64,000 bases of DNA from a virus. Below are positions 1 to 64,000 of the stretch, one piece after another. Location of the stretch: positions 1 to 64,000 of the IMG/VR virus record IMGVR_UViG_3300020182_000022; one strand, written 5' to 3'. How positions within the stretch are numbered: position 1 is the stretch's first letter; every line of letters begins with the position of its first letter. The notes beneath the pieces were generated by a model, which ran no database searches, was not told where the DNA came from, and saw only the letters and a program-made list of their open reading frames with translations. A program made the translations under genes and the position numbers.

Positions 1-2
1 TC

Positions 3-386
3 GAACCAGGGTGTGAGCTGGCGTGTGAAATACTTGATTCATTTGAATCAAGAGGATCACCAGTTGGGGTTCATGAGTTGTATCGGTTTCGGTTCAACTA
101 CCTGTTTAACAGTCTGGTGGATGGTTATCATGACCCGCACGTGGATGACTCAGGATTGTGTGCTGATGGTGTTGATCATTGGGTGTGTGTGATCCAGCTG
201 ATTGGTGATGGGCCTACATATGTGTTTGACAGGAGGTGGGGCCAAGATCAGAGTGATGATGAACCATACCAATTGATAGAGTTCAAGCCAGGTAACGCTA
301 TTATTTTCCCGGGTGATCGATACCATTCCAGTAGCAGTCCGGTTAAATCACAGTGTAGATTGGCTATTAATATCAACTTGGGTTGA
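3..386 (+). CDS. 2OG-Fe(II) oxygenase-like protein, 5'-truncated by the window edge
   Basis: The frame is open from position 3. It has HxD (PHVD), a distal His (GDRYHSS) and the C-terminal R-x-x-I-N-I-N strand typical of small phage 2OG-Fe(II) oxygenases. Confidence 0.7.
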   Translation, partial: EPGCELACEILDSFESRGSPVGVHELYRFRFNYLFNSLVDGYHDPHVDDSGLCADGVDHWVCVIQLIGDGPTYVFDRRWGQDQSDDEPYQLIEFKPGNAIIFPGDRYHSSSSPVKSQCRLAININLG

Positions 387-403
387 TTTGTTGAGGGTGT
401 TTT

Positions 404-411
404 AATAAATA
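404..411 (+). promoter_or_regulatory. Late-type promoter motif AATAAATA
   Basis: Resembles the T4 late consensus TATAAATA and lies 5 nt before ATG 417. Confidence 0.55.
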
Positions 412-416
412 ATAGT

Positions 417-788
417 ATGATCAAACCGGAAGAAATCAAGAGCTCGATATCAGAGTTGCGCAGAAAAACTAAAGTTGGTGACAAGGCGGATGTTGTCGTG
501 GGTGTTACTGTGTTTTATGAATGGACTAATGGTATTGACCGGGCAGGGAACACTTTTGTTACTTATGACTTTGAGGATGATTTTGATCCAGACTCCAAGG
601 ACTTTACTAGCTTTGGTGAGCTGACTAAAGGCCAGGTGACTGAATGGATCGAACCACTAGAAGCTGTTCGAATGGACGGTATAATAAGCTCCATAGAGGC
701 ACAGATTCAAGAGAACTACTTCCCGGAGTACGTGGTTGAATCTCCGGAATGGGATGAGAATGACCAGATTTCGGTCAAACAAGCATAA
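417..788 (+). CDS. Hypothetical phage protein, possibly tail-fibre associated
   Basis: 123-aa acidic ORF. Its 'F.SFGELTKGQVTEWI' segment resembles small proteins often found beside tail-fibre genes in aquatic phages. Confidence 0.55.
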   Translation: MIKPEEIKSSISELRRKTKVGDKADVVVGVTVFYEWTNGIDRAGNTFVTYDFEDDFDPDSKDFTSFGELTKGQVTEWIEPLEAVRMDGIISSIEAQIQENYFPEYVVESPEWDENDQISVKQA

Positions 789-814
789 CATTCATCATAT
801 CTAAATACAATGTG

Positions 815-3800
815 TTACGGTGTTATAACACATTGTGGTCGTTGATCACGAATCTCCCATGATAAGTTACCAGTAGTATTAGTACCATTTTGGTAATCGT
901 ACCCCATGTACTGAATTATATACTTTCCTAGATTGTTATCAAACACAACCCGTATGTTAAATGTCATTACTTCACCGGCGATGAATGTAGTATTCTGAAT
1001 ACTTCCATCGTACGCAATTCTTGTGTATGCGGTCATGTATTTGGTTGATGTGGCGGTTATGTGCCATATGATATGCCATATTATCACTCCTCCTCCATTC
1101 GCATTAGGAATCTCTGCAGAGTTCCATTCTGCTGTACCTAAGTTACGCCAGGTGTTATCATACGTCAAGTTCGGGTATGTGTACGTTTGTGATTGATATT
1201 TCTTACGCAACAAGGAATTTACTGTTAGTGGTTGAGCGTTGATATTCACACCATCTATATCAACAGTCAACTTGTTTTGACCGTTGTGGGTCAAATGTAA
1301 ATCGTGATTTGTGTCTTTGAACAATCCAGTGTCTGGTTTTGAAGCAAACGAGAACTGTGGTTTAATTTTTGACTCCCAGATGGTTTCTCCGTCAATACTC
1401 GTCACGTAATTTCCACCTTCCCCAGCGATCACATACTTGCCAATTGAATGTGCGTACAATATACCTACCGGGCTGAACAACCCAGTCATAGCTGGTGTGA
1501 TCTCAGTCCATTCTGGTTGATAATCGTATACTGCTAACATTTGTGATAGTGTTGGTATTTCGCAGAAGAATATCTTACCAGATGCCATCACATATAACTT
1601 GTTGTTGTCTTGTATTGGTCTGAATTGCGCCGTAGCCTGATTTCCTATGCCACCGCCAGTTGGTCCGGTAAATTTTCTCGTGTATATTGCTGAGGAATTA
1701 GCATACACCCAAAGCAAGTCATCAGGCCAATGACCGGTCTGGAGAGGGTAAATACCAGTTGCTAGCGCTCCCCCGTTATTCGGAAGATAACACAAAACGT
1801 CCCCGGGGAACACAAGAGGATCACTACTACCAGGTGCTGAAGAACCACGTCCTAGGTTTCGGTTTTCTAATGTGGTTTTGTGGTGAGTTATCAGGTCGCT
1901 CTGATAATTAGATACATATGTATTGGCATTAGAAATAGAACTTCCGTTCAGTCCATTCATTGTCGCGTGTGAAATCCATGACACCCAACTGGTTACGGGA
2001 TGCATCCCGTAATTAGTATATACAATCTGTGATCCGTTAGGAAGAGGGATTTTTTTATTGTATCGTTGATTAAATGGTTCGTAAGTCCTAAGATCGGCCT
2101 TGTTATGGATACTGGCGTCATCAACTCCTAGTTGCCAAGTATTTGGTTCATCAGGCCATGCTGTTCCAGTTCGGGCTACAAACGATTGGTGAAAGTGACA
2201 ATTTGCATTGGATTTGAGTGTGATCTTGACTAAAAACACATATTCTGTACCAGAGTGATTGACGTTATTATCACTCACCCCGGGACGGGTGCCGTTATCC
2301 TGCATGAATTGAACCAATCCTTTTCCGCCAAATGTAGTTGATTTCTTTAGCACCACATGCATGCAGTTTGCCTGGTTACCATAAGAAGTACTCCATTGTG
2401 TATCCGAATACACTGTGGTTATATCACAAAGATGATCTGTAGACGTGTTGTTGCTCGTATTGTAATAACCGGTTTCGCCACCTGAGTGTTGGCTCTGGTA
2501 CAACGCAACATTCCAATCATTCTTGTCAAAATGTCCGGTGGAATCCCAAAATGTTATCACCATCACTTCCTCGCCATTTCTATACGATATGCCATCATAC
2601 GAATACTTTGTCGCCTCTGGGTGCCAGCGACCCATCAGTTTACTAGAGCTGTACACCTGGCTAGCTTGTTTGAGCCAATGAGTACTGTTAATACTCGATC
2701 CGATTCCGGCTGTACCTCCTCCGGGGATTTGTTGGCTGTAAACTATCGACCCATTTCCACTACCAGAAGGATCATAACCATATGTTGATGGAACATGATG
2801 AGATGAACTTGTATTATGTCCGGTTTTGTTGTATGAATAGTTAGTGTGTGTCAACCAGAACCAGCCCGGGTTTCTAGAGCCTCCATTGAGCATCATGCCT
2901 ACAAATCTCTTGCATGTGGGTTTTCTTTCATCAGTTGAATATGTATCCGGGGTACCGTATTCCAAAATTGAAACAACATGAGCGTAATTGGCGGATACCC
3001 ACCGGTGGATAGCTCCAACATGATTCCGGGACTGGGTACTTTGGAAATAATGTCCGTTATTACTGTATTGCGGCCATTGGTATGCCGGTATGTATTCATT
3101 ATAATAAAACCCGGGGTGGATAACGCTCCAACCATGAACATCTGCAGTCGATCCGTTTTGGTAGAAGTCGTAAGAACCAACCGCGTATGTCCCGATTCCA
3201 CCGGATTTACCAGGGTGTATGTTGGTTGTCTTCGTGTAACCGGATCGGAATGGATGATGATAGAGTGTGGTATTACCCATGGTTCCGTATGCCTCAAGAG
3301 GATTATTCGCTTGATCAAGGGAGTGCCGGCAGTCATATGACTGGACATTTCCTTGGATATTTTCGATCCGGCTCAAATATGAACTACCACGGACCCACTC
3401 TTCACCAGGTATGAGAGCCAGGTGTGGAGATGAGCTAATATTGTATTTTGTCGGGAAGGTCGCGATTTCATGTTTTCCTATGCTGTTACTAAAGATGGCC
3501 AGAAAAGACGGGACTTTGAGACCATTTCCAAAAGTGTTTGACCACACATCACCAATCTTGGTATATGACGGCTTGCGGTAATTGGCTGAACTAGCAGTAC
3601 CATTTTGACCTACTATTGAAATGATCGGATCATTGTTGACTCCATCTGCGATCATGTAGACTGATGCGCTGTTGACGTGTTCTTCACTTACATTACCAAC
3701 AGAAGGTTTATATACATCCACCGGTACACCAGCCACATCAGCTGAGTTTATCTTCTCCCATATCGCTAACTTGTAAAATGACACTGTATCTCCCTGTGTA

Positions 3801-6772
3801 GGGTAACTGCCGTATGATGCGTTTGTTGTCGCGCTAGTATTATCAAGTGTTAATGTTACTGTTGTTCCTGCAGTGTTTCCTCTGATGTATCTTGATGCAC
3901 TGTTCCGTTGACCTAGAGTTGAGTTGTTTGTGAGTAAAGTGCTCCTAGGAGCTGTTGTGACAGCAAGGTACCCGGTCAGTTCATTTTCTGAAAAGTACCG
4001 GTTCATTGTAACACTCATAGTTGGGTCTCCGTATCCGGTGATTGTTGTATTGTTAACACCTGTGTGTTGTACGTTGTGTTGAGCAGTTAATGCTCTAGTA
4101 TCTAGTTTATGTACTCCGGAGCTGTTAAACATCAACCACGATTCTGAATCAGACGGATCAACAATAATCGAATACCAGCCGGTGCCGATTTGTTTTACTC
4201 CTTCCTCCCCCCATTGACCAACCACACCATCCTTCTCCCACGCGCCAGCTAAATTGTAATGTTGTAATCCCCATCCTCCATTTGCAATTGAATTGATACC
4301 AGCAGTTGTTCGTACAGTTGACCAAGGTAATATATAAGTTGATCTATATGGTATCCAGCCATATGATGAGTGAATACTATCTCTCAAACCACTATTGGAA
4401 GAAGCACTTGTTATACTATAAGCCCAACCGGCGTTTGAATTATACAACGGTGTGGATGTGTTGCATACGAAGAACAACCGGACCGGGCAACTATTGACAA
4501 AAGATTGATTGATTGTTCCACCGGCATTTTTATGATTCATTATGTGACGCAGTCCGCTGATCATCATTGCACTGTTACTGGAACCAGGATATGATCCGCC
4601 GGCTCCAACGAAGAAGTCCGCCTTGTGATGATACAAACATGCATTCCAGTATATATGATACATTGTGATACTGTATGCGTAGTTGTTCGCCTCTCTAGTT
4701 GAGGTGTGCCACCAGTCACCTTCAGGCATGTATATAAAATCTAATTCCGCGGCGGTGAGGTTCAAATTTCTGCGAATCGGGTAATTGTCACCGTCTATCT
4801 CTTGTGAAGCTGCTCGTATATAGCTAGATATGAAAAAGTTTTTCAAATAGTTCTTATTGGTTGTGTTGCCTATATAATCTTCATAAAACGGGTAACTACC
4901 ACGGACCGTAGAAGGAGAAAAACCATAACCACTCACACCAGCTAAAAAGTGGTCTCTAGTGATCACGTCATTACTACTGCCTCCATAAAGTGTTCTGTTC
5001 CGGGAAACACTTCCGCCGGCGTAATATGTACTCTCCATGACCAAGCTACCATGAGCTACCCAAGTGTCTCCCAAGTCATCACTTCGCACGGTCCTAGCTA
5101 CCCCGGAGCTGAAATTTTGATTGATGAAAGCAAGTAATCGGGTTTTTCCGTTTGATGTGAGCACGCTTGTCATTTCCATTATTATGTTGGCGCTAGTAAT
5201 TCCATCAGCTCTACAAGTGCTCCAAGTCACACCATCTTGAGACCTGCTCATGACCCCCACCACGTCGCTCACGAAAAAAGTTCCGGAGTATTTATCATAA
5301 AAATGTAAGTGAGGTGTAGTTGGAGCTGCTCCTGTCGGGCTAAACTCTCCTCCAAGTTGATTAGTCCCGGCTAACATCTCCACCTTGTCGGTCACGAACA
5401 TTGTTTCAGTTGTTGATTGTGTTATCTCTGCATTTGAAATTGCTGCAGTACCAGTCACATCCATTGATCCGGATTCACCGTCCATAGACACTGTGGAGTT
5501 CCCTTCTGAGTCCATCACGCTCAATCCACCACCACCATCAACAACAGTTAATGATAATGTTTCAATACCAGCGTCATTTCTATAGCTTGTTCCAGCGGTT
5601 GTTGATGATGTACCACCGGTAGTTTCAACTGTCGTGACTCCAGAGGAGTTTTTGAACGTCTGACTGCTACCACCACTCGTACCACCTGAACTTAAATTAT
5701 ATGTCTCTTGACCAGAAGCATTTTTCATGCTCTGTGTAGCACCTGCTCCGGCTCCACCACCATCTAGACTCATTGTCTCTTGTCCAGACGCGTTTTTTAA
5801 ACCTAGTGATCCTTGAATCGACGTGGAAGCAGTACCACCACTATCACCACCATCTACATTGAACGTGTCTGCACCGGCGCTATTTTTTACAGATAACCCT
5901 CCACCACCATTAGAAGTACCACCAGTAAGGGCGACTGTATTCTGACCCGCTGTGTTTTTCAGAGCCAACGTACTCTCACCGTTGCTTCCACCGGATGATA
6001 AATTGAATGTCTCTTGACCACTAGCGTTCTTCAAGCTTTGTGTTGAGCCCTGACCTGCGTTACCAGAGAGTAAGCTGAATGTCTCTTGACCACTAGCGTT
6101 CTTCAAGCTTTGTGTTGAGCCCTGACCTGCGTTACCAGAGAGTAAGCTGAATGTCTCTTGACCACTAGCGTTCTTCATGCTCTGACTTCCTCCCTCTCCG
6201 GAGGCACCTCCATCAAAAGATATAGTTTTAACATCGTCTTGATTTAATATATCCAACCCTCTCATGTTAACAGCTCCAGGGAAATCGATAGCTGATGGTG
6301 TCATTCGAGTGATGTTGCTCAAGCTGGTATCATCTCCATGGACTATTGATAAAAATTTATCTCCAGAGGAGTTGAATAGCCTCCCGGTGAATCGGAAGGT
6401 ATTTAGAGTAGATCCGGTTGGTATCTCTATAGCTGTATAGATTACTGAGCTGTACGTTACTTGACAGACTCTACATAGAGTATTATCAGGAAACCCTTTG
6501 TTAACAGCATTGATATGAGTGGTATCGTAGGCTGTTGTAGAGTTTATCTCAATATTGAGCTTTCGGTTGTATGAACCGGTGCTGCCTCTTACTCCCGTGA
6601 TAGTACCAAGCACGTAGTGTTCTGATGATCTAGTGGGATGTGTATCGGATGATTGATGTCGGTGCAGTATTATATAATCCTTACCGCTACCATCTCTAGT
6701 TACCCCAGGTATCTCTCTTCCTATTACAAAGTCATCTATGTTAACCTGCCCTGATATATTATGTGTATTCAT
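815..6772 (-). CDS. Very large tail fibre / receptor-binding-like virion protein (1985 aa)
   Basis: S/G/T/N-rich, with about 24-aa degenerate repeats (xKNASGQETxxLxGG) and Asp-box-like motifs (SQDGVTW, SDDLGDTW, SIDGETIW). Lies downstream of another fibre-like gene. Confidence 0.7.
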   Translation of the reverse strand: MNTHNISGQVNIDDFVIGREIPGVTRDGSGKDYIILHRHQSSDTHPTRSSEHYVLGTITGVRGSTGSYNRKLNIEINSTTAYDTTHINAVNKGFPDNTLCRVCQVTYSSVIYTAIEIPTGSTLNTFRFTGRLFNSSGDKFLSIVHGDDTSLSNITRMTPSAIDFPGAVNMRGLDILNQDDVKTISFDGGASGEGGSQSMKNASGQETFSLLSGNAGQGSTQSLKNASGQETFSLLSGNAGQGSTQSLKNASGQETFNLSSGGSNGESTLALKNTAGQNTVALTGGTSNGGGGLSVKNSAGADTFNVDGGDSGGTASTSIQGSLGLKNASGQETMSLDGGGAGAGATQSMKNASGQETYNLSSGGTSGGSSQTFKNSSGVTTVETTGGTSSTTAGTSYRNDAGIETLSLTVVDGGGGLSVMDSEGNSTVSMDGESGSMDVTGTAAISNAEITQSTTETMFVTDKVEMLAGTNQLGGEFSPTGAAPTTPHLHFYDKYSGTFFVSDVVGVMSRSQDGVTWSTCRADGITSANIIMEMTSVLTSNGKTRLLAFINQNFSSGVARTVRSDDLGDTWVAHGSLVMESTYYAGGSVSRNRTLYGGSSNDVITRDHFLAGVSGYGFSPSTVRGSYPFYEDYIGNTTNKNYLKNFFISSYIRAASQEIDGDNYPIRRNLNLTAAELDFIYMPEGDWWHTSTREANNYAYSITMYHIYWNACLYHHKADFFVGAGGSYPGSSNSAMMISGLRHIMNHKNAGGTINQSFVNSCPVRLFFVCNTSTPLYNSNAGWAYSITSASSNSGLRDSIHSSYGWIPYRSTYILPWSTVRTTAGINSIANGGWGLQHYNLAGAWEKDGVVGQWGEEGVKQIGTGWYSIIVDPSDSESWLMFNSSGVHKLDTRALTAQHNVQHTGVNNTTITGYGDPTMSVTMNRYFSENELTGYLAVTTAPRSTLLTNNSTLGQRNSASRYIRGNTAGTTVTLTLDNTSATTNASYGSYPTQGDTVSFYKLAIWEKINSADVAGVPVDVYKPSVGNVSEEHVNSASVYMIADGVNNDPIISIVGQNGTASSANYRKPSYTKIGDVWSNTFGNGLKVPSFLAIFSNSIGKHEIATFPTKYNISSSPHLALIPGEEWVRGSSYLSRIENIQGNVQSYDCRHSLDQANNPLEAYGTMGNTTLYHHPFRSGYTKTTNIHPGKSGGIGTYAVGSYDFYQNGSTADVHGWSVIHPGFYYNEYIPAYQWPQYSNNGHYFQSTQSRNHVGAIHRWVSANYAHVVSILEYGTPDTYSTDERKPTCKRFVGMMLNGGSRNPGWFWLTHTNYSYNKTGHNTSSSHHVPSTYGYDPSGSGNGSIVYSQQIPGGGTAGIGSSINSTHWLKQASQVYSSSKLMGRWHPEATKYSYDGISYRNGEEVMVITFWDSTGHFDKNDWNVALYQSQHSGGETGYYNTSNNTSTDHLCDITTVYSDTQWSTSYGNQANCMHVVLKKSTTFGGKGLVQFMQDNGTRPGVSDNNVNHSGTEYVFLVKITLKSNANCHFHQSFVARTGTAWPDEPNTWQLGVDDASIHNKADLRTYEPFNQRYNKKIPLPNGSQIVYTNYGMHPVTSWVSWISHATMNGLNGSSISNANTYVSNYQSDLITHHKTTLENRNLGRGSSAPGSSDPLVFPGDVLCYLPNNGGALATGIYPLQTGHWPDDLLWVYANSSAIYTRKFTGPTGGGIGNQATAQFRPIQDNNKLYVMASGKIFFCEIPTLSQMLAVYDYQPEWTEITPAMTGLFSPVGILYAHSIGKYVIAGEGGNYVTSIDGETIWESKIKPQFSFASKPDTGLFKDTNHDLHLTHNGQNKLTVDIDGVNINAQPLTVNSLLRKKYQSQTYTYPNLTYDNTWRNLGTAEWNSAEIPNANGGGVIIWHIIWHITATSTKYMTAYTRIAYDGSIQNTTFIAGEVMTFNIRVVFDNNLGKYIIQYMGYDYQNGTNTTGNLSWEIRDQRPQCVITP
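6004..6177. repeat. Exact 72-bp tandem repeat (about 2.4 copies) in the tail-fibre gene
   Basis: GAATGTCTCTTGACCACTAGCGTTCTTCA... starts at 6005, 6077 and 6149. It encodes SLKNASGQETFSLLSGNAGQGSTQ. Confidence 0.92.
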
Positions 6773-6782
6773 CTATTTAAAT

Positions 6783-6789
6783 TATTTAT
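6783..6789 (-). promoter_or_regulatory. Late-type promoter motif ATAAATA
   Basis: Overlaps the upstream stop codon and lies 10 nt before ATG 6772. Confidence 0.45.
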
Positions 6790-9707
6790 GATATTATGTG
6801 AACTTCTGGTAGAAGATTTGGTTGTATATCACTATCTCTCGTCGCTTGATTGTTCACTTCTAGTTGTACTAGAAGTTCACAGGTGTAGGGACCAGGTCCA
6901 GTATTCGGCCATGAACCATTTTGCTGTATGTTTAGTTGTTGTATAAAGTAATTACCGTCTGTGCTACTACCACTAGATACATCAGCATCAGGTGTCGATC
7001 TAACTCCTTGTGAGTAACTCTCTAATAGTAGCTCACCTATAGAGTGGTTCTCTTGTGTGACAGTGTGTGTAAAATCTCGATCCGCTTCCCAGTATGTATA
7101 ACCTTCAACTGATACATAACCAAAGGCTAGATGATTACTACCGTCGGTATAATTCCGAGAGCCTGTTACCGTTAGGTTGAATCTATTCATCCCTTGAGTG
7201 AGTATGGCGACGTTTATCTTTTTGGTGGGTATTTGTGCTCCAGTGTATTGGAATGAAATCACCTTTTCGTAATATGTCTTCGATCCAGTCTGAATTATAC
7301 GTTCCATCTTATCTGAGGAACCGGACAAGTTTCCGTCACCTTGTATGTACACACTATTGTATATCTTGGAACTCTTCCGTTCTATATCCATCACTAACGT
7401 ACTTGACGTATCATTACCATACTCGCTATCAGACGTACTACCTGGATTGTTAGTTCCTACTGGATTACCACCAACGAACGCTCTCAAGTGATCCGGGTCA
7501 TCTGGATAATAATCACCATCTATGTCATTCAAAGCAGTCCAATACGTATCTCTATCTATATCTATAACTCCACCTAAACTTCCCCACGTGTCACCTGGAC
7601 CGAAGCCTTCAAATGTCTGCAATTCAGTGTTATATCGAATTGTACCATACATCGGTGTGAAATCTGCTATTGATGGTAATCCCGATAACCCGAATAACCC
7701 ACTTACTGGTCTCTGGCTAGTGTCACCTACTGGTATTCTTACTCCGTCTGTTGATTCTAAGTACAACTTGATAAAAGGATCACTCATCCCAATACCCACG
7801 TTACCGTCATTAAGCAACGTCAATACATCACCATAATCATCATGACTGAATCGTATACTATCAGGATTAGTGACGTATTGTAGTGGTTGTCTTAACTGCC
7901 ATTTAAATACACCGTTATCATAAAAACGGAGATGATTTTGAGTATTTCCTGTTGTTGAGTTAACACCAATTCCACCATGGTTATAATTGTGATCAACCAT
8001 TAGCGTAGCGTAAACAGGCCCAGGTCCCTGACTCTCTATAGTATCTGAAACATGTAGGGCATGCTGCGGTGTACTAGTACCTACACCCATCTTCGTTTGA
8101 TCGTCTAAATACAAGCTAGCTTGAAGCACATCATCATTATCTCTGTCCCAGAACACCGCCACTGGTTGTGCTCCTGATTGAGTTACTGTTAAAGCTGGTC
8201 CGGTTCCGATGTTGGTTATGTCCATTGCACTAGTAGCATGGATCAATGTGTCAATCTGATTAGTTACACCCTTGACCCACAAATCACCTTCAATATGTGC
8301 ACTTCCTGCAACGTGAAGTGTAGTGACAGGGTTACTGTGACCTAAACCCACTCTTCCATTAGTAGCGTCAACAAACAAAGCGTGTGATGCTAACGCCGCA
8401 GTGTGATTCTGTACATTGCCATCAGTACCTGTGTCAGTCGTATCCTGCTGTGGATCTAAATTTTGTGCTACTACTCTGAAGTTGTGATCATTTGCATCTC
8501 TATTAAGAACTGTCTCTGTCGGGTCAACATAAAACAAACTAGCACCTGTCAAATCATCATCATCGTTACCCTGTATATCAAATATAGCTGTGTCGTCTCC
8601 ATCACCTGGACCACTCAATGTGATCATGTCAGTGCTTGCGTCAACAAACAACATCTTTTCACTCTTGTCAGACTCGATTCGAAAATCAGTATCACCATTT
8701 CCGTCATCATTAATAACAACTTCTGTTCCATCTCCTTTGACTAGTATTGAAGTGGTGTTTGTGTTAGATTCAATTCTAGTGTCTATCAAATTGCTATCCT
8801 CATTGATCACTACTGCGGTCGGACTGACACTCAGTAAACTTGCACCAGACAGACTGGCGTTATCATTACCAGTGACAGTAAATAGATCGGTATCATCATT
8901 AGCTGCTCCGTTGATAGTAACATGATCCTCACTAGTATCTACATATAACATATGAGGTGTGGTGTCACCCTCTACTCTAAAGTCAGTGTCACTATTACCA
9001 TCACCATTAATGACCACCTCACTACCGTCACCACTCACTACCACTGCCTGAGTGTTTGTGGATGTCCTGATTATTGTATCAACATCAGCTTGATTCTTGT
9101 TAACCACAAACACGTCTTGTGTGTCATCCTCTTTCATCTGAAGCATGTCAACCCCACCAACTCGGAAGTTCACCTCATCATAATCCTGATCTGGTGGAGG
9201 AATTGGTGGTGTGATCGATCCATCAGCATTCACGTGATGTGCTTTGGTGTCAGTACCAAATAACATGTATGTGTCTGTGTCATCATTATGATAGATATAG
9301 TCCTCGATACCTACTTGACCACGAACGTCTAGATCAAAACTAGGAGATTCCGATGAGCTAGCATGCTCACCTAGGTGGTTCATTCCAATACCAACTCTAC
9401 CAATCTCATCAACAATAAATGTTCTGGCTCCAGGAGCCGAGCTAGTATGCATTGTTAACGTACCACTATCGTATATTGTTAAGCTACTTGTATCATATAC
9501 ATCTATATCAGATTTGTTTAAAAACCTTACATGCGTGTTATCATGCGTTACATATTCTGAATTACGAAACACGACATTCTGCATGTGCAGCTCATCGCCT
9601 GCATAGTAATCGTATGGTACAAGTTCGTAATTTCCGGTGACTAGGTGTATTCCATGGGTCCTGTTAACCCAATCGTAGTATGCTGTTGGCTGATATTGAT
9701 CTGACAT
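6786..9707 (-). CDS. Tail fibre / baseplate-associated structural protein (973 aa)
   Basis: Has repeated 'GxVGIG', 'DFR(V/I)E' and 'LxVDxS' beta-helical units, plus a 'GDTSQRP...GTIRYNTELQTFEGF...WGSLGG' motif characteristic of T4-like fibre proteins. Confidence 0.7.
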   Translation of the reverse strand: MSDQYQPTAYYDWVNRTHGIHLVTGNYELVPYDYYAGDELHMQNVVFRNSEYVTHDNTHVRFLNKSDIDVYDTSSLTIYDSGTLTMHTSSAPGARTFIVDEIGRVGIGMNHLGEHASSSESPSFDLDVRGQVGIEDYIYHNDDTDTYMLFGTDTKAHHVNADGSITPPIPPPDQDYDEVNFRVGGVDMLQMKEDDTQDVFVVNKNQADVDTIIRTSTNTQAVVVSGDGSEVVINGDGNSDTDFRVEGDTTPHMLYVDTSEDHVTINGAANDDTDLFTVTGNDNASLSGASLLSVSPTAVVINEDSNLIDTRIESNTNTTSILVKGDGTEVVINDDGNGDTDFRIESDKSEKMLFVDASTDMITLSGPGDGDDTAIFDIQGNDDDDLTGASLFYVDPTETVLNRDANDHNFRVVAQNLDPQQDTTDTGTDGNVQNHTAALASHALFVDATNGRVGLGHSNPVTTLHVAGSAHIEGDLWVKGVTNQIDTLIHATSAMDITNIGTGPALTVTQSGAQPVAVFWDRDNDDVLQASLYLDDQTKMGVGTSTPQHALHVSDTIESQGPGPVYATLMVDHNYNHGGIGVNSTTGNTQNHLRFYDNGVFKWQLRQPLQYVTNPDSIRFSHDDYGDVLTLLNDGNVGIGMSDPFIKLYLESTDGVRIPVGDTSQRPVSGLFGLSGLPSIADFTPMYGTIRYNTELQTFEGFGPGDTWGSLGGVIDIDRDTYWTALNDIDGDYYPDDPDHLRAFVGGNPVGTNNPGSTSDSEYGNDTSSTLVMDIERKSSKIYNSVYIQGDGNLSGSSDKMERIIQTGSKTYYEKVISFQYTGAQIPTKKINVAILTQGMNRFNLTVTGSRNYTDGSNHLAFGYVSVEGYTYWEADRDFTHTVTQENHSIGELLLESYSQGVRSTPDADVSSGSSTDGNYFIQQLNIQQNGSWPNTGPGPYTCELLVQLEVNNQATRDSDIQPNLLPEVHIIS

Positions 9708-9715
9708 GTCTTAAG

Positions 9716-9722
9716 TATTTAT
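9716..9722 (-). promoter_or_regulatory. Late-type promoter motif ATAAATA
   Basis: 8 nt before ATG 9707. Confidence 0.55.
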
Positions 9723-9748
9723 TGCTCAGACGTGCCGTTCCTACCGTT

Positions 9749-11521
9749 TTATACCACGGGAGGTTCTTCAACTGGTGGTGCTTCTGCTCCTGCATCACCC
9801 ATGTCATCAGGCATTCCACCGAAATCAGGTGGAGCTCCTACATCACCAGCTGGAGGTAATGCGCCTCCCATGTCACCACCCATTCCCATGTCACCTTCAC
9901 CCTCAGCACCCTCTGCGCCTTCCATGGCATCTCTCCAGTTAGGTCCTTGACTCTCAATTTGTGTTAACTCCCACATTAATTCCTTGTCTTTCTTGAGGAA
10001 TGCACGATTCGCGATCACATCTTTGTCCGTCCAGTCTAGATATTTCTTCTGACAGTATGTATTGGATATCATGTCATTACCAGACATTGTAGAGAAATTT
10101 CCACTCTTGATCTCAAAAATCTGCTGCTCACGCATGGCATGAAAGCTATTTGGTGGATTGAACTCGACATGAATATTATCTTCTTTGAGGTCATATTCTT
10201 TCCACAACTTTTTCATCTTTAGTTGTGTTATGAATGTATTCTTGAGAGCTTCAGCAAATCTCTGATGCTGTCTCATGATAAATTTAGCGAATTTTAATTC
10301 TTCACGTAAAATCTCTGTACCGTCACTGTAGCTAGCTTCCGCTTCTAGGCGACTACCAGGTACCTTGAGAGCTTTGTATAGTTTCTTGACAAAATACATC
10401 AAGTCAGTCAATTCACCAAGATTCGCTCCACCTGCTAATTGTGACACCTCCGTTCCAGTGTTACCGGTTCTTTTGGCAAACCAAAAGCTGTCCAGCATGC
10501 TTTGGGGATTGAATGAATTCACTTGACCGTCTTGAGCTGCATCAAATGTCTTTCGGTTCCAGTAGTTGTGCATCAGTTTTTTGAGATATGCTTCAGCTTT
10601 CGGTGGAGGCATGTTACCTACATCGACATTGAACACTAATTTCTCTGGTGCTCGGACCAATCTATATATAACGATACTGTCTTCTACCATTGTCAACTGC
10701 CTGTAAGCTCTTCTGCAATTCTCAACGAACGGTAACCTTAAAGTCTTGTCACCGTTCCATATACCACTGTGTACATATGTGCATTGATTCTTGTCAAAGG
10801 GTATATACTCATACTTCTCAACCTGTTGAGTTTTTGGATCAATAATTGGTTGTCGGTATAGGTACCCTTTGATCAGTGTGTTTTGTACGTTATCATATAT
10901 AGGATCTATCAACTCTGTTGGTATCACTAGTATACCTAGGATTCCCTGATCTACATGCTCTTCATGTATGATATGCTCAAAGTACACCTCTCCATCAACT
11001 AACAAGCTTCGATAATACTCCCATCCCTTGTTATCAAAGTCAAAATACCTCATCAGCTTGTCAAACTCTTTGGTTAGTTCTGCTTTAGCCGATTCAGTTA
11101 AATCTGAATCTCTAAAATCTATATTAACCAACTTGCCGGTGTTCTCATCAACATTTATAGAGTCATCACAAATTTCATCTAGAGCATCACCCACTTCGGC
11201 ATACTGAGCCATTATACGATAATCCATCAATCTCTTGTACTTGTCTTGATCAACGTTCGAGTACATATACGAGTGATAATTCTTGTCAATAGCAACTGCA
11301 CCAACACCCTGATCCCAGGTCATTGTTTGTTGTGTTATACTAGACTTTGATAACGCTACATCCCTTTTCACTCCTCCGGAGTTATGAAAGTACTTGTACT
11401 TAGGATTTAAATCCTTGATCCCATCTGTTATATAGTTGGAACTATAAGGCATACGGGAAGCCACATATGACATGAAGTTTCTACCGAATGTAGATTGTTT
11501 TCCTGAATTTTGATTGCCCAT
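9749..11521 (-). CDS. 20: Portal vertex protein (T4 gp20-like)
   Basis: Contains 'EDSIVIYRLVRAPEKLVFNVDVGNMPPPKAEAYL', 'GGANLGELTDLMYF.KKLYKALKVP.SRL' and 'EILREELKFAKF'. Confidence 0.95.
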   Translation of the reverse strand: MGNQNSGKQSTFGRNFMSYVASRMPYSSNYITDGIKDLNPKYKYFHNSGGVKRDVALSKSSITQQTMTWDQGVGAVAIDKNYHSYMYSNVDQDKYKRLMDYRIMAQYAEVGDALDEICDDSINVDENTGKLVNIDFRDSDLTESAKAELTKEFDKLMRYFDFDNKGWEYYRSLLVDGEVYFEHIIHEEHVDQGILGILVIPTELIDPIYDNVQNTLIKGYLYRQPIIDPKTQQVEKYEYIPFDKNQCTYVHSGIWNGDKTLRLPFVENCRRAYRQLTMVEDSIVIYRLVRAPEKLVFNVDVGNMPPPKAEAYLKKLMHNYWNRKTFDAAQDGQVNSFNPQSMLDSFWFAKRTGNTGTEVSQLAGGANLGELTDLMYFVKKLYKALKVPGSRLEAEASYSDGTEILREELKFAKFIMRQHQRFAEALKNTFITQLKMKKLWKEYDLKEDNIHVEFNPPNSFHAMREQQIFEIKSGNFSTMSGNDMISNTYCQKKYLDWTDKDVIANRAFLKKDKELMWELTQIESQGPNWRDAMEGAEGAEGEGDMGMGGDMGGALPPAGDVGAPPDFGGMPDDMGDAGAEAPPVEEPPVV

Positions 11522-11529
11522 CTATACAA

Positions 11530-11557
11530 TATTTATGCCCTAGGCTGTGTTTATCAA
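11530..11557 (-). promoter_or_regulatory. Late-type motif TAAATA with TTGATA 16 nt upstream
   Basis: Reads TTGATA-N16-TAAATA-N8-ATG on the minus strand before the portal gene. Confidence 0.5.
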
Positions 11558-11561
11558 TGTT

Positions 11562-14500
11562 CTATCTATCAATTACAACGTTTGATATGTAGCGTGGTGA
11601 TTGAGTCTCTAGCACTAGTAACTGTTTGTTATTATTATTTATATCAGTGTATATCTTTGAATCAATTAGCTTGACACCTTCAAAGGCTGACTGCACTGAG
11701 TAGGGTACTGTTTCTATTGATAAGTCATATATTATCTTACTATGATCGCTAAAGATAGCGCTAACTCTAGCACTATATGTATGTGCGGATGGCTTATCAA
11801 ACTTGTAATTATGCTTGAATCCCGGGATTCGTGGATCACCGAAGTCTGATTGATCTGGGATTGTAGTTATATCCACACCCACATTACCAAGGCTCTCGTC
11901 AAGCTCTCGACTATTTATATGCAGCTCGGTCCCGTCTCCAGGGTCATACACTATCTGTATCAGTTTGAATCCTTCTGTACTAACGGGTATATAGTTTGTG
12001 TTTATTTCTAAATCGAGTTGATACCCGGATAAAGTATATCCTGTCATTGATGATAATGATAGCGATTGAGTAGTGACCGGATTTGATGGTGTTGGTATTA
12101 TACTATTATCTCCTCCTAGTCTAATAGTTCTAGAAGTTACTGGTTTCTGCCAACTTGATCCGGGTTTAATATATTTATTTACAGCCTCTCCATGATACAC
12201 ACACGCATCAATGAGTCTCATATTTAGCTTATTGTACTTAAAGTTATTAGTGAATATACAATATATACTCTCACTTTCGCTTGATAGAGTCGCGCTGTAT
12301 GATACGTTATATATGTCAGATTTCTGGTTAAATTTGATTATCGGTTGATCAATTGACTCGACTATAAATCCTGATAAATCACCTGTTAGCATGAAGTTAT
12401 CCGCGTCTTCTGGATAATCATCGTTAGGAAAGGATTGTTTGTATTTCAATGTATCTAAATCAACTGAATATAATTTAGGATACACGGTAGTCCGAGATGA
12501 TACAGTATGTACTGCCGTATTACCTACTATTAGTAAGTTACTGTCTTCATTGAAGAACCAACCGGTAGGTTTCTCCAGTGCGTTCCCGTCATTAGTGCGT
12601 AGCAATACGTTAGATGTATTGTTGGACTGTAAGCTGGTATCTGACATGGAGAAGTTAAGCTTCTCTATTAACAGGTGCGTTGGTGTTGATATCAATATAT
12701 TGTTATATATTACATCCATATCGATAATATTATCGTTAATTATATCGTTATATATTTTCGCATGATCAGAGCTGTCAAAATAATCAAAGTTACCAAACAC
12801 ATTGGCCATAGCCTTACTGATGGGAAGTATGTTCTTACTATTATAGCTTCTGAAATATAATCCTCCAGAAGTCAAGGTATTTTGATTATATATCGTGCGT
12901 TGTATATTAATATCGATATCATCTTTAACCTCCTCAGCGTACTTTGTTCGCGAAACGGTCATGCTGTGATCAAAATAAGGTATATTATCAACATTATATG
13001 CATAATCCTCAACTCGATCTATACAAAAATCACCGTTAAATAAAGCACCATCTATAGTCTCACCCTGTTGTATACCACTTAAACTATCCCCGGTGAATGC
13101 TACATTCTCCCACTCACTGGAGGTCCCAGGGTTTACATACTGTTCGAATGTATCCTGTATTCCTGATACCGGGTTGTGAGTTGATATGTAGCGACCGTAT
13201 TCATCTTCATCATCGGTGGAGTTAACAAACGCATAATTGTCTAGGATTTCACATTGAAAGGATGAAGGGTCAATGACTCCGCATGCCTCATCAGTAAACA
13301 TACCACCATAGGCCTGTTCATCAAAAGTTGGGGACTTGTAGAACCCATGGAAAGTTATTGGTATACGGGATACTTTATTACCTATAGTTCCTGGAGCAGG
13401 GTCAATTCCAACATACCAGCTGTTATGCTCATCATATAACTCTTGACCAAATTCATCAAACCCGGACCGTCTTCGAAGATCTAGAAATGGCCTAGGATTC
13501 CGGGATTGCTCAAACTTGTTATCGATACCTGGCGCTCTGCCACCATCATATATATCATACTCTATAGACCTATCATACATATCAGGTCTTTCCGTGAGTG
13601 TGTCACCTCCGTCTATAACCTGACATCCAACTGCAACTTCAATCAACTCATCGATGAGTGATCCATTACCAGAATCGGTTGGTTTTCGAGATGGTTGTAT
13701 ATTCTTGTATAATGCATATTCATTACCAAATATATCTGTCCTCCACTTGTGAACTGTACGGTGGTCTATTAATAGTGTATCAATCCGTGTATCGATGTCA
13801 AATACGTTAGGTCCTTCCACTGGGAAAATGTCACTCTGGGACCATTGTGATCGATTCTTCCCAGTGAAGAAGTCTAAATCGTCAGTAGACCTACTAACAC
13901 CAACCTGTGGTCTTAATTGTATCTCATCTGCGGAAGTATATCCTGAGAATTTAGCTAAAGTTTTAGAGTTGATTATATCACCGAATAGACGACCATTTGA
14001 ATTGTCAGCCTTTAACCAGGTTATACTCTCTGCATGGTCTACTGGAATTCCAGAGATCCCAGTGAATGAGCTATTACCGAACCGTGATATATCAGGTAAT
14101 AAACTAGATGTATTATCGGTAAGGAGTATTGGTCGAGGGGCTTTACTGTAATAGGTCAATATACTAGTATTCTTGGGTGTAAAATAACCTCCAATCTCGT
14201 CAATCGATTTATATGTACTATTATCCTCCGGTACGTTGTTGATCACCGGATTGTATCGATTAAATATATTCCTCCATGGTTTTGAGGCGGATGATACTGT
14301 CATCGTCTCTCCTGCGGAGAGTTGCATTACATTTGATCCTAATATGGTGTTTATGTATGCTGGGTAGCGTATTGTATTTAAATTGTTCTCATCCTTTATG
14401 TAGTTGAAGAATTCACTGTAATTGTAGCTTTCGAGTTGCCGGGTCGATTCTTGTGTTAATGTTGATGAGTTTGTTAGGACTAAATTGATGCCTGGTAGTA

Positions 14501-15206
14501 TTAGTGATGGTGCGCATTCCTCTAGAGCCTGAGCAATTAAGGTAGCTCTATCTGTGAAGGTATTAACGTCTATTGGTAGAGTTGTGTCCTTGAAATACGA
14601 TTGCGACATGTCGTACAATTCTGTTATACTGATTGTGTAATCGAGGTTCACGGATGACGTGTCAATTGATACAATATTCCCGGATTCGAGGTTACTTACA
14701 TCAGGTAATAATGTTTGCTCAGCTGTGATACCTTTTATGTTTCTAGCAGTACCTAGAGGAGTGTTGCTGTCCGATCTTTTTATCTTTTGCTGCTTGATGA
14801 TGTCGCGCTCCCGGGCGTAATATAGCGTTATTTGTTTTATCTTAGCTGCAAAGAAAGGAATAGCAGATTCTACGTGTCGCGGGTCTGTGTAGTTTATGTT
14901 TGTTAGGAATCGCTTCTCTTCGTCAGTCGTGTAATTTAACGCGATATCCTTAATTAATGACCGGTACTGGCTGGTTATTATATCTCTGGACTGGCTCTCT
15001 GATTTCAACTCAATAGCTGACCATTCGCGAAGATATATATTGTAATGATTTGTCAAGTCATCGTCTGTTGATCCTTTAACGCGAGGTAACCACTCGACAT
15101 ATGTTAGTGGTTGATGTAAATCGACGATATCGGGTGATTCTCGCGACATACCCGGGGATGTGATACTGTTAATGGGGGTATAATTCCTGGTTATATCTAA
15201 GCTCAT
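11562..15206 (-). CDS. Large virion structural protein, baseplate-associated (1214 aa)
   Basis: Long acidic ORF co-oriented with and abutting the baseplate wedge genes. No family recognised. Confidence 0.55.
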   Translation of the reverse strand: MSLDITRNYTPINSITSPGMSRESPDIVDLHQPLTYVEWLPRVKGSTDDDLTNHYNIYLREWSAIELKSESQSRDIITSQYRSLIKDIALNYTTDEEKRFLTNINYTDPRHVESAIPFFAAKIKQITLYYARERDIIKQQKIKRSDSNTPLGTARNIKGITAEQTLLPDVSNLESGNIVSIDTSSVNLDYTISITELYDMSQSYFKDTTLPIDVNTFTDRATLIAQALEECAPSLILPGINLVLTNSSTLTQESTRQLESYNYSEFFNYIKDENNLNTIRYPAYINTILGSNVMQLSAGETMTVSSASKPWRNIFNRYNPVINNVPEDNSTYKSIDEIGGYFTPKNTSILTYYSKAPRPILLTDNTSSLLPDISRFGNSSFTGISGIPVDHAESITWLKADNSNGRLFGDIINSKTLAKFSGYTSADEIQLRPQVGVSRSTDDLDFFTGKNRSQWSQSDIFPVEGPNVFDIDTRIDTLLIDHRTVHKWRTDIFGNEYALYKNIQPSRKPTDSGNGSLIDELIEVAVGCQVIDGGDTLTERPDMYDRSIEYDIYDGGRAPGIDNKFEQSRNPRPFLDLRRRSGFDEFGQELYDEHNSWYVGIDPAPGTIGNKVSRIPITFHGFYKSPTFDEQAYGGMFTDEACGVIDPSSFQCEILDNYAFVNSTDDEDEYGRYISTHNPVSGIQDTFEQYVNPGTSSEWENVAFTGDSLSGIQQGETIDGALFNGDFCIDRVEDYAYNVDNIPYFDHSMTVSRTKYAEEVKDDIDINIQRTIYNQNTLTSGGLYFRSYNSKNILPISKAMANVFGNFDYFDSSDHAKIYNDIINDNIIDMDVIYNNILISTPTHLLIEKLNFSMSDTSLQSNNTSNVLLRTNDGNALEKPTGWFFNEDSNLLIVGNTAVHTVSSRTTVYPKLYSVDLDTLKYKQSFPNDDYPEDADNFMLTGDLSGFIVESIDQPIIKFNQKSDIYNVSYSATLSSESESIYCIFTNNFKYNKLNMRLIDACVYHGEAVNKYIKPGSSWQKPVTSRTIRLGGDNSIIPTPSNPVTTQSLSLSSMTGYTLSGYQLDLEINTNYIPVSTEGFKLIQIVYDPGDGTELHINSRELDESLGNVGVDITTIPDQSDFGDPRIPGFKHNYKFDKPSAHTYSARVSAIFSDHSKIIYDLSIETVPYSVQSAFEGVKLIDSKIYTDINNNNKQLLVLETQSPRYISNVVIDR

Positions 15207-15211
15207 CTATC

Positions 15212-15218
15212 TATTTAT
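15212..15218 (-). promoter_or_regulatory. Late-type promoter motif ATAAATA
   Basis: Overlaps the upstream stop codon and lies 5 nt before ATG 15206. Confidence 0.45.
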
Positions 15219-18200
15219 TTATCATTAACCTTCCATACGTCTAGACTGTCTACTCCAGAAAATAAATTTAATCCTTTTCTTAATTGACGTTCTAACATTA
15301 TCTCCATAGTACCTCCAGGTTGTGACCAGTCTGTATAAGAGGATGATGTGTATTGTAATGTTGTATTAGGAGAGTCCCAATCTATTATATTAGACATGTG
15401 CGTTTGATCCACGTTCGCGTGGGGCTTATACTCGTATATCGAGTAGTATTGCCATGCATTCATGTCATCCGGGAAGTTTAATCCCCACCCTAATTCGTCT
15501 AGATGAGTGTGGGAACTTAAGGATATATTAATATTATAAGATGTCAGGCCATCGAATTCAGTGGAGTAATGCTCTACTGAATCTATGTACTTTACTCTAA
15601 TTGCCCCGGACTTCGAGCTATCAGTTACGCTCTGATAGTACAATACGTCAGGTATTGGACCATTCACCGGGTCATCATCAGTCTTTATTGACATTACCCC
15701 GGATACTGCACCTTGATTAGTTACATAACCATCTAATCTAATTGCGGATGGCCCGGGGGTTGTTGTTATCTCGATCGGATCACCGAAGCTATCGATATTT
15801 ATTCTATACGTCCTGTTCCGGAATAATGTTATTGTCGGATTTGTGCTAGCTGGTCCTATTAATGTTATAATACCTTCGTCGTCAAGTTCGAACACTCCAT
15901 GTTCATATGATTCATCCGATATATACTCACTTGACCATCTCTGATTAGGATCAGTTACTGTTATACCTGAGTCTGTTGTTACTAGATTAAATTCTCTGTG
16001 ATCTTTCCAGTTTATCATCATCGGAGAAACCGGACGGAAATTACCTGTATGTTCCTCTCGGATTACTAACTTTTCGTCTATCGTTACTCTTAGATTTTGG
16101 ATCAACTTAATTAATATAGGCTGTTCATTATAATTATTCAACCGCCACTCATGGTCCTTGCCTCTAAATATCCTATTGATATCATCTAAATGTCTAGCAC
16201 GTACGAAACCATCTGGCCAGTGCTTCCAGTACTCTTGAGATTTGGAGGGTATCGAGCCAGGTGGAACTGAGTCTATACTCTCATAATACTTTCCGGCATG
16301 ATATACATAATCTCCGGCGTAATAACCATTATCTGGATCATAGTCAAATATAAATAATAATTCAGATCCTAGATTAACACCTACTGTATTCTGCGACCAG
16401 TTACCATATTTTTCAAAATCTGTTTGATAGTCAGTCCTCGTACCTCTGAGCTTAGAGAAGTTAATTGATAATATGTCAATCAATCTAGTGATTTCTGTCG
16501 GCATAACTGACGACATTCTTGACATTCTGTGGTTTAGCATAGACGATAAGCTGAACAAGGCATCAACAGTGCATGTATCTATATCACTATGATTCTCCAT
16601 GAAGTTACTAATCCTTTCATACACCCTCTTACCTAAAGATACTGGAGAAGAACCAGTGGTACCAAATACTGTATTTAGAAACTCGTCATAAAATATTCTC
16701 TTATCTTTCAGTGAGGGTTGTTGTATGTAATCTCTAATCACTCCAGCAAAATCTACATCCTCACCAACCCTCGCGATATCAAATATACCGGATTCTGGTA
16801 GAAGTTGAAACTCGTCACTAGAACCGGTTATTGCTACAAACCCACTGCTGCTGTCGCTAGCAACAATTCTGTCATCAAACTTATTTATCCATCTCCATCC
16901 AGTCCAATCACCTCCGGCGCGTATCTCCTGCTCGAATCCAGTTGCGCTGACAGATACCGGATTACCATGAGATTGTCGGAACTTGACTTCACCCATTCCT
17001 CCAGATAGATACTTCATGTAGTTGTTAGCTGCTTCTGATCTTTTTTGTTCATTGGTACCAGTTAGGCTGGTATTATTTGTTACGAATACATCAATTTGAG
17101 CGTCTGTTAGGTATGATGTAGGTAGTAACATATCACCGGAAGTGGCCATGGCGTTGCTAGATATACTACTTATCCAGCTAAATTGATCGTTTGGTATCTG
17201 GCTATTGGCTACGTTAATGTATGCGCTTAGCGGTGGAAAGTCGGAATTCATTGCATATATTCTCTTGTCTGCGTTATTAACAACCAGTAGGTTGTTAGCG
17301 GTGTCCATTGACAGCCCTTCAATGGAGCTTCTCCTATTAGCATTATCACGCCTATCGTATGTATCTGCGGATAGTGGGTGATATCTAGGATCGTCATATG
17401 AACTACCTACAGCTACGGTGGTATCTACAGTTCCAGTAGATGTATTGTAGCGAGAACAAAATCTTTTGCCCCAGGAGAACCAGATATGATTGTTGTTATC
17501 CGGGATTATATGTGAAGCGTTGTTGATGTATTTAAATGAGTCTGCGGTACGGTTTTGTATGACTGGTTTCTTTACAATCCGGATGATACATCGATTCTGG
17601 GAGAAATTTTTATCAATCATCATCATATCTGGTGTGTTGGCAGATACATATAATGTCACTGTTCCTGTATCAATACCGGACACCGTGTCAGTATATAACT
17701 CACCAGTTCCAGTGAAATTCATAGGATCACCGCTTAGAGGTAATGATAATTCCTCTGGAATTATGTGTCGGAATTGAAATGGATGTTGACCGTTATTATA
17801 ATATGAGTTATCAAATATATACGTATTACCTTCGTACAATGTTAATAGTTGATTTGTTTCGTAACCGAATCCATCAATATATAGACCATCTGATATATAA
17901 TCATTAGTAGAGTCATCCCATACCTCCTCGAGCAACACTTGATACTCTATTGTCTCGTCATCGTAAGGTAATGGAGATGACATGTCCTGATAGCTGGTCC
18001 CTTCTAGAGAACTAACTGTAAACCGTAAGGAAAGTTCCTCATCAAATGCATATACTATACTTCTAGGAGGATCTAGGTCTAAGCTACCATCATAATTCAG
18101 ACCAGTTGACTCAGTTACTGCCCATACATGATCACTAACATCAACACATACGTCACCGGTGAAGTATCTATCTTCGCCTGGGAAGTCATACTTGTATTTA

Positions 18201-20647
18201 AAGTTTCCGCTGGGGTCGTAACGGGAGACAAAGCTACAGAGCGGGTTTGTATATGTTACTATAATATCGTTATTCTTACATGTCTCCACCACTGTCGGGT
18301 TGATTATCTGTTCGCCAAATTCCCCCGGGCGACCATTTACCTCGTTCAAGCTGTATTCTGAAGCGGATAACCAGTTACTCGATGGGTTTGTTGTTCTAGA
18401 GTCTGCTAGAAAATTAATCTCCTCCGGAACTGCGCATGCTATTACATTGTTATTTTTACCGGAAATTTTAATAGTTGAAACTGTATCATATAATGTTACC
18501 CAATAATCAAGGTTCTTATCTAAACTAACACTACTGGGACTGTACCCATATGCATCATTATCTCCGGGGTAAAAGTAAGCACTAATACTTGGTAGTAGTG
18601 AGCTTATATCAATCTCAGCTCTCGTAGCACCTCGTCTGTTATATCGTAATATTCTATCTGTATCACTATCCACGATGATCACTTCACCGGTGGGTTCAGT
18701 TGCGAAACCATACATACCACTATTACCAGGAGATGTAGTAGTTACCGGTTGTGAATATGTTTGTGTTGCACCGTCTTCACCATAACTAAACTCCCGGAAA
18801 TAAACCGGTTTGATTTGATGAAATAAATCGTTAGATGGATTAGTTAGGTAGTAAAACATTACTTCATAATTAAAATACAGAGGAGGGTCGACTAGTGTGT
18901 GTGTAAATAGTCTAAATTGATTGTCTCCTGATACATTATCCCAGGTGTTATCAATGTTCATGAACGCGTTCCATGTCCCGGGCGTTCTCATAGGCAGATC
19001 GTTGTTGATAATTTCAGTATACATGCTATTATCAGGTTCATATCTTGAATCGGGGGCGATATACGCATAATATTTCCGACCATCAATTGTACTCCACCAT
19101 CTAGGACTACCAGGCCCATATACATAGTCCCTTAACGGTGTGTTCAGTAAAATTTCGCGAGTATCTTTATCAACTTGTGATAGTAGTAGTGTCACTACCT
19201 CCCCGGTGGGGACTGGTGCAGTCTCGCGAGTTGGATGGGTTATAACCAACCGGATGAACGCGTCCTTACTATCTGGATAGATTGTACCGACATCCCATAC
19301 CTTAAAATCATCGGATGAGGATATTGCTGTAGTCACTCGAGTGAATGTAGAGTCTGTCCCGGATAGGTACATTGTCACGAATCCTTGAGCAGTCAACACA
19401 TCGGTGGTGATATCTCCTCCAGAGAATGCAGAACTAGGTGCTAACCACCCGCTACTTAACGGCACAATATCATCAGTGCATATTATGTTACCACTAACAT
19501 CCTGTGTTCGTACTGATAATGAGAATGGTGAGTCTAGGTATTTGTTCGCGTTTATCTTAAAACTCTGAATACCGTTGCTTGATATATTTAGAGAGCTAGG
19601 TGGATTAAACTTAACCTTGATGGGTAGGCCTACTTTTTGCGTTTCGTATATCTGAAAGTAATCGTTTTTTAATAGTTCAAATTTTGTTATGTCGCTATCA
19701 TTTTCAGTTACAGGGAACTTGCTAGTATCAAAACTAGCGAACAGTATTACATCCTTAGGTTCAGTAACTGGGACGGCATTAGCTGCTGTGTATGAATCGG
19801 GTATATTATCATTTTTTAAAGTCGCATCACTTGATCCGGATTTGTTTTCCCTAGCTGCGCTTGTTAATTTATTCGCATTATCATCCAGATAGTTGACGAT
19901 TGCTAGGCCGCTAGTACCGGCGAAGACTCCGTCAGGGTCATCGTATGTTGTATGTACTATCTCGTTGTTGACATTTTTTACGTATATATGATCGTTGTCG
20001 TCAGTCTGTACGCGTTCAACAGGTACCGTACTATCTTTAGATTCTAAAAATCTCCATGTAGGGCTTAGGTGGGCATCCGCCGAACTCCAATATAGTTCTG
20101 GTGTTAGTGGTCGTGAGTGACTCGATTGTGAGTATAGATTGATAAAATAGCCTCCGTCACCTGATACAACAGGCCATGACTGCCAGCTGTTATACCTGTA
20201 TATCGTTAGATCATCGCTCGGTACTCCAAGTGAACATCTCTCCGGTAATCCGGATTCAATAGTGGGTGTATACCATGTTAGAGCGTCTGGTATATAGTTA
20301 TATACCTTTATAGTTTGAGATCTCCGATTCCGGTGTGTTATACCGTTTTGGTCAGTAAAGATCATTGTTACCTTATACTCCCCGGGGAATTTATATTGTT
20401 TTGATATCGAGTATCCGGTTTCATACGTACCGTCACCCATATCCCATATAAGTTTGTCTAGACTTGCACCTACATAGGTACCAGCAATCGCTGATATGAT
20501 GGGAGTGAATGTGAATTCAGTTACATCTAGTGTATAACCGGAGATTGCGCGGGATCCTGTTGAAATTTCCCCTAGTCCGTTACTGCAAGTAAAAGGTACA
20601 ACCAGATCAGTAAAGCTAGTGAATTGAATATCCTGGTATGTTGCCAT
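15215..20647 (-). CDS. Large baseplate wedge-like protein (gp7-like position) with PKD-like and beta-propeller-like regions (1810 aa)
   Basis: N-terminal PKD-like 'WDMGDGT...YKFPGEYKVTM'. NHL-like strands ('DKNLDYWVT', 'DVSDHVWAV', 'DNNNHIWFS'). 'DIDTCTVDALFSL' resembles a gp7/P2 gpI-like segment. Directly follows gp6. Confidence 0.55.
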   Translation of the reverse strand: MATYQDIQFTSFTDLVVPFTCSNGLGEISTGSRAISGYTLDVTEFTFTPIISAIAGTYVGASLDKLIWDMGDGTYETGYSISKQYKFPGEYKVTMIFTDQNGITHRNRRSQTIKVYNYIPDALTWYTPTIESGLPERCSLGVPSDDLTIYRYNSWQSWPVVSGDGGYFINLYSQSSHSRPLTPELYWSSADAHLSPTWRFLESKDSTVPVERVQTDDNDHIYVKNVNNEIVHTTYDDPDGVFAGTSGLAIVNYLDDNANKLTSAARENKSGSSDATLKNDNIPDSYTAANAVPVTEPKDVILFASFDTSKFPVTENDSDITKFELLKNDYFQIYETQKVGLPIKVKFNPPSSLNISSNGIQSFKINANKYLDSPFSLSVRTQDVSGNIICTDDIVPLSSGWLAPSSAFSGGDITTDVLTAQGFVTMYLSGTDSTFTRVTTAISSSDDFKVWDVGTIYPDSKDAFIRLVITHPTRETAPVPTGEVVTLLLSQVDKDTREILLNTPLRDYVYGPGSPRWWSTIDGRKYYAYIAPDSRYEPDNSMYTEIINNDLPMRTPGTWNAFMNIDNTWDNVSGDNQFRLFTHTLVDPPLYFNYEVMFYYLTNPSNDLFHQIKPVYFREFSYGEDGATQTYSQPVTTTSPGNSGMYGFATEPTGEVIIVDSDTDRILRYNRRGATRAEIDISSLLPSISAYFYPGDNDAYGYSPSSVSLDKNLDYWVTLYDTVSTIKISGKNNNVIACAVPEEINFLADSRTTNPSSNWLSASEYSLNEVNGRPGEFGEQIINPTVVETCKNNDIIVTYTNPLCSFVSRYDPSGNFKYKYDFPGEDRYFTGDVCVDVSDHVWAVTESTGLNYDGSLDLDPPRSIVYAFDEELSLRFTVSSLEGTSYQDMSSPLPYDDETIEYQVLLEEVWDDSTNDYISDGLYIDGFGYETNQLLTLYEGNTYIFDNSYYNNGQHPFQFRHIIPEELSLPLSGDPMNFTGTGELYTDTVSGIDTGTVTLYVSANTPDMMMIDKNFSQNRCIIRIVKKPVIQNRTADSFKYINNASHIIPDNNNHIWFSWGKRFCSRYNTSTGTVDTTVAVGSSYDDPRYHPLSADTYDRRDNANRRSSIEGLSMDTANNLLVVNNADKRIYAMNSDFPPLSAYINVANSQIPNDQFSWISSISSNAMATSGDMLLPTSYLTDAQIDVFVTNNTSLTGTNEQKRSEAANNYMKYLSGGMGEVKFRQSHGNPVSVSATGFEQEIRAGGDWTGWRWINKFDDRIVASDSSSGFVAITGSSDEFQLLPESGIFDIARVGEDVDFAGVIRDYIQQPSLKDKRIFYDEFLNTVFGTTGSSPVSLGKRVYERISNFMENHSDIDTCTVDALFSLSSMLNHRMSRMSSVMPTEITRLIDILSINFSKLRGTRTDYQTDFEKYGNWSQNTVGVNLGSELLFIFDYDPDNGYYAGDYVYHAGKYYESIDSVPPGSIPSKSQEYWKHWPDGFVRARHLDDINRIFRGKDHEWRLNNYNEQPILIKLIQNLRVTIDEKLVIREEHTGNFRPVSPMMINWKDHREFNLVTTDSGITVTDPNQRWSSEYISDESYEHGVFELDDEGIITLIGPASTNPTITLFRNRTYRINIDSFGDPIEITTTPGPSAIRLDGYVTNQGAVSGVMSIKTDDDPVNGPIPDVLYYQSVTDSSKSGAIRVKYIDSVEHYSTEFDGLTSYNINISLSSHTHLDELGWGLNFPDDMNAWQYYSIYEYKPHANVDQTHMSNIIDWDSPNTTLQYTSSSYTDWSQPGGTMEIMLERQLRKGLNLFSGVDSLDVWKVNDK

Positions 20648-20648
20648 A

Positions 20649-22454
20649 TTAACTCTCTATAATTATCTTCTTGTATAGATTGAATGCATCGTGTAAATAT
20701 GGATATTTGTAGTAGGGTAATTTATAGTTTTGGTTCATTATTACTATGTCATTATCATATACAGGGTTCCATATACATAAACTTAACCCAGGTAATGTTA
20801 GTGATAGGTCCGTACGTGAAGTAGATATCGACTCAACACCTTGTATGTTTTGTATTAACGAACCGATTGTGTTTACTTCAATTAATTGTCCTAGCTCCAT
20901 CTTAGTGTTCATAAAATACACAGCTATCGTGTCTGCTACTTCCTGTATAATTGCTGAATCTTCTCTTATGATCCCAGGTGTTTTTTGTATAACTAATTGA
21001 GTGTTATCTGATATCTCCGGTGTTACTACTTCTTGTCCTGTGGTGAGTCCTAAATTAACACCAACAAATACAGGATCCATTAGAACAATCTCTTGGGATA
21101 TCATTTTCTTCTTGTTGATGTCATTTAATATTAGCTCTTTCATTGATGGAGATATAAAGTTAGTCATAACAGATGCAGTTGTTGCTGCTGGCATAGACGG
21201 CACGCAGTATATGTATACATTATTGAATGTAGTTGATGTTGAAACTTGCATGTGATTGAACATCACTCTGCTCTCTTTATTGGGATATGAGATACCTACA
21301 TCCTCGCTGAGATATCTCATATGACCATCGATATAAGTTGTGTTGTCGACAACTTTAGATGATGTCAGTAAATTGCCGTAGCCTCTTTCTATATATGACT
21401 CATAATCGATTGCTGTTACTAGTCGATCTTGATTGGATAGATTTAATGGTGCTTTACGTTTTATTTCATCGACTGTCTCGCGTTGTTGTGGTATGGTACT
21501 GGGTTGAGTATTCGTAAATGACATTGTCTCGATGTTATCAAATGTTATATATTTGATATTTTCGGGTTTGATATCAGTCTTAATGGCATTGAATATATTA
21601 CTACCATAGAGTGTCATCTTGAGCTCATCCAAGAAGTTCGCTCCTACTTGCCCTGCTTCTCCAGTAGACTCAAGATAATACACCCATACTTCGTCTCCTG
21701 AGTTTAACTTAGCGCCAGTGACATCATCACCAAACTTTAATTCATATATTTCATTCTCATTTAACCTTTTCTCAAAAACTCGATCAGTGGGGGTTGCTAA
21801 ATACATTGATGTTGTTTCAGTATACTGGTAATATTTTCCGGAATCAAAGTCCTTAACATACACGTGAATGTGAAAGTGATCTAGTTTTGTTTTCTCTTCT
21901 ATTGTATTTACATACACCGTCTCGAAGTCTTGACCAGTTGATTGTTGACCGGGAAGTTCAACCCATTTACCTTGATATAGTAGATGCTTTTCTCCTATAA
22001 TTGGTATGGGTTCATCACTGGGGGAATTTTTTGTAAATGATATATCAGCGTCGGTTGAGTAGTATGTATCGTTCGAGCTGATGAATGAGTACCTAGGTAT
22101 AGTATATGTACCAGGGATAAGGTCTTCAGTAGCGAATGCATCGAAACTAAGATTACTAGTTTGATACCCGACAGGGTTATAGTTCAACATTTTAACTATA
22201 CGGTTTACGTTTTCATATATAGTAGACTCGGTGAACATACTCTCAGTTGATGTTCTGTTGAGATAATATAGTAATGTATGGAAGCTATATGCAATCACAT
22301 CAATAAACGATGACATGTTACTACCTCTGTATACCTGATCTGTGAAGGTTCCTTGTTCTGTTAGTCTGTTTATTATGAAATCTCTAAGACTTGTAGCATC
22401 GAAAGATGTATATGCTTTATCAGGTAAACTATATTCTGTATATTTATCGGTCAT
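20649..22454 (-). CDS. 6: Baseplate wedge subunit (T4 gp6-like)
   Basis: Contains 'FTDQVYRGSNMSSFIDVIAY', 'YELKFGDDVTG' and 'ETVDEIKRKAP...QDRLVTAIDY'. Confidence 0.88.
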   Translation of the reverse strand: MTDKYTEYSLPDKAYTSFDATSLRDFIINRLTEQGTFTDQVYRGSNMSSFIDVIAYSFHTLLYYLNRTSTESMFTESTIYENVNRIVKMLNYNPVGYQTSNLSFDAFATEDLIPGTYTIPRYSFISSNDTYYSTDADISFTKNSPSDEPIPIIGEKHLLYQGKWVELPGQQSTGQDFETVYVNTIEEKTKLDHFHIHVYVKDFDSGKYYQYTETTSMYLATPTDRVFEKRLNENEIYELKFGDDVTGAKLNSGDEVWVYYLESTGEAGQVGANFLDELKMTLYGSNIFNAIKTDIKPENIKYITFDNIETMSFTNTQPSTIPQQRETVDEIKRKAPLNLSNQDRLVTAIDYESYIERGYGNLLTSSKVVDNTTYIDGHMRYLSEDVGISYPNKESRVMFNHMQVSTSTTFNNVYIYCVPSMPAATTASVMTNFISPSMKELILNDINKKKMISQEIVLMDPVFVGVNLGLTTGQEVVTPEISDNTQLVIQKTPGIIREDSAIIQEVADTIAVYFMNTKMELGQLIEVNTIGSLIQNIQGVESISTSRTDLSLTLPGLSLCIWNPVYDNDIVIMNQNYKLPYYKYPYLHDAFNLYKKIIIES

Positions 22455-22455
22455 T

Positions 22456-22950
22456 TTAGCTGGTTGAGTTCGTCAGGAAGTTAAACCCGGGTTGGTTAAG
22501 GATTGCTTCATATGTCTTATCTATTATATTTAATGAGGGGATGGTGAGAACCAACTTTAAATCGTATTGATTTCTCTCGGCATCCATATTAACTGTTATA
22601 TTCTTCACACTTACACGTGGTTCAAATTTCTCAATACCCTCAACAATTGCTTCTCCGATTTCTTGAGCTATAAACTCATCAACCGGCTCAAATAACCATT
22701 TAGTTAAATTTAGACCAAACGTCGGATCTAAAATTTTTTCTCCGGGATTGGTGGTGAAGATGTTTCTCAAGCTATTCATTATCGCTCCTTCATCGATCGA
22801 TGTTTGTAAGTCTAGTCGTGTTACCTTACCATATAGAGAAGACGTTACAGGTCTCTCATCCTCTGTCAAATCTAGGTGTAGATCTCGGTATGTAGTTCTA
22901 CGTTCTGTTTGAGTCGATCGACTCGCTACTCTGCTTACTTTAATGGCCAT
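22456..22950 (-). CDS. 25: Baseplate wedge subunit (T4 gp25-like)
   Basis: Contains 'AIMNSLRNIFTTNPGEKILDPTFG..L...LFEP' and 'IEKFEPRV'. Confidence 0.92.
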   Translation of the reverse strand: MAIKVSRVASRSTQTERRTTYRDLHLDLTEDERPVTSSLYGKVTRLDLQTSIDEGAIMNSLRNIFTTNPGEKILDPTFGLNLTKWLFEPVDEFIAQEIGEAIVEGIEKFEPRVSVKNITVNMDAERNQYDLKLVLTIPSLNIIDKTYEAILNQPGFNFLTNSTS

Positions 22951-22957
22951 ACATAGA

Positions 22958-22965
22958 TATTTATA
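22958..22965 (-). promoter_or_regulatory. T4-type late promoter TATAAATA
   Basis: Perfect consensus 7 nt before ATG 22950. Confidence 0.75.
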
Positions 22966-23005
22966 CTGAGGTTATTGGAGCCGCTAGGAAAATCGTTGGG
23001 GTAAC

Positions 23006-23012
23006 ATAAATA
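23006..23012 (+). promoter_or_regulatory. Late-type promoter motif ATAAATA
   Basis: 6 nt before ATG 23019, divergent from the gp25 promoter. Confidence 0.6.
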
Positions 23013-23018
23013 ATTAAT

Positions 23019-23621
23019 ATGAAAAGCAAGTTTGATGTAATTTTTGAAAATAACTTCTCTAGATTTCAAGGTGGTGGGTATCTCACAGGGGATATCATTA
23101 AGCTCAAGAAAGGCTGGGAGAAGAACGATTGGTGCAAGGAAGCTCCGGAGCAAACGATAGACATGCTCAAGGCGTTTGATGCAGAAGATCTTATCTTAAG
23201 AGTCAGTACAGTCAAGACTTTAAGACCAGCGGTTAATTCGAGTGTGGATGCTGCTGCTGGAGTTGATGGATTTCATATTGATGTGACACAAGAGACAGCT
23301 CCTGGTAGATACACTGGTGCTTTTATCACAGTACCACATCAATTAATCGAACTAGATGGACCTAATGACAAGCTTCCGGATATTCCAGACTCAATGAAGA
23401 GGGATGAGAAGATTTCAGTTAAACCTAAATCACTAGAGGAAGACCAAGCAGAGAATAACCCGAACGGTATTACATCTGATACAGAGAATGACCCGGGGAT
23501 GACCAATCCATTGAAGCAAACTGGAATGGATGACAAATTTAACAGGCGTTTACATGACAAGGATATCAAGCAACCTAAAGCGATTGCTGCAACATCATAT
23601 ACCGCTGGATATCTAGGATAA
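23019..23621 (+). CDS. Hypothetical late protein (200 aa)
   Basis: Clean ORF preceded by a late motif. No family recognised. Confidence 0.7.
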   Translation: MKSKFDVIFENNFSRFQGGGYLTGDIIKLKKGWEKNDWCKEAPEQTIDMLKAFDAEDLILRVSTVKTLRPAVNSSVDAAAGVDGFHIDVTQETAPGRYTGAFITVPHQLIELDGPNDKLPDIPDSMKRDEKISVKPKSLEEDQAENNPNGITSDTENDPGMTNPLKQTGMDDKFNRRLHDKDIKQPKAIAATSYTAGYLG

Positions 23622-23630
23622 AATTTTATT

Positions 23631-23831
23631 ATGGCAATGAACATTAAAGGACAAGGGATCACATCCAAGAAGGAGAGCCCAAAAGTAACAGCTAAACCAA
23701 CTCGCGCTAAAGATGAAGAAGGTAAGTTTATCGGAGATGATAAATCAACACCAGATATTAACGAAGCATGGGATGGTGGATATGCTCCTAAGAAGAAGAG
23801 CAAAAAGTCTAAGTCCTCTAAGTCTAAGTAA
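23631..23831 (+). CDS. Small basic hypothetical protein
   Basis: 66 aa, Lys-rich, with 'RAKDEEGKFIGDDKSTPDINEAW', a motif seen in small phage proteins. Confidence 0.65.
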   Translation: MAMNIKGQGITSKKESPKVTAKPTRAKDEEGKFIGDDKSTPDINEAWDGGYAPKKKSKKSKSSKSK

Positions 23832-24741
23832 GAGCTAACAAGCAACTAAAGAAGTTAATCTCCGGATCAACCACGAATGTTGATCTGTACAGATGTTCAG
23901 CCACTACTATCAAGTGCTCTGATTTCTTTATATCAGGGGTGTTGGATTCATGTATACAGTTAAACAAGGCTCGTAGTAACTCTACATAATCACCATTGAA
24001 CACATGTTCATTCTCTATAACCTTTTTACGGGCTTTGATTGCTAGTCCTTCCTTGGCGATCTTATATATGTTCTCTACGAACTTATCTTTAACCTTGACT
24101 AGATTGTCAAACTCGATTTTACCATCAATACAATTCTTCTGGATCTCGTTTATACATTTACGTAGATCAGGATAACATGTCTTGACAAATTCATCTAGAC
24201 GGTCGATATCACTTTCCAGTACCGAGATGTTCTCGAGTTTGAGTATCTGCTTGATTCTATCAGAGCATCCTGAGAGTGACGGTGTTAGATCGAATGATTG
24301 GCAGCGGCTCTGTAGAGGTGGTATGATTCTGTGATTGTAATTAGCAGTTAGTATGAATCTAGTCAATCCGGCATGATCTTCCATTGTGTTACGTAGAGCT
24401 CGTTGAGCGTCTAAGCTCAATCCATCAGTCTCATCTAATATAATACATTTGATAGTACCATCAAAGCTTTTGGTCCTTGAGAAATTAGTAACCTTGGTAC
24501 GGATCATGTCTATACCGTTCTCGTCACTAGCATTGATATACAAGTACTGACATTCTAACATTGAGTTGCATATGATCTTAGCTAAGCTAGTTTTGCCTAT
24601 ACCAGCTGATCCAGAGAAGAGTAAGTTAGGAATCTCGCGAGCTTTGTCGAACTTCTCAAAGCATCTCCGGTTGGCGTCACTCAACACCATTGATCCTAGA
24701 TCACTAGGTCTGTATTTCTCGACCCAGAGATTATCAAACAT
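23824..24741 (-). CDS. 44: Clamp loader large subunit (T4 gp44 / RFC-like AAA+)
   Basis: Contains 'LWVEKYRP', Walker A GSAGIGKT, 'INASDENG', Walker B 'ILDETD' and the SRC motif. Confidence 0.95.
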   Translation of the reverse strand: MFDNLWVEKYRPSDLGSMVLSDANRRCFEKFDKAREIPNLLFSGSAGIGKTSLAKIICNSMLECQYLYINASDENGIDMIRTKVTNFSRTKSFDGTIKCIILDETDGLSLDAQRALRNTMEDHAGLTRFILTANYNHRIIPPLQSRCQSFDLTPSLSGCSDRIKQILKLENISVLESDIDRLDEFVKTCYPDLRKCINEIQKNCIDGKIEFDNLVKVKDKFVENIYKIAKEGLAIKARKKVIENEHVFNGDYVELLRALFNCIHESNTPDIKKSEHLIVVAEHLYRSTFVVDPEINFFSCLLALT

Positions 24742-25372
24742 CTTTACCAGCCTCTTTCATCTTGTATAGCATATAATCCTTATCTGATTGCTGTGTTGAT
24801 TGAAGTATAGTATGACAATCGGTATATACCCAGAAAGGGTCACCTTTATCGAGTTTAGGATAAACGCTACGGTCACAATCAGGTAGAGCATGGGATGATG
24901 TTGTGTCACTGCTACCAAATCCTTTATCACCCCGGGCAGTCTCTGTTATCTCGTCAGTAAACTCAAAGATCGGTTGTAACAATGGATATACTACCAATTG
25001 TGCAATCTTATCCCCTGATCGAACACGATATTCCTTGTCAGTACTAAAATTATACAACTTCACACCTAAATCTCCTCGATATCCGTTATCAATAACACCT
25101 AGATGTGGTTGAATGTTGTGCTTGAATCCTAAACCACTTCTAGGCTCGATTCTGAACCAATATCCAGGTGATATATCAGCGACCGTTAGTCCGACTGGTA
25201 TCACTTGACTGCCCATTGGCGGGATAACTTTATTCTCAACTGATACCAGATCATATCCAGAGTCTCCAGTGCCTGGTTCCTTGTTATTTGCAGTGGGTAG
25301 TACAGCATCAGCATGCGTCTTTTTAATTTTAATAACCGGGTCGTGTAGCGGTCTAATTCTCATCGAGCTCAT
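24734..25372 (-). CDS. dut: Trimeric dUTPase with a C-terminal extension
   Basis: Motifs SGYDL, PRSGLG, GVIDNGYRG, GDKIAQL and RGDKGFGSS, followed by about 55 extra residues. Confidence 0.93.
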   Translation of the reverse strand: MSSMRIRPLHDPVIKIKKTHADAVLPTANNKEPGTGDSGYDLVSVENKVIPPMGSQVIPVGLTVADISPGYWFRIEPRSGLGFKHNIQPHLGVIDNGYRGDLGVKLYNFSTDKEYRVRSGDKIAQLVVYPLLQPIFEFTDEITETARGDKGFGSSDTTSSHALPDCDRSVYPKLDKGDPFWVYTDCHTILQSTQQSDKDYMLYKMKEAGKDV

Positions 25373-25374
25373 TA

Positions 25375-25521
25375 TTATCCGTTTAAAAGAGTGTCTCCTG
25401 GGCGAGTATTAGATGAGCCTTCTACTGGCATTGAGTTGTTTGTCAACCATGTTAATAATTCGTTTAACTTGTTCGCAGGGATCGCAAATGATCCGTGACC
25501 TTGTATGTTTACTGTTACCAT
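25375..25521 (-). CDS. Small hypothetical protein (48 aa, MVTVNIQGHG...)
   Basis: Start reassigned to ATG 25521, which lies 6 nt downstream of a near-consensus sigma70 promoter. Confidence 0.6.
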   Translation of the reverse strand: MVTVNIQGHGSFAIPANKLNELLTWLTNNSMPVEGSSNTRPGDTLLNG

Positions 25522-25527
25522 ATGTGT

Positions 25528-25556
25528 ATTATACGGTCTGTCACTGTATAAGTCAA
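25528..25556 (-). promoter_or_regulatory. Sigma70-type promoter TTGACT-N17-TATAAT
   Basis: Near-consensus -35/-10 with 17-nt spacer. Would drive small ORF-dut-gp44. Confidence 0.8.
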
Positions 25557-25564
25557 CTTTATTG

Positions 25565-25572
25565 TATAAATA
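25565..25572 (+). promoter_or_regulatory. T4-type late promoter TATAAATA
   Basis: Perfect consensus 5 nt before ATG 25578. Confidence 0.75.
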
Positions 25573-25577
25573 CCTAT

Positions 25578-26045
25578 ATGAGTGAGGAGAGCGATCGAGA
25601 GAATACAGTAAAAACACTAGTTGACCAGCTACGTGAAGGTAACACGCTTGCGAAAAAGGTGCAAAAAGCTGATTTTAATTTAGATCCTGCTGACTTGGAG
25701 CAGTTTATATTGAATAACTCAGGGAGATTGATACAGGATAGTATGGACACTATAGATAATATAAAACAATTCATTATCAGTGCTCCTGAACCAGAAGATG
25801 TTCATTCATTAGCGGAATTATATAAAGCAAGCACTGGTGCTCTTGAGACTCTCAACAAGATATTCCTACAACAGAAGAAATCAGAGACTACTATCAAGGT
25901 AAAGACAATGGACATTCAATCCAAAACTCAATTAGCAGAACACAAACAAGAAAATCTAACGTTCACAAGAGAAGAGATTTTCGAACAACTGCTCAATTCA
26001 GGTAAAGTTATAGAAGCTGAGATTTCAGAAGAAGAAGATCTGTAA
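25578..26045 (+). CDS. Putative terminase small subunit (gp16-like)
   Basis: Start reassigned to ATG 25578 (MSEESDRE). Helical 'PEDVHSLAELYKASTGALETLNKI...QKK...TREEIFEQLL' pattern recalls T4-like gp16, and it has a late promoter. Confidence 0.45.
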   Translation: MSEESDRENTVKTLVDQLREGNTLAKKVQKADFNLDPADLEQFILNNSGRLIQDSMDTIDNIKQFIISAPEPEDVHSLAELYKASTGALETLNKIFLQQKKSETTIKVKTMDIQSKTQLAEHKQENLTFTREEIFEQLLNSGKVIEAEISEEEDL

Positions 26046-27335
26046 TCATTCTTCTGTCACGCCAGGCACACCTAACACTTGAGCGTTTGTGTATGTCTGT
26101 TGTAATCTTGTTGGTCTTCCAAACTTAGGTTCAATTATCTCTCCTTTGGTCGCGGAGTATTTCTTTATCTTGTTCTTGAGAAGATCAACAGCATGGGTAA
26201 ATTCCTCAACCTTGAGTGATATTTGAGCTGGTTTGCCTTGAACCATTATGTTTTCACGGTTGCTTATCAACTCAAGTACCTTCCACAATCCTTTCAAGTG
26301 ATCCTGTATTGCTTTGTGTACAGTCTCTATGAATATGATCATGCGAGTGTTGTGTGGGTAATCGCTAACGAAATCCTGACCATGGCTGGTCTTGTTATGA
26401 TCGAGAGGTGTCATTATTGATGTGATTGTCTCGTCTCTTGATGGATCTTCGATCATCTGCTTTAAATTTTTACGATAAACTTTATTTGTCTCCTTTGATA
26501 GGTCATTTATCAGTTGTTTTGAATCTTCACTGGCGCAATACAGTGCGACACTCGAAGTAGTGGATGGTATCGAGTGATTTGGGATTGCTTCAACATTATC
26601 ATCATATATGGGTAGTGTTGATGTGTCTTCATACATGCTTAGGTTTTTTAACTGACCAACACTCTCACTAAAATCAACGAAATACTCATTATCATCACCT
26701 AATAATTCAAGAAGATCGCGCTTTACCACTTCATGTGCAGTACGGAATTTCTCAATCCACCATGATACAAACCAAGCGCTCATATCTTTCATTCCAAACG
26801 CGCTTTCTAGCTCTATATCGGTGTATTGACCTTCTAATGGAGGTACGATGATTTCTTGTTTCTTATCGGATACAATATTCGTTACACTCCACTCAGCGTT
26901 TGCATCTGAGTGCGTTTGGTCAGGTGACAGTGGTTTCCATTCTTTATCATATCCTTTATTCACTATATCGACATTATTACCAGAAATAACAGGCTCACCA
27001 TATATACCACCTGTTGATGTACTCAAGTGTGAGTTGTCACTCAACTGATCTCGTATATTCTTGTTTCTGATATTAGCAGGTGATGTCTTGTCCTTGACTA
27101 TACCATCGTTATTGTCCTTTAACTTGATTGTACCGTCATTTAGTTTTTTAAAAAAGTCTATTTTACTTGTGATAGGGTCACTATGACTGTCAGTATGCCA
27201 ATACAGGCTGTTCATTGCAGTTTCACTAGGAAAAGCAGTCAACAGGCTTGTGTAGTCAGATAAACGCTTTTGAAGGTCAGATGAACTAACTAAGTTTATG
27301 TCTATAATGAAGGGATCTAGTGTCTGTATCGCCAT
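26046..27335 (-). CDS. Hypothetical protein in the baseplate hub operon (429 aa)
   Basis: Long ORF starting 1 nt after the gp27-like stop codon. Confidence 0.6.
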   Translation of the reverse strand: MAIQTLDPFIIDINLVSSSDLQKRLSDYTSLLTAFPSETAMNSLYWHTDSHSDPITSKIDFFKKLNDGTIKLKDNNDGIVKDKTSPANIRNKNIRDQLSDNSHLSTSTGGIYGEPVISGNNVDIVNKGYDKEWKPLSPDQTHSDANAEWSVTNIVSDKKQEIIVPPLEGQYTDIELESAFGMKDMSAWFVSWWIEKFRTAHEVVKRDLLELLGDDNEYFVDFSESVGQLKNLSMYEDTSTLPIYDDNVEAIPNHSIPSTTSSVALYCASEDSKQLINDLSKETNKVYRKNLKQMIEDPSRDETITSIMTPLDHNKTSHGQDFVSDYPHNTRMIIFIETVHKAIQDHLKGLWKVLELISNRENIMVQGKPAQISLKVEEFTHAVDLLKNKIKKYSATKGEIIEPKFGRPTRLQQTYTNAQVLGVPGVTEE

Positions 27336-27336
27336 A

Positions 27337-28983
27337 TTATAATGTGTTTGTATTCTTCATGAACAGGTCATTAGTGTCGAATTTTACATCCTTGTAGAAG
27401 AAGGGCTTGACACCCATTATGTTATTTGTGTACGCGCCAGATGAATCAATCCGGTGAGTTACTCGAGTCACGAAATATTGTCCTAGTATTTTCATATCAT
27501 ATTCATTCTCTATATAGTTGTTGTCCCTGTCCAATGATATCCATACTCCAGCTCTCCGAGATGTATCACCTCGAACATCAAACTGTATGGTGTTGCCTAA
27601 TAGAAACGCTGCCAATAAGATTTTGTTTCTAGATTCAGTGAATGACAAGCTGCTATCTGATGTCCAGGAACTACTAACCCGGAAGTTGAAGTTCTCGGCC
27701 CTAGATGTATCAGACAACCAGCTCGTAAACCCATGACCACCGATACCTCCGAATGTATGGTTAATATACAGTCGTTGAAATTGCTCTTGTAAGGTCCTAA
27801 CATTACCGGACGCTAGGTCAACGTTAAATGTTTTAGTTCTCTCATTATATCGGTGTGTGATTACACTGTTTAACATTTCTTGACAGTCAACTCCGTTCAT
27901 CTCGGAGAAAATATAATCATCGATGACTGATAGATCTGGGTAATGATAGTTTATTGCAGCATTCCGGAATTCCTTACCAAATGTCTTTCTTTCTGGCGGT
28001 ATACCAGTCGATATAGCCTCTGACCCGCTACTCAATAGAAAATACTCAGATTGGTATTCTCCTGGGCCAAACCCTCTTTTACTTCTCGCAAAATATTCTG
28101 TTATAGGTAATAATTCCCATCTCTCGGTATATCGTTGTAATCGTAATAAGCACGGTTGATGTTCGTGGTTGGCATCACTGACGTGTCTGTCGAGGATATA
28201 GTTCAAGTCATCAATGGCTTTAAAATTTGAAGGGCTGGTGTAGTGTAGCTTTGGACCTCCGGCGTTCCAGTGATACGAGAACATATTCTTAGTATCACTT
28301 TCTAATAACGAGCTCCGGAGGATATCCTGGACTATCTCACCGGTTGGTTTACCTCTCTGATCATTATTCATTCTAGATACCGGGTACTTCGATAAACCAT
28401 GAGCACCGGTGGATTGGAGGAACTTTGCGGTACTGTAGTATATATTCTTTTCTCGAAGCATCTGGTACCTGTAGTCATGGAAGTATAATTTCTGTTTCTT
28501 ATACATTCGACCTTTTTCAGATATTATATCCTCGCTAGCATATACCGAAAATAAAAACTTCATGGTATGAATCACACTATTTAGGAATGTAGGAATTCCC
28601 TTGTTTATCTCCCCGGAATCTAGATGAGGTTCGAATGTCAATAGTAGTAAGTCTCTACAATCGCTCCTAAACCGATATGGTACGGTAGGAACTCTAGAAC
28701 CATCCGGAGCGTCAGACAACAATACAGATTCAGACCTCTCTATAATATCATCAGGGTTTAGAAACGTAACATTACCTTGATGAAACCAGTCTAATACATT
28801 ATCTTCGATATACAGGTCGTCTATCGATCCTTTTCTAATTTTAATCGCCTGTCCGTCTTGATTTAATAAATATAAACTAAACTTGTATCGCCTGTCATCA
28901 AATTGCTCTATCTTAGCATTATTATCATGATCTAGACCTAGAGCGTTGACCCAACTCTCTATAAACTCAATATTACCTGCCAT
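27337..28983 (-). CDS. Baseplate hub protein (gp27/GpD-like)
   Basis: C-terminal 'IQFDVRGDTSRRAG..ISL...LGQYFVTRVTHRI' is typical of hub proteins. Lies next to gp53. Confidence 0.65.
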   Translation of the reverse strand: MAGNIEFIESWVNALGLDHDNNAKIEQFDDRRYKFSLYLLNQDGQAIKIRKGSIDDLYIEDNVLDWFHQGNVTFLNPDDIIERSESVLLSDAPDGSRVPTVPYRFRSDCRDLLLLTFEPHLDSGEINKGIPTFLNSVIHTMKFLFSVYASEDIISEKGRMYKKQKLYFHDYRYQMLREKNIYYSTAKFLQSTGAHGLSKYPVSRMNNDQRGKPTGEIVQDILRSSLLESDTKNMFSYHWNAGGPKLHYTSPSNFKAIDDLNYILDRHVSDANHEHQPCLLRLQRYTERWELLPITEYFARSKRGFGPGEYQSEYFLLSSGSEAISTGIPPERKTFGKEFRNAAINYHYPDLSVIDDYIFSEMNGVDCQEMLNSVITHRYNERTKTFNVDLASGNVRTLQEQFQRLYINHTFGGIGGHGFTSWLSDTSRAENFNFRVSSSWTSDSSLSFTESRNKILLAAFLLGNTIQFDVRGDTSRRAGVWISLDRDNNYIENEYDMKILGQYFVTRVTHRIDSSGAYTNNIMGVKPFFYKDVKFDTNDLFMKNTNTL

Positions 28984-28984
28984 A

Positions 28985-29365
28985 TTATAGTGTTTTCTTT
29001 ATATCATCGATAATAGTTCTAATCATCGATGGAGTTGGTACCATGAGAGCTGTCCCGGGGGACAGTGGTGTGAATGTATCGTCTATCCTGTTGTAAGCTG
29101 CTATAATCCACCATAAATCTATTCTATTATAAAATTTATACGAAATCAACGTCCATGTTTCATTAGGCTTGGTATTATACTTGGTGTATGTGGAGGGGGA
29201 TATGTTGTCAGGAAAATCGACCCTATTTAGTATATTATAATAAAAGTGCTTAGATCCATGCTGTTTATATACGTTAAATATACGTTCCATTGCGAATGAA
29301 CTATCACTATTTAATTGTAATAATGACTGTACTTCAAATTTATTGTATTTCGTGGGTTCAATCAC
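28985..29365 (-). CDS. 53: Baseplate wedge protein (gp53-like, LysM-like)
   Basis: Contains 'ETWTLISYKFYNRIDLWWIIAAYNRI...L.PGT.L.VP'. Confidence 0.8.
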   Translation of the reverse strand: MIEPTKYNKFEVQSLLQLNSDSSFAMERIFNVYKQHGSKHFYYNILNRVDFPDNISPSTYTKYNTKPNETWTLISYKFYNRIDLWWIIAAYNRIDDTFTPLSPGTALMVPTPSMIRTIIDDIKKTL

Positions 29366-29366
29366 T

Positions 29367-30701
29367 TTAGTATTGGTTGTTGGTTACTTTTATCTTGTCG
29401 CTCATGCTCTCTTTTACCATATGATACATAAAGTTTTGTGTCTCTGAAAATAGCTCTGTAATTGTTATCGTCAACATGTATGCATCCGGGATTACTGTTG
29501 TTATCTTTCGTTTTTGTAATAACCAGTTACTCTCTGACTTACCGTCTGCAGAGCCATCCTCCGCGGAGGTTAAGTATGGAACTGGCATGTCCATCTCTCT
29601 ACGACCACCTACAAAGTCAACCTGCATGTTTGTTATACTTGCATACTTACTATACCATACCCCGGGGATTTTCGCTTCATATATACAGGGCGGATCGATC
29701 AAATCTCTAGTTATTCGATTAGGTGTATTTTGATATGTTAACAGGTAGATGAATTGCCAATTCCGGATGATTTCCGTGAAGCTCTTAGTATTGAATAATG
29801 GGAACTTAACAGTGTATGATCGTTCTCTGCCATCGAATGTGAATCCCTTCGGTTGTTCGATCATCCGGCCAGGGGCCATTACTTTCTTTGCTGAGATATC
29901 GCTTAATGCTTCTGCTGCTATAGATGTTACATCTGTCATGAAGCCTCCTTCAGCGGCCGATCCGAATCCTCCGGATTTTTGTATATATGCATCTTCCATG
30001 TACGGGAATGTGTACTTAAATTTAGTAGGTGTTACTGTATATAGCATAGAGTATGGATTTAGCGGATTAGCATAACCACTATCAGTACCTTCTAACGCTT
30101 TAATTGCTCCGGCTCCAATAGATTCTGTTATCTTTTTATTTATATTCTCTGATATTGTAGTTTTATTTGCAGTGAAGTTACCTTTTTCATCTTTAGCTAG
30201 ACCGGCGAGTAAATTGGCTGCATTAGCGCCCTGTTGAACTAAGCCGGTTCCGGTCTGGACAGCAACACCGACGTTATTCATCACTTGATTTAACATTGGA
30301 TTTGTTAATATTCTATATTCCTTCAACATTAACATTGGTACCTCACGTCGAGAGTGAGTTGGAGATTCTGTCCAGTGGTGTACGTCTCTAATGTTCACAT
30401 GAGTCGATGGACCAGCGGCATCATTCATATGATCTCCTACTGTCGGGTCTCTCGATTCAGAAGCCGGGGACAATCTAGGTGCTGGTCCGTACCCAGCGAT
30501 TTTCCCAGGGGCGCCACCAGACGCGCTTCCTTTTTTTGGTGGTAACATCTTCCAGTAGAATTTTGCCCCGGCCGGGATAAGAGTCTCACCCCAGGCGTTA
30601 CTAGACTCATCAATCTTCGTACGACCTTGTCCTGATGCGTCAGCTGCTTTTTCGGCCGCGGTGTTTGATGTGTTTTTATCTGGTAAGTCTGGATTTGCCA
30701 T
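29367..30701 (-). CDS. Baseplate tail-tube cap/initiator-like protein (gp48-like)
   Basis: Tube-like fold elements 'RSYTVKFPLFN', 'PPCIYEAKIPG', 'ITNMQVDF' and 'LTITITEL'. Sits between tape measure and gp53. Confidence 0.5.
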   Translation of the reverse strand: MANPDLPDKNTSNTAAEKAADASGQGRTKIDESSNAWGETLIPAGAKFYWKMLPPKKGSASGGAPGKIAGYGPAPRLSPASESRDPTVGDHMNDAAGPSTHVNIRDVHHWTESPTHSRREVPMLMLKEYRILTNPMLNQVMNNVGVAVQTGTGLVQQGANAANLLAGLAKDEKGNFTANKTTISENINKKITESIGAGAIKALEGTDSGYANPLNPYSMLYTVTPTKFKYTFPYMEDAYIQKSGGFGSAAEGGFMTDVTSIAAEALSDISAKKVMAPGRMIEQPKGFTFDGRERSYTVKFPLFNTKSFTEIIRNWQFIYLLTYQNTPNRITRDLIDPPCIYEAKIPGVWYSKYASITNMQVDFVGGRREMDMPVPYLTSAEDGSADGKSESNWLLQKRKITTVIPDAYMLTITITELFSETQNFMYHMVKESMSDKIKVTNNQY

Positions 30702-30702
30702 A

Positions 30703-31125
30703 TTAAGAGTCGTTGTGAACGAGTATATCGTTGGCGAAGAAGCATTGAGTGTCTTCTATTGTTAGGTTATATACTTTTTGAGTCATATCGTTATGGATTT
30801 TGTGCATATCCACTATTTTGGTTTGTTCGAGTTCAGAGTTGAGAACTGTCAAACCTACGGCTATTTTATCCGCGCGAAGCCATTCACTATCTACATAAAT
30901 CTTATGATCATGAGTCAATATGATCGACTCACCGGTTTCTACTTGAATGTATATGAAGTCCTTGGATGAAGAGCTTCGGGTGGCTACCACATCACTAGTG
31001 ATGATCTTTTTCTTTTTCACCGCATATGACTTTATGCTCATGTCGACTGATGTCAGGCTCTCTATAATATAGTCTAAGTCGCGTTCTTCTGAATTGACAT
31101 TTATGACTGTAGTTGATGGTAGCAT
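30703..31125 (-). CDS. Stand-alone Hint (intein-like) domain protein (140 aa)
   Basis: Block A-like MLPSTTVI, block B LTHDHKIYV...WLRADKI, blocks F/G VYNLTIEDTQCFFANDILVHN, then only DS-stop. Confidence 0.85.
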   Translation of the reverse strand: MLPSTTVINVNSEERDLDYIIESLTSVDMSIKSYAVKKKKIITSDVVATRSSSSKDFIYIQVETGESIILTHDHKIYVDSEWLRADKIAVGLTVLNSELEQTKIVDMHKIHNDMTQKVYNLTIEDTQCFFANDILVHNDS

Positions 31126-31133
31126 GGTGTATA

Positions 31134-31140
31134 TACTTAT
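31134..31140 (-). promoter_or_regulatory. Late-type promoter motif ATAAGTA
   Basis: 8 nt before the ATG of the Hint gene. The same variant precedes gp19 and gp17. Confidence 0.6.
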
Positions 31141-31144
31141 CAGG

Positions 31145-34100
31145 TTACTTTGATAATCGACCTACTACTCTGTCGCGAAAGTCCATTATACTTGGCTCGG
31201 CAACTGAGTTGTTGACGGTAGTGCTGTTTCCTCCATTGTTAACTACTGTATTACCTTGTTTGTCAATTAAACCAGACTCTGTTAACACTTCCAGTACCTT
31301 AGTATGTATACCTGAGTGCTCGGTCATCAGTTCAACCATTTTATCCATTCGATTGATCATGTCTTTACCAGAGGAATCGGATTTCCCTGGTGTACTTGGT
31401 GATATGTTATCTTCATGTGATCCTATCAGAATATCACCCTTGCTAAATGTCATTGGTTTTTGACCAGGTCTCCATATAAAATCGTTCATTTCTGGTGCTT
31501 CAACTTGAACTGGCTTGGCTGCTCTCATGGCCTTGTGTATACCTACTTTCTCCAAAGCTCGTGCGAATGCTCTACCATCATCTGTCTCAACATCAAGAGC
31601 ATCATACATGAGGTTGTATCCGGCTAGTATATCACTAGTTATTGAATCTTTGTCAGCTAGTGTTGCCCACGGGTATTGGAAGTTGTCGATCTTTAATCCT
31701 TCATCCTTGAGAACTTTTGCGTATTCATTGACCATACTTACCCACCTTTTATGCTCACCCTCTTGGTTCGCGATTTGCATTGCTATGTCACCCATACCAC
31801 CATCCTTGTGAATAAAGTCTTCACCAGCATCCGAAACTGAGTCGTAAATATGCCCATATTCATAACCTTTCGTCATCTTCTTTAAGAAGTCCTTTTCATC
31901 CATCCCTGAAGTCTTGAGCAATGCTTTGTAATCCCCGGATTCAATTAATAGTTCCTTGGTTTTTTCCTCATCACCTTTTCCGTCTACCATGGCTTTCTTC
32001 ATGGAATCGATTAGATCGTTAGTGCGATCAGCTGTGTTATCTCCACCAACTGTATCCTCTATATTCGCGCGAGCTTTGGCTATTGTCTTTTGAGCAGTCT
32101 CGCTCAAACCAGCGACCGAAGCTGTGGCTTTAGTTGCAGCTTCACGTGATTCAGCAGCTTTACCGGATGCCTCTTCTTCTTCAGTACCAAAGAGTAGTTC
32201 GTATCCTGCTTTGGGGAGGAGGTTTTTTGCCTTGCTCTTCAACATGCCAACCAGGTCTATATCGAGTAGTGATGTGATTAAATCTCCAATTGGTTTTATC
32301 AACGTATTGTATACCCATTGACCTACATCTAGCATCCAGTCTGGAAGGAGTTCCGTAAAACCTACACTAGGATCAGCAAAGTCTGTAAACCATTTTGCAA
32401 TTGGGGCTATAACCTCGTCAAATACCCATCCCCCTATACCGGTCATCCATTTTGGTAACATCTCTAAAAACGCAGATTTTGATCCTTTTGGGTCCTTAGT
32501 AATGTCAGAGAATATATCCATCAGTGGTTGTATTGTGTTGTTATACACCCATTTTCCGGTATCTTTCAACCACTGTGGAATCAATGCAGATAGTATTTCT
32601 GATGCGCTTGTAGAGTTGAGTAGTTTGTCGAAATATTGTGATATTGGTAGTATTAATGAATCAAATACCCAATCACCAAACCCAGACATCCATTTTGGTA
32701 ATAGTTTTTTGAATGCTGCTTTTGCCGCCACTGGGTTGTCTGCTGTAGCTGTAAGCAACTTAGCGACAGGTGCTATAAGTGTGTCCCATACCCAAGTTCC
32801 AAAGTCTGTCATCCATTTTGGTAATAACTCTTTGATTGTTCCTATTGGGTCAGCAAACAACTTGTCAAACCACTTTCCTATCTTCTCAAACGCCTTTTTT
32901 GGCTCTGTGAACAGTGACTTGACGAATTCGAATGCACCCTCCATAAATCCGAATATAGCCCCGATCAGATCCTCATAAATCTTGGCGAAAGACCAACTAT
33001 CTAGTGATTTCTCTGCATTCTCGAATCCAAATGCACCCAGAAGCCAACTTACTGTATCCTTTATCAGATCTAACGGTAGGGTTAATATTTTATAAACGAA
33101 AACCAGCGCTTTCTCGACCATTCCCTTTTCATCCGCCTCTCCTGTGGAGGTGAATATACCTATAAATGAATCCCATATGCCTGTGAGTACACTAGTGATC
33201 TTGGCAAATATATCCTTGTATGTCTTAAAGAGACCACCAATCATATCACTAATCAAGGTGCTAAAACTGAATGCGTCCAATGTCTTCTCTGCTTCTTTGA
33301 ACCCAAACTTGCCGAGGATCCAACTAACCGCTGATTTTAACATATCCAACGGCATGGCGATCAAAGTATCAAACACCTTTGTGATTCCACCTTCTATTCC
33401 ATCTATAATCGATCCTTCTTTTTCGTAACCATCCATAAACCCGGTCACAAAGTCAAACACACCCATTATGATGGTGATAGGTAGAAATATCTTACCTAGC
33501 ATACCACCAAGCCCCTTGAAAAATGCTGTCATTCCTTTTATCACAGGATTCTTCAGTATTATGTTCATCAAGCGAGTGAACAACCCAGGCTTTGTAGCGC
33601 CACCGAATATAGGACTCAATAAAGACTTGATACTCTTACCAATATTCTTGATCTTTGTGCCTATATTTTTGAGTGTGTCTGTGACTGGTTTGAAAAACTT
33701 CTTGACACTTTTCCATAAATTACTAATTCGGGTTTTGAACTTATCGAAGAATGATGTTATAGGTTTAAATAGTTTTGCTAACGGTCCTCCTACTTTCTTT
33801 TTTAGAAATTCCTTCAGAGATATAAACCACTTCTGTTTTCCAATCTCTTCAAAGAATGCAAACAAAGCGATTATAGGTCCAATAATCAATGCGAAAGCGC
33901 CGTATCCTATCATTTTTAGTGCCTTCAACCAACTAGGAGCTTTGTCTTTAGGTGCTTCAGTGTCCTTAGTGACCCTATCAGTTATGTTATTTGACACCAC
34001 TTCACCTAACTGCTTCAACGCTTTGCTATCAAAGTTAACCACTGATACTGGCATTACATCTTTGAGTATTTTTCGAGAGGCTTTCTTCTCTTTATTGTTC

Positions 34101-34291
34101 TTCGCGTTTTCTTTGGCGATATCTTTAGCTAACTCCTTGTTCTCCTTAGCTGATACCTGCTCTTCTGTAGGTGCGAACATGTCATCCGGGTTGAACCTAG
34201 CCTTTGATGTGACCTCACCAGTAGGTTTGTCATCAAGCTTTTCGACCAGCTCAGTTAGAGCGGTAATTAAATCTCCTAGTTTATCTTCCAT
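31145..34291 (-). CDS. Tape measure-like protein (1048 aa)
   Basis: Long amphipathic helical protein with hydrophobic segments and repeats 'LLPxWMxxxGxWV(F/W/Y)xxxIxP'. Located in the tail/baseplate operon. Confidence 0.75.
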   Translation of the reverse strand: MEDKLGDLITALTELVEKLDDKPTGEVTSKARFNPDDMFAPTEEQVSAKENKELAKDIAKENAKNNKEKKASRKILKDVMPVSVVNFDSKALKQLGEVVSNNITDRVTKDTEAPKDKAPSWLKALKMIGYGAFALIIGPIIALFAFFEEIGKQKWFISLKEFLKKKVGGPLAKLFKPITSFFDKFKTRISNLWKSVKKFFKPVTDTLKNIGTKIKNIGKSIKSLLSPIFGGATKPGLFTRLMNIILKNPVIKGMTAFFKGLGGMLGKIFLPITIIMGVFDFVTGFMDGYEKEGSIIDGIEGGITKVFDTLIAMPLDMLKSAVSWILGKFGFKEAEKTLDAFSFSTLISDMIGGLFKTYKDIFAKITSVLTGIWDSFIGIFTSTGEADEKGMVEKALVFVYKILTLPLDLIKDTVSWLLGAFGFENAEKSLDSWSFAKIYEDLIGAIFGFMEGAFEFVKSLFTEPKKAFEKIGKWFDKLFADPIGTIKELLPKWMTDFGTWVWDTLIAPVAKLLTATADNPVAAKAAFKKLLPKWMSGFGDWVFDSLILPISQYFDKLLNSTSASEILSALIPQWLKDTGKWVYNNTIQPLMDIFSDITKDPKGSKSAFLEMLPKWMTGIGGWVFDEVIAPIAKWFTDFADPSVGFTELLPDWMLDVGQWVYNTLIKPIGDLITSLLDIDLVGMLKSKAKNLLPKAGYELLFGTEEEEASGKAAESREAATKATASVAGLSETAQKTIAKARANIEDTVGGDNTADRTNDLIDSMKKAMVDGKGDEEKTKELLIESGDYKALLKTSGMDEKDFLKKMTKGYEYGHIYDSVSDAGEDFIHKDGGMGDIAMQIANQEGEHKRWVSMVNEYAKVLKDEGLKIDNFQYPWATLADKDSITSDILAGYNLMYDALDVETDDGRAFARALEKVGIHKAMRAAKPVQVEAPEMNDFIWRPGQKPMTFSKGDILIGSHEDNISPSTPGKSDSSGKDMINRMDKMVELMTEHSGIHTKVLEVLTESGLIDKQGNTVVNNGGNSTTVNNSVAEPSIMDFRDRVVGRLSK

Positions 34292-34301
34292 GGACCATAA
34301 T

Positions 34302-34308
34302 TATTTAT
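34302..34308 (-). promoter_or_regulatory. Late-type promoter motif ATAAATA
   Basis: 10 nt before ATG 34291. Confidence 0.55.
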
Positions 34309-34321
34309 GGTCAGATCGTTA

Positions 34322-35107
34322 CTATTCAGTGGTGAATAGGCTAGCGTCTATACTAATGGACACTCCTTCTGGTAGAGATTCTGGAGTCAGGCATGCTATT
34401 TCAAATTTACGGGTTTGTTTAACAAGGGCTGCTAATTTGTTACTGACTTGCATAGGCAGGGATTCAAATACATTTACCATGTCTGATATATTGACATCAA
34501 CTCCTGGAGTGACTACATCTTCACCTATGATTATCGCCTGTATATACTTGACCAACTCAGATACATATATATCTCCAATCACATCCGTGACTTTTAATTT
34601 TTCTTTTGATTTTGGCTTTTGAACTTTCTTTGTGAATTGCTTGTTGTACTTGGTGTCTGTAGCTATATCAGGTACATGACATGTGATCTTGATGATATCA
34701 TGCTCAATCTCGAGGTTATCGGAAATTGATGCATCAAGTGATTTACAAGTAGCAATATGTTCACTCAAGTTGATCTCATGAGTAGTGTCATCCTCTTCAA
34801 TCTTAAGTGTACCACCGATCGCATGTTCTCTCAATTGTAACACGATTAAAGGTTTATCAGTCGTTAGTATTCGAACACTCTGCTTACAATTAGTTGATAT
34901 GATACTGTTGATAGCGTTCATGAACGACAAGTTTTCAAAGTCTGTATCAACGCTGCTGGATAGTAACAGCTTCTGTTGCTTGACTGTTAGTGGTGCAAAT
35001 GGCACATCATTACCAACACTCGGTACATATACACTCAGTGTGTCTTTATTGTTGAGCTCGTTAATACTAGCTAAAAGATTCTTATATGAACTATTGTTTG
35101 ACATCAT
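34322..35107 (-). CDS. Baseplate hub assembly protein (gp26/gp51-like)
   Basis: 'VYVPSVG..VPFAPLTVKQQKLLL' and 'D..LIVLQLREHAIG' match the T4-like gp26 pattern. Confidence 0.7.
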   Translation of the reverse strand: MMSNNSSYKNLLASINELNNKDTLSVYVPSVGNDVPFAPLTVKQQKLLLSSSVDTDFENLSFMNAINSIISTNCKQSVRILTTDKPLIVLQLREHAIGGTLKIEEDDTTHEINLSEHIATCKSLDASISDNLEIEHDIIKITCHVPDIATDTKYNKQFTKKVQKPKSKEKLKVTDVIGDIYVSELVKYIQAIIIGEDVVTPGVDVNISDMVNVFESLPMQVSNKLAALVKQTRKFEIACLTPESLPEGVSISIDASLFTTE

Positions 35108-35110
35108 ATA

Positions 35111-35138
35111 TATTTATCGGTGTGTTTGTGTAAATCAA
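35111..35138 (-). promoter_or_regulatory. Late-type motif TAAATA with TTGATT 16 nt upstream
   Basis: Reads TTGATT-N16-TAAATA just before ATG 35107/35104. Confidence 0.5.
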
Positions 35139-35139
35139 C

Positions 35140-36033
35140 CTACATACCTGGCATCATCGGTGAGGCTCCTACTGTACCACCTTGTGCTCGTTCAGCTTTC
35201 TCGCGGGCCTTTTCTTCCTCCTTACGTTCACGCTTGTAAAACTGTAGATATGTTTGAATTTCAGCTGGTGTTGATGTTTCTATCTGATCTCCAGGTAAGT
35301 TTATATGCTTAGCCATAAAGTATCTATAGTAGTACTCTGCTTCCAAGTTGGAGTTGTATATAACCTTCAGTAATTCGAACATGCTGTTGTTATACAAGTT
35401 TAATGTTATAACCGTTGGTGGGTCCTGGCCATATTTTATCACATCGAGCTGATAGTTCTGGTCTATCTCTTTGATCTTCCGGATTATATGCGTAGTTACA
35501 TCACTAGATATGTTGTCGATCAGTGATTGTTGTTGTTTCTGGTCAAATTGTGAGAAGTTAAATGTCTTCCCGGTGATGTGAATAGTGTCTATAACACTAG
35601 TGATCAGATTGTCAGTTGATGCTTCGTATATTGTAGATGGAGTGGCTAATTTAATTTTTATATCGTCGCTGATCTCTAGAAGATGTGTATACTCGAAGTC
35701 AAAGTTGGTTACCTTGTCAAGTATATCATATAGGTCTATCTTGAGCTTACTTATTTGCTGGTCCTTTGGAGTTATCTCTAGTACATTTGAGACGCACACG
35801 ATATATAGATTGATCAGTATACAAAAACTATCAATCCGAGAGATTTTAGCGGGTATCACTTTCTTTCCTGATAACCGATATATAATATCATTGAAGTGTG
35901 TTAGTAGTTGATCGTTATCGGAGTTTGATATTATCTTTACTATATCAAGGTAGTCTCTGTTGGTTATTTCACTAAAGTTATAGTACCTTTGTTTGGATGG
36001 CAGGTATACCTTGAATTTAAACGCGGTACTCAC
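35140..36033 (-). CDS. Second gp26/gp51-like baseplate hub assembly protein
   Basis: N-terminus 'VYLPSKQRYYNFSEITNRDY' parallels the adjacent gene. C-terminus 'MAKHINL...IE..TPAEIQTYL' is gp51-like. Confidence 0.55.
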   Translation of the reverse strand: MSTAFKFKVYLPSKQRYYNFSEITNRDYLDIVKIISNSDNDQLLTHFNDIIYRLSGKKVIPAKISRIDSFCILINLYIVCVSNVLEITPKDQQISKLKIDLYDILDKVTNFDFEYTHLLEISDDIKIKLATPSTIYEASTDNLITSVIDTIHITGKTFNFSQFDQKQQQSLIDNISSDVTTHIIRKIKEIDQNYQLDVIKYGQDPPTVITLNLYNNSMFELLKVIYNSNLEAEYYYRYFMAKHINLPGDQIETSTPAEIQTYLQFYKRERKEEEKAREKAERAQGGTVGASPMMPGM

Positions 36034-36072
36034 ATTAATATCTATTAATATTTACAGAAAAGTCAATTACTC

Positions 36073-37137
36073 CTAGGAATCACTCTGAAATCTATTATCA
36101 ACTGCGCGACCTGCAGTAGGATTAGACACAGACCGATTACCACCGGGTTTGTTTTTTGGTTTCCCTAAACCTCCTAGAAATCCAAGCACTTTATCAACCT
36201 TCTTCTTAATTTTAGTAGCTTTGTCAACAAACCTCTCGACTTTTGCTATCTTCTTGTTGAGTTTCTTAAAAAATCTAGACTTTGCTAGCAATTTGTTAGC
36301 CATGTCCTTTACAAACTTTTGAAACCCTTCTTTACTCATGTAAGCATCCATGTCTGTGTCTGGTAGACTTTCTACAGAGTAATGTGTATAATTCCAACCA
36401 GTATTATATAGTTGTACTTCGGCAGCATCGTATGTTAGCTCCTTACCATCTATCGAGACAGGCACACAATTATAAAACCTCCATATCTTTCTCTCGACCA
36501 ATGGTATTTGTGGGTATGTTTTGCCTAATTGTACGATGGATATGTTTGTTTTAATGTTTCTATTGTTATCGGTTGGTGGCCTGGCAGTCAATCCCATGTG
36601 GGATGCGATATATATCCATGGTCTTATGACCATATCTGGGAAAGATCTATTAGTTTCTCTGAATTGGATCTGTAGAGGTGGTGAAGCGCCTTTATTACCG
36701 CCAACCTTACCGGGTAGGAATCCCATGTTGTTACTAATCGGTATATCCTTGACTTCATAACTCTCTCCAGGTAGTACAACTCCTTGAGCAAGTATACAAC
36801 CATATTCATTAGCAGTGTGCATGTATGTTTGTCTAGTTATTTCTGATTTCGCTTGATTCAAATCCCAACCTTTCATCTTTCCTCCAGGACCGGCGATAGA
36901 ACCGCTCGACTGAATTGCTCCGTGTGGTTCCTTGTTCCACATTGTCTGAGAGGATATAACACTTGGTATCGTTTCGATGTGTACAAACCATAGAAACTTC
37001 ATGGGAATAGCAAATTCCCACTTGTCCATATGTTGAAGAAAGTTCTCAGTATGACTGAATGGATAGTTGAACGGGAAGATATCTGTACCTAACAGATTGT
37101 CTACCTTCTCGCCAATTCTTCTTATATCATCGAACAT
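36073..37137 (-). CDS. Tail tube-like / baseplate tube initiator (gp54/gp19-like) with a basic C-terminal tail
   Basis: Tube-fold motifs 'LAQGVVLPGE', 'LQIQFRET' and 'WRFYNCVPVSI...LTY'. Confidence 0.6.
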   Translation of the reverse strand: MFDDIRRIGEKVDNLLGTDIFPFNYPFSHTENFLQHMDKWEFAIPMKFLWFVHIETIPSVISSQTMWNKEPHGAIQSSGSIAGPGGKMKGWDLNQAKSEITRQTYMHTANEYGCILAQGVVLPGESYEVKDIPISNNMGFLPGKVGGNKGASPPLQIQFRETNRSFPDMVIRPWIYIASHMGLTARPPTDNNRNIKTNISIVQLGKTYPQIPLVERKIWRFYNCVPVSIDGKELTYDAAEVQLYNTGWNYTHYSVESLPDTDMDAYMSKEGFQKFVKDMANKLLAKSRFFKKLNKKIAKVERFVDKATKIKKKVDKVLGFLGGLGKPKNKPGGNRSVSNPTAGRAVDNRFQSDS

Positions 37138-37146
37138 ATGTACTAT

Positions 37147-37153
37147 TATTTAA
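37147..37153 (-). promoter_or_regulatory. Late-type promoter motif TTAAATA
   Basis: 9 nt before ATG 37137, just downstream of a terminator. Confidence 0.45.
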
Positions 37154-37164
37154 TGTACGTACAC

Positions 37165-37190
37165 AAAAAAGCCGTACACTGGGCACGGCT
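37165..37190 (-). terminator. Rho-independent terminator after gp19
   Basis: The minus strand reads an AGCCGTGCCCAGTGTACGGCT hairpin running into a U-tract. Confidence 0.8.
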
Positions 37191-37215
37191 AATTTGGTTT
37201 GTGATTTGGTGCTGG

Positions 37216-37755
37216 TTAAAATCTTGTGGATCGTACAAAGTGGTAGTTGAGAGTACAAGTGAATGTCACTGGTGCTCCTGTTCCCGCTGCAGTGTAGGTC
37301 ACTTCTCCAATTTCTTGAGGATAAGCGCCAACAAGCGTAAACTGTGCGACACGTTCTAGCTGTGTATCTAATTGTACCAAGTCAACAATCGATGTCTCCT
37401 TGGGCATATAGTAGTTACCAGTGCTTGTAGCGTCATCAAAGGTATCCTTACTCCATGTCAGTAAGAGATTACGAAGGCTGTCTTCGCGATCACTATAGAA
37501 TGTGAGCGGATATGTTCCGGAGTATGAAGCTGCACCAGGTACTTTAAAGTTCATGCCCATGAATGCTACGTCGTGGTTAGCTACAGTACGACCTGGTATA
37601 CTACCACCTTGGGCATACACTAGGTCATCCTCAGTGATAGCAAAAGCGCCATCTCCACTCTGAATGTTAAGTACTCTAAATTGGAAGTCACGACTGAAAT
37701 CTCTTTCTTGTGCGACTCTATAGAAATCTGATATTGTTTGTCTTACGTCTGGCAT
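37216..37755 (-). CDS. 19: Tail tube protein (T4 gp19-like)
   Basis: Contains 'SIPGRTV...V.FMG..FKVPG', 'LTFYSD' and 'LVGAYPQEIGEVTY'. Directly follows the sheath gene. Confidence 0.88.
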   Translation of the reverse strand: MPDVRQTISDFYRVAQERDFSRDFQFRVLNIQSGDGAFAITEDDLVYAQGGSIPGRTVANHDVAFMGMNFKVPGAASYSGTYPLTFYSDREDSLRNLLLTWSKDTFDDATSTGNYYMPKETSIVDLVQLDTQLERVAQFTLVGAYPQEIGEVTYTAAGTGAPVTFTCTLNYHFVRSTRF

Positions 37756-37764
37756 AGCTTTAAA

Positions 37765-37771
37765 TACTTAT
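37765..37771 (-). promoter_or_regulatory. Late-type promoter motif ATAAGTA
   Basis: 9 nt before the gp19 ATG. Confidence 0.6.
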
Positions 37772-37773
37772 GG

Positions 37774-40700
37774 TTAGGACACTAATTCACTGAAGTCTTG
37801 ACCGGTTCTAGTAGCATAAAAGTTAACTAGAATGAATTCCGCAGCGCGTGTAGGTTTGATGTAGATGTCTATGACAAGCTCATTGCGGTCAATAACATCT
37901 GGTGAATTGTTTCGTTCGTCGCAAACGAGCAAGTAATCGTACATACCTTGTGTGTTCTTTACCTCCTCGAAGATTGGACGAAGAACGTTTAGTACTTGTG
38001 TCCGTGTGAATAATGTGTTCGGTTCGAATACGAAGTATTTAACTGTATTCATTGTAGCCTTTTGTAGGTATAAGAACAACCTTCTAACGTTGATACGATC
38101 GAAAGCACTTGGTTTAGCTTGCATGGTCTTTTGACCGAAGATTGCAAATCCTTCATTAGGAAAGTTAGCAACTGGATTCAATCCAATTTTGTATAACTGA
38201 TCTCTTTCCTTCTGTTTTGGATAAAACGCAAGGTCTTGAATACCACTCACTAAGCCTCTTGTGAAACCTGCAGGTGCGATCCATGGATAGAAGTTACTAT
38301 CTGTATTACCCATTGCGGCGGCAGCGAATCCACTCATCGGTACCCAAACGCCACGGTTAAGTGCTTTATCGTTTGTGAATCCCCAGTTAGCGTAAGTACA
38401 GCAATAACTACTGTTCTTAGTACCACCGGTCATCATGTGACGCAACGGCCAGTAAATGTGTTGTGAGAAGTTTACTCCGGATTCACGTTGCTGGCTTGTG
38501 AGAGTTTTACTATTTCTACCTTGAACAAAAATGTATCTCAATGGATCAGCGATAAAGATATTGTCTTTTCTTGCGAATTGACTGAAACTCTTGAATGTAT
38601 CGAAGATTGTGTCGTATTGTGTCAAGTAATTGATTTCACTTCTGTTATCAATCAGCTTGGTTGTATACAATCCACTTCCGCTCAATCCGGTGCTGCTAAC
38701 TACATGATCTCCAATGTTGAAGAACTCTTCATCATCAAAGCTCTCAACTGTACCACCATCTGTACCGACATAAACTGTACCTAAACCGCTCTCAATTGTG
38801 ATATCAATCGGGAATAGATCAAAATTGTCTGCTAGTTCGAAGATACGATCCAATTTAGCTGGGATATTACCAGTTTCTTTAGCTGCAGCAGCTTGCTTGC
38901 GATACACACCGTGAGGATACACATTATTACCGTGCTTGATTTGAGCTTTTCTAGAAGCTTGCAAGTCTTGCCAGGATTTGATGTATAGTCGGTCTTCTTT
39001 TTCTTCATTTCCGTTGAGGAACGCTTGAGCTACCTTAAAGTCGTTAACTTCTTGAGTTGTATCTAATTTTTGATCTGATGTTAATTCATCGTAGTAACTT
39101 ACTGATTTAGCTGGAAGTACTCTGATCTTACGGGTCGGATAACCATTCTCGTCTAACCAATTTCCGGCATCTTTAGAGATACCTTCATTGAATTTCATGT
39201 AAAGGTTGTTACTATTACTAGCTTCACTCTCGATGAAGTAACTAGTAGCTGTACCGCCTGTGGATTTGAATGCTTCTCTAAAGTAATTAACACTACCAAT
39301 AACACTATCAGCAACGAGATAATCGAGCTTAGTAGCATCAGGTTCGAGTGTTGATTGACGTACTTTAAATACAGCGAGTGTTAACACATCACTGAACTCA
39401 TCAGTATTGAGGTCGAATTCACTCAAGTTTTCTAGAGCTTCACTCATACTACCATCTAATCCTACTTGTTGTTTATTTCCGTATTGATCGAAGATAAATC
39501 CAGCACTAAGTGAGAAAGTTAAACGGCTTTTAACACCTGTATCAGGTACATTAACATACCCGCCAGTTGTTCCGCCTAGCTTTTTACTTAGCGATTTCAA
39601 TTGTCCTACTGAATCAAAGTCTGTAGCAGGGTTCAAGTTAGTATTATCTGAAATACCGATGTAATAGCCTTCAAATTTCTCATTGAGAACAAATTTCTTG
39701 TCATTCACAATCATCATTCCTGCACCACCTTTTGTGAGTAAGTCATTGTAGGTTGTGAATTTTTGATTTTCTAGTTTACCAGCATTTGCTTGGCTAAGCT
39801 TTACTTCACCCTTGATGGTCTTCTGAAAATCATCGTTTGATAATTCGATGTTACTAGGCTCACCTAGATAATAACGATCACTAGCACTCAAGTCCCATCC
39901 AACACTATTAACAGCGTCTGCAACTATGTCTGCAACATCTGCGATTTCATACGCATTTAAGGCTGGTATACTCAATGGGTTACCAGCCTCTGTTTCCGAC
40001 CAGTATAGATTATCCTGTGAATAAGCGCTTACAGAGGGTATAGATGCGATGACGCTATCAACTGCGTCTTTAAGAGTTGTCCCGACGTAACCTCCTGGAT
40101 TAGTATCACCGAACTTCCACGCACTAGCTGGTACAACTTTTGTACTTAATCCAGAAGCAATACCTCCGGTGATGGTATAACTTTGATCACTCGATACCGA
40201 GTCATCGGCTTCAACTCCTTCAAGACCACCACCAAAAACTAAATTATCAGAGGTTATTAAATCTCCACCTGACACCACTTGCACTTGTTCATCAGGACTA
40301 GCGGTTAAATTATGAGCGGCGACTCTTTGTGTGAGTGTTCCAGGCAATGAACCTCCATCAAGTACAAGAGTACCAGCTGCCGGTACGACTCCATGTCCTC
40401 CGATAACCGCGATATGGATTCCAGATACAGGTTGGTTATCAGGACCGTTATGGTCGTTTACTATTTCCTGGAGCGTCTTGATACCGTCTGCTTCGACAGA
40501 TATTGTTTCGACGAATTCATCAGTCACAAGCCACAAATTATAAGCATCATTTGATTTATATTCTGCTTGCACACCATCTATCGATTGTAGTACGATACTA
40601 TTACCGGCGAACCCGGGGGTTACTACTTCAACAATCATGTCTTCATTGATAGGTGTGTTGTTGTAACCAAAAGTGGTAGCTCTAACAGCTGGTGTGTCTT

Positions 40701-41586
40701 CTAATCCACCAGTTGCAGAGAGGTATGCTGAGAAGTTTTGGTTGATACGATTTACTATATCCTTGCCGGTTAAACGGGCTGCGGTAGCACCTATTCCAAA
40801 CCCGGAGATAGGATCATAAATTGTTTCATTCTCCGGTTGGCTTGTGTATATATCTATATTCGTATTATTTAATTCTGTACCGGGAGTAACTGCAACAACA
40901 CTTATGGTTGAACCAATGTTAACAGAAGCTGGTTTTGCGATAACGAAGTCTCCATCCTCTCCCCCTTTAAAAGTTATTTTTGTACCGGATTCTAATACAA
41001 CATCTTGCCCAGATGTGAAGGTCACGTCTAATCCGGTCAGGACTTGTGATACTGACGATACACCATTAGCAGTAACTGAATAATTACTCTCAGCACCAGG
41101 GTTGTTAGCTGTAACACTTACACCTTTTTCAGGATTAGAGTAACTGCCGGCTTTCTTTCCGCTAGTATCGTTAGCACTCTTTGGGTGCCAAGCGATGATT
41201 CTTTCGTCTTTCTCGACTGAGTTGATCTCCGGGGCGGCTCCATCAACGATAATAGGACGAGGAATTACAGGATAAACTTGAACACTATATTTGTCTGCTA
41301 CCGTCGCTCCGGCTCCTTGACCGTATGGTAATCTAGATACCAGGACGTTTGCAGGGCTTTGGAATACAGCCTTGACAGAATGATACATGTATCGCTCTGC
41401 AGCGTTTTGTGGGAGGCCATAAATTTGTTCGAATTCGCTCAAGCTGGACACCGTGAGTAACTCATCGGTTGGTCCTTGATTCGCGAAACCGGGTATAAAC
41501 ACTGTTGTGCCTACGGGTAAATTAGGTCGTAAAGAAAGATCTACTTCCTTTATTTCTACTCCAGGGGATTGTATTGTTCTTGCCAT
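37774..41586 (-). CDS. 18: Contractile tail sheath protein (T4 gp18-like) with large insertions (1270 aa)
   Basis: N-terminal 'SPGVEIKEVDLS' and C-terminal 'PWIAPAGFTRG...GQKT...SAFDRINVRRLF...FEPN...CDERNN...IDIYIKPTRAAEFI'. Confidence 0.95.
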   Translation of the reverse strand: MARTIQSPGVEIKEVDLSLRPNLPVGTTVFIPGFANQGPTDELLTVSSLSEFEQIYGLPQNAAERYMYHSVKAVFQSPANVLVSRLPYGQGAGATVADKYSVQVYPVIPRPIIVDGAAPEINSVEKDERIIAWHPKSANDTSGKKAGSYSNPEKGVSVTANNPGAESNYSVTANGVSSVSQVLTGLDVTFTSGQDVVLESGTKITFKGGEDGDFVIAKPASVNIGSTISVVAVTPGTELNNTNIDIYTSQPENETIYDPISGFGIGATAARLTGKDIVNRINQNFSAYLSATGGLEDTPAVRATTFGYNNTPINEDMIVEVVTPGFAGNSIVLQSIDGVQAEYKSNDAYNLWLVTDEFVETISVEADGIKTLQEIVNDHNGPDNQPVSGIHIAVIGGHGVVPAAGTLVLDGGSLPGTLTQRVAAHNLTASPDEQVQVVSGGDLITSDNLVFGGGLEGVEADDSVSSDQSYTITGGIASGLSTKVVPASAWKFGDTNPGGYVGTTLKDAVDSVIASIPSVSAYSQDNLYWSETEAGNPLSIPALNAYEIADVADIVADAVNSVGWDLSASDRYYLGEPSNIELSNDDFQKTIKGEVKLSQANAGKLENQKFTTYNDLLTKGGAGMMIVNDKKFVLNEKFEGYYIGISDNTNLNPATDFDSVGQLKSLSKKLGGTTGGYVNVPDTGVKSRLTFSLSAGFIFDQYGNKQQVGLDGSMSEALENLSEFDLNTDEFSDVLTLAVFKVRQSTLEPDATKLDYLVADSVIGSVNYFREAFKSTGGTATSYFIESEASNSNNLYMKFNEGISKDAGNWLDENGYPTRKIRVLPAKSVSYYDELTSDQKLDTTQEVNDFKVAQAFLNGNEEKEDRLYIKSWQDLQASRKAQIKHGNNVYPHGVYRKQAAAAKETGNIPAKLDRIFELADNFDLFPIDITIESGLGTVYVGTDGGTVESFDDEEFFNIGDHVVSSTGLSGSGLYTTKLIDNRSEINYLTQYDTIFDTFKSFSQFARKDNIFIADPLRYIFVQGRNSKTLTSQQRESGVNFSQHIYWPLRHMMTGGTKNSSYCCTYANWGFTNDKALNRGVWVPMSGFAAAAMGNTDSNFYPWIAPAGFTRGLVSGIQDLAFYPKQKERDQLYKIGLNPVANFPNEGFAIFGQKTMQAKPSAFDRINVRRLFLYLQKATMNTVKYFVFEPNTLFTRTQVLNVLRPIFEEVKNTQGMYDYLLVCDERNNSPDVIDRNELVIDIYIKPTRAAEFILVNFYATRTGQDFSELVS

Positions 41587-41605
41587 AGTTAATTGCTGTT
41601 GAAAT

Positions 41606-41612
41606 TATTTAT
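41606..41612 (-). promoter_or_regulatory. Late-type promoter motif ATAAATA
   Basis: 19 nt before the sheath ATG. Confidence 0.55.
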
Positions 41613-41641
41613 GACTTCTCGGAGCTGTTTTCCGAAAAAGA

Positions 41642-42223
41642 TTACAACAAAATTGGCGTTAATTTTGAAAATGAGAATTCAAATGTTGTATCTATGTTAT
41701 CAGCTGTACGATAATTATAATCTATATTACCTAAACTGACCGGCAACAATCCTTCATAGTCAAATCTCATCGTTTGCTTGTTATACTCATCTAAGGCATA
41801 CATGGTCGCGGTACCTTGGTATTGCTTGAACATTGATTCATCTAACCCTACACGTTTTTGCTTCATGAATATCGCATCTTTATCATCATTCAATATATCT
41901 AACCATTTCCAGATGACCCAATAGTTGTTGAACCTGTTGTCAATAGTAAAATTGACTGTCACGTTATCATATGCTGGTCTGCTGTGTGTACTGAATTTGA
42001 CGGCATGACCGGAATATCTAATCTCACCGGAGTCGACTCTAATACTAGGTACTACAGCTCCGTACACACTAAATTGTAGGGTATCTGGTATCACTCGATC
42101 ATCCTGCCGGTTTTCAGGTAACGAGTATGCGATATCCTTCATTGCATCAGGCAATGTCAAGACAAATACGAATTTATCTTTTTTGGCCTTGTTTAAAACT
42201 GATTGTTGTATATATTCCTTCAT
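41642..42223 (-). CDS. Tail completion / tube-terminator-like protein (gp3-like)
   Basis: Tube-like motifs 'YDNVTVNFTID.RFNNYWVIWKWL' and 'PVSLGNIDY'. Start reassigned to ATG 42223, an ATGA overlap with the gp17 stop. Confidence 0.6.
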   Translation of the reverse strand: MKEYIQQSVLNKAKKDKFVFVLTLPDAMKDIAYSLPENRQDDRVIPDTLQFSVYGAVVPSIRVDSGEIRYSGHAVKFSTHSRPAYDNVTVNFTIDNRFNNYWVIWKWLDILNDDKDAIFMKQKRVGLDESMFKQYQGTATMYALDEYNKQTMRFDYEGLLPVSLGNIDYNYRTADNIDTTFEFSFSKLTPILL

Positions 42224-43965
42224 AAAGTCTCCCATCCTTGTTCCATCAAATCACTAACATCCCGATCATACAGAGGATTACTAGCTCCTCCATCCATATG
42301 CTCACTATCTATATATACGGGCAAAGTGTTCCACTCTTCTGTCATCATCTCGTCCCCATACAAGTTTAATGTGTTACTGAACTGACGTAACCCAAAATCG
42401 AGTCTGGATATGATCGCAGGCTTCTGATTTTTATCAAATTGTTCGATTTCGAAATACTGTTCTGTTATACCTACTTCGAGTATCATCAATGACCATATCA
42501 AACTCATCACTCTATCATCTTGCACGTTTGTACCTTTGATAGCTTTCCATGTACCGTTAGGATACCGGACAAATGTCTTCAATTCTTCTAGAGTTTGTGT
42601 GTCGTGTAGTGTCACTGCATGTAATTCACTCAACCAGTACTTCATGTTCATCACACCTTTATATTTTGTGTTAGTATGCGCTATAACACCAGGTCGATCA
42701 GCTTGGACTGATTTACTCGGTGAGTAATTGACTATATTCTCATAACCATACACATTTTTTAATGTGTCAACCACTTGAGCTCCGCAATTGTTACGCTCTA
42801 TCAAAGCTGGTGGGTTACCCCATTGTTGTAGTATCTCTAACAATTTGGTCGTGAAGTTATAAGGACTGATACGGTCATTACAGTACACAGCCACTTGTTC
42901 AATGTCAGTCAGGTCAGTTATATCTAATATCTGCACCACTGTAGCAGCATCTCCAACTCCTTCAGATATATCAACTCCTATAGTGTATGTACGCTCTTCA
43001 TTAGGTAATGACCACACTTTGTAGCTACCTTCATCGAATAAATGTTTAGGGTCTTGTAATGTAAGTGATGTTCTGCGGACCAATTCTTCATCAAGCACGC
43101 TTTCCCCTGTTTCAATAAACTGACAACCAAATTCTTGATCGAATATTTGACTACTACCTAAACTCTGTATTGTGTCAGCTTTCCATTTCTCATCTCTGCC
43201 AGGTACTTCCCACCAATCAACTCTAACAGGAGTCCATCCATTCTTACCTTTCACTCCATTACTATATAGATCATGGAATAAATTGCCGGTACCATTTGGG
43301 GTACTTGCTATAAAGATCTTACTCTTCTTACTACTACTGATGATAGGATATACTGATTTCCAGAATGCCTCAACTAAATGATTGTCAATAAATGCCATCT
43401 CATCCAATATCAACACATTACAACTGTCACCTCTACCAGCATCACTACTCGTTGTGGATATACCGATGCTACTACCATTAGATAACGTCATGGCAGTCTT
43501 GCCGTACTCCAACACACCAGGTTTGATCCAATTGGGTAACTGCTCATATGCTAATCTTATTCTTTTGAATATGTTGATTGCGGTTTGTTCTTTATTGGCC
43601 ACAACTAAGATACGTTGATCCTCTTGAAAGCATGCGATCCAAAGAGCATATATAGTCATCAGAGTTGTTTTGCCTATCTGTCTAGATGCTAGTACAATAT
43701 TGAATCTATTGTCACGCAAGCTTCTGAGAACCTTCTTCTGACACGGAAACAATTGAATTTTCTCCTTACCTCTGTCTAGATTGACGATGGTGAAGAAGTT
43801 CTCAGCGAAGTGGAGCAAGTTCTTCTTGCACTTCTTAAGACTGGCAACCATCTTTGGAGTCCACTCGAATTCTGCCCTATCTGTGGGTAGATTCTTGTTA
43901 CCCATATATAAGTGTTTGGTTTTGTCTCCATTAAAGTTTGATTGAGGTTGGTGTTTACTGCTCAT
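42220..43965 (-). CDS. 17: Terminase large subunit (T4 gp17-like)
   Basis: Walker A 'ASRQIGKTT', Walker B 'LILDEMAF', 'ASTPNG', 'FDQEFGCQF', nuclease 'IGVDISEG' and 'DDRVMSL'. Confidence 0.96.
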   Translation of the reverse strand: MSSKHQPQSNFNGDKTKHLYMGNKNLPTDRAEFEWTPKMVASLKKCKKNLLHFAENFFTIVNLDRGKEKIQLFPCQKKVLRSLRDNRFNIVLASRQIGKTTLMTIYALWIACFQEDQRILVVANKEQTAINIFKRIRLAYEQLPNWIKPGVLEYGKTAMTLSNGSSIGISTTSSDAGRGDSCNVLILDEMAFIDNHLVEAFWKSVYPIISSSKKSKIFIASTPNGTGNLFHDLYSNGVKGKNGWTPVRVDWWEVPGRDEKWKADTIQSLGSSQIFDQEFGCQFIETGESVLDEELVRRTSLTLQDPKHLFDEGSYKVWSLPNEERTYTIGVDISEGVGDAATVVQILDITDLTDIEQVAVYCNDRISPYNFTTKLLEILQQWGNPPALIERNNCGAQVVDTLKNVYGYENIVNYSPSKSVQADRPGVIAHTNTKYKGVMNMKYWLSELHAVTLHDTQTLEELKTFVRYPNGTWKAIKGTNVQDDRVMSLIWSLMILEVGITEQYFEIEQFDKNQKPAIISRLDFGLRQFSNTLNLYGDEMMTEEWNTLPVYIDSEHMDGGASNPLYDRDVSDLMEQGWETL

Positions 43966-43970
43966 TATCG

Positions 43971-43982
43971 ATAAGTACTTAT
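43971..43982. promoter_or_regulatory. Palindromic bidirectional late promoter motif ATAAGTACTTAT
   Basis: Perfect 12-bp palindrome giving ATAAGTA on both strands, between divergent gp17 (ATG 43965) and the plus-strand gene (GTG 43983). Confidence 0.65.
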
Positions 43983-44834
43983 GTGAACGAATCTAGAGAT
44001 ACAAGGGACCTTGAACAAGTGTATGGTCGAATGATAACTGAAAGCGATGACAGCAAGGTATGGAAGTCAGGAGACTGTCCGGAAGCCTTGGGTGATTCGC
44101 CACATGCTCAGGAGTTAAAACCTGATAATAACTGTTCCACCGGTGATGATGAGTGTATCACTGGCGGAAAGCCTCTAAAACCTGAAGATGCTGGTGAGGA
44201 TAACGCTTATTATATGAAGAAGATTTCAGAACGTTTAGACAAAAAGGACAAAAAACCTGGAAAAAACATTAAAGAGGGTATAAATAATTCCAGAACGATG
44301 AGCAAAAAAGATCCAACAAATATTTTCGACAAATTATACTCAACTATCATGGAAGGAGACGATCCTTTCGCTGATCTTAACGGCATGGGGTCAGATGATG
44401 ACTTCGGTGGTGAAGATGAATTCGGTGGTGAAGACGAAATGGGTGGCGATGAAGTCACATTAAGTCTTCCTAGAGAATTAGCTGAGCAACTTTTAGATAC
44501 ACTTAAAGCTGAGCTTGATGGAGGAGATGAGCTCGAAGACCTAGAAGACGAAGAGTCGATGGGCGACGACATGGATGACGAGATGTTAGGTGATGCTGTT
44601 GTATCAAAACCTGAGCCATCTGCTGCTTCTGATGGAGTTCCAGGGCTTACAGGTAAAAATAACAAAACTTCCGGTAGTGGTTACTCTGCAAAGGGTGGAT
44701 CTGCTGAAGGTGGTAAGATCAAAGAAGATCCAACACCTAAGCCTTTAGGCGGACACGGTGATCGTGACCATCCAATGGCCGGTAACAAGAGTAACAAAGT
44801 TACTAACGGTAAATCTAAAGCTCTCGGAGACTAA
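43983..44834 (+). CDS. Acidic late protein, possibly a prohead core/internal protein
   Basis: Start reassigned to GTG 43983. D/E/G-rich low-complexity sequence. Has a nested late promoter and in-frame ATG at 44298. Confidence 0.6.
   Translation: MNESRDTRDLEQVYGRMITESDDSKVWKSGDCPEALGDSPHAQELKPDNNCSTGDDECITGGKPLKPEDAGEDNAYYMKKISERLDKKDKKPGKNIKEGINNSRTMSKKDPTNIFDKLYSTIMEGDDPFADLNGMGSDDDFGGEDEFGGEDEMGGDEVTLSLPRELAEQLLDTLKAELDGGDELEDLEDEESMGDDMDDEMLGDAVVSKPEPSAASDGVPGLTGKNNKTSGSGYSAKGGSAEGGKIKEDPTPKPLGGHGDRDHPMAGNKSNKVTNGKSKALGD
44279..44286 (+). promoter_or_regulatory. Internal T4-type late promoter TATAAATA
   Basis: Perfect consensus inside a CDS, 11 nt before in-frame ATG 44298. Confidence 0.55.
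44395..44453. repeat. Degenerate 18-bp coding repeat (DDFGGE/DEFGGE/DEMGGD)
   Basis: gatgacttcggtggtgaa gatgaattcggtggtgaa gacgaaatgggtggcgat. Confidence 0.7.
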
Positions 44835-44860
44835 GAACAATTTAACTCCCCAAAATAAAG

Positions 44861-44888
44861 AAAGCCGTTCAATTGAGCGGCTTTTTTT
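44861..44888 (+). terminator. Rho-independent terminator
   Basis: AAAGCCGTTCAATTGAGCGGCTTTTTTT hairpin with U-tract, overlapping the next late promoter. Confidence 0.85.
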
Positions 44889-44895
44889 ATAAATA
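44888..44895 (+). promoter_or_regulatory. T4-type late promoter TATAAATA
   Basis: Perfect consensus 6 nt before ATG 44902. Confidence 0.7.
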
Positions 44896-44901
44896 CTGAT
44901 A

Positions 44902-45294
44902 ATGATGCTATTTGAGAAAGCTTTCTGGACTCATATCAACGAGTTTGTCGATTTACAACAGAAGAAGAACGACGATGCTAAGAACCCATGGCACCGTAGA
45001 CTTGATAAGCATGCTACTAGCAAGAGTCAGAATCAAGTAGCTGACAGATACAAAGGTAGATACACTGGTGAAGGTGAGTTTACCTACAGTGGTGAACTGG
45101 ATAACAAGATAGAGTTGATAAGATCAGGTAGTTCAGCACTTCAGATATTGTCTGATGTTGATTGTGATCATATACTTAAAAATTATCCAATTGATGAACT
45201 ACCAAAAGACAAACCAAAGAGTTTGAGCAACTCAGGTATGATCGTTAGTTGGGATCCTATGAAGAGTGCTTTTATACTTCAACGTGATGAGTGA
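44902..45294 (+). CDS. Hypothetical late protein (130 aa)
   Basis: ORF after a late promoter, overlapping the gp14 start. Confidence 0.7.
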   Translation: MMLFEKAFWTHINEFVDLQQKKNDDAKNPWHRRLDKHATSKSQNQVADRYKGRYTGEGEFTYSGELDNKIELIRSGSSALQILSDVDCDHILKNYPIDELPKDKPKSLSNSGMIVSWDPMKSAFILQRDE

Positions 45295-46027
45295 GTTTGA
45301 CGATATATTTGCTGGTAGTAACAAGGGTCTTAGATTTTTAGATAAGAGTATATCTAAGAACGAACAAGCCTTGTATAACGGTTGGTGGATGGAACAAATC
45401 TATCAATACGGTACAGTTGTAGATTATTATACAAACAACACAACACTCGAAACAATGGACCCGTTGTACGGAGAGGATCCAGTTCAAAAGTTTAGTGATC
45501 CTAAGAAGTTGATATTCGCTCTCACATTGAATGAGAATTCAGTTGTGTTACAAAAGTTTGGGTTAGTTGCTGATGACGAGCTTACTGGGTTTATTGCTAT
45601 TGAGAGTTACACCTTAGCTATGAGCTCTGCTGAAAATCCAAACCCGGAGCCCAAGTCAGGTGATGTTTTAGAATTGACAGAGTTTGGTTGTACCAGACCA
45701 GGTGGAAGAGGAGCAAAGAAATTTGAGATTACAGATAGGTTAGATCAAGACGTCGAACAATTAAATCCTTTACTAGGTCATTATGTGTGGTTGATAAAGG
45801 GTAAACGCTTCGATTATAGTTATGAGGATGGTATTGAAGCCGAACCGGCATTAGAGCAAGTTACTGACGACACATATCATGGAGGACTGAGCGGCGAGGA
45901 TTATACTGATGAGACTGAGGATGATAGTTTATACTTCAATCAAGTGGATACCGCAGGTCGTAATATATTTGATTATAGTGTATATGGAGATTATGACGAC
46001 ATATACGGGGGATACGACGACGATTAG
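45287..46027 (+). CDS. 14: Neck / head-tail connector protein (T4 gp14-like)
   Basis: Contains 'EQIYQYG..V.Y', 'DPLYGEDP..KF', 'LQKFGLVADDELT', 'PKSGDVL' and 'FDYSYE'. Start reassigned to ATG 45287. Confidence 0.8.
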   Translation: MSEFDDIFAGSNKGLRFLDKSISKNEQALYNGWWMEQIYQYGTVVDYYTNNTTLETMDPLYGEDPVQKFSDPKKLIFALTLNENSVVLQKFGLVADDELTGFIAIESYTLAMSSAENPNPEPKSGDVLELTEFGCTRPGGRGAKKFEITDRLDQDVEQLNPLLGHYVWLIKGKRFDYSYEDGIEAEPALEQVTDDTYHGGLSGEDYTDETEDDSLYFNQVDTAGRNIFDYSVYGDYDDIYGGYDDD

Positions 46028-46353
46028 TCTGTTTGATCTTCGTATGCAGCACTATAATCAGGTAACTGCTCTCCCTTTGCTTCCGAGATAAACTTCTCCG
46101 CCTGACTAACAGTATCGAACAACAACTCTACGCGTGATCCGCTTCTGTCCGCAAAGACATAACACACTTTGTCATCTTTGTTGTGTATACGAAGTAGAGA
46201 GTATTTTTCTCCGGCAGTTAGCTGGTCTCTCTGAGTCTTGAATCCAGAAACTCCGGAGCTCATTTGTCTGATTTGTGAGCTGGTCATCCCAGGTTTGATC
46301 TTAGCTGATCCTCGAGATGATAGAGTTATTGTAGTGCCGGCTATATAGTGCAT
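46024..46353 (-). CDS. Hypothetical protein
   Basis: Last ORF of an overlapping minus-strand cluster. Confidence 0.6.
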   Translation of the reverse strand: MHYIAGTTITLSSRGSAKIKPGMTSSQIRQMSSGVSGFKTQRDQLTAGEKYSLLRIHNKDDKVCYVFADRSGSRVELLFDTVSQAEKFISEAKGEQLPDYSAAYEDQTD

Positions 46354-46616
46354 TGTTCTTCTTTACTGAGATCGTCTGCTATTTCAAATAACATGCTCTC
46401 TGTACGGTCATCAATATACTTTTGAATAGCGATCGGTTTGACCCAATTGATACTATCACCGGACTCTCCGAGCTGCTGGGCTTTCTGATCGATAATATCG
46501 ACAGCCTCAATCAAGCTCAACCACCGGCATACTTCATACTCTGACATTACGTGTGAGACACCCTTGGGTGTTGTTAGTTTAATCTTAGTTTCTTTATGTT
46601 TTTTTATATCAATCAT
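46341..46616 (-). CDS. Hypothetical protein
   Basis: ORF overlapping both neighbours. Confidence 0.65.
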   Translation of the reverse strand: MIDIKKHKETKIKLTTPKGVSHVMSEYEVCRWLSLIEAVDIIDQKAQQLGESGDSINWVKPIAIQKYIDDRTESMLFEIADDLSKEEQCTI

Positions 46617-47040
46617 GGTAAAAATTCCGGATCACTTTAGTCATGTATCCTGCGAGTTTAGCTACGAACACCTTATCTACATCATTACTGTCGTATTGTT
46701 TGAGTCCTAATGTTATTAAATTGATTCCCTGACATAAGTTTTTGAAGTTTAATTTGTCAGTTGGTGACATGCCACTATCATTAGAGCAGTGATTAAAGGC
46801 CAGGTCATTCAAATTGTTTATCAGGTCTATATTACGATAATCTTCACTCACGGGTATATTTAAACCTTCATGAAACGCTTGCTTGCATTCATAGTCTTTT
46901 TCGTTAAAAAACTTAGACATCTTGTCTCTGAGTTCGAGATATGTCATTGGCATTTCATCTTCACTCAACATGACACTACTAGGATCCTTCGTGTTAGGTT
47001 GGTTGACGAGTTTGTTCTCTTCTGGTATACTAGGATTCAT
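46609..47040 (-). CDS. Hypothetical protein
   Basis: ORF overlapping both neighbours. Confidence 0.65.
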   Translation of the reverse strand: MNPSIPEENKLVNQPNTKDPSSVMLSEDEMPMTYLELRDKMSKFFNEKDYECKQAFHEGLNIPVSEDYRNIDLINNLNDLAFNHCSNDSGMSPTDKLNFKNLCQGINLITLGLKQYDSNDVDKVFVAKLAGYMTKVIRNFYHD

Positions 47041-47470
47041 CGTCTTTGCTGATATCTTCTATAATCTTACTAATCTTTGATGTATCTGCACCTACTGTAG
47101 TTTTCTGTGCTGTGGTCACATCAACGTATACCGAGTTTGACTTTCCACATACCTCACAATCAAAACTATTGTCGTCATCGAATCTTACTGGTATGAAAGC
47201 TGAGGCGTTACAATGTGCGCAAGTAACATCAGTACCTTGCATCGCGTACAACTCTAAACGCTTGGTCTCTTCGTTCATCATTCTGCTCTCCAATAGGAAC
47301 CTAGCAATCGACTTCCAAACATAAGAAACAACAAACTGAATGCAAACTAGGGCAGTGAATGTCTCTATAACACCGGCACCAGTGAAGTAATTAATGATCG
47401 AGGTGAGTATACCAGCGATTATTAATGTCTTGCCTAGAGATGTTAGTATTTGTTTGAGTATATCAAGCAT
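47030..47470 (-). CDS. Putative membrane protein with zinc ribbon
   Basis: Two hydrophobic N-terminal segments followed by CAHC...CEVC. Start reassigned to ATG 47470. Confidence 0.6.
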   Translation of the reverse strand: MLDILKQILTSLGKTLIIAGILTSIINYFTGAGVIETFTALVCIQFVVSYVWKSIARFLLESRMMNEETKRLELYAMQGTDVTCAHCNASAFIPVRFDDDNSFDCEVCGKSNSVYVDVTTAQKTTVGADTSKISKIIEDISKDDES

Positions 47471-47897
47471 GATCTTCTGGTACAGATGTACCAACACTCA
47501 AACCGTCAATATCGCTAGAGACGGATTTAATTGCTTGTGCAATTGTGGATAATTTCTTGTGTATCTTTTTCACTGTTTTAATAGCCCTTTCATTATCCTT
47601 AATTATAGAGTGTTTTGCAGATTGTGCAACTTTATCTTTCACTTGGAGAGTATCAACATACAACTTTCCGAGTTGATCACTTAGACCATCCTGGAGAGGG
47701 TATGGAAGTCGGTTTGGTGCTTTTCCCATTTCATTCTCCCAATCACCGGCTTGTTTTATGAGATCTAACAACGTAACTTTTCCAGGTTTATGTGTCATGG
47801 CCGCTTGACCAGCTCCACCACCTACACCTAGATAGTTATTTGATCCGATATTCATATCTTCGAATATAGTCTTCTTTTTACCTTTTTCTTTACTCAT
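47463..47897 (-). CDS. Hypothetical late protein
   Basis: Preceded by TATAAGTA. Confidence 0.65.
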   Translation of the reverse strand: MSKEKGKKKTIFEDMNIGSNNYLGVGGGAGQAAMTHKPGKVTLLDLIKQAGDWENEMGKAPNRLPYPLQDGLSDQLGKLYVDTLQVKDKVAQSAKHSIIKDNERAIKTVKKIHKKLSTIAQAIKSVSSDIDGLSVGTSVPEDHA

Positions 47898-47906
47898 ACC
47901 TGTAAA

Positions 47907-47929
47907 TACTTATACAACCTGTATAAATA
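47907..47929. promoter_or_regulatory. Back-to-back late promoters (TATAAGTA on minus, TATAAATA on plus)
   Basis: 47907-47914 on minus is 9 nt before ATG 47897. 47922-47929 on plus is 9 nt before ATG 47939. Confidence 0.7.
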
Positions 47930-47938
47930 ATTAAAGCT

Positions 47939-48388
47939 ATGAACCTATTTGAAAAGAAATTCCTCAACATTTTACATGAAGCACCAGGAGATGCCGTTGA
48001 TCCAGCCGCGGCAGTAGACGTACCAGCAGAAGCAGAAGCAGCAGCAGTTGCTGATACAATGGAGCCGGCGACTGATCCAGCAGAACTAGCAGTACCTGAC
48101 AATCCTGAACTAGCGTTAAAGAAACAGCAATCAGAGCGTACCATATCCACCATCCAGACTTGGATCGGAGAAGTTGAGGGGTTTATTGATTATCTTAACG
48201 GTACGGATGAAGGTTCAATTAACTTCACTCTCAATAGTGCAGATTGTGACAGCTTGATAACTGATATCCAGCGAAGTGAGAGTAAGAAGATTTCTAGATT
48301 GGCTCAAGACCTATCAAGTTTAGGTGAGTCTCTCAAGCAATACCTGTTGCTAGCTAGAAGGAAAGAATCTAATTCAGATTCTATCTAA
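47939..48388 (+). CDS. Hypothetical late protein (149 aa)
   Basis: Has a late promoter, an Ala/Pro/Asp-rich linker and a helical C-terminus. Confidence 0.7.
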   Translation: MNLFEKKFLNILHEAPGDAVDPAAAVDVPAEAEAAAVADTMEPATDPAELAVPDNPELALKKQQSERTISTIQTWIGEVEGFIDYLNGTDEGSINFTLNSADCDSLITDIQRSESKKISRLAQDLSSLGESLKQYLLLARRKESNSDSI

Positions 48389-49400
48389 TCTGCTTTATTT
48401 TTACCAAGCCTCTCAAACCACAGTAAGTGTTGTCGAGTATAAACTGCTCAGATATATGATCCAACTTGAAATGTACACACATTTCGTTAATATCCTTGAA
48501 TCTCGTTCCAATATCCTTGGGCCATATGAACACACATGATCCAGCTGTAAGTAATGCCTCCGATTTGAGCCGGCTAGCCTGATCATCCCATTGACTGTCA
48601 AGTACCCATACAGATTGCATTAGAAACAGTCTGTCTATTTGAGCTTTTTGTTTTGATGTTAAACTTTCTTTCGATCTCTCTTGAATACCAGCAACAGCAA
48701 CAGAGTTCTTGATGAAAAATGAATCTATAGGACCTTCTGTGATGAATATGTTATCAGCACTTGACTCTATGTTGTTATAATTGAATAATGTCTTGTCACT
48801 GTTCTGCTTAGATAAGTATTTCGGTCGATCTCTATCTGATTCTAGTAATGTTCTTGATTGATAATGCACACTCCGACCGGATCTATCGTAGAATGGCAAT
48901 ATCAATCGATTTTTATGTACAAAATCTGATAGACTCACAAACAAAGCCTTAGGTTTGTTGATCGCAGTGTTCAGACGTCTTGTTACTATTGTATCTATGG
49001 CCTTTCTCACAATATCCTCATCCTTGTAATACATGACCTGTGATCTATCGAATAAATTTATACTATCTTTCGGTAAATCTGGTGTGTCGTACACAGTATC
49101 AGGTGTGGTCTTTGGTATACCATACTCAAAGTCGCATGATTCAATTTGTTGAGCCACTTCCTTGAAGGAAATTTGCTCTACTTCCATCACCCACTTGATA
49201 GGATTACCATACCATCCACAATTGTGACAGCATATCGCCTGATCGTTCGGTATATAATAAGCTCTACGTTTTCTACCCCAACTCTTACCTTCTCTACACA
49301 CAGGACAACCACCGGTATATGTGTTAGTAGATCTCGCATACTTAGGATAACCTGCATGCTGGTAGAACTTTTGTATTACGTACTCTTCTGGTACTATCAT
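48381..49400 (-). CDS. 61: DNA primase (T4 gp61-like)
   Basis: Zinc finger CPVC...CHNC, 'RLILPFY' and TOPRIM 'FITEGPIDSFF...VLD...KDINE'. Confidence 0.92.
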   Translation of the reverse strand: MIVPEEYVIQKFYQHAGYPKYARSTNTYTGGCPVCREGKSWGRKRRAYYIPNDQAICCHNCGWYGNPIKWVMEVEQISFKEVAQQIESCDFEYGIPKTTPDTVYDTPDLPKDSINLFDRSQVMYYKDEDIVRKAIDTIVTRRLNTAINKPKALFVSLSDFVHKNRLILPFYDRSGRSVHYQSRTLLESDRDRPKYLSKQNSDKTLFNYNNIESSADNIFITEGPIDSFFIKNSVAVAGIQERSKESLTSKQKAQIDRLFLMQSVWVLDSQWDDQASRLKSEALLTAGSCVFIWPKDIGTRFKDINEMCVHFKLDHISEQFILDNTYCGLRGLVKIKQIR

Positions 49401-49407
49401 CTATATG

Positions 49408-49436
49408 ATTATAGGTACTGCGAGCGTATAAGGCGA
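49408..49436 (-). promoter_or_regulatory. Sigma70-type promoter TCGCCT-N17-TATAAT
   Basis: Perfect -10 box 7 nt before the primase ATG, with a 17-nt spacer. Confidence 0.6.
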
Positions 49437-49437
49437 C

Positions 49438-49620
49438 TTATACCTTATCTTCTACACTGACAACACCCTTCATCACAAACCGACCGGAATCAGGACAGAT
49501 CCAGTGAGCTTCCGTATAAACTTGATTTCCGGTTTCTCTTTTAACGATCCGGGGTTTAATTGGAGATCCACTGAAAGGAGAAGGGATTATCTTGGGTTGT
49601 ACTAAAGGCATGTCACTCAT
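49438..49620 (-). CDS. Small hypothetical protein (60 aa)
   Basis: 'SPFSG...WICPDSG' degenerate ribbon-like motif. Fills the gap between rnh and primase. Confidence 0.6.
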   Translation of the reverse strand: MSDMPLVQPKIIPSPFSGSPIKPRIVKRETGNQVYTEAHWICPDSGRFVMKGVVSVEDKV

Positions 49621-49627
49621 TACTCTA

Positions 49628-50548
49628 TTATTTATTAAGACCCAGTGAATTTACAATGTCTGCTAGAGTGTTTGTTACAGCTTGAGGAGCGAATGCTGTT
49701 TGCCACACGTTTATATTGTCTAGAGCAGTGTTGATATTGTATTCAGTACACAGATCACGAAATTCATCCATATCACACTCAAGATCTTGAAGTTCATCGT
49801 ACTGCTTCTCGTACAACTCGACATCCTCTGGATGTTCCTTCGGTCCTTGATTGAGGTCTATCATTCTCAAGTTAGTAAAATACGGCTCGAGAGCATCTGC
49901 ATCAACATTCTCCCTAAGCAGGTCGTCAGTCGGGTATTTGTCTACATACTTGCGTGCGGTCTTGGCTCCACATTTATTGATACCAGGTAAATTGTCTGAC
50001 TTGTCACCTATCATAGATTTGTATCGAAGAAATTGATCTATAGGACAACCGGTATGATACTCAAAGTTGAGTTTATCGATCAACACATCCTTCATAGGGC
50101 TATACACAACGTTATTATCGTCTATCAATTGTAACATATCTTGATCAACACTAACAATCACCTTCAGCTCGCCTGACTTCTTAGACATCCAGGATATCAC
50201 ATCATCTGCTTCAAGCACTCCTGGGTACATATTCTTGACACCTAAAGAGGTTAACAAGCGTGTCGTTAGATCCTCATGCTTGAACACAGCTTCATTCTTC
50301 TTCTTGTCTCTGGTACCTTTGTACTCAACAACTTTAGATGATCGCCGGAAGTTAGTGGATGGGTATATAAGCTTTTTATCCCATACTGAGTATACATTAC
50401 TACAGGAAAACTTCTCAACATACTTTTTAATACTAGTTAAAAATATGTATGCTGGATTGACGTTAGTTCTTACGTTTTCCCCTATCCACACTGCTCGGTG
50501 GAGTAGGTTGCTTGAGTCTATTAATATTGTTTTTGGCTTTAGCTTCAT
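49628..50548 (-). CDS. rnh: 5'-3' exonuclease / T4 RNase H-like
   Basis: Contains 'ILIDSSNL', 'YKGTR', 'EADDVI', 'SVDQDMLQL' and 'GDKSDNLPGI..CG.KTA'. Start reassigned to ATG 50548. Confidence 0.9.
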   Translation of the reverse strand: MKLKPKTILIDSSNLLHRAVWIGENVRTNVNPAYIFLTSIKKYVEKFSCSNVYSVWDKKLIYPSTNFRRSSKVVEYKGTRDKKKNEAVFKHEDLTTRLLTSLGVKNMYPGVLEADDVISWMSKKSGELKVIVSVDQDMLQLIDDNNVVYSPMKDVLIDKLNFEYHTGCPIDQFLRYKSMIGDKSDNLPGINKCGAKTARKYVDKYPTDDLLRENVDADALEPYFTNLRMIDLNQGPKEHPEDVELYEKQYDELQDLECDMDEFRDLCTEYNINTALDNINVWQTAFAPQAVTNTLADIVNSLGLNK

Positions 50549-50858
50549 TATATTGTGCACGACAGATGTCATATACATTATACGGTATTTTCTCTAAATG
50601 CTCAACTATTTTGTTTGTAATTCCGGTTTCCCATTTGTCTAGTGGTACTTCGATGTATTTGTTGTCAGGTAAACTCAAGCAATATATATTGTTCTCATCC
50701 TTGTGCATATATACCCAGAACTCTCCACGAAATGTACCTGATGATACCGCAAATATCGAACGCTCCAACGGATCAGCATTCTTGGCGATTTTACGCTTCC
50801 ATAACTCTTTAGCGTAATTGATCACTGATGTTTCTAATGCATCTATGAAGACTGTCAA
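50463..50858 (-). CDS. Hypothetical protein
   Basis: Fills the space between the reductase and rnh. Start uncertain. Confidence 0.55.
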   Translation of the reverse strand: MTVFIDALETSVINYAKELWKRKIAKNADPLERSIFAVSSGTFRGEFWVYMHKDENNIYCLSLPDNKYIEVPLDKWETGITNKIVEHLEKIPYNVYDICRAQYNEAKAKNNINRLKQPTPPSSVDRGKRKN

Positions 50859-51681
50859 ATGTGTTGGGTAATCTCAAGTTGTATGATGCCGCTTTACTAT
50901 CATCTAGCACACAATTCGATCTTCCAGTAGCAGTCATCTTTTTCAGTTCTTCATATTCAATGGTTTTCCAGTTAGGGTTTCCAATACCATACTGTTCCAT
51001 TATTTTTGTTATTTCTTGAGTGCTAATTTCCTGCGGGTTCACCACATTGTAAATTCCAGGTTTTAAATTGCTTATATTCTCGTTGATATCTGCCATCATC
51101 AAGAGACAAAAACCGCATAGATCTTCGATATTAGTTAGTGAGTTGACTTTGTTGATTATCTTGTCATACTTACGAAGTTTCATTATGATGTTACGCTCAC
51201 TAGGAGTCTCACAAAATGGCATTCGTATACGGAGAATATATACCGGGGTGTCTCTCAGCATCATCTCACATGCATGTTTGGTCTTGCTGTACCAACTACT
51301 AGATGTGCTCAATAGACCGAAATCCGGTTCATCTTCTTCAGTGTATCTCCTGTCATAACCATCATATATACATCCACTAGAAATATGTATCATTTTAGTA
51401 CCAACATCCTTGCAGACCTTCTGTATATTAACCGGTACGATCACATTATAATACCAAGTATCCTCTCTGTTGGCTTCACAAGCGTCTACGTTGGGTCTCC
51501 CAGTGTAACCGCATGTGTTGATAACATATGCGTACTGAGCTTTCGACATGTGATTAAATAGCGTGCTTCTGTCTGTGTAATCTAGATCTGCTCTAGACAA
51601 TATAGTCACATCATAACATGTACCCATGGCTTTAGCTATATTCTGTCCGACATATCCTTTTCCTAGGATTAATACTTTCAT
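50809..51681 (-). CDS. NDP-4-keto-6-deoxyglucose 3,5-epimerase/4-reductase (RmlD/NRS-ER-like, rhamnose synthesis)
   Basis: Rossmann GKGYVG, 'GYTGRPNVDACE', 'HISSGCIY', catalytic YSKTK and 'LRIRMP'. Confidence 0.85.
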   Translation of the reverse strand: MKVLILGKGYVGQNIAKAMGTCYDVTILSRADLDYTDRSTLFNHMSKAQYAYVINTCGYTGRPNVDACEANREDTWYYNVIVPVNIQKVCKDVGTKMIHISSGCIYDGYDRRYTEEDEPDFGLLSTSSSWYSKTKHACEMMLRDTPVYILRIRMPFCETPSERNIIMKLRKYDKIINKVNSLTNIEDLCGFCLLMMADINENISNLKPGIYNVVNPQEISTQEITKIMEQYGIGNPNWKTIEYEELKKMTATGRSNCVLDDSKAASYNLRLPNTFDSLHRCIRNISDQLR

Positions 51682-51689
51682 GAATCTAC

Positions 51690-52070
51690 TTAATACAATG
51701 GTGGTTGTTGAGGTGGAGGGTCAACATACTTCATCAAGAATTTTTGTAACGCTGTGCCTAATGAGTCACTATCCTTGACTGTAGGGGCATTTACTAATGT
51801 TACTGGCTCTCCAGCACATGTGTATCCTAACAACACGAAACAACTTAAATGCTCCTCAATGAAGGAGTTTATAACTGTTATCTGTTTCTGAGATAACCGT
51901 TTTTTCTGAGCATACTCAATCAGATTAGCTTCTAGAGCCTTTTGTATTTTTCTCTTGTACTCATCATCACCTTTTTGCTTGACTGGCTTTGATTTATTCA
52001 CTACCTTCTTCTTTCGAGTGGTTGGCTTTTTTGATTCAGGTGTTTCGTCGTCTTCAGTTGTCATGTGCAT
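51690..52070 (-). CDS. Hypothetical protein
   Basis: Lys-rich N-terminus and globular C-terminus. Start at ATG 52070 or 52064. Confidence 0.6.
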   Translation of the reverse strand: MHMTTEDDETPESKKPTTRKKKVVNKSKPVKQKGDDEYKRKIQKALEANLIEYAQKKRLSQKQITVINSFIEEHLSCFVLLGYTCAGEPVTLVNAPTVKDSDSLGTALQKFLMKYVDPPPQQPPLY

Positions 52071-52071
52071 A

Positions 52072-52401
52072 TCATTCAACCGGTTTTGCGTACAGACTAT
52101 CGTCCGCAACAATGCCTTTTTTCGATAACAGGTTAATCAGCACCTCCATGCTGTTTGTTTTGAGTGTCAAGTTCTTTTGAAATCGCAATCCACCGTCATT
52201 TACTTCAAATTCAGGTATGTCACCTAATTGCTCTCTATTGACTATACAAGTTATAAATACAGACTCGATACTAGGGTTGATCATGACGGTCCATTTTCTA
52301 GGATCTTCCATGGAATATTTATTCATGATCTCCCACACGATGTATCCGCAATCCTTTAACCTCTTTTTGAAGTATGATAGTGTATGTACTTTGTTCTTCA
52401 T
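52072..52401 (-). CDS. Hypothetical protein
   Basis: Start reassigned to ATG 52401 (MKNKVHTLSY). Confidence 0.65.
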   Translation of the reverse strand: MKNKVHTLSYFKKRLKDCGYIVWEIMNKYSMEDPRKWTVMINPSIESVFITCIVNREQLGDIPEFEVNDGGLRFQKNLTLKTNSMEVLINLLSKKGIVADDSLYAKPVE

Positions 52402-52411
52402 ATATAAACAA

Positions 52412-53149
52412 TTATCCGACATACCCGGAGGATACTACTGTAATCTTGGTATTATCTGTGTCTATCTGAAATAAGAACACGTTTAGTGTTGGATTCACAT
52501 TGACTTTGAGAGAATCAAACCGGATACTACTTATGATACGAATGGTTTCAAAACTCAATGCTAACGGTGCCTCTAGATCATCACCCTTGTATTCGCTGGC
52601 GATTTCTTGAGTGTAACTATCAACATTATGTCGTTGATGATCAGTCAGTGTACCTAATACTTTACCTTCTTCAGTAGAGAAATAAATCTTGTTGGTGTCT
52701 GTCGTGAATGTACTACCTTTCACCAATTGATTGATGCAGTTATCATTAACAGTAAACCGGAATGGAAAGTCAATCTTTTTGATCTTGTTAATATCAACGG
52801 ATGGTGGATCTATGATACCATCTTCTAATAGATGATACTTGAATCCTACGGCACCGGATTTATACTCGATATTATTGTTGTTAAACTTGAGAAATATATC
52901 TTCATCTGGAATACAGGACAATACCTTTATAAGTTTGTTTATATCTGGGATGTTCAGAAATATAGTCTCATCGACTTCGTTATCTTGATCGATCGAGCAG
53001 TTTACAATCAGAGTACCATCGTTTGATGAGCTCAATGTATTGTACTCGTTCTTACGAACTTTAATGACTGTGTTTTCAGTTAACTTTCCTATGGGAGACA
53101 GGAAGTTATTGATAAACCTACTCTTGTTTTTTAGATTGAGTTGTTGCAT
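52412..53149 (-). CDS. 45: Sliding clamp (T4 gp45-like)
   Basis: 245 aa, beta-rich. 'LNIPDINKLIKVLS' and 'FKYHL...I..P' match the gp45 pattern, and it lies in the replication cluster. Confidence 0.75.
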   Translation of the reverse strand: MQQLNLKNKSRFINNFLSPIGKLTENTVIKVRKNEYNTLSSSNDGTLIVNCSIDQDNEVDETIFLNIPDINKLIKVLSCIPDEDIFLKFNNNNIEYKSGAVGFKYHLLEDGIIDPPSVDINKIKKIDFPFRFTVNDNCINQLVKGSTFTTDTNKIYFSTEEGKVLGTLTDHQRHNVDSYTQEIASEYKGDDLEAPLALSFETIRIISSIRFDSLKVNVNPTLNVFLFQIDTDNTKITVVSSGYVG

Positions 53150-53690
53150 CTATTAATTTTAATGTGATTGATTTCGTGTTCTTTGCGATTTCAGTTGATA
53201 TGATATCTAGAATAGTCGACGGGTCCTTGAACTCACCTTTGATCTTGACAGTATTGATGCTATAACTGATTCCTCTCTTAAACTTCTCTACTTTTTTGTA
53301 ACTCTCAACGACAGCTTCTAGAGCTCTGACCCTTTTCTCTAATTCAGTTGTATATGTGTTGTTTTGATGAGCCGGTACTCCAGCACTCGGAATTGGTGCT
53401 GGAGGTGGTATTGAGTATGCTTGTTGTGGAATGTGTTGAGGTGGTTGATGATTAGTTGGTTGATCGATCACTGCACCATTAGCTGTAGCAATCTTCTGCA
53501 AGGCTAGCTTTGGGTCCATTTGTTTTGCTTGAACACCACCTAGGTTTCTTTTATCAATCTCCCCTAATGCACCATTGACGGTACCAAGTAGACCAGCGAC
53601 TGCCAAGACATCTTCCCTGTCCATAGGGATTGGAGTCTCATGATCACGGCCTTGTTGATATGGATTTGGTTGGTCGTTGTTCTCAGGCAT
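53118..53690 (-). CDS. Hypothetical protein
   Basis: Pro/Gln-rich linker and coiled coil. Lies between gp32 and gp45. Confidence 0.65.
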   Translation of the reverse strand: MPENNDQPNPYQQGRDHETPIPMDREDVLAVAGLLGTVNGALGEIDKRNLGGVQAKQMDPKLALQKIATANGAVIDQPTNHQPPQHIPQQAYSIPPPAPIPSAGVPAHQNNTYTTELEKRVRALEAVVESYKKVEKFKRGISYSINTVKIKGEFKDPSTILDIISTEIAKNTKSITLKLIDATTQSKKQE

Positions 53691-54564
53691 CGTCTAGACC
53701 GGCAAGTAGTTCTTTCACTTTATCATCTTCCAAAGGATCTTCGTCAGTATCAGATGCAGAAGGAGTATCACCCATTGGAATCTCATCATCGTCATCGTCC
53801 TCAACAGTATTAGCAACTGGAGCAGCTACTGGAGTTGGGGTGGCTACAACTTCATTAGGATCAACACAATGAAAATGCTCGTCAAGCATGGCTTTGAGTT
53901 CTTCATATGTTTTGGTCCTGAAAGTTTCTTTCAAGTCATGACCTCCAGCGTAAATTTCTTTGATTCTAGAATCATCCAGTCCTGGTATTTCAGAAGGAAA
54001 CAAGAACTTACTTGAAACGTAAGTAGGAAAGTCACCTTGCTTGTCACATCGGATCCTGAACGTACATCCTTTGTCAGACAAGTCGAAGATCTTCTCACCA
54101 AACTGATCTGAGTCTTCACCAGTAATACCTTCCATGATAATCTTATGAAGCTGTTTACCAAATCGCAAGATCTTGACAGTGTCGTTATTTTCTGGGTCAG
54201 CAGGATCGTTCACAACATAAACATTAACTAACCAGTTCTCCCGGCGATAAATTGCTTCAGATTTAGCTTTCTCTTCAGCTGTACCACCACGGTATATTTT
54301 CAATCGATGTTCTGCGATTGGATCTCTGTCACCCCAAGTAGTCGGGCTCACTGCAGTCACATATTGACCTGTACTATATGATGTCCAACCGTGGCTGTAG
54401 TAATGATAAAATGTATTGGCTGGGTCCTCGATATCAGGAAGAAATCGTACTTCATACGAGTTACCAGGTTTGGTTCTGAGGATATCAGCAGTCTTGTTTG
54501 AAGACCCTTCTTTAGATAGTGCATCTTTGATGCTAGCGAACATAGATTTTGTAAATGTACTCAT
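53683..54564 (-). CDS. 32: Single-stranded DNA-binding protein (T4 gp32-like)
   Basis: Contains 'VRFLP', 'NVYVVNDP.DPENN..VKILRFGKQL', 'FDL...G..FR' and 'Y.SSKF', with an acidic C-terminal tail. Confidence 0.92.
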   Translation of the reverse strand: MSTFTKSMFASIKDALSKEGSSNKTADILRTKPGNSYEVRFLPDIEDPANTFYHYYSHGWTSYSTGQYVTAVSPTTWGDRDPIAEHRLKIYRGGTAEEKAKSEAIYRRENWLVNVYVVNDPADPENNDTVKILRFGKQLHKIIMEGITGEDSDQFGEKIFDLSDKGCTFRIRCDKQGDFPTYVSSKFLFPSEIPGLDDSRIKEIYAGGHDLKETFRTKTYEELKAMLDEHFHCVDPNEVVATPTPVAAPVANTVEDDDDDEIPMGDTPSASDTDEDPLEDDKVKELLAGLDDA

Positions 54565-54597
54565 ATATTATTTGTTTTAGTTATTAGTTGTATAGTT

Positions 54598-54626
54598 ATT
54601 ATATGATCTCATAGAACTATATGCAA
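54598..54626 (-). promoter_or_regulatory. Sigma70-type promoter TTGCAT-N17-TATAAT
   Basis: Upstream of gp32, 33 nt before the ATG. Confidence 0.75.
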
Positions 54627-54635
54627 CTTTTAAAA

Positions 54636-54971
54636 TTATTTCTTTGTTTTCAGACTATCCATAAACTCTTTTGTGGTCATTGAGTTGGATTTCTTTTTGT
54701 ATATTCTGTAACATGTTAACGCTTTCATCGTGTTGTAGAATCTTATATCATACTCATACGGCTCTGGATATACCTTGAATGGAGCAGTGAAGAATTCATC
54801 GATATTTATATTATCGAATTTCATGAATAGTTTGGCTAATTTTCTCACGTGTCCGTACTCTGGCTTGGCTTCGAAGTCATCCCATTTTTGCCTTAACTTG
54901 AACGGTTTACCGTTTTTAGAGCGAACGGTAGCTAACCACGTGTTATAAATTCTCTTCTCTAGTGAGGTCAA
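54636..54971 (-). CDS. Possible short helicase loader (gp59 N-terminal-like)
   Basis: Sits immediately upstream of gp32 as gene 59 does in T4. Weak resemblance ('FEAKPEYGHVRKLAKLF'). TTG start. Confidence 0.35.
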   Translation of the reverse strand: MTSLEKRIYNTWLATVRSKNGKPFKLRQKWDDFEAKPEYGHVRKLAKLFMKFDNINIDEFFTAPFKVYPEPYEYDIRFYNTMKALTCYRIYKKKSNSMTTKEFMDSLKTKK

Positions 54972-54973
54972 AG

Positions 54974-55288
54974 CTAAAATTTTAAATTTAAATCTGGATT
55001 CGCTTGGATGTAGTTTCTGATATACTTAGATCTATACAATGTAGGATCATGTTTAAGAAAGCATTTGAGTACATCATAATCTGTATCGACATCACATACC
55101 ATCTTGAATGTGTCTCTCAACTCCTTCTCTCTCAACAACCATAAAAATATATTAGGTAGATTCATCTTCTTGTTCTTAACAATGCAAACATACGAACAGA
55201 AACCTAAAAATAGATGAAGATATTCACCTTGATATGTATTGTTAACAGGATCACCATTTCCTATCATTCCGCTTATTATGTCGCTCAT
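54974..55288 (-). CDS. Hypothetical protein
   Basis: ORF coupled to the DHH gene by an ATGA overlap. Confidence 0.65.
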   Translation of the reverse strand: MSDIISGMIGNGDPVNNTYQGEYLHLFLGFCSYVCIVKNKKMNLPNIFLWLLREKELRDTFKMVCDVDTDYDVLKCFLKHDPTLYRSKYIRNYIQANPDLNLKF

Positions 55289-56226
55289 GTAACTACAGGG
55301 GATAAAAGTTTCGTTAAGGTTAGTACCTTATCAGTTAATTGACCTCCGGAAGCATATGGATGGCCTCCACCTTCTGCTATGCTGCTAGCTAATTTTCCTA
55401 AGTCAACTTCCGGGCATTTCTCTTTGTTCACTCTGAAACTAACTCTTTTAGTATTCATATTCATTACCATCACTATGTCACATTCATAACTGTTTATAAC
55501 ATGGTGAGCCACTTCATTCAGACTCTCACTAGCCATTGTTGCGAATAAATTATATTTTTTACCATTCAATGGCAGCTTTCCTTCAAATACTTGCAATTCT
55601 GATATGACTCGAGCAACCTTTTTCTTGTTCAAAGCGATCATGTTTAAATGTGATTGATTGAATCCTTTGAATCCGTTTCCGAAGTCTCTGGTGAATTGTT
55701 CTGCACGTTGTCCTACATAATTCCATAAAATCACATTCAACTCATATGACCCCTTGACCTGTAATTTGTAGCTATCATAATCATCAATCATCAATATCAA
55801 TAACTTCTGATAATCAGTTAATGTTCTCTTCTCGTATTTCTTTCTCAGCAAATCATACAACAACTTGCAGCAGGATGTGTACTCAGACAATATAGTCGTG
55901 GCTTTTTTGTACTTATCTTTATTCTGCACGTGTGTGTCGTGATGATCCACTATCGATACATTCTCATGATCAACTAAGTCTAGATTATTTTGACTCACGT
56001 CTAGATCAAATATGTAAACCTTGTCGTAATCCTCGATTTTGTTCTTCATCGACCACGCTGAGAACGTTTTACGAAAATTAGACTGAGAACATATTTCATG
56101 CTCTACATTCTTCATACCAGTAAACCACCGGAACACTAAGTATGAACCTATTCCATCTAAATCACAATCTGAAAATATAATACATTTTTTCACCACGTCT
56201 ATTGTATATTTATTAGTGGTGCTCAC
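55285..56226 (-). CDS. DHH/DHHA1 family phosphoesterase
   Basis: Contains 'DCDLDG', 'IFDL', 'IVDHH', 'SFR' and 'GGGHPYASG'. The true start may be GTG 56196. Confidence 0.88.
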   Translation of the reverse strand: MSTTNKYTIDVVKKCIIFSDCDLDGIGSYLVFRWFTGMKNVEHEICSQSNFRKTFSAWSMKNKIEDYDKVYIFDLDVSQNNLDLVDHENVSIVDHHDTHVQNKDKYKKATTILSEYTSCCKLLYDLLRKKYEKRTLTDYQKLLILMIDDYDSYKLQVKGSYELNVILWNYVGQRAEQFTRDFGNGFKGFNQSHLNMIALNKKKVARVISELQVFEGKLPLNGKKYNLFATMASESLNEVAHHVINSYECDIVMVMNMNTKRVSFRVNKEKCPEVDLGKLASSIAEGGGHPYASGGQLTDKVLTLTKLLSPVVT

Positions 56227-56234
56227 GGTTGCAA

Positions 56235-57563
56235 CTAGATAGACAGATCGTCTAGAGATTGGATAGTGTCAGTCATGTCAATGTTTTGTAACTGCACGCT
56301 AGCTTCCTTGAGAGTCAACGTATCATAGTCAATCTCCATAGCGATACTACCGTAATTCTCACCAAATCGATTTTTCATCACACCTAATTTGATCACACCC
56401 ATCTCAATATCCTCTTCTTCTCTCCATATACTGAATATCGCATCTGCAGTTGCTGCTAAACCATAACTCTCACCAACAGTATCAAGTCCAGGATTGACTT
56501 CATTGTAACCAGCTCTGTTTAACTGTGTCGCGGTGATGATAGGACATTCATATACATATGATAATGCTCTTAGTTCTTCAGTCGCGTACTTTATACGTTC
56601 ATAAGAGTTGGTTCCTATGTCACTCTTGAGCAAGTTGACGTAATCGATCACGATCGCGTCTAATTTGACTCCTCTGTCGATAAGTTTCTTGATATAACCT
56701 TTGATGTGTCTGCAACTCACTGTGCTAGGAGGGAACTCTTTTACTATTATTTGAGCTCTCTTGTTATTCTGTTTGTATTGATTGACTGAATCTTCAATAT
56801 CATCAGTACGTCGATGTAATGCTCGAATTGGTATCTGAGTCAAGTTTGTGGTTATTCTTTTAGCATACACTAGCTCACTCATCTCGAGACTTATTAGTAA
56901 TACAGTCTTGCCTTGATCAGCAATGTTCTTGGCGATGTTACCTAAGAATATACTCTTACCAATATTAGTCTCACCGGCGAACACATACAATGCTCTACCA
57001 TGTTCCAAGAAACCACCATCTAACTTCTTGTCTAACCAAGGCCAGCCGCATGCTATAGTATCATCTTTGGTGTTCAAATCTGTTATGTGTTGTTCTATGT
57101 CATTGAAGTAATCTAAACCTATGTCTGTAGCTAATGTTATGTTACAAGCTTTCTCAAATTTAGTTAATATACTACTAGTATCTACATCTTGATCGCCAGC
57201 TGAATCAGCCACTTCTAATAATGTGTTGAACACTGCTTTCTCTTTGAGAAATTTTTCTGTGTTCTCGTAAAGTTCATCCTTGTTGAAATGTCTGTCAAAT
57301 CCTTCGAATAATGCTGCTACACTCTTGAAGCTATTTTTTAATTCTGGTGTTGTCAGATATCCTTTGATTTCAGTTAACGTAGGAGACACACTTCTCTTCT
57401 CGTAGAAGTCTGTGACAATCTGTACCACGTTCTTGATATCTTTATTGCTAAAGAACTTACCATCTAAGTGATCAACTATACTTGACAGATATGCTTCATC
57501 TGTTAGCATATTGTAAGCTATAACGACCTCATAGAAGTCTCCATCTAGTGAATTTTTATTCAT
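56235..57563 (-). CDS. 41: Replicative DNA helicase (T4 gp41 / DnaB-like)
   Basis: Walker A 'AGETNIGKS', 'ISLEM', 'IVIDYVNL', 'TATQLNR', 'ESYGLAATAD' and 'KNRFG'. Confidence 0.95.
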   Translation of the reverse strand: MNKNSLDGDFYEVVIAYNMLTDEAYLSSIVDHLDGKFFSNKDIKNVVQIVTDFYEKRSVSPTLTEIKGYLTTPELKNSFKSVAALFEGFDRHFNKDELYENTEKFLKEKAVFNTLLEVADSAGDQDVDTSSILTKFEKACNITLATDIGLDYFNDIEQHITDLNTKDDTIACGWPWLDKKLDGGFLEHGRALYVFAGETNIGKSIFLGNIAKNIADQGKTVLLISLEMSELVYAKRITTNLTQIPIRALHRRTDDIEDSVNQYKQNNKRAQIIVKEFPPSTVSCRHIKGYIKKLIDRGVKLDAIVIDYVNLLKSDIGTNSYERIKYATEELRALSYVYECPIITATQLNRAGYNEVNPGLDTVGESYGLAATADAIFSIWREEEDIEMGVIKLGVMKNRFGENYGSIAMEIDYDTLTLKEASVQLQNIDMTDTIQSLDDLSI

Positions 57564-58239
57564 TCTTGTATTGATTGTAAAATATTTGTTGTGACTCTTG
57601 AAATGTTTTATCGTTGATGTCTCTCAAGCCTGGGCTCGCATGAGTGACATGAATAGGATATGTTCCTATTTTGAGTTTCAATTTGTTCGCATCTAAACAA
57701 CTCGAGAGATCGTAATGATGAAATTTGAACGACTCATTAAATTTCCATCCAGCCTGCAATACATTCTTCAGATTTACAGCCATGAACAATCCATCAATCA
57801 CAAGACATCTTTTAGGCCATGGACCGAAGCTAGTCACTCCTAACTGACTACTATCATTGATTGGATGTGACACCGCGCCTGACATGTCTTCACGTTCACT
57901 CATGACGTGCCACAAGCATGGTTGTTTGATTTTAACTTTGCTAGAACCAGCTAGTCCTACAATATCGTACTTCATCTGATTCATCGCAGTATACAACTTA
58001 CCTTTCAATTTCAGGTCATCGATAAACACATCATCATGCACAAACAACACAATATCATGTTTGATTAGATTTTCTGCTGTTAACTGTCTGTTGTATGCTT
58101 GTGACAAACCAGACTTGTTGTTAGCATTGATAACAACAGTCACATCGTTTTTTAATTCATTGAGAGATTTCGCTAACATTGAATCTCTTCCGTCACCCTT
58201 GGAGCAAGTGACTACTAATATCTTTCTCATTTCGTTCAT
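57556..58239 (-). CDS. Glycosyltransferase family 2-like protein
   Basis: Contains 'GLSQAYN', DxD-like 'FVHDDV', 'IVGLAG', 'IDGLFMAV' and 'FHHYDLSSC'. Start ATG 58239 overlaps the amidotransferase stop (ATGA). Confidence 0.8.
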   Translation of the reverse strand: MNEMRKILVVTCSKGDGRDSMLAKSLNELKNDVTVVINANNKSGLSQAYNRQLTAENLIKHDIVLFVHDDVFIDDLKLKGKLYTAMNQMKYDIVGLAGSSKVKIKQPCLWHVMSEREDMSGAVSHPINDSSQLGVTSFGPWPKRCLVIDGLFMAVNLKNVLQAGWKFNESFKFHHYDLSSCLDANKLKLKIGTYPIHVTHASPGLRDINDKTFQESQQIFYNQYKNE

Positions 58240-58937
58240 AGGAAAAATGGGCTGTTTGATTGGAATTCTCCGCATGTCGCTAATCCTTCCGTAGTTGAGC
58301 AATATATGACACCTTCTCTGAGTTCTTCTTCGACAACACCAGGCACTTTGATGGAACTAAACTCACCGGTGTCAGTATTACCAAACAACGTGCTGCCGCT
58401 TCTCACCAGGAATGTACATCCGGTCAGCTTGCTGTATATCCAGCATGCGAAGGTTCCTTGCAATTGATTACAAGCCTTTTCTAAAGCCACAATCTCAGCT
58501 GTTCTCTTGCCTTCATCTAACTCCTCACCTAAGAATTCCTCGCTAAACTCAAATACTAATGATATTAAAGCTGGTATCACTGAGCTGTCTACTGAATTGT
58601 AATGATCTGGCATCAACTCCTCTACTAATTGTCTGTCATTCTGCAAGACACCGTTATGAGCCACTATATAATAGAAGTCTTCAAATGGATGGCTTGTTAC
58701 AGGGCTGAACTCGCGATTGGACGATGTAGGAGCTTGTGTGTGACCTAAAAATTGATTGTAATCACCTGAGAAAGCGTAATCACCGGTAAGATCCACCACA
58801 TTCGGATCTTTTCGGATGTAAATCTCCCGGCCTCTTGTTGTGTATAAGCTACCATACGAGAAATTACCTCTCTCGCGATTAGCAATGTATAATTTCTCAT
58901 AATTTTTAAATATTGTTGAACCGAAAATACCGCACAT
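58236..58937 (-). CDS. Class II (Ntn) glutamine amidotransferase domain protein
   Basis: N-terminal MCGIFG (catalytic Cys1), 'RG..SYG', 'GHTQAPT', 'HPF', 'VAHNG' and 'VDS'. Confidence 0.88.
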   Translation of the reverse strand: MCGIFGSTIFKNYEKLYIANRERGNFSYGSLYTTRGREIYIRKDPNVVDLTGDYAFSGDYNQFLGHTQAPTSSNREFSPVTSHPFEDFYYIVAHNGVLQNDRQLVEELMPDHYNSVDSSVIPALISLVFEFSEEFLGEELDEGKRTAEIVALEKACNQLQGTFACWIYSKLTGCTFLVRSGSTLFGNTDTGEFSSIKVPGVVEEELREGVIYCSTTEGLATCGEFQSNSPFFL

Positions 58938-58943
58938 AGTTAT

Positions 58944-58972
58944 ATTATAGCTGAGCTAACTGTTTATCGCAA
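58944..58972 (-). promoter_or_regulatory. Sigma70-type promoter TTGCGA-N17-TATAAT
   Basis: 6 nt before ATG 58937, overlapping the queC stop codon. Confidence 0.75.
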
Positions 58973-59669
58973 CACAATTGTGTGACTTCCATGGTATTTC
59001 TCTGCTGTATGGTATTGGGTCAATATAACCAGCTTCTAAAAATCCTTGAATACGTGAACTACATGCCGTGCACTCCCCACATGCCTCGTCTTTACCTTCA
59101 TAACAAGTCCATGTATTAGAGAAGTCTACTCCTAGCTCGACACCCATTCTGATGATCTCAGCTTTGCTCTTGTCAATCAGAGGCGCTTCTATTGTGACTC
59201 GATCGCGTCTGTTCAATTGGTTTACGTTGTTGATCGCTTCTAGAAACTCTTTGCTACCGTCCCAGAATCCTGCTTGACTGTCAACCAGAGCAGATCCATG
59301 GAACACGGTACTAGCGCCAATTGATTCTGCATATGCTGTGCATATAGACAACATCATCATGTTTCTGTTAGGTACATAATTGACAGTTTGTGGGTCTCCT
59401 AACACATCTCTCGCTTTTGCTACATCAATATCATCATTAGTCAGAGCACTAGTTGTCACAATGTCTTTGAAGAACTTTAGATCTAGTATCTTGAGGTTTT
59501 CTTGTTTGGTTCTGTGTATTGTATTTTGTGCGCAAACCAATTCTTTGTCTCTGTGTTTCTGTCCATAATCATACCCAACGGCCTGAATTTCATATCCTTT
59601 TGATCTAGCGAGATGGTATATCACTGTGGAGTCTAAACCACCGCTTAACGGTACAATACATTTATCCAT
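58956..59669 (-). CDS. queC: QueC-like PP-loop ATPase (7-cyano-7-deazaguanine synthase family)
   Basis: Contains 'SGGLDS', 'YGQKH', 'YVPNRN', 'APL...K.EI' and 'TWTCY...CGECTAC'. Start reassigned to ATG 59669. Confidence 0.9.
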   Translation of the reverse strand: MDKCIVPLSGGLDSTVIYHLARSKGYEIQAVGYDYGQKHRDKELVCAQNTIHRTKQENLKILDLKFFKDIVTTSALTNDDIDVAKARDVLGDPQTVNYVPNRNMMMLSICTAYAESIGASTVFHGSALVDSQAGFWDGSKEFLEAINNVNQLNRRDRVTIEAPLIDKSKAEIIRMGVELGVDFSNTWTCYEGKDEACGECTACSSRIQGFLEAGYIDPIPYSREIPWKSHNCVAINS

Positions 59670-59676
59670 AGTTTTT

Positions 59677-59705
59677 ATTATATGAACTATATAAAATGAA
59701 GGCAA
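59677..59705 (-). promoter_or_regulatory. Sigma70-type promoter TTGCCT-N17-TATAAT
   Basis: 7 nt before the queC ATG. Confidence 0.75.
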
Positions 59706-59710
59706 CTTAA

Positions 59711-59718
59711 TATAAGTA
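59711..59718 (+). promoter_or_regulatory. Late-type promoter TATAAGTA
   Basis: 5 nt before ATG 59724. Confidence 0.65.
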
Positions 59719-59723
59719 ATGTT

Positions 59724-61679
59724 ATGAGCAGCAGAAAGTACAATACTAATGACAATGATTTAATCTGGGAGAGTTTTCAAAACCGCACAAACCACAAGAT
59801 CTCCAAGCAGAATAGTAGATACAGTGAATTGTTAGAGAACGATCTCAAGTATATCGAAGAATTTCTAATCAGAGAAGGTATTTGGGATAAGGTTAAAGGT
59901 GCTGCTGGTGCTGCTGCCGGTAAGGTGAAGGATTTTGCTGCTGATAAGATCATGAAGCCTTTGATGGATATGTTGGCTGCAGCTATTCAGAAAGACCCAG
60001 CATCTGCTGAGAAGTTACCAGAACTTCAACAAGCTGCTCAAGGTGGTGGAGATATTGGAGCAATTTTACAGGCAAGTGGTGATCAAAGTATCATGAAGCA
60101 AATTGAAGGTCAACCAGATGCAGCTGCAGGTGGTGTAGCGGATCCGGCAGATCCGGAAGCGGCTGCCGCTCCACAGGCTGAGTCGTACTTGTATCAATTT
60201 AATATGAACAAAATGATTTGTGAGACTTTGGTTGATCAAGGAATCATTTCAGAATCAAAATCTCAAATCATTCAAGAGAGACGGAAATTCGAAGCCGCGA
60301 ATGTCCTGTTTGAGTCTCTAAAGAAAAACACACAACCGAAAGATTGTCCATGGATGCCTAATCTCGTCATTGAGAAAGACGTGAGAGGTGCTGACGGAAG
60401 GTTTGCAGCCGGTAACCAATCAGGTGTTCAGTACGCACCAGCAGATGCACCAACAGCAGAAGCTCCAGCGGCGGCTCCGGCAGCCGGAGGCGGTTATACT
60501 GGTAGTGTTCGGAAGGACGTTAGTGTACTAAAGAGTAACATAAAGCAATTCTTAAAAGCTAATCCAAAGATGGCGACAGATGGTAGGTTCAAGAGTATTG
60601 AGCAGATGGTAAGCGGACTGGATCGAGAGGGGCGAACAGCAGAGACTCCAGCAGAGGCTCCAGCAGAGGCTCCAGCAACCGGTACACCAGAGGCTCCAGC
60701 AGAGGCTCCAGCAACCAGTACACCAGAGGCTCCAGCAACCAGTACACCAGAGGCTCCAGCAGCAAAGCCAGAAGGTACACCAGGACCAGCAGCACCAACA
60801 GTAGGTGCAGGGGGTGCGTCAATGCCAGCTGAGAAGCCGGTAGCAGACGGTGCAACACCAGCAGGTGGTGCTCCAACACCAGCGGACGGAGCTAAGGCAC
60901 CAGGAATTTTAGGTAAGGTTTGGAATTTTGTTAAGGCTAACAAGGGTGCAATTGGTGGTCTTGCTGCCATGGGTATTGCTGCAGCGTTAATCGCAGGTGG
61001 AGGTCCTTTTGCCATACCGGCTACTAGATATCTAACCGGTGCTCTTATGGGTGGTGTTAGAGGTGCTATAAAAGGTGCAAAGGGTACTGAGGGTGGTATG
61101 ATGGATAAATTTAAAGGGGCAGCTAATCAAGCTGGTGCAGATTCAATGAAAGGTGGAGCGGTTGGAATTGCTGCCGGTATGGCTGGAGATGCAGTTGGTA
61201 GTGTGATGGGTGGAGCTGCTAATGCTGCTGCAGACGGTCAAGTGCCTAGTGCAGCTGCTGAACCATACGTTGAGCCAAGTGCTGAGCCGATGGACCAGAC
61301 TTCAGATTATGGAGGTAATCCAGAAGACTATAGTGCTGGTGGTCAATATGATATGGAAACACCAGAGATCGCCGGTACTAGTGGTGGTTTTAATCCTGAA
61401 ACTGGTGAGAGTAACATGGACATGTCGGATGAAGAAGCTGCTGCGTTCAATGCTCAAGATGCTAACGGCGAAACACCAGGAGTAGATTACCAAGAACCTA
61501 CCGCAAAATCAGCTGCTGAAGCTGAAGCTGGAGTAGGTCAAATTGATCCTGTAACCGGAAAGAAAATCGAAATGATTGACCCAGAAAACAAACCAGGGTT
61601 CTTTAAGAAATTAGGATCATTTCTGCCAGGTGGGACTACACCTAGAGAGGTGTGGGGTTCGAACACCGGCAAAGGTTAA
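59724..61679 (+). CDS. Ala/Gly/Pro-rich late protein with a hydrophobic Gly-zipper segment (651 aa)
   Basis: Low-complexity linkers and 'GAIGGLAAMGIAAALIAGGGPFAIP', preceded by a late promoter. Confidence 0.7.
   Translation: MSSRKYNTNDNDLIWESFQNRTNHKISKQNSRYSELLENDLKYIEEFLIREGIWDKVKGAAGAAAGKVKDFAADKIMKPLMDMLAAAIQKDPASAEKLPELQQAAQGGGDIGAILQASGDQSIMKQIEGQPDAAAGGVADPADPEAAAAPQAESYLYQFNMNKMICETLVDQGIISESKSQIIQERRKFEAANVLFESLKKNTQPKDCPWMPNLVIEKDVRGADGRFAAGNQSGVQYAPADAPTAEAPAAAPAAGGGYTGSVRKDVSVLKSNIKQFLKANPKMATDGRFKSIEQMVSGLDREGRTAETPAEAPAEAPATGTPEAPAEAPATSTPEAPATSTPEAPAAKPEGTPGPAAPTVGAGGASMPAEKPVADGATPAGGAPTPADGAKAPGILGKVWNFVKANKGAIGGLAAMGIAAALIAGGGPFAIPATRYLTGALMGGVRGAIKGAKGTEGGMMDKFKGAANQAGADSMKGGAVGIAAGMAGDAVGSVMGGAANAAADGQVPSAAAEPYVEPSAEPMDQTSDYGGNPEDYSAGGQYDMETPEIAGTSGGFNPETGESNMDMSDEEAAAFNAQDANGETPGVDYQEPTAKSAAEAEAGVGQIDPVTGKKIEMIDPENKPGFFKKLGSFLPGGTTPREVWGSNTGKG
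60648..60763. repeat. Tandem 12/21-bp coding repeats (PAEA / PATSTPEA)
   Basis: Repeated CCAGCAGAGGCT and CCAGCAACC(G/A)GTACACCAGAGGCT units. Confidence 0.85.
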
Positions 61680-62821
61680 GCTGATATCTTTACAGTCTTA
61701 GTAGACTTTTTAGTCTCATCTACAACCACATCATCAACACTGTAACTGTATTGCTTTTTGAGTTGTTTCTCGAGATTAGGTAGGATATGCGTATCCCATA
61801 GATCAGTATCACTCTTCCAGTTCTTGTAATACCCTAATTTCTTACCAGGTACACCGTCTTTTCCACTAGGTAATATAAATGTACTACCAGTCTGCTCAAT
61901 CACACCATGATTGACTGCCATCTCTCTAAGACCACTATACAAGTCTAGACCCTTCTTGAAGTTTAAATATGCTTCACATTCTAAAAATGGTGGTACAAAT
62001 CGATTCTTCACAGTCAATGCACGTAACGTGGTACCACTAACCTTGTTAGCTTCAGGTAACAACTCATCTGATTCTTCTCCTCTGCTGGCATCATGCTTTT
62101 CATCTCTTTTAGCTAGTTGTACTAACACGCTCGCAAGATACACAGGGCCTTTGCCTCCACTTTGAGCTTTAACTAGAGTTGGAAACATCGCACTTGGATC
62201 ATCATATGTATGATTACTGAACAATATAGTAACACCGGCTTGCGCAGCTTTGAATGTTAACAATCTCATCATGCTCTTGAGACCTTTTGCTCTGGTACCC
62301 ATGTCAGTAGCTGATTTACCTTTTTCAGCGTCATCTACTTCCTTTTGACTTGCTAAATTACCAAGACTATCAATACTGATGATGAATTTATCACGCATTT
62401 TTGACTCGATAACACTATCCAGGAAGGCTGATATTTGATTCCTGCAATCTTCAACTGTTTGTACCGGTACATACTTGACTTGATCATTATCTAAACCAAC
62501 TCCAGTGGTACTACTAGCATCTACAGCTGCTTCTGTATCAAATATAACAGGTACCATGCCTTTCTTTTGCGCATTCGCTAATATCTTGTTGATAATGTAA
62601 GTCTTACCAGCTGCACTCGGTCCACTGAACCCAGTTATTCTGCCCATAGGCACACCACCATAAAGACTACCGGAGATAATAGCATTTAATGCCATACAAC
62701 CGGTATCTACGTGGTCAGTCACATTGCTGAGCGCGCTTTCTGATAGAAATTTTGCTTCTGGGTTGAGTTTCTCAAGTTTATCAAAAACTTTGAGAATATC
62801 CTTGTCTAGTTTACTCATCAA
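61676..62821 (-). CDS. uvsX: RecA-like recombinase (UvsX)
   Basis: Contains 'DTGCMALNAIISG...GGVP.GRIT...GPSAAGKT', 'FDTE', 'IDSLGNL', 'SGG' and 'KNRF'. Confidence 0.93.
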   Translation of the reverse strand: MMSKLDKDILKVFDKLEKLNPEAKFLSESALSNVTDHVDTGCMALNAIISGSLYGGVPMGRITGFSGPSAAGKTYIINKILANAQKKGMVPVIFDTEAAVDASSTTGVGLDNDQVKYVPVQTVEDCRNQISAFLDSVIESKMRDKFIISIDSLGNLASQKEVDDAEKGKSATDMGTRAKGLKSMMRLLTFKAAQAGVTILFSNHTYDDPSAMFPTLVKAQSGGKGPVYLASVLVQLAKRDEKHDASRGEESDELLPEANKVSGTTLRALTVKNRFVPPFLECEAYLNFKKGLDLYSGLREMAVNHGVIEQTGSTFILPSGKDGVPGKKLGYYKNWKSDTDLWDTHILPNLEKQLKKQYSYSVDDVVVDETKKSTKTVKISA

Positions 62822-63164
62822 ATAGTTTCACAACTTCAGGTTCGGTTTTTTCAGGAGCTGCTACTGGTTTATTAAAAATGTTCTTGTATTGCTGAATGAT
62901 TGGATCATCTAGTTCAATATTATCACTAGTCACAGTGTTGTCTGTATTGAACTTCCAGATAACGCCAGATTCACGTGTTTCAGCTTTGACAAACTCACGG
63001 AAAATAAAGGGTAACAGTTGAACTGATATCTGACCATTCTCTTGATTGACTTGTACATTAACAACCGCTGGTTCCTTAATCGACATGATTTTCTCTACTG
63101 TTTCAACGTGCTCTCCCACGATAACACGACCTACACTATCTACAAATGCTTTAATATTACTCAT
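62811..63164 (-). CDS. Hypothetical protein, possibly Sm-like fold
   Basis: The pattern 'GRVIVGE...IKEPAVV...VQLLP...QYKNIF' resembles small Sm-like proteins of T4-like phages. Confidence 0.55.
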   Translation of the reverse strand: MSNIKAFVDSVGRVIVGEHVETVEKIMSIKEPAVVNVQVNQENGQISVQLLPFIFREFVKAETRESGVIWKFNTDNTVTSDNIELDDPIIQQYKNIFNKPVAAPEKTEPEVVKLFDE

Positions 63165-63170
63165 ACTCTT

Positions 63171-63199
63171 ATTATATGAACTTTGAGTGTGTTAATCAA
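63171..63199 (-). promoter_or_regulatory. Sigma70-type promoter TTGATT-N17-TATAAT
   Basis: 6 nt before ATG 63164. Confidence 0.75.
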
Positions 63200-63416
63200 C
63201 GGCTTTTTTCTTGAAGTATATACGAATTATATACTTTCTGATGATAGCTATTGCTGTGAACACAACCCATGTGAGTACAGCGGTGTTGAACACAGACATT
63301 TTTGAGTTAAACGCAAAATATAGTACTGCTAGGTTCAATGGGAAGTTTATAACTGTACCTATCGCTGTGTCTGTGATGGCTTCTATCCATGCTTTCTTGT
63401 TATCGAAGAACTTCAT
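63192..63416 (-). CDS. Small two-helix membrane protein
   Basis: 'IEAITDTAIG..IN...' followed by hydrophobic helices and 'RKYIIR'. Start ATG 63416 overlaps the polymerase stop (ATGA). Confidence 0.65.
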   Translation of the reverse strand: MKFFDNKKAWIEAITDTAIGTVINFPLNLAVLYFAFNSKMSVFNTAVLTWVVFTAIAIIRKYIIRIYFKKKAVD

Positions 63417-64000
63417 ACACCTAATAAATCGAACAGATCTGTTTGTACTTGATTTGATGGTTTGCTCAAGCGCCAATTGACAGCTTCATAAAATCTCTCA
63501 ATCATACTGAAGATCAACTTCTCAAACATCTTCTCAATGTCTGGTTCGAATATAGCTTTGAACTCATCTGGATAATAGTACTTGTAGGCTATTGCCTGTA
63601 TGCCATACTTGTTGGGTTGATTGACATAAAAATACCTAACCTTGTCTCCAGTCTCGATTGTCTCGTACTTTCCACTCAGATCCAACTTCTCTAACAACAT
63701 ATTATAATGATATGCTGCTTTCACGTGAGCTGGCATTCCTTTGCATGTCACAAATCCATTGCATCTCGTGGAGTACTTCTCGTAGTCGGATATACCCATG
63801 GCAAATGAGTAGTCCTCTACTGGTAGTTTCTTGAATATCTCGTAAGCCTCTAAAAACACATCGTTCGTTGTGCTTCTAGACTCTGTATCCATCATTGTCT
63901 CAACTATCTGCTTGACATATGGTTTGATTGGTGCTGGCATGGTGCTTCTAACAACCTCCACACCAGTATACTTGAATTTATTGACAGGTATACCTTCATC
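63413..64000 (-). CDS. 43: Family B DNA polymerase (gp43-like), C-terminal part; the 5' end lies beyond the window
   Basis: Frame open to the window edge, with 'DEG...KYTGVEVVRS', 'KG.PAHVKAAYHYN', 'GDKVRYFY' and 'KMFEK'. Confidence 0.9.
   Translation of the reverse strand, partial: DEGIPVNKFKYTGVEVVRSTMPAPIKPYVKQIVETMMDTESRSTTNDVFLEAYEIFKKLPVEDYSFAMGISDYEKYSTRCNGFVTCKGMPAHVKAAYHYNMLLEKLDLSGKYETIETGDKVRYFYVNQPNKYGIQAIAYKYYYPDEFKAIFEPDIEKMFEKLIFSMIERFYEAVNWRLSKPSNQVQTDLFDLLGV

Follow-up and report, generated by a model that had tools for sequence, protein, structure and literature searches.

A free-standing mini-intein-type Hint gene between the tape-measure and baseplate-module genes of an uncultured marine phage

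The window analyzed here (64,000 nt; positions 1 to 64,000 of the IMG/VR virus record IMGVR_UViG_3300020182_000022) is from an uncultured marine phage in which a small, well-conserved Hint gene separates the tail tape-measure gene from a gene of the baseplate module. The features of the region are as follows.

31145..34291, minus strand: tape measure protein gene, 1048 aa (PHROG tape-measure families)
31134..31140, minus strand: ATAAGTA, late-promoter-like motif, ending 8 nt before the Hint ATG at 31125
30703..31125, minus strand: free-standing Hint (mini-intein-type) gene, 140 aa plus stop, ATG start
31102..31125, minus strand: block A equivalent MLPSTTVI, the initiator Met being intein position 1
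30904..30915, minus strand: block B THDH, T71-H72-D73-H74 (conservation in alignment A2)
30712..30774, minus strand: blocks F and G, VYNLTIEDTQCFFANDILVHN, ending in His137-Asn138 (NCBIfam intein_Cterm matches residues 117-138)
30703..30711, minus strand: two-residue tail Asp139-Ser140 plus TAA stop, read from the sequence
30699..30705, minus strand: TAA-T-ATG junction of the Hint stop and the 444-aa gene start, read from the sequence; also a recombination breakpoint
29367..30701, minus strand: conserved 444-aa gene, in the position held by gp48 in T4; fused to Hint in two relative clusters
28985..29365, minus strand: 126-aa LysM-like baseplate protein gene (phrog_7145, baseplate wedge subunit, E 1.2e-8)
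27337..28983, minus strand: conserved 548-aa gene of the same module (25-91% identity in 13/13 related loci reaching it)

The Hint protein ends with VYNLTIEDTQCFFANDILVHNDS and the stop, so that His137-Asn138 is followed by Asp, Ser, and TAA. The tape-measure ORF, which matched the PHROG tail-length tape-measure families phrog_58, 1535, 305, 4197, and 5493, stops with TAA, and 19 nt separate this stop from the Hint ATG, which places Hint at +1 relative to the tape measure. In the Hint frame itself, TAG TAG occurs 12 codons before the start codon. The 444-aa ORF that follows begins within TAA-T-ATG, at +1 relative to Hint. Since the stop of Hint and the start of the 444-aa gene lie next to each other, the two genes are probably translationally coupled. 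The late-type motif ATAAGTA, which the sequence-only reading had placed 8 nt upstream of the Hint ATG, is indeed there, and ATAA[A/G]TA was also detected 3 to 19 nt ahead of the ATG of the tape measure, sheath, tube, terminase, and other minus-strand genes. In line with the same reading, the frames, the stops, and the lengths of the homologues described below show that the Hint gene is free-standing and not a piece of either neighbor, the tape measure or the downstream gene.

Profile searches supported the assignment to the Hint families. The protein passed the curated cutoffs of Pfam PT-HINT (PF07591; 42.0 bits, cutoff 27.7), which was its best Pfam match, and of NCBIfam intein_Nterm (30.9, cutoff 24.5) and intein_Cterm (24.7, cutoff 15.6). 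It fell just below the cutoff of Pfam Intein_splicing (34.6 bits, cutoff 35.8) and under that of Pfam Hint (PF01079; 19.4 bits, cutoff 29.7). The AF2 model had a mean pLDDT of 95.6, and a Foldseek search of the PDB returned 69 matches (E ≤ 0.001), the listed ones all being BIL, intein, or Hedgehog Hint structures; the TM scores to the BIL2, DnaB, RecA, and NrdJ-1 inteins were 0.83 to 0.88. Ranks 1 to 4 were taken by BIL domains (PDB 6tmm and 6y75, BIL2 of the Tetrahymena BUBL locus; TMq 0.84 to 0.88), and the Clostridium thermocellum BIL 2lwy matched the Hint model with a TMq of 0.87 and an rmsd of 1.7 Å. By family profile, the best solved relative was the NrdJ-1 intein (E 6.2e-16), and this profile aligned from position 3 to residue 6-11 of solved inteins. 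These HMM and structure comparisons, which had been proposed along with the original assignment, thus came out in its favor.

Judged by its sequence and its model, the window ORF is a complete mini-intein-type Hint domain without exteins. It has the Hint fold with blocks A, B, F, and G, and like an intein it carries a C-terminal Asn after His (His137-Asn138). It is not an in-frame insertion in a host protein with N- and C-exteins, since the ORF runs from Hint residue 1 to two residues past His-Asn. Position 1 is Met, in place of Cys, Ser, or Thr or a class-3 substitute, and the +1 residue is Asp139, in place of Cys, Ser, or Thr. Because there is no N-extein, Met stands at position 1, and Asp stands at +1, the protein is, on sequence grounds, unable to splice, as had been proposed. 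In class-3 inteins, the substitute is a Cys at block-F position 4 together with Trp and Thr. This class was considered and rejected, because the Cys is not at block-F position 4 and no Thr precedes His-Asn; in the window protein, Val precedes His-Asn, and Asn holds the VY-x-L place.

Other Hint classes differ from the window protein mainly in what surrounds the domain. PT-HINT domains release the C-terminal toxin modules of polymorphic toxins. According to the Pfam description, they lie upstream of such modules, N-terminally in large polymorphic toxins, whereas the window Hint precedes two residues only and nothing follows the 140-aa protein. BILs are Hint domains that serve in cleavage instead of splicing, and they often lack a nucleophile at +1. 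The fold of the window protein is closest to BIL structures, but mini-inteins score almost equally, so this ranking does not discriminate between the two. Furthermore, BILs are internal domains of larger proteins that cleave their own flanks, whereas the window Hint is alone and begins at residue 1; the fused relatives described below would fit better. The Cys1 and the C-terminal sterol- or adduct-recognition region of Hedgehog/Hog Hint domains are absent, position 1 being Met and no extra region being present.

The marine-phage mini- and split inteins of the NrdJ-1/gp41-1 kind (PDB 8ubs and 6qaz) share with the window Hint the fold (TM 0.88 to 8ubs and 0.79 to 6qaz), the blocks A, B, F, and G including ...FFANDILVHN, and the habitat. 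These inteins reside in host genes or are split across them, start with a nucleophile, carry Cys, Ser, or Thr at +1, and splice, whereas the window Hint begins with Met, lacks an N-extein, and has Asp at +1 and its stop codon two residues after His-Asn. A metagenomic study on 'fractured genes' (PMC2677866) concerns inteins of this kind. We grouped the window gene and its relatives as an extein-less tail-module Hint family, composed of one-domain proteins of 138 to 150 aa with Met at position 1; the window gene agrees with this definition, also in its location between the late motif after the tape measure and the 444-aa gene.

Homologues of the window protein are mostly stand-alone. The close ones were all 112 to 144 aa long (28/28; 57-100% identity), and no longer form of the close family was found at E ≤ 1e-8 among 299 candidates. 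Deeper homologues (22 representatives of 50% clusters, further or overlapping) had 138 to 150 aa down to 26% identity, with the fold-defining positions intact. The dN/dS values were 0.036 to 0.174 in 12 of 15 pairs, the other three pairs being saturated. Since a separate Hint ORF is under purifying selection in these sequence comparisons, we conclude that the gene is kept by selection and therefore has a function of its own. 'Domesticated', the word chosen in the sequence-only reading, is fair for a stand-alone ORF conserved in this way.

An assembly error or a mis-called frame confined to a single contig was refuted, and its probability is negligible. The same 140-aa protein was present on 32 contigs (P0001), with near-identical proteins on others. 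The loci L001, L045, and L046 were 99% identical and had identical junctions. Contigs of two further DNA runs covered 30696-32300 and 29300-30725 without an indel, and no insertion or deletion in the Hint ORF was reported in any of the four runs. Thus, the outcomes that would have spoken against a genuine stand-alone Hint gene did not occur: homologues are not restricted to fused forms, the prediction of the Hint fold is highly confident, and the assembly shows no frameshift. Metatranscriptome contigs also lay on the Hint ORF (X16 record 4, 30696-31027; X20 record 8, 30696-32300), a coverage that is not proof of transcription, just as stretches left uncovered in those runs are uninformative.

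The Hint family is confined to a single lineage of uncultured marine T4-like myoviruses. Megablast of window positions 29000-32000 and tblastn of the 444-aa protein gave no match among GenBank phages, and tblastn of the Hint protein against the same phages gave only a 25-residue block-G match to the NrdA intein of Yersinia phage TG1; therefore, no cultured relative is at hand. A profile scan of genome contigs with alignment A1 returned three loci; each was a partial match to an ordinary intein, and no family member was among them. With P0058 and P0044, from clusters without His-Asn, as single queries no locus was found, and the fused protein P0034 as a locus query returned a window-like contig alone.

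Next to the Hint gene, the gene order is conserved. The order tape measure, Hint, 444 aa, LysM, 548 aa was found in L126, L128, L129, L130, and L053 and partially in L047, L049, and L050, and the LysM-like gene was syntenic in all related loci. In 12/12 loci, the late motif precedes the position-1 ATG of Hint by 5 to 10 nt; measured from the first nucleotide of the Hint stop codon, the downstream start codon is at -11 to +5 nt, and in none of these loci does it have a late motif of its own. This fixed location applies to the window and 11 other loci, about 16 deeper clusters being known as proteins only.

The frame of Hint relative to the tape measure was +1, 0, or -1 among the loci, and relative to the downstream gene it was +1 or +2. 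These differences point to separate genes and argue against recoding, by which programmed frameshifting or stop read-through would link Hint to the tape measure or the 444-aa protein, so that in the window's lineage, too, it would act as a genuine intein or a cleavable N-terminal domain. We regard recoding as very unlikely, although both window junctions are +1, the Hint frame of L047-L049 is parted from the tape measure by a single in-frame TAG, a +1 shift past His-Asn would give Thr as the next residue, and fused relatives exist. In addition to the variable frames, the late motif, a start codon at Hint position 1, and the downstream ATG at the stop were present at every locus. Moreover, Met1 is no nucleophile, L051 has an extra in-frame TAA between the tape measure stop and Hint, and the TCT-TAA-T site appears to offer no obvious slippery pairing.

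Some relatives lack the Hint gene, namely, L127 and the distant L132-L135, and for these it is dispensable. In L127, L132, and L134, the motif lies directly before the downstream gene. In the tree of the 548-aa protein, L127 fell in the same radiation at a branching that the tree did not resolve, and this leaves gain versus loss unordered. The absence of Hint from these loci would suit a decaying selfish remnant, that is, a functionless dead intein that persists because an imprecise deletion between the promoter and the coupled gene would be lethal. Also compatible with such a remnant are its location exactly between the late motif and the downstream ATG, the coincidence of the junction with a recombination breakpoint, and the loss of the catalytic residues in 10/27 free-standing rows. 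However, the low dN/dS values, the model with its pLDDT of 95.6, and a full-length ORF of 138 to 150 aa in 22 clusters with intact fold-defining positions speak against decay, and a mere spacer would not hold its amino acid sequence. Useless DNA is generally deleted quickly from phage genomes. We consider a remnant unlikely.

Which residues are conserved was read from the alignments. Met occupied intein position 1 in 24 of the 25 rows of alignment A2. In block B, Thr71 was present in 25/25 rows and His74 in 18/25, the block-B His being absent in 7. His-Asn was kept in 17 of 27 free-standing rows and in 15 of the 25 rows of A2; clusters without it are P0043, P0044, P0051, P0052, P0053, P0058, P0059, and P0066. 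The loss of His-Asn in 10/27 rows and of the block-B His in 7/25 rows means that catalysis cannot be the common function of the family. The free-standing rows that keep His-Asn form a subtype: a tail of at least two residues follows in 17/17, Cys128 is present in 16/17, and the +1 residue is D, G, A, E, I, or H. In the 12 deep rows of this subtype, His137, Asn138, and His108 were each 100% conserved at a mean column conservation of 0.51. Furthermore, the His codons CAC and CAT differ among loci, indicating that the constraint acts on the protein. Only 4 contrasts that were phylogenetically independent bore on the link between His-Asn, Cys128, and the tail, and just 1 lay on well-supported branches, too few to reach significance.

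The sequence-only reading had described the block-F His as replaced. A non-His residue is indeed present at this place, but it is less unusual than was implied, since T[E/H]CFFAN...HN followed by C was found in 15/15 bona fide viral inteins inspected. Both the block-F Cys and the non-His residue thus occur in ordinary inteins.

Tape measure proteins of several phages are C-terminally processed. A maturation enzyme acting in trans, in which Cys128, His137, and His108 would cleave or modify another tail protein, e.g., the C terminus of the tape measure, would fit this processing and the 92-100% conservation of Cys128, His108, His137, and Asn138 in the His-Asn-keeping subtype. It would also fit the recombinant L126, in which Hint travels with the tape measure: the tape measure is 97% and Hint 99% identical, versus 70% for the 444-aa gene. 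Such an enzyme was one of the roles suggested in the sequence-only reading, next to a virion component and a module performing Asn cyclization alone; all three stay hypothetical. However, we are aware of no Hint domain with protease activity in trans. In addition, the Cys is inherited from ordinary viral inteins, which have it in the same motif, the residues are lost in 10/27 rows, and the C terminus of the tape measure is equally conserved in L127, which has no Hint. A trans-acting enzyme is therefore distinctly improbable. In the reverse combination, L049 has identities of 71% in Hint and 90% in the 444-aa gene. Hint thus recombines independently of the 444-aa gene, which argues against a tight coadaptation with the variable N terminus of that protein.

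The two genes are joined in some relatives. The proteins P0034 (565 aa) and P0061 (615 aa) consist of Hint fused in frame to the N terminus of a 444-aa homologue (52% identity), with M-Hint-HN followed by T or by A at the junction. These fused clusters have 5 and 9 members from several sources, and the junction was identical in 8/8 further full-length members read. In the best tree, the fused pair was nested inside the free-standing forms, and a tree with all free forms in one clade was not rejected (AU p 0.44). In the lineage, the three states no Hint, fused Hint, and separate Hint thus exist side by side.

What the 444-aa protein is was addressed by several searches. The sequence-only reading had called its gene 'gp48-like', a name that was not sustained: apart from the position of the gene and a weak lead from the Atlas, in which 14 to 33% of the members of clusters carry PF11091, no support was obtained. 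Pfam, PHROGs, and NCBIfam gave no family assignment, with no Pfam match in 9/9 members of the 444-aa family. PF11091 (T4 gp48 tail-tube cap) had no match in the virus record, and hhalign gave probabilities of 0.4% for T4 gp48 and 0.1% for gp54. Against PDB sequences, the 444-aa profile had no meaningful match, the best being a flavodoxin (E 0.76), and the AF2 model of the protein (pLDDT 46.4) was too poor for a fold search. Complex prediction of Hint with the 444-aa protein yielded a score of 0.00 and a mark of 0.32, a result that counts neither for nor against binding.

We favor, with somewhat better than even confidence, the explanation that the gene is an intein-derived, splicing-dead module of the 444-aa gene that has become a separate late protein with a retained function. 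An intein of the marine-phage NrdJ-1/gp41-1 kind would have landed at the 5' end of the 444-aa gene, and the N-extein and the nucleophile would have been lost. The intein would have survived as an N-terminal module that needs Asn cyclization only to free its host protein, an architecture seen in the fused clusters. In the window's lineage, the two parts would be separate cistrons, transcribed from the motif of Hint and probably translationally coupled. The sequence comparisons suggest that the separate Hint gene is probably kept for another job in tail building; our best guess is that it acts as an accessory of the 444-aa protein or the tape measure while the tail or baseplate is being assembled.

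Part of the intein chemistry may survive in this module. Self-cleavage of the Asp-Ser dipeptide is plausible in the window's subtype, because Gln-Cys in block F, His-Asn, and the short tail are still conserved there. In a more far-reaching version, the free Hint proteins that keep His-Asn would still cyclize Asn138 and expel the tail, the succinimide or a conformational change would be used, and the fused relatives would be natural tags that release a baseplate-module protein in the same manner. Cyclization could then lock Hint covalently or irreversibly onto a protein of the tail or baseplate as this is assembled or, alternatively, act as a one-shot timing switch. We consider this version rather unlikely; if true, it would mean that an intein active site was reused beyond splicing or flank release.

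The fused relatives have the architecture of engineered C-terminal-cleaving mini-intein tags (for example, Cys1-to-Ala DnaB or gp41-1 derivatives; PMC12245125). They carry an N-terminal intein without a position-1 nucleophile, so that, judged by their residues, Asn cyclization freeing the downstream protein would be the only possible reaction. The engineered tags are laboratory constructs, whereas the phage fusions occur naturally, and in the window's lineage a separate gene encodes the cargo. The fused forms can thus be seen as a natural counterpart of C-terminal-cleaving intein purification tags, while the free forms with His-Asn and a dipeptide tail raise the question of whether the tail is released and why. 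A functional analogy, and no more than that, exists to the S74 self-cleaving intramolecular chaperones of phage tail fibers and spikes, which are small autoproteolytic modules of tail proteins released once they have helped in assembly, as described in a passage of PMC7824862. S74 has an unrelated fold and Ser-Lys chemistry, is C-terminal rather than N-terminal, and, according to that passage, is never free-standing.

Inteins are usually seen as selfish inserts that survive through clean self-splicing. The Hint family described here has no host protein and does not splice, yet it is under strong purifying selection at one fixed place of a tail operon, and it offers a concrete, testable case of an intein that would have been recruited to a new job. 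In a search of open-access full texts, no paper was found on Hint or intein genes that stand alone, nor on Hint domains within tape-measure or baseplate modules; the two papers in which a Hint domain occurred together with a baseplate concern ordinary inteins.

The Hint-444 fusions, the relatives without the gene, and the loss of His-Asn in many members go beyond what the sequence-only reading had described. Finally, the contigs of the DNA runs break at 30696-30725, at the junction of Hint and the 444-aa gene, and the Hint gene marks the recombination seam that divides the tape-measure module from the baseplate module in an abundant group of uncultured marine myoviruses.

The Hint gene, a free-standing ORF of the mini-intein type, is located between the tape measure gene and a conserved gene for a 444-aa protein in the following arrangement:

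31145-34291, minus strand: tape measure gene, 1048 aa, matching five PHROG tape-measure families; precedes the Hint gene
30703-31125, minus strand: Hint ORF, 140 aa, ATG start
29367-30701: 444-aa gene, directly after the Hint gene
After the 444-aa gene: LysM-like baseplate gene, 126 aa (phrog_7145, E = 1.2e-8)
After the LysM-like gene: 548-aa gene

Farther upstream on the same strand are the genes for terminase, a 1270-aa sheath protein, two tube-like proteins and two phrog_150 "baseplate hub" paralogues. Re-reading of the window bore out every sequence feature that the sequence-only reading had stated for the Hint locus. The Hint ATG follows the tape-measure TAA by 19 nt (frame +1), its own frame is closed upstream by TAG TAG 12 codons before the ATG, and the junction to the next gene, TAA-T-ATG, is likewise +1. 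Furthermore, the gene ends with His137-Asn138-Asp-Ser-TAA, and 8 nt separate the end of an ATAAGTA motif from the ATG. Landmarks of the protein are MLPSTTVI (N-terminal), ILTHDHKIY (central) and VYNLTIEDTQCFFANDILVHNDS (C-terminal). The whole record is a virus contig of 82,261 bases, its completeness being estimated at 39%. No relative was found among GenBank phages; all or part of this stretch was present in 20 of 24 listed public runs, all of them metagenomes of marine or aquatic origin (10 studies), and two of these 20 may be its source.

The Hint domain assignment is solid. The protein scored 42.0 bits with PT-HINT (cut-off 27.7) and 34.6 bits with Intein_splicing (cut-off 35.8), and it exceeded the cut-offs of both NCBIfam intein_Nterm and intein_Cterm. 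The AF2 model, built with a 25-row alignment, had a mean pLDDT of 95.6 and a pTM of 0.88. Foldseek comparison of this model to the PDB gave 69 matches at E ≤ 0.001, BIL2 being first (TMq 0.84-0.88); other leading matches were the DnaB, RecA and NrdJ-1 mini-inteins and the C. thermocellum BIL (rmsd 1.7 Å). By profile, the marine NrdJ-1 intein was the nearest solved sequence (E = 6.2e-16). The protein belongs to the Hint superfamily and by sequence is closest to marine-phage inteins. Of the five defining intein features tested, it lacks three, namely exteins and the nucleophiles at position 1 and at +1, and the contexts that define PT-HINT, BIL and Hedgehog Hint proteins are absent around it. 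Full-text searches of an open-access library returned no account of free-standing Hint or intein genes, nor of such domains in modules for the tape measure or the baseplate. As a lead only, the ESM Atlas holds several viral clusters of Hint-only proteins (141-282 aa), suggesting that small viral Hint proteins may be more frequent than published accounts imply.

A word-indexed search yielded 28 related proteins from 38 candidates (57-100% identity; all 112-144 aa, 24 of them exactly 140 aa). Scanned exhaustively with HMMER, 1.84 billion cluster representatives yielded 484 matches at E ≤ 0.001, mainly ordinary inteins within long proteins; among the 150 matches listed, at least 22 representatives of 138-150 aa aligned end to end, and this set excludes short matches such as P0141, P0156 and P0173. 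Throughout the family set, Met occupies intein position 1, the one exception being P0029 with an offset of a single residue. In block B, Thr71 does not vary, and blocks F and G retain their FAN..L core. In the tree, 27 free-standing and two fused rows were split from six intein segments (support 98/97).

In 12 of 15 pairs from six loci (71-100% identity), dN/dS was 0.036-0.174, indicating purifying selection on the Hint protein; synonymous sites were saturated in the other three pairs. Since selection maintains it, the free protein probably has a function, and we consider it rather unlikely that it is a remnant without one. At locus L048 (68-76), an additional in-frame ATG three codons before the position-1 ATG extends the protein to 143 aa (P0015, MHTMLPSTT...); it is probably unused, because it lies just 1 nt beyond the late motif.

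Lacking an N-extein, a position-1 nucleophile and a Cys, Ser or Thr at +1, the Hint protein cannot splice, and cyclisation of its terminal Asn would be the sole intein reaction remaining to it. His-Asn was retained in 17 of the 27 free-standing rows. All 17 have a tail of at least two residues after it (exactly two in 11 of the 15 HN rows of alignment A2), and 16 keep Cys128. The other 10 rows lack His-Asn; one of these has a tail of at least two residues and two have the Cys, and most of these proteins terminate right at the fold end. Across the 12 deep rows that keep His-Asn, conservation was 100% at each of His108, His137 and Asn138, followed by Cys128 (92%), Gln127 and Asp73 (83% each), at a mean column conservation of 0.51; the His codons vary between CAC and CAT across loci. 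We read this pattern as a C-terminal centre still working under selection in one subtype, including that of the window, and decaying in another; the association of His-Asn, Cys and tail, with only four independent contrasts in the tree and one on supported branches, is statistically not established.

The motif T[E/H]CFFAN..L[VI]HN followed by Cys was present in 15 of 15 viral inteins inspected (L002, L004-L006, L009, L010, L012, L016, L020, L030, L032, L056, L062, L082 and L084), which were picked from 124 loci. The Cys as such is thus nothing unusual, and the block-F "QC" is a trait inherited from the parent intein group; the free-standing family probably derives from the large group of ordinary viral inteins with the T[E/H]CFFAN wording.

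To analyze synteny, 14 related loci were searched by tblastn with the five proteins encoded from the tape measure gene to the 548-aa gene. L126, L128, L129, L130 and L053 have the genes in the order tape measure, Hint, 444 aa, LysM, 548 aa, and so do L047, L049 and L050 as far as the contigs extend. Of 10 loci found via the 444-aa protein, four had Hint, five had none (L127, 50% identity; distant L132-L135, 27-30%), and L131 was cut. In all 12 Hint-bearing loci, ATAA[A/G]TA precedes the position-1 ATG by 5-10 nt, and the downstream gene, without a motif of its own, starts at -11 to +5 nt from the Hint stop. In L127, L132 and L134, which lack Hint, the 444-aa-type gene has the motif immediately before it. 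Thus, the Hint ORF fills the exact slot between this gene and its promoter. The Hint frame varies among loci (+1, 0 and -1 to the tape measure; +1 and +2 to the next gene), so that frameshifting or read-through of a conserved kind is excluded as the usual mode. The identical 140-aa protein was recorded on 32 contigs, three 99%-identical loci share the junctions, and no indel was reported in the ORF in contigs of two further DNA runs, all of which shows that the ORF is not an artefact. We consider recoding or an artefact very improbable.

In-frame fusions occur in two clusters, represented by P0034 (565 aa) and P0061 (615 aa): a Met-initiated, family-type Hint runs to ...ILVHN and continues with TSVQSL... 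or AGTTRTT..., and the downstream part is 52% identical to the 444-aa product of the window. These clusters have five and nine members from ENA, JGI, Tara and Logan, and the junctions were the same in 8 of 8 further full-length members, showing that the fusions are real. Compared to the window, L126 is 97% identical in the tape measure and 99% in Hint but just 70% in the 444-aa gene, and L049 is 71% identical in Hint but 90% in the 444-aa gene. Contigs from other DNA runs end or branch exactly at the Hint/444-aa junction (30696-30725), which is a recombination seam (L126, L047, L049 and L050). The N-terminus of the 444-aa protein comes in two alternative types, MANPDL... and M..PPEIFPGGTTDG...

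The fusion and the fixed position suggest that the partner of Hint is the 444-aa protein or the tape measure. Hint recombining away from the 444-aa gene (L126, L049, contig breaks) argues against tight co-adaptation of these two. A role as a trans-acting maturation enzyme seems quite improbable. We lean towards an intein-derived, splicing-dead accessory protein of the tail/baseplate module, whose Asn-cyclisation chemistry is vestigial or re-used. A marine-phage intein would have inserted into the 444-aa gene at the 5' end and would then have shed its tiny N-extein and nucleophile; the remaining N-terminal module could free its cargo through Asn cyclisation alone, as in the fused clusters, and a split into two coupled cistrons would give the state found in the window. 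The best tree has the reverse order, with free forms first and fused ones later; a single clade of all free forms was not rejected (AU p = 0.44).

In the window, ATAAGTA or ATAAATA was located 3-19 nt before the ATG in 13 motif-ORF pairs on the minus strand, among them those of the tape measure, sheath, tube and terminase genes and of large ORFs farther downstream:

6789, 9722, 11536, 15222, 22964, 34308, 35117, 37771, 41612, 43982, 47913, minus strand: ATAA[A/G]TA sites

In keeping with a late promoter of the T4 type whose leader is very short, the motif looks like the late promoter of this phage, giving almost leaderless messages.

Among the other structural genes, the sheath gene (37774-41586, minus strand) matches PHROG sheath only in residues 1053-1268 of 1270, leaving about 1000 N-terminal residues without assignment. 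Directly upstream of the tape measure, two adjacent paralogue-like genes (34322-35107 and 35140-36033, minus strand; 261 and 297 aa) each match phrog_150; from their position, they could be a pair of tail assembly chaperones or hub components resembling gp26/gp28. Finally, dUTPase and clamp-loader genes (23824-25372, minus strand) lie amid the baseplate gene run, flanked by a 429-aa gene and a gp6-like wedge gene (20649-22454).
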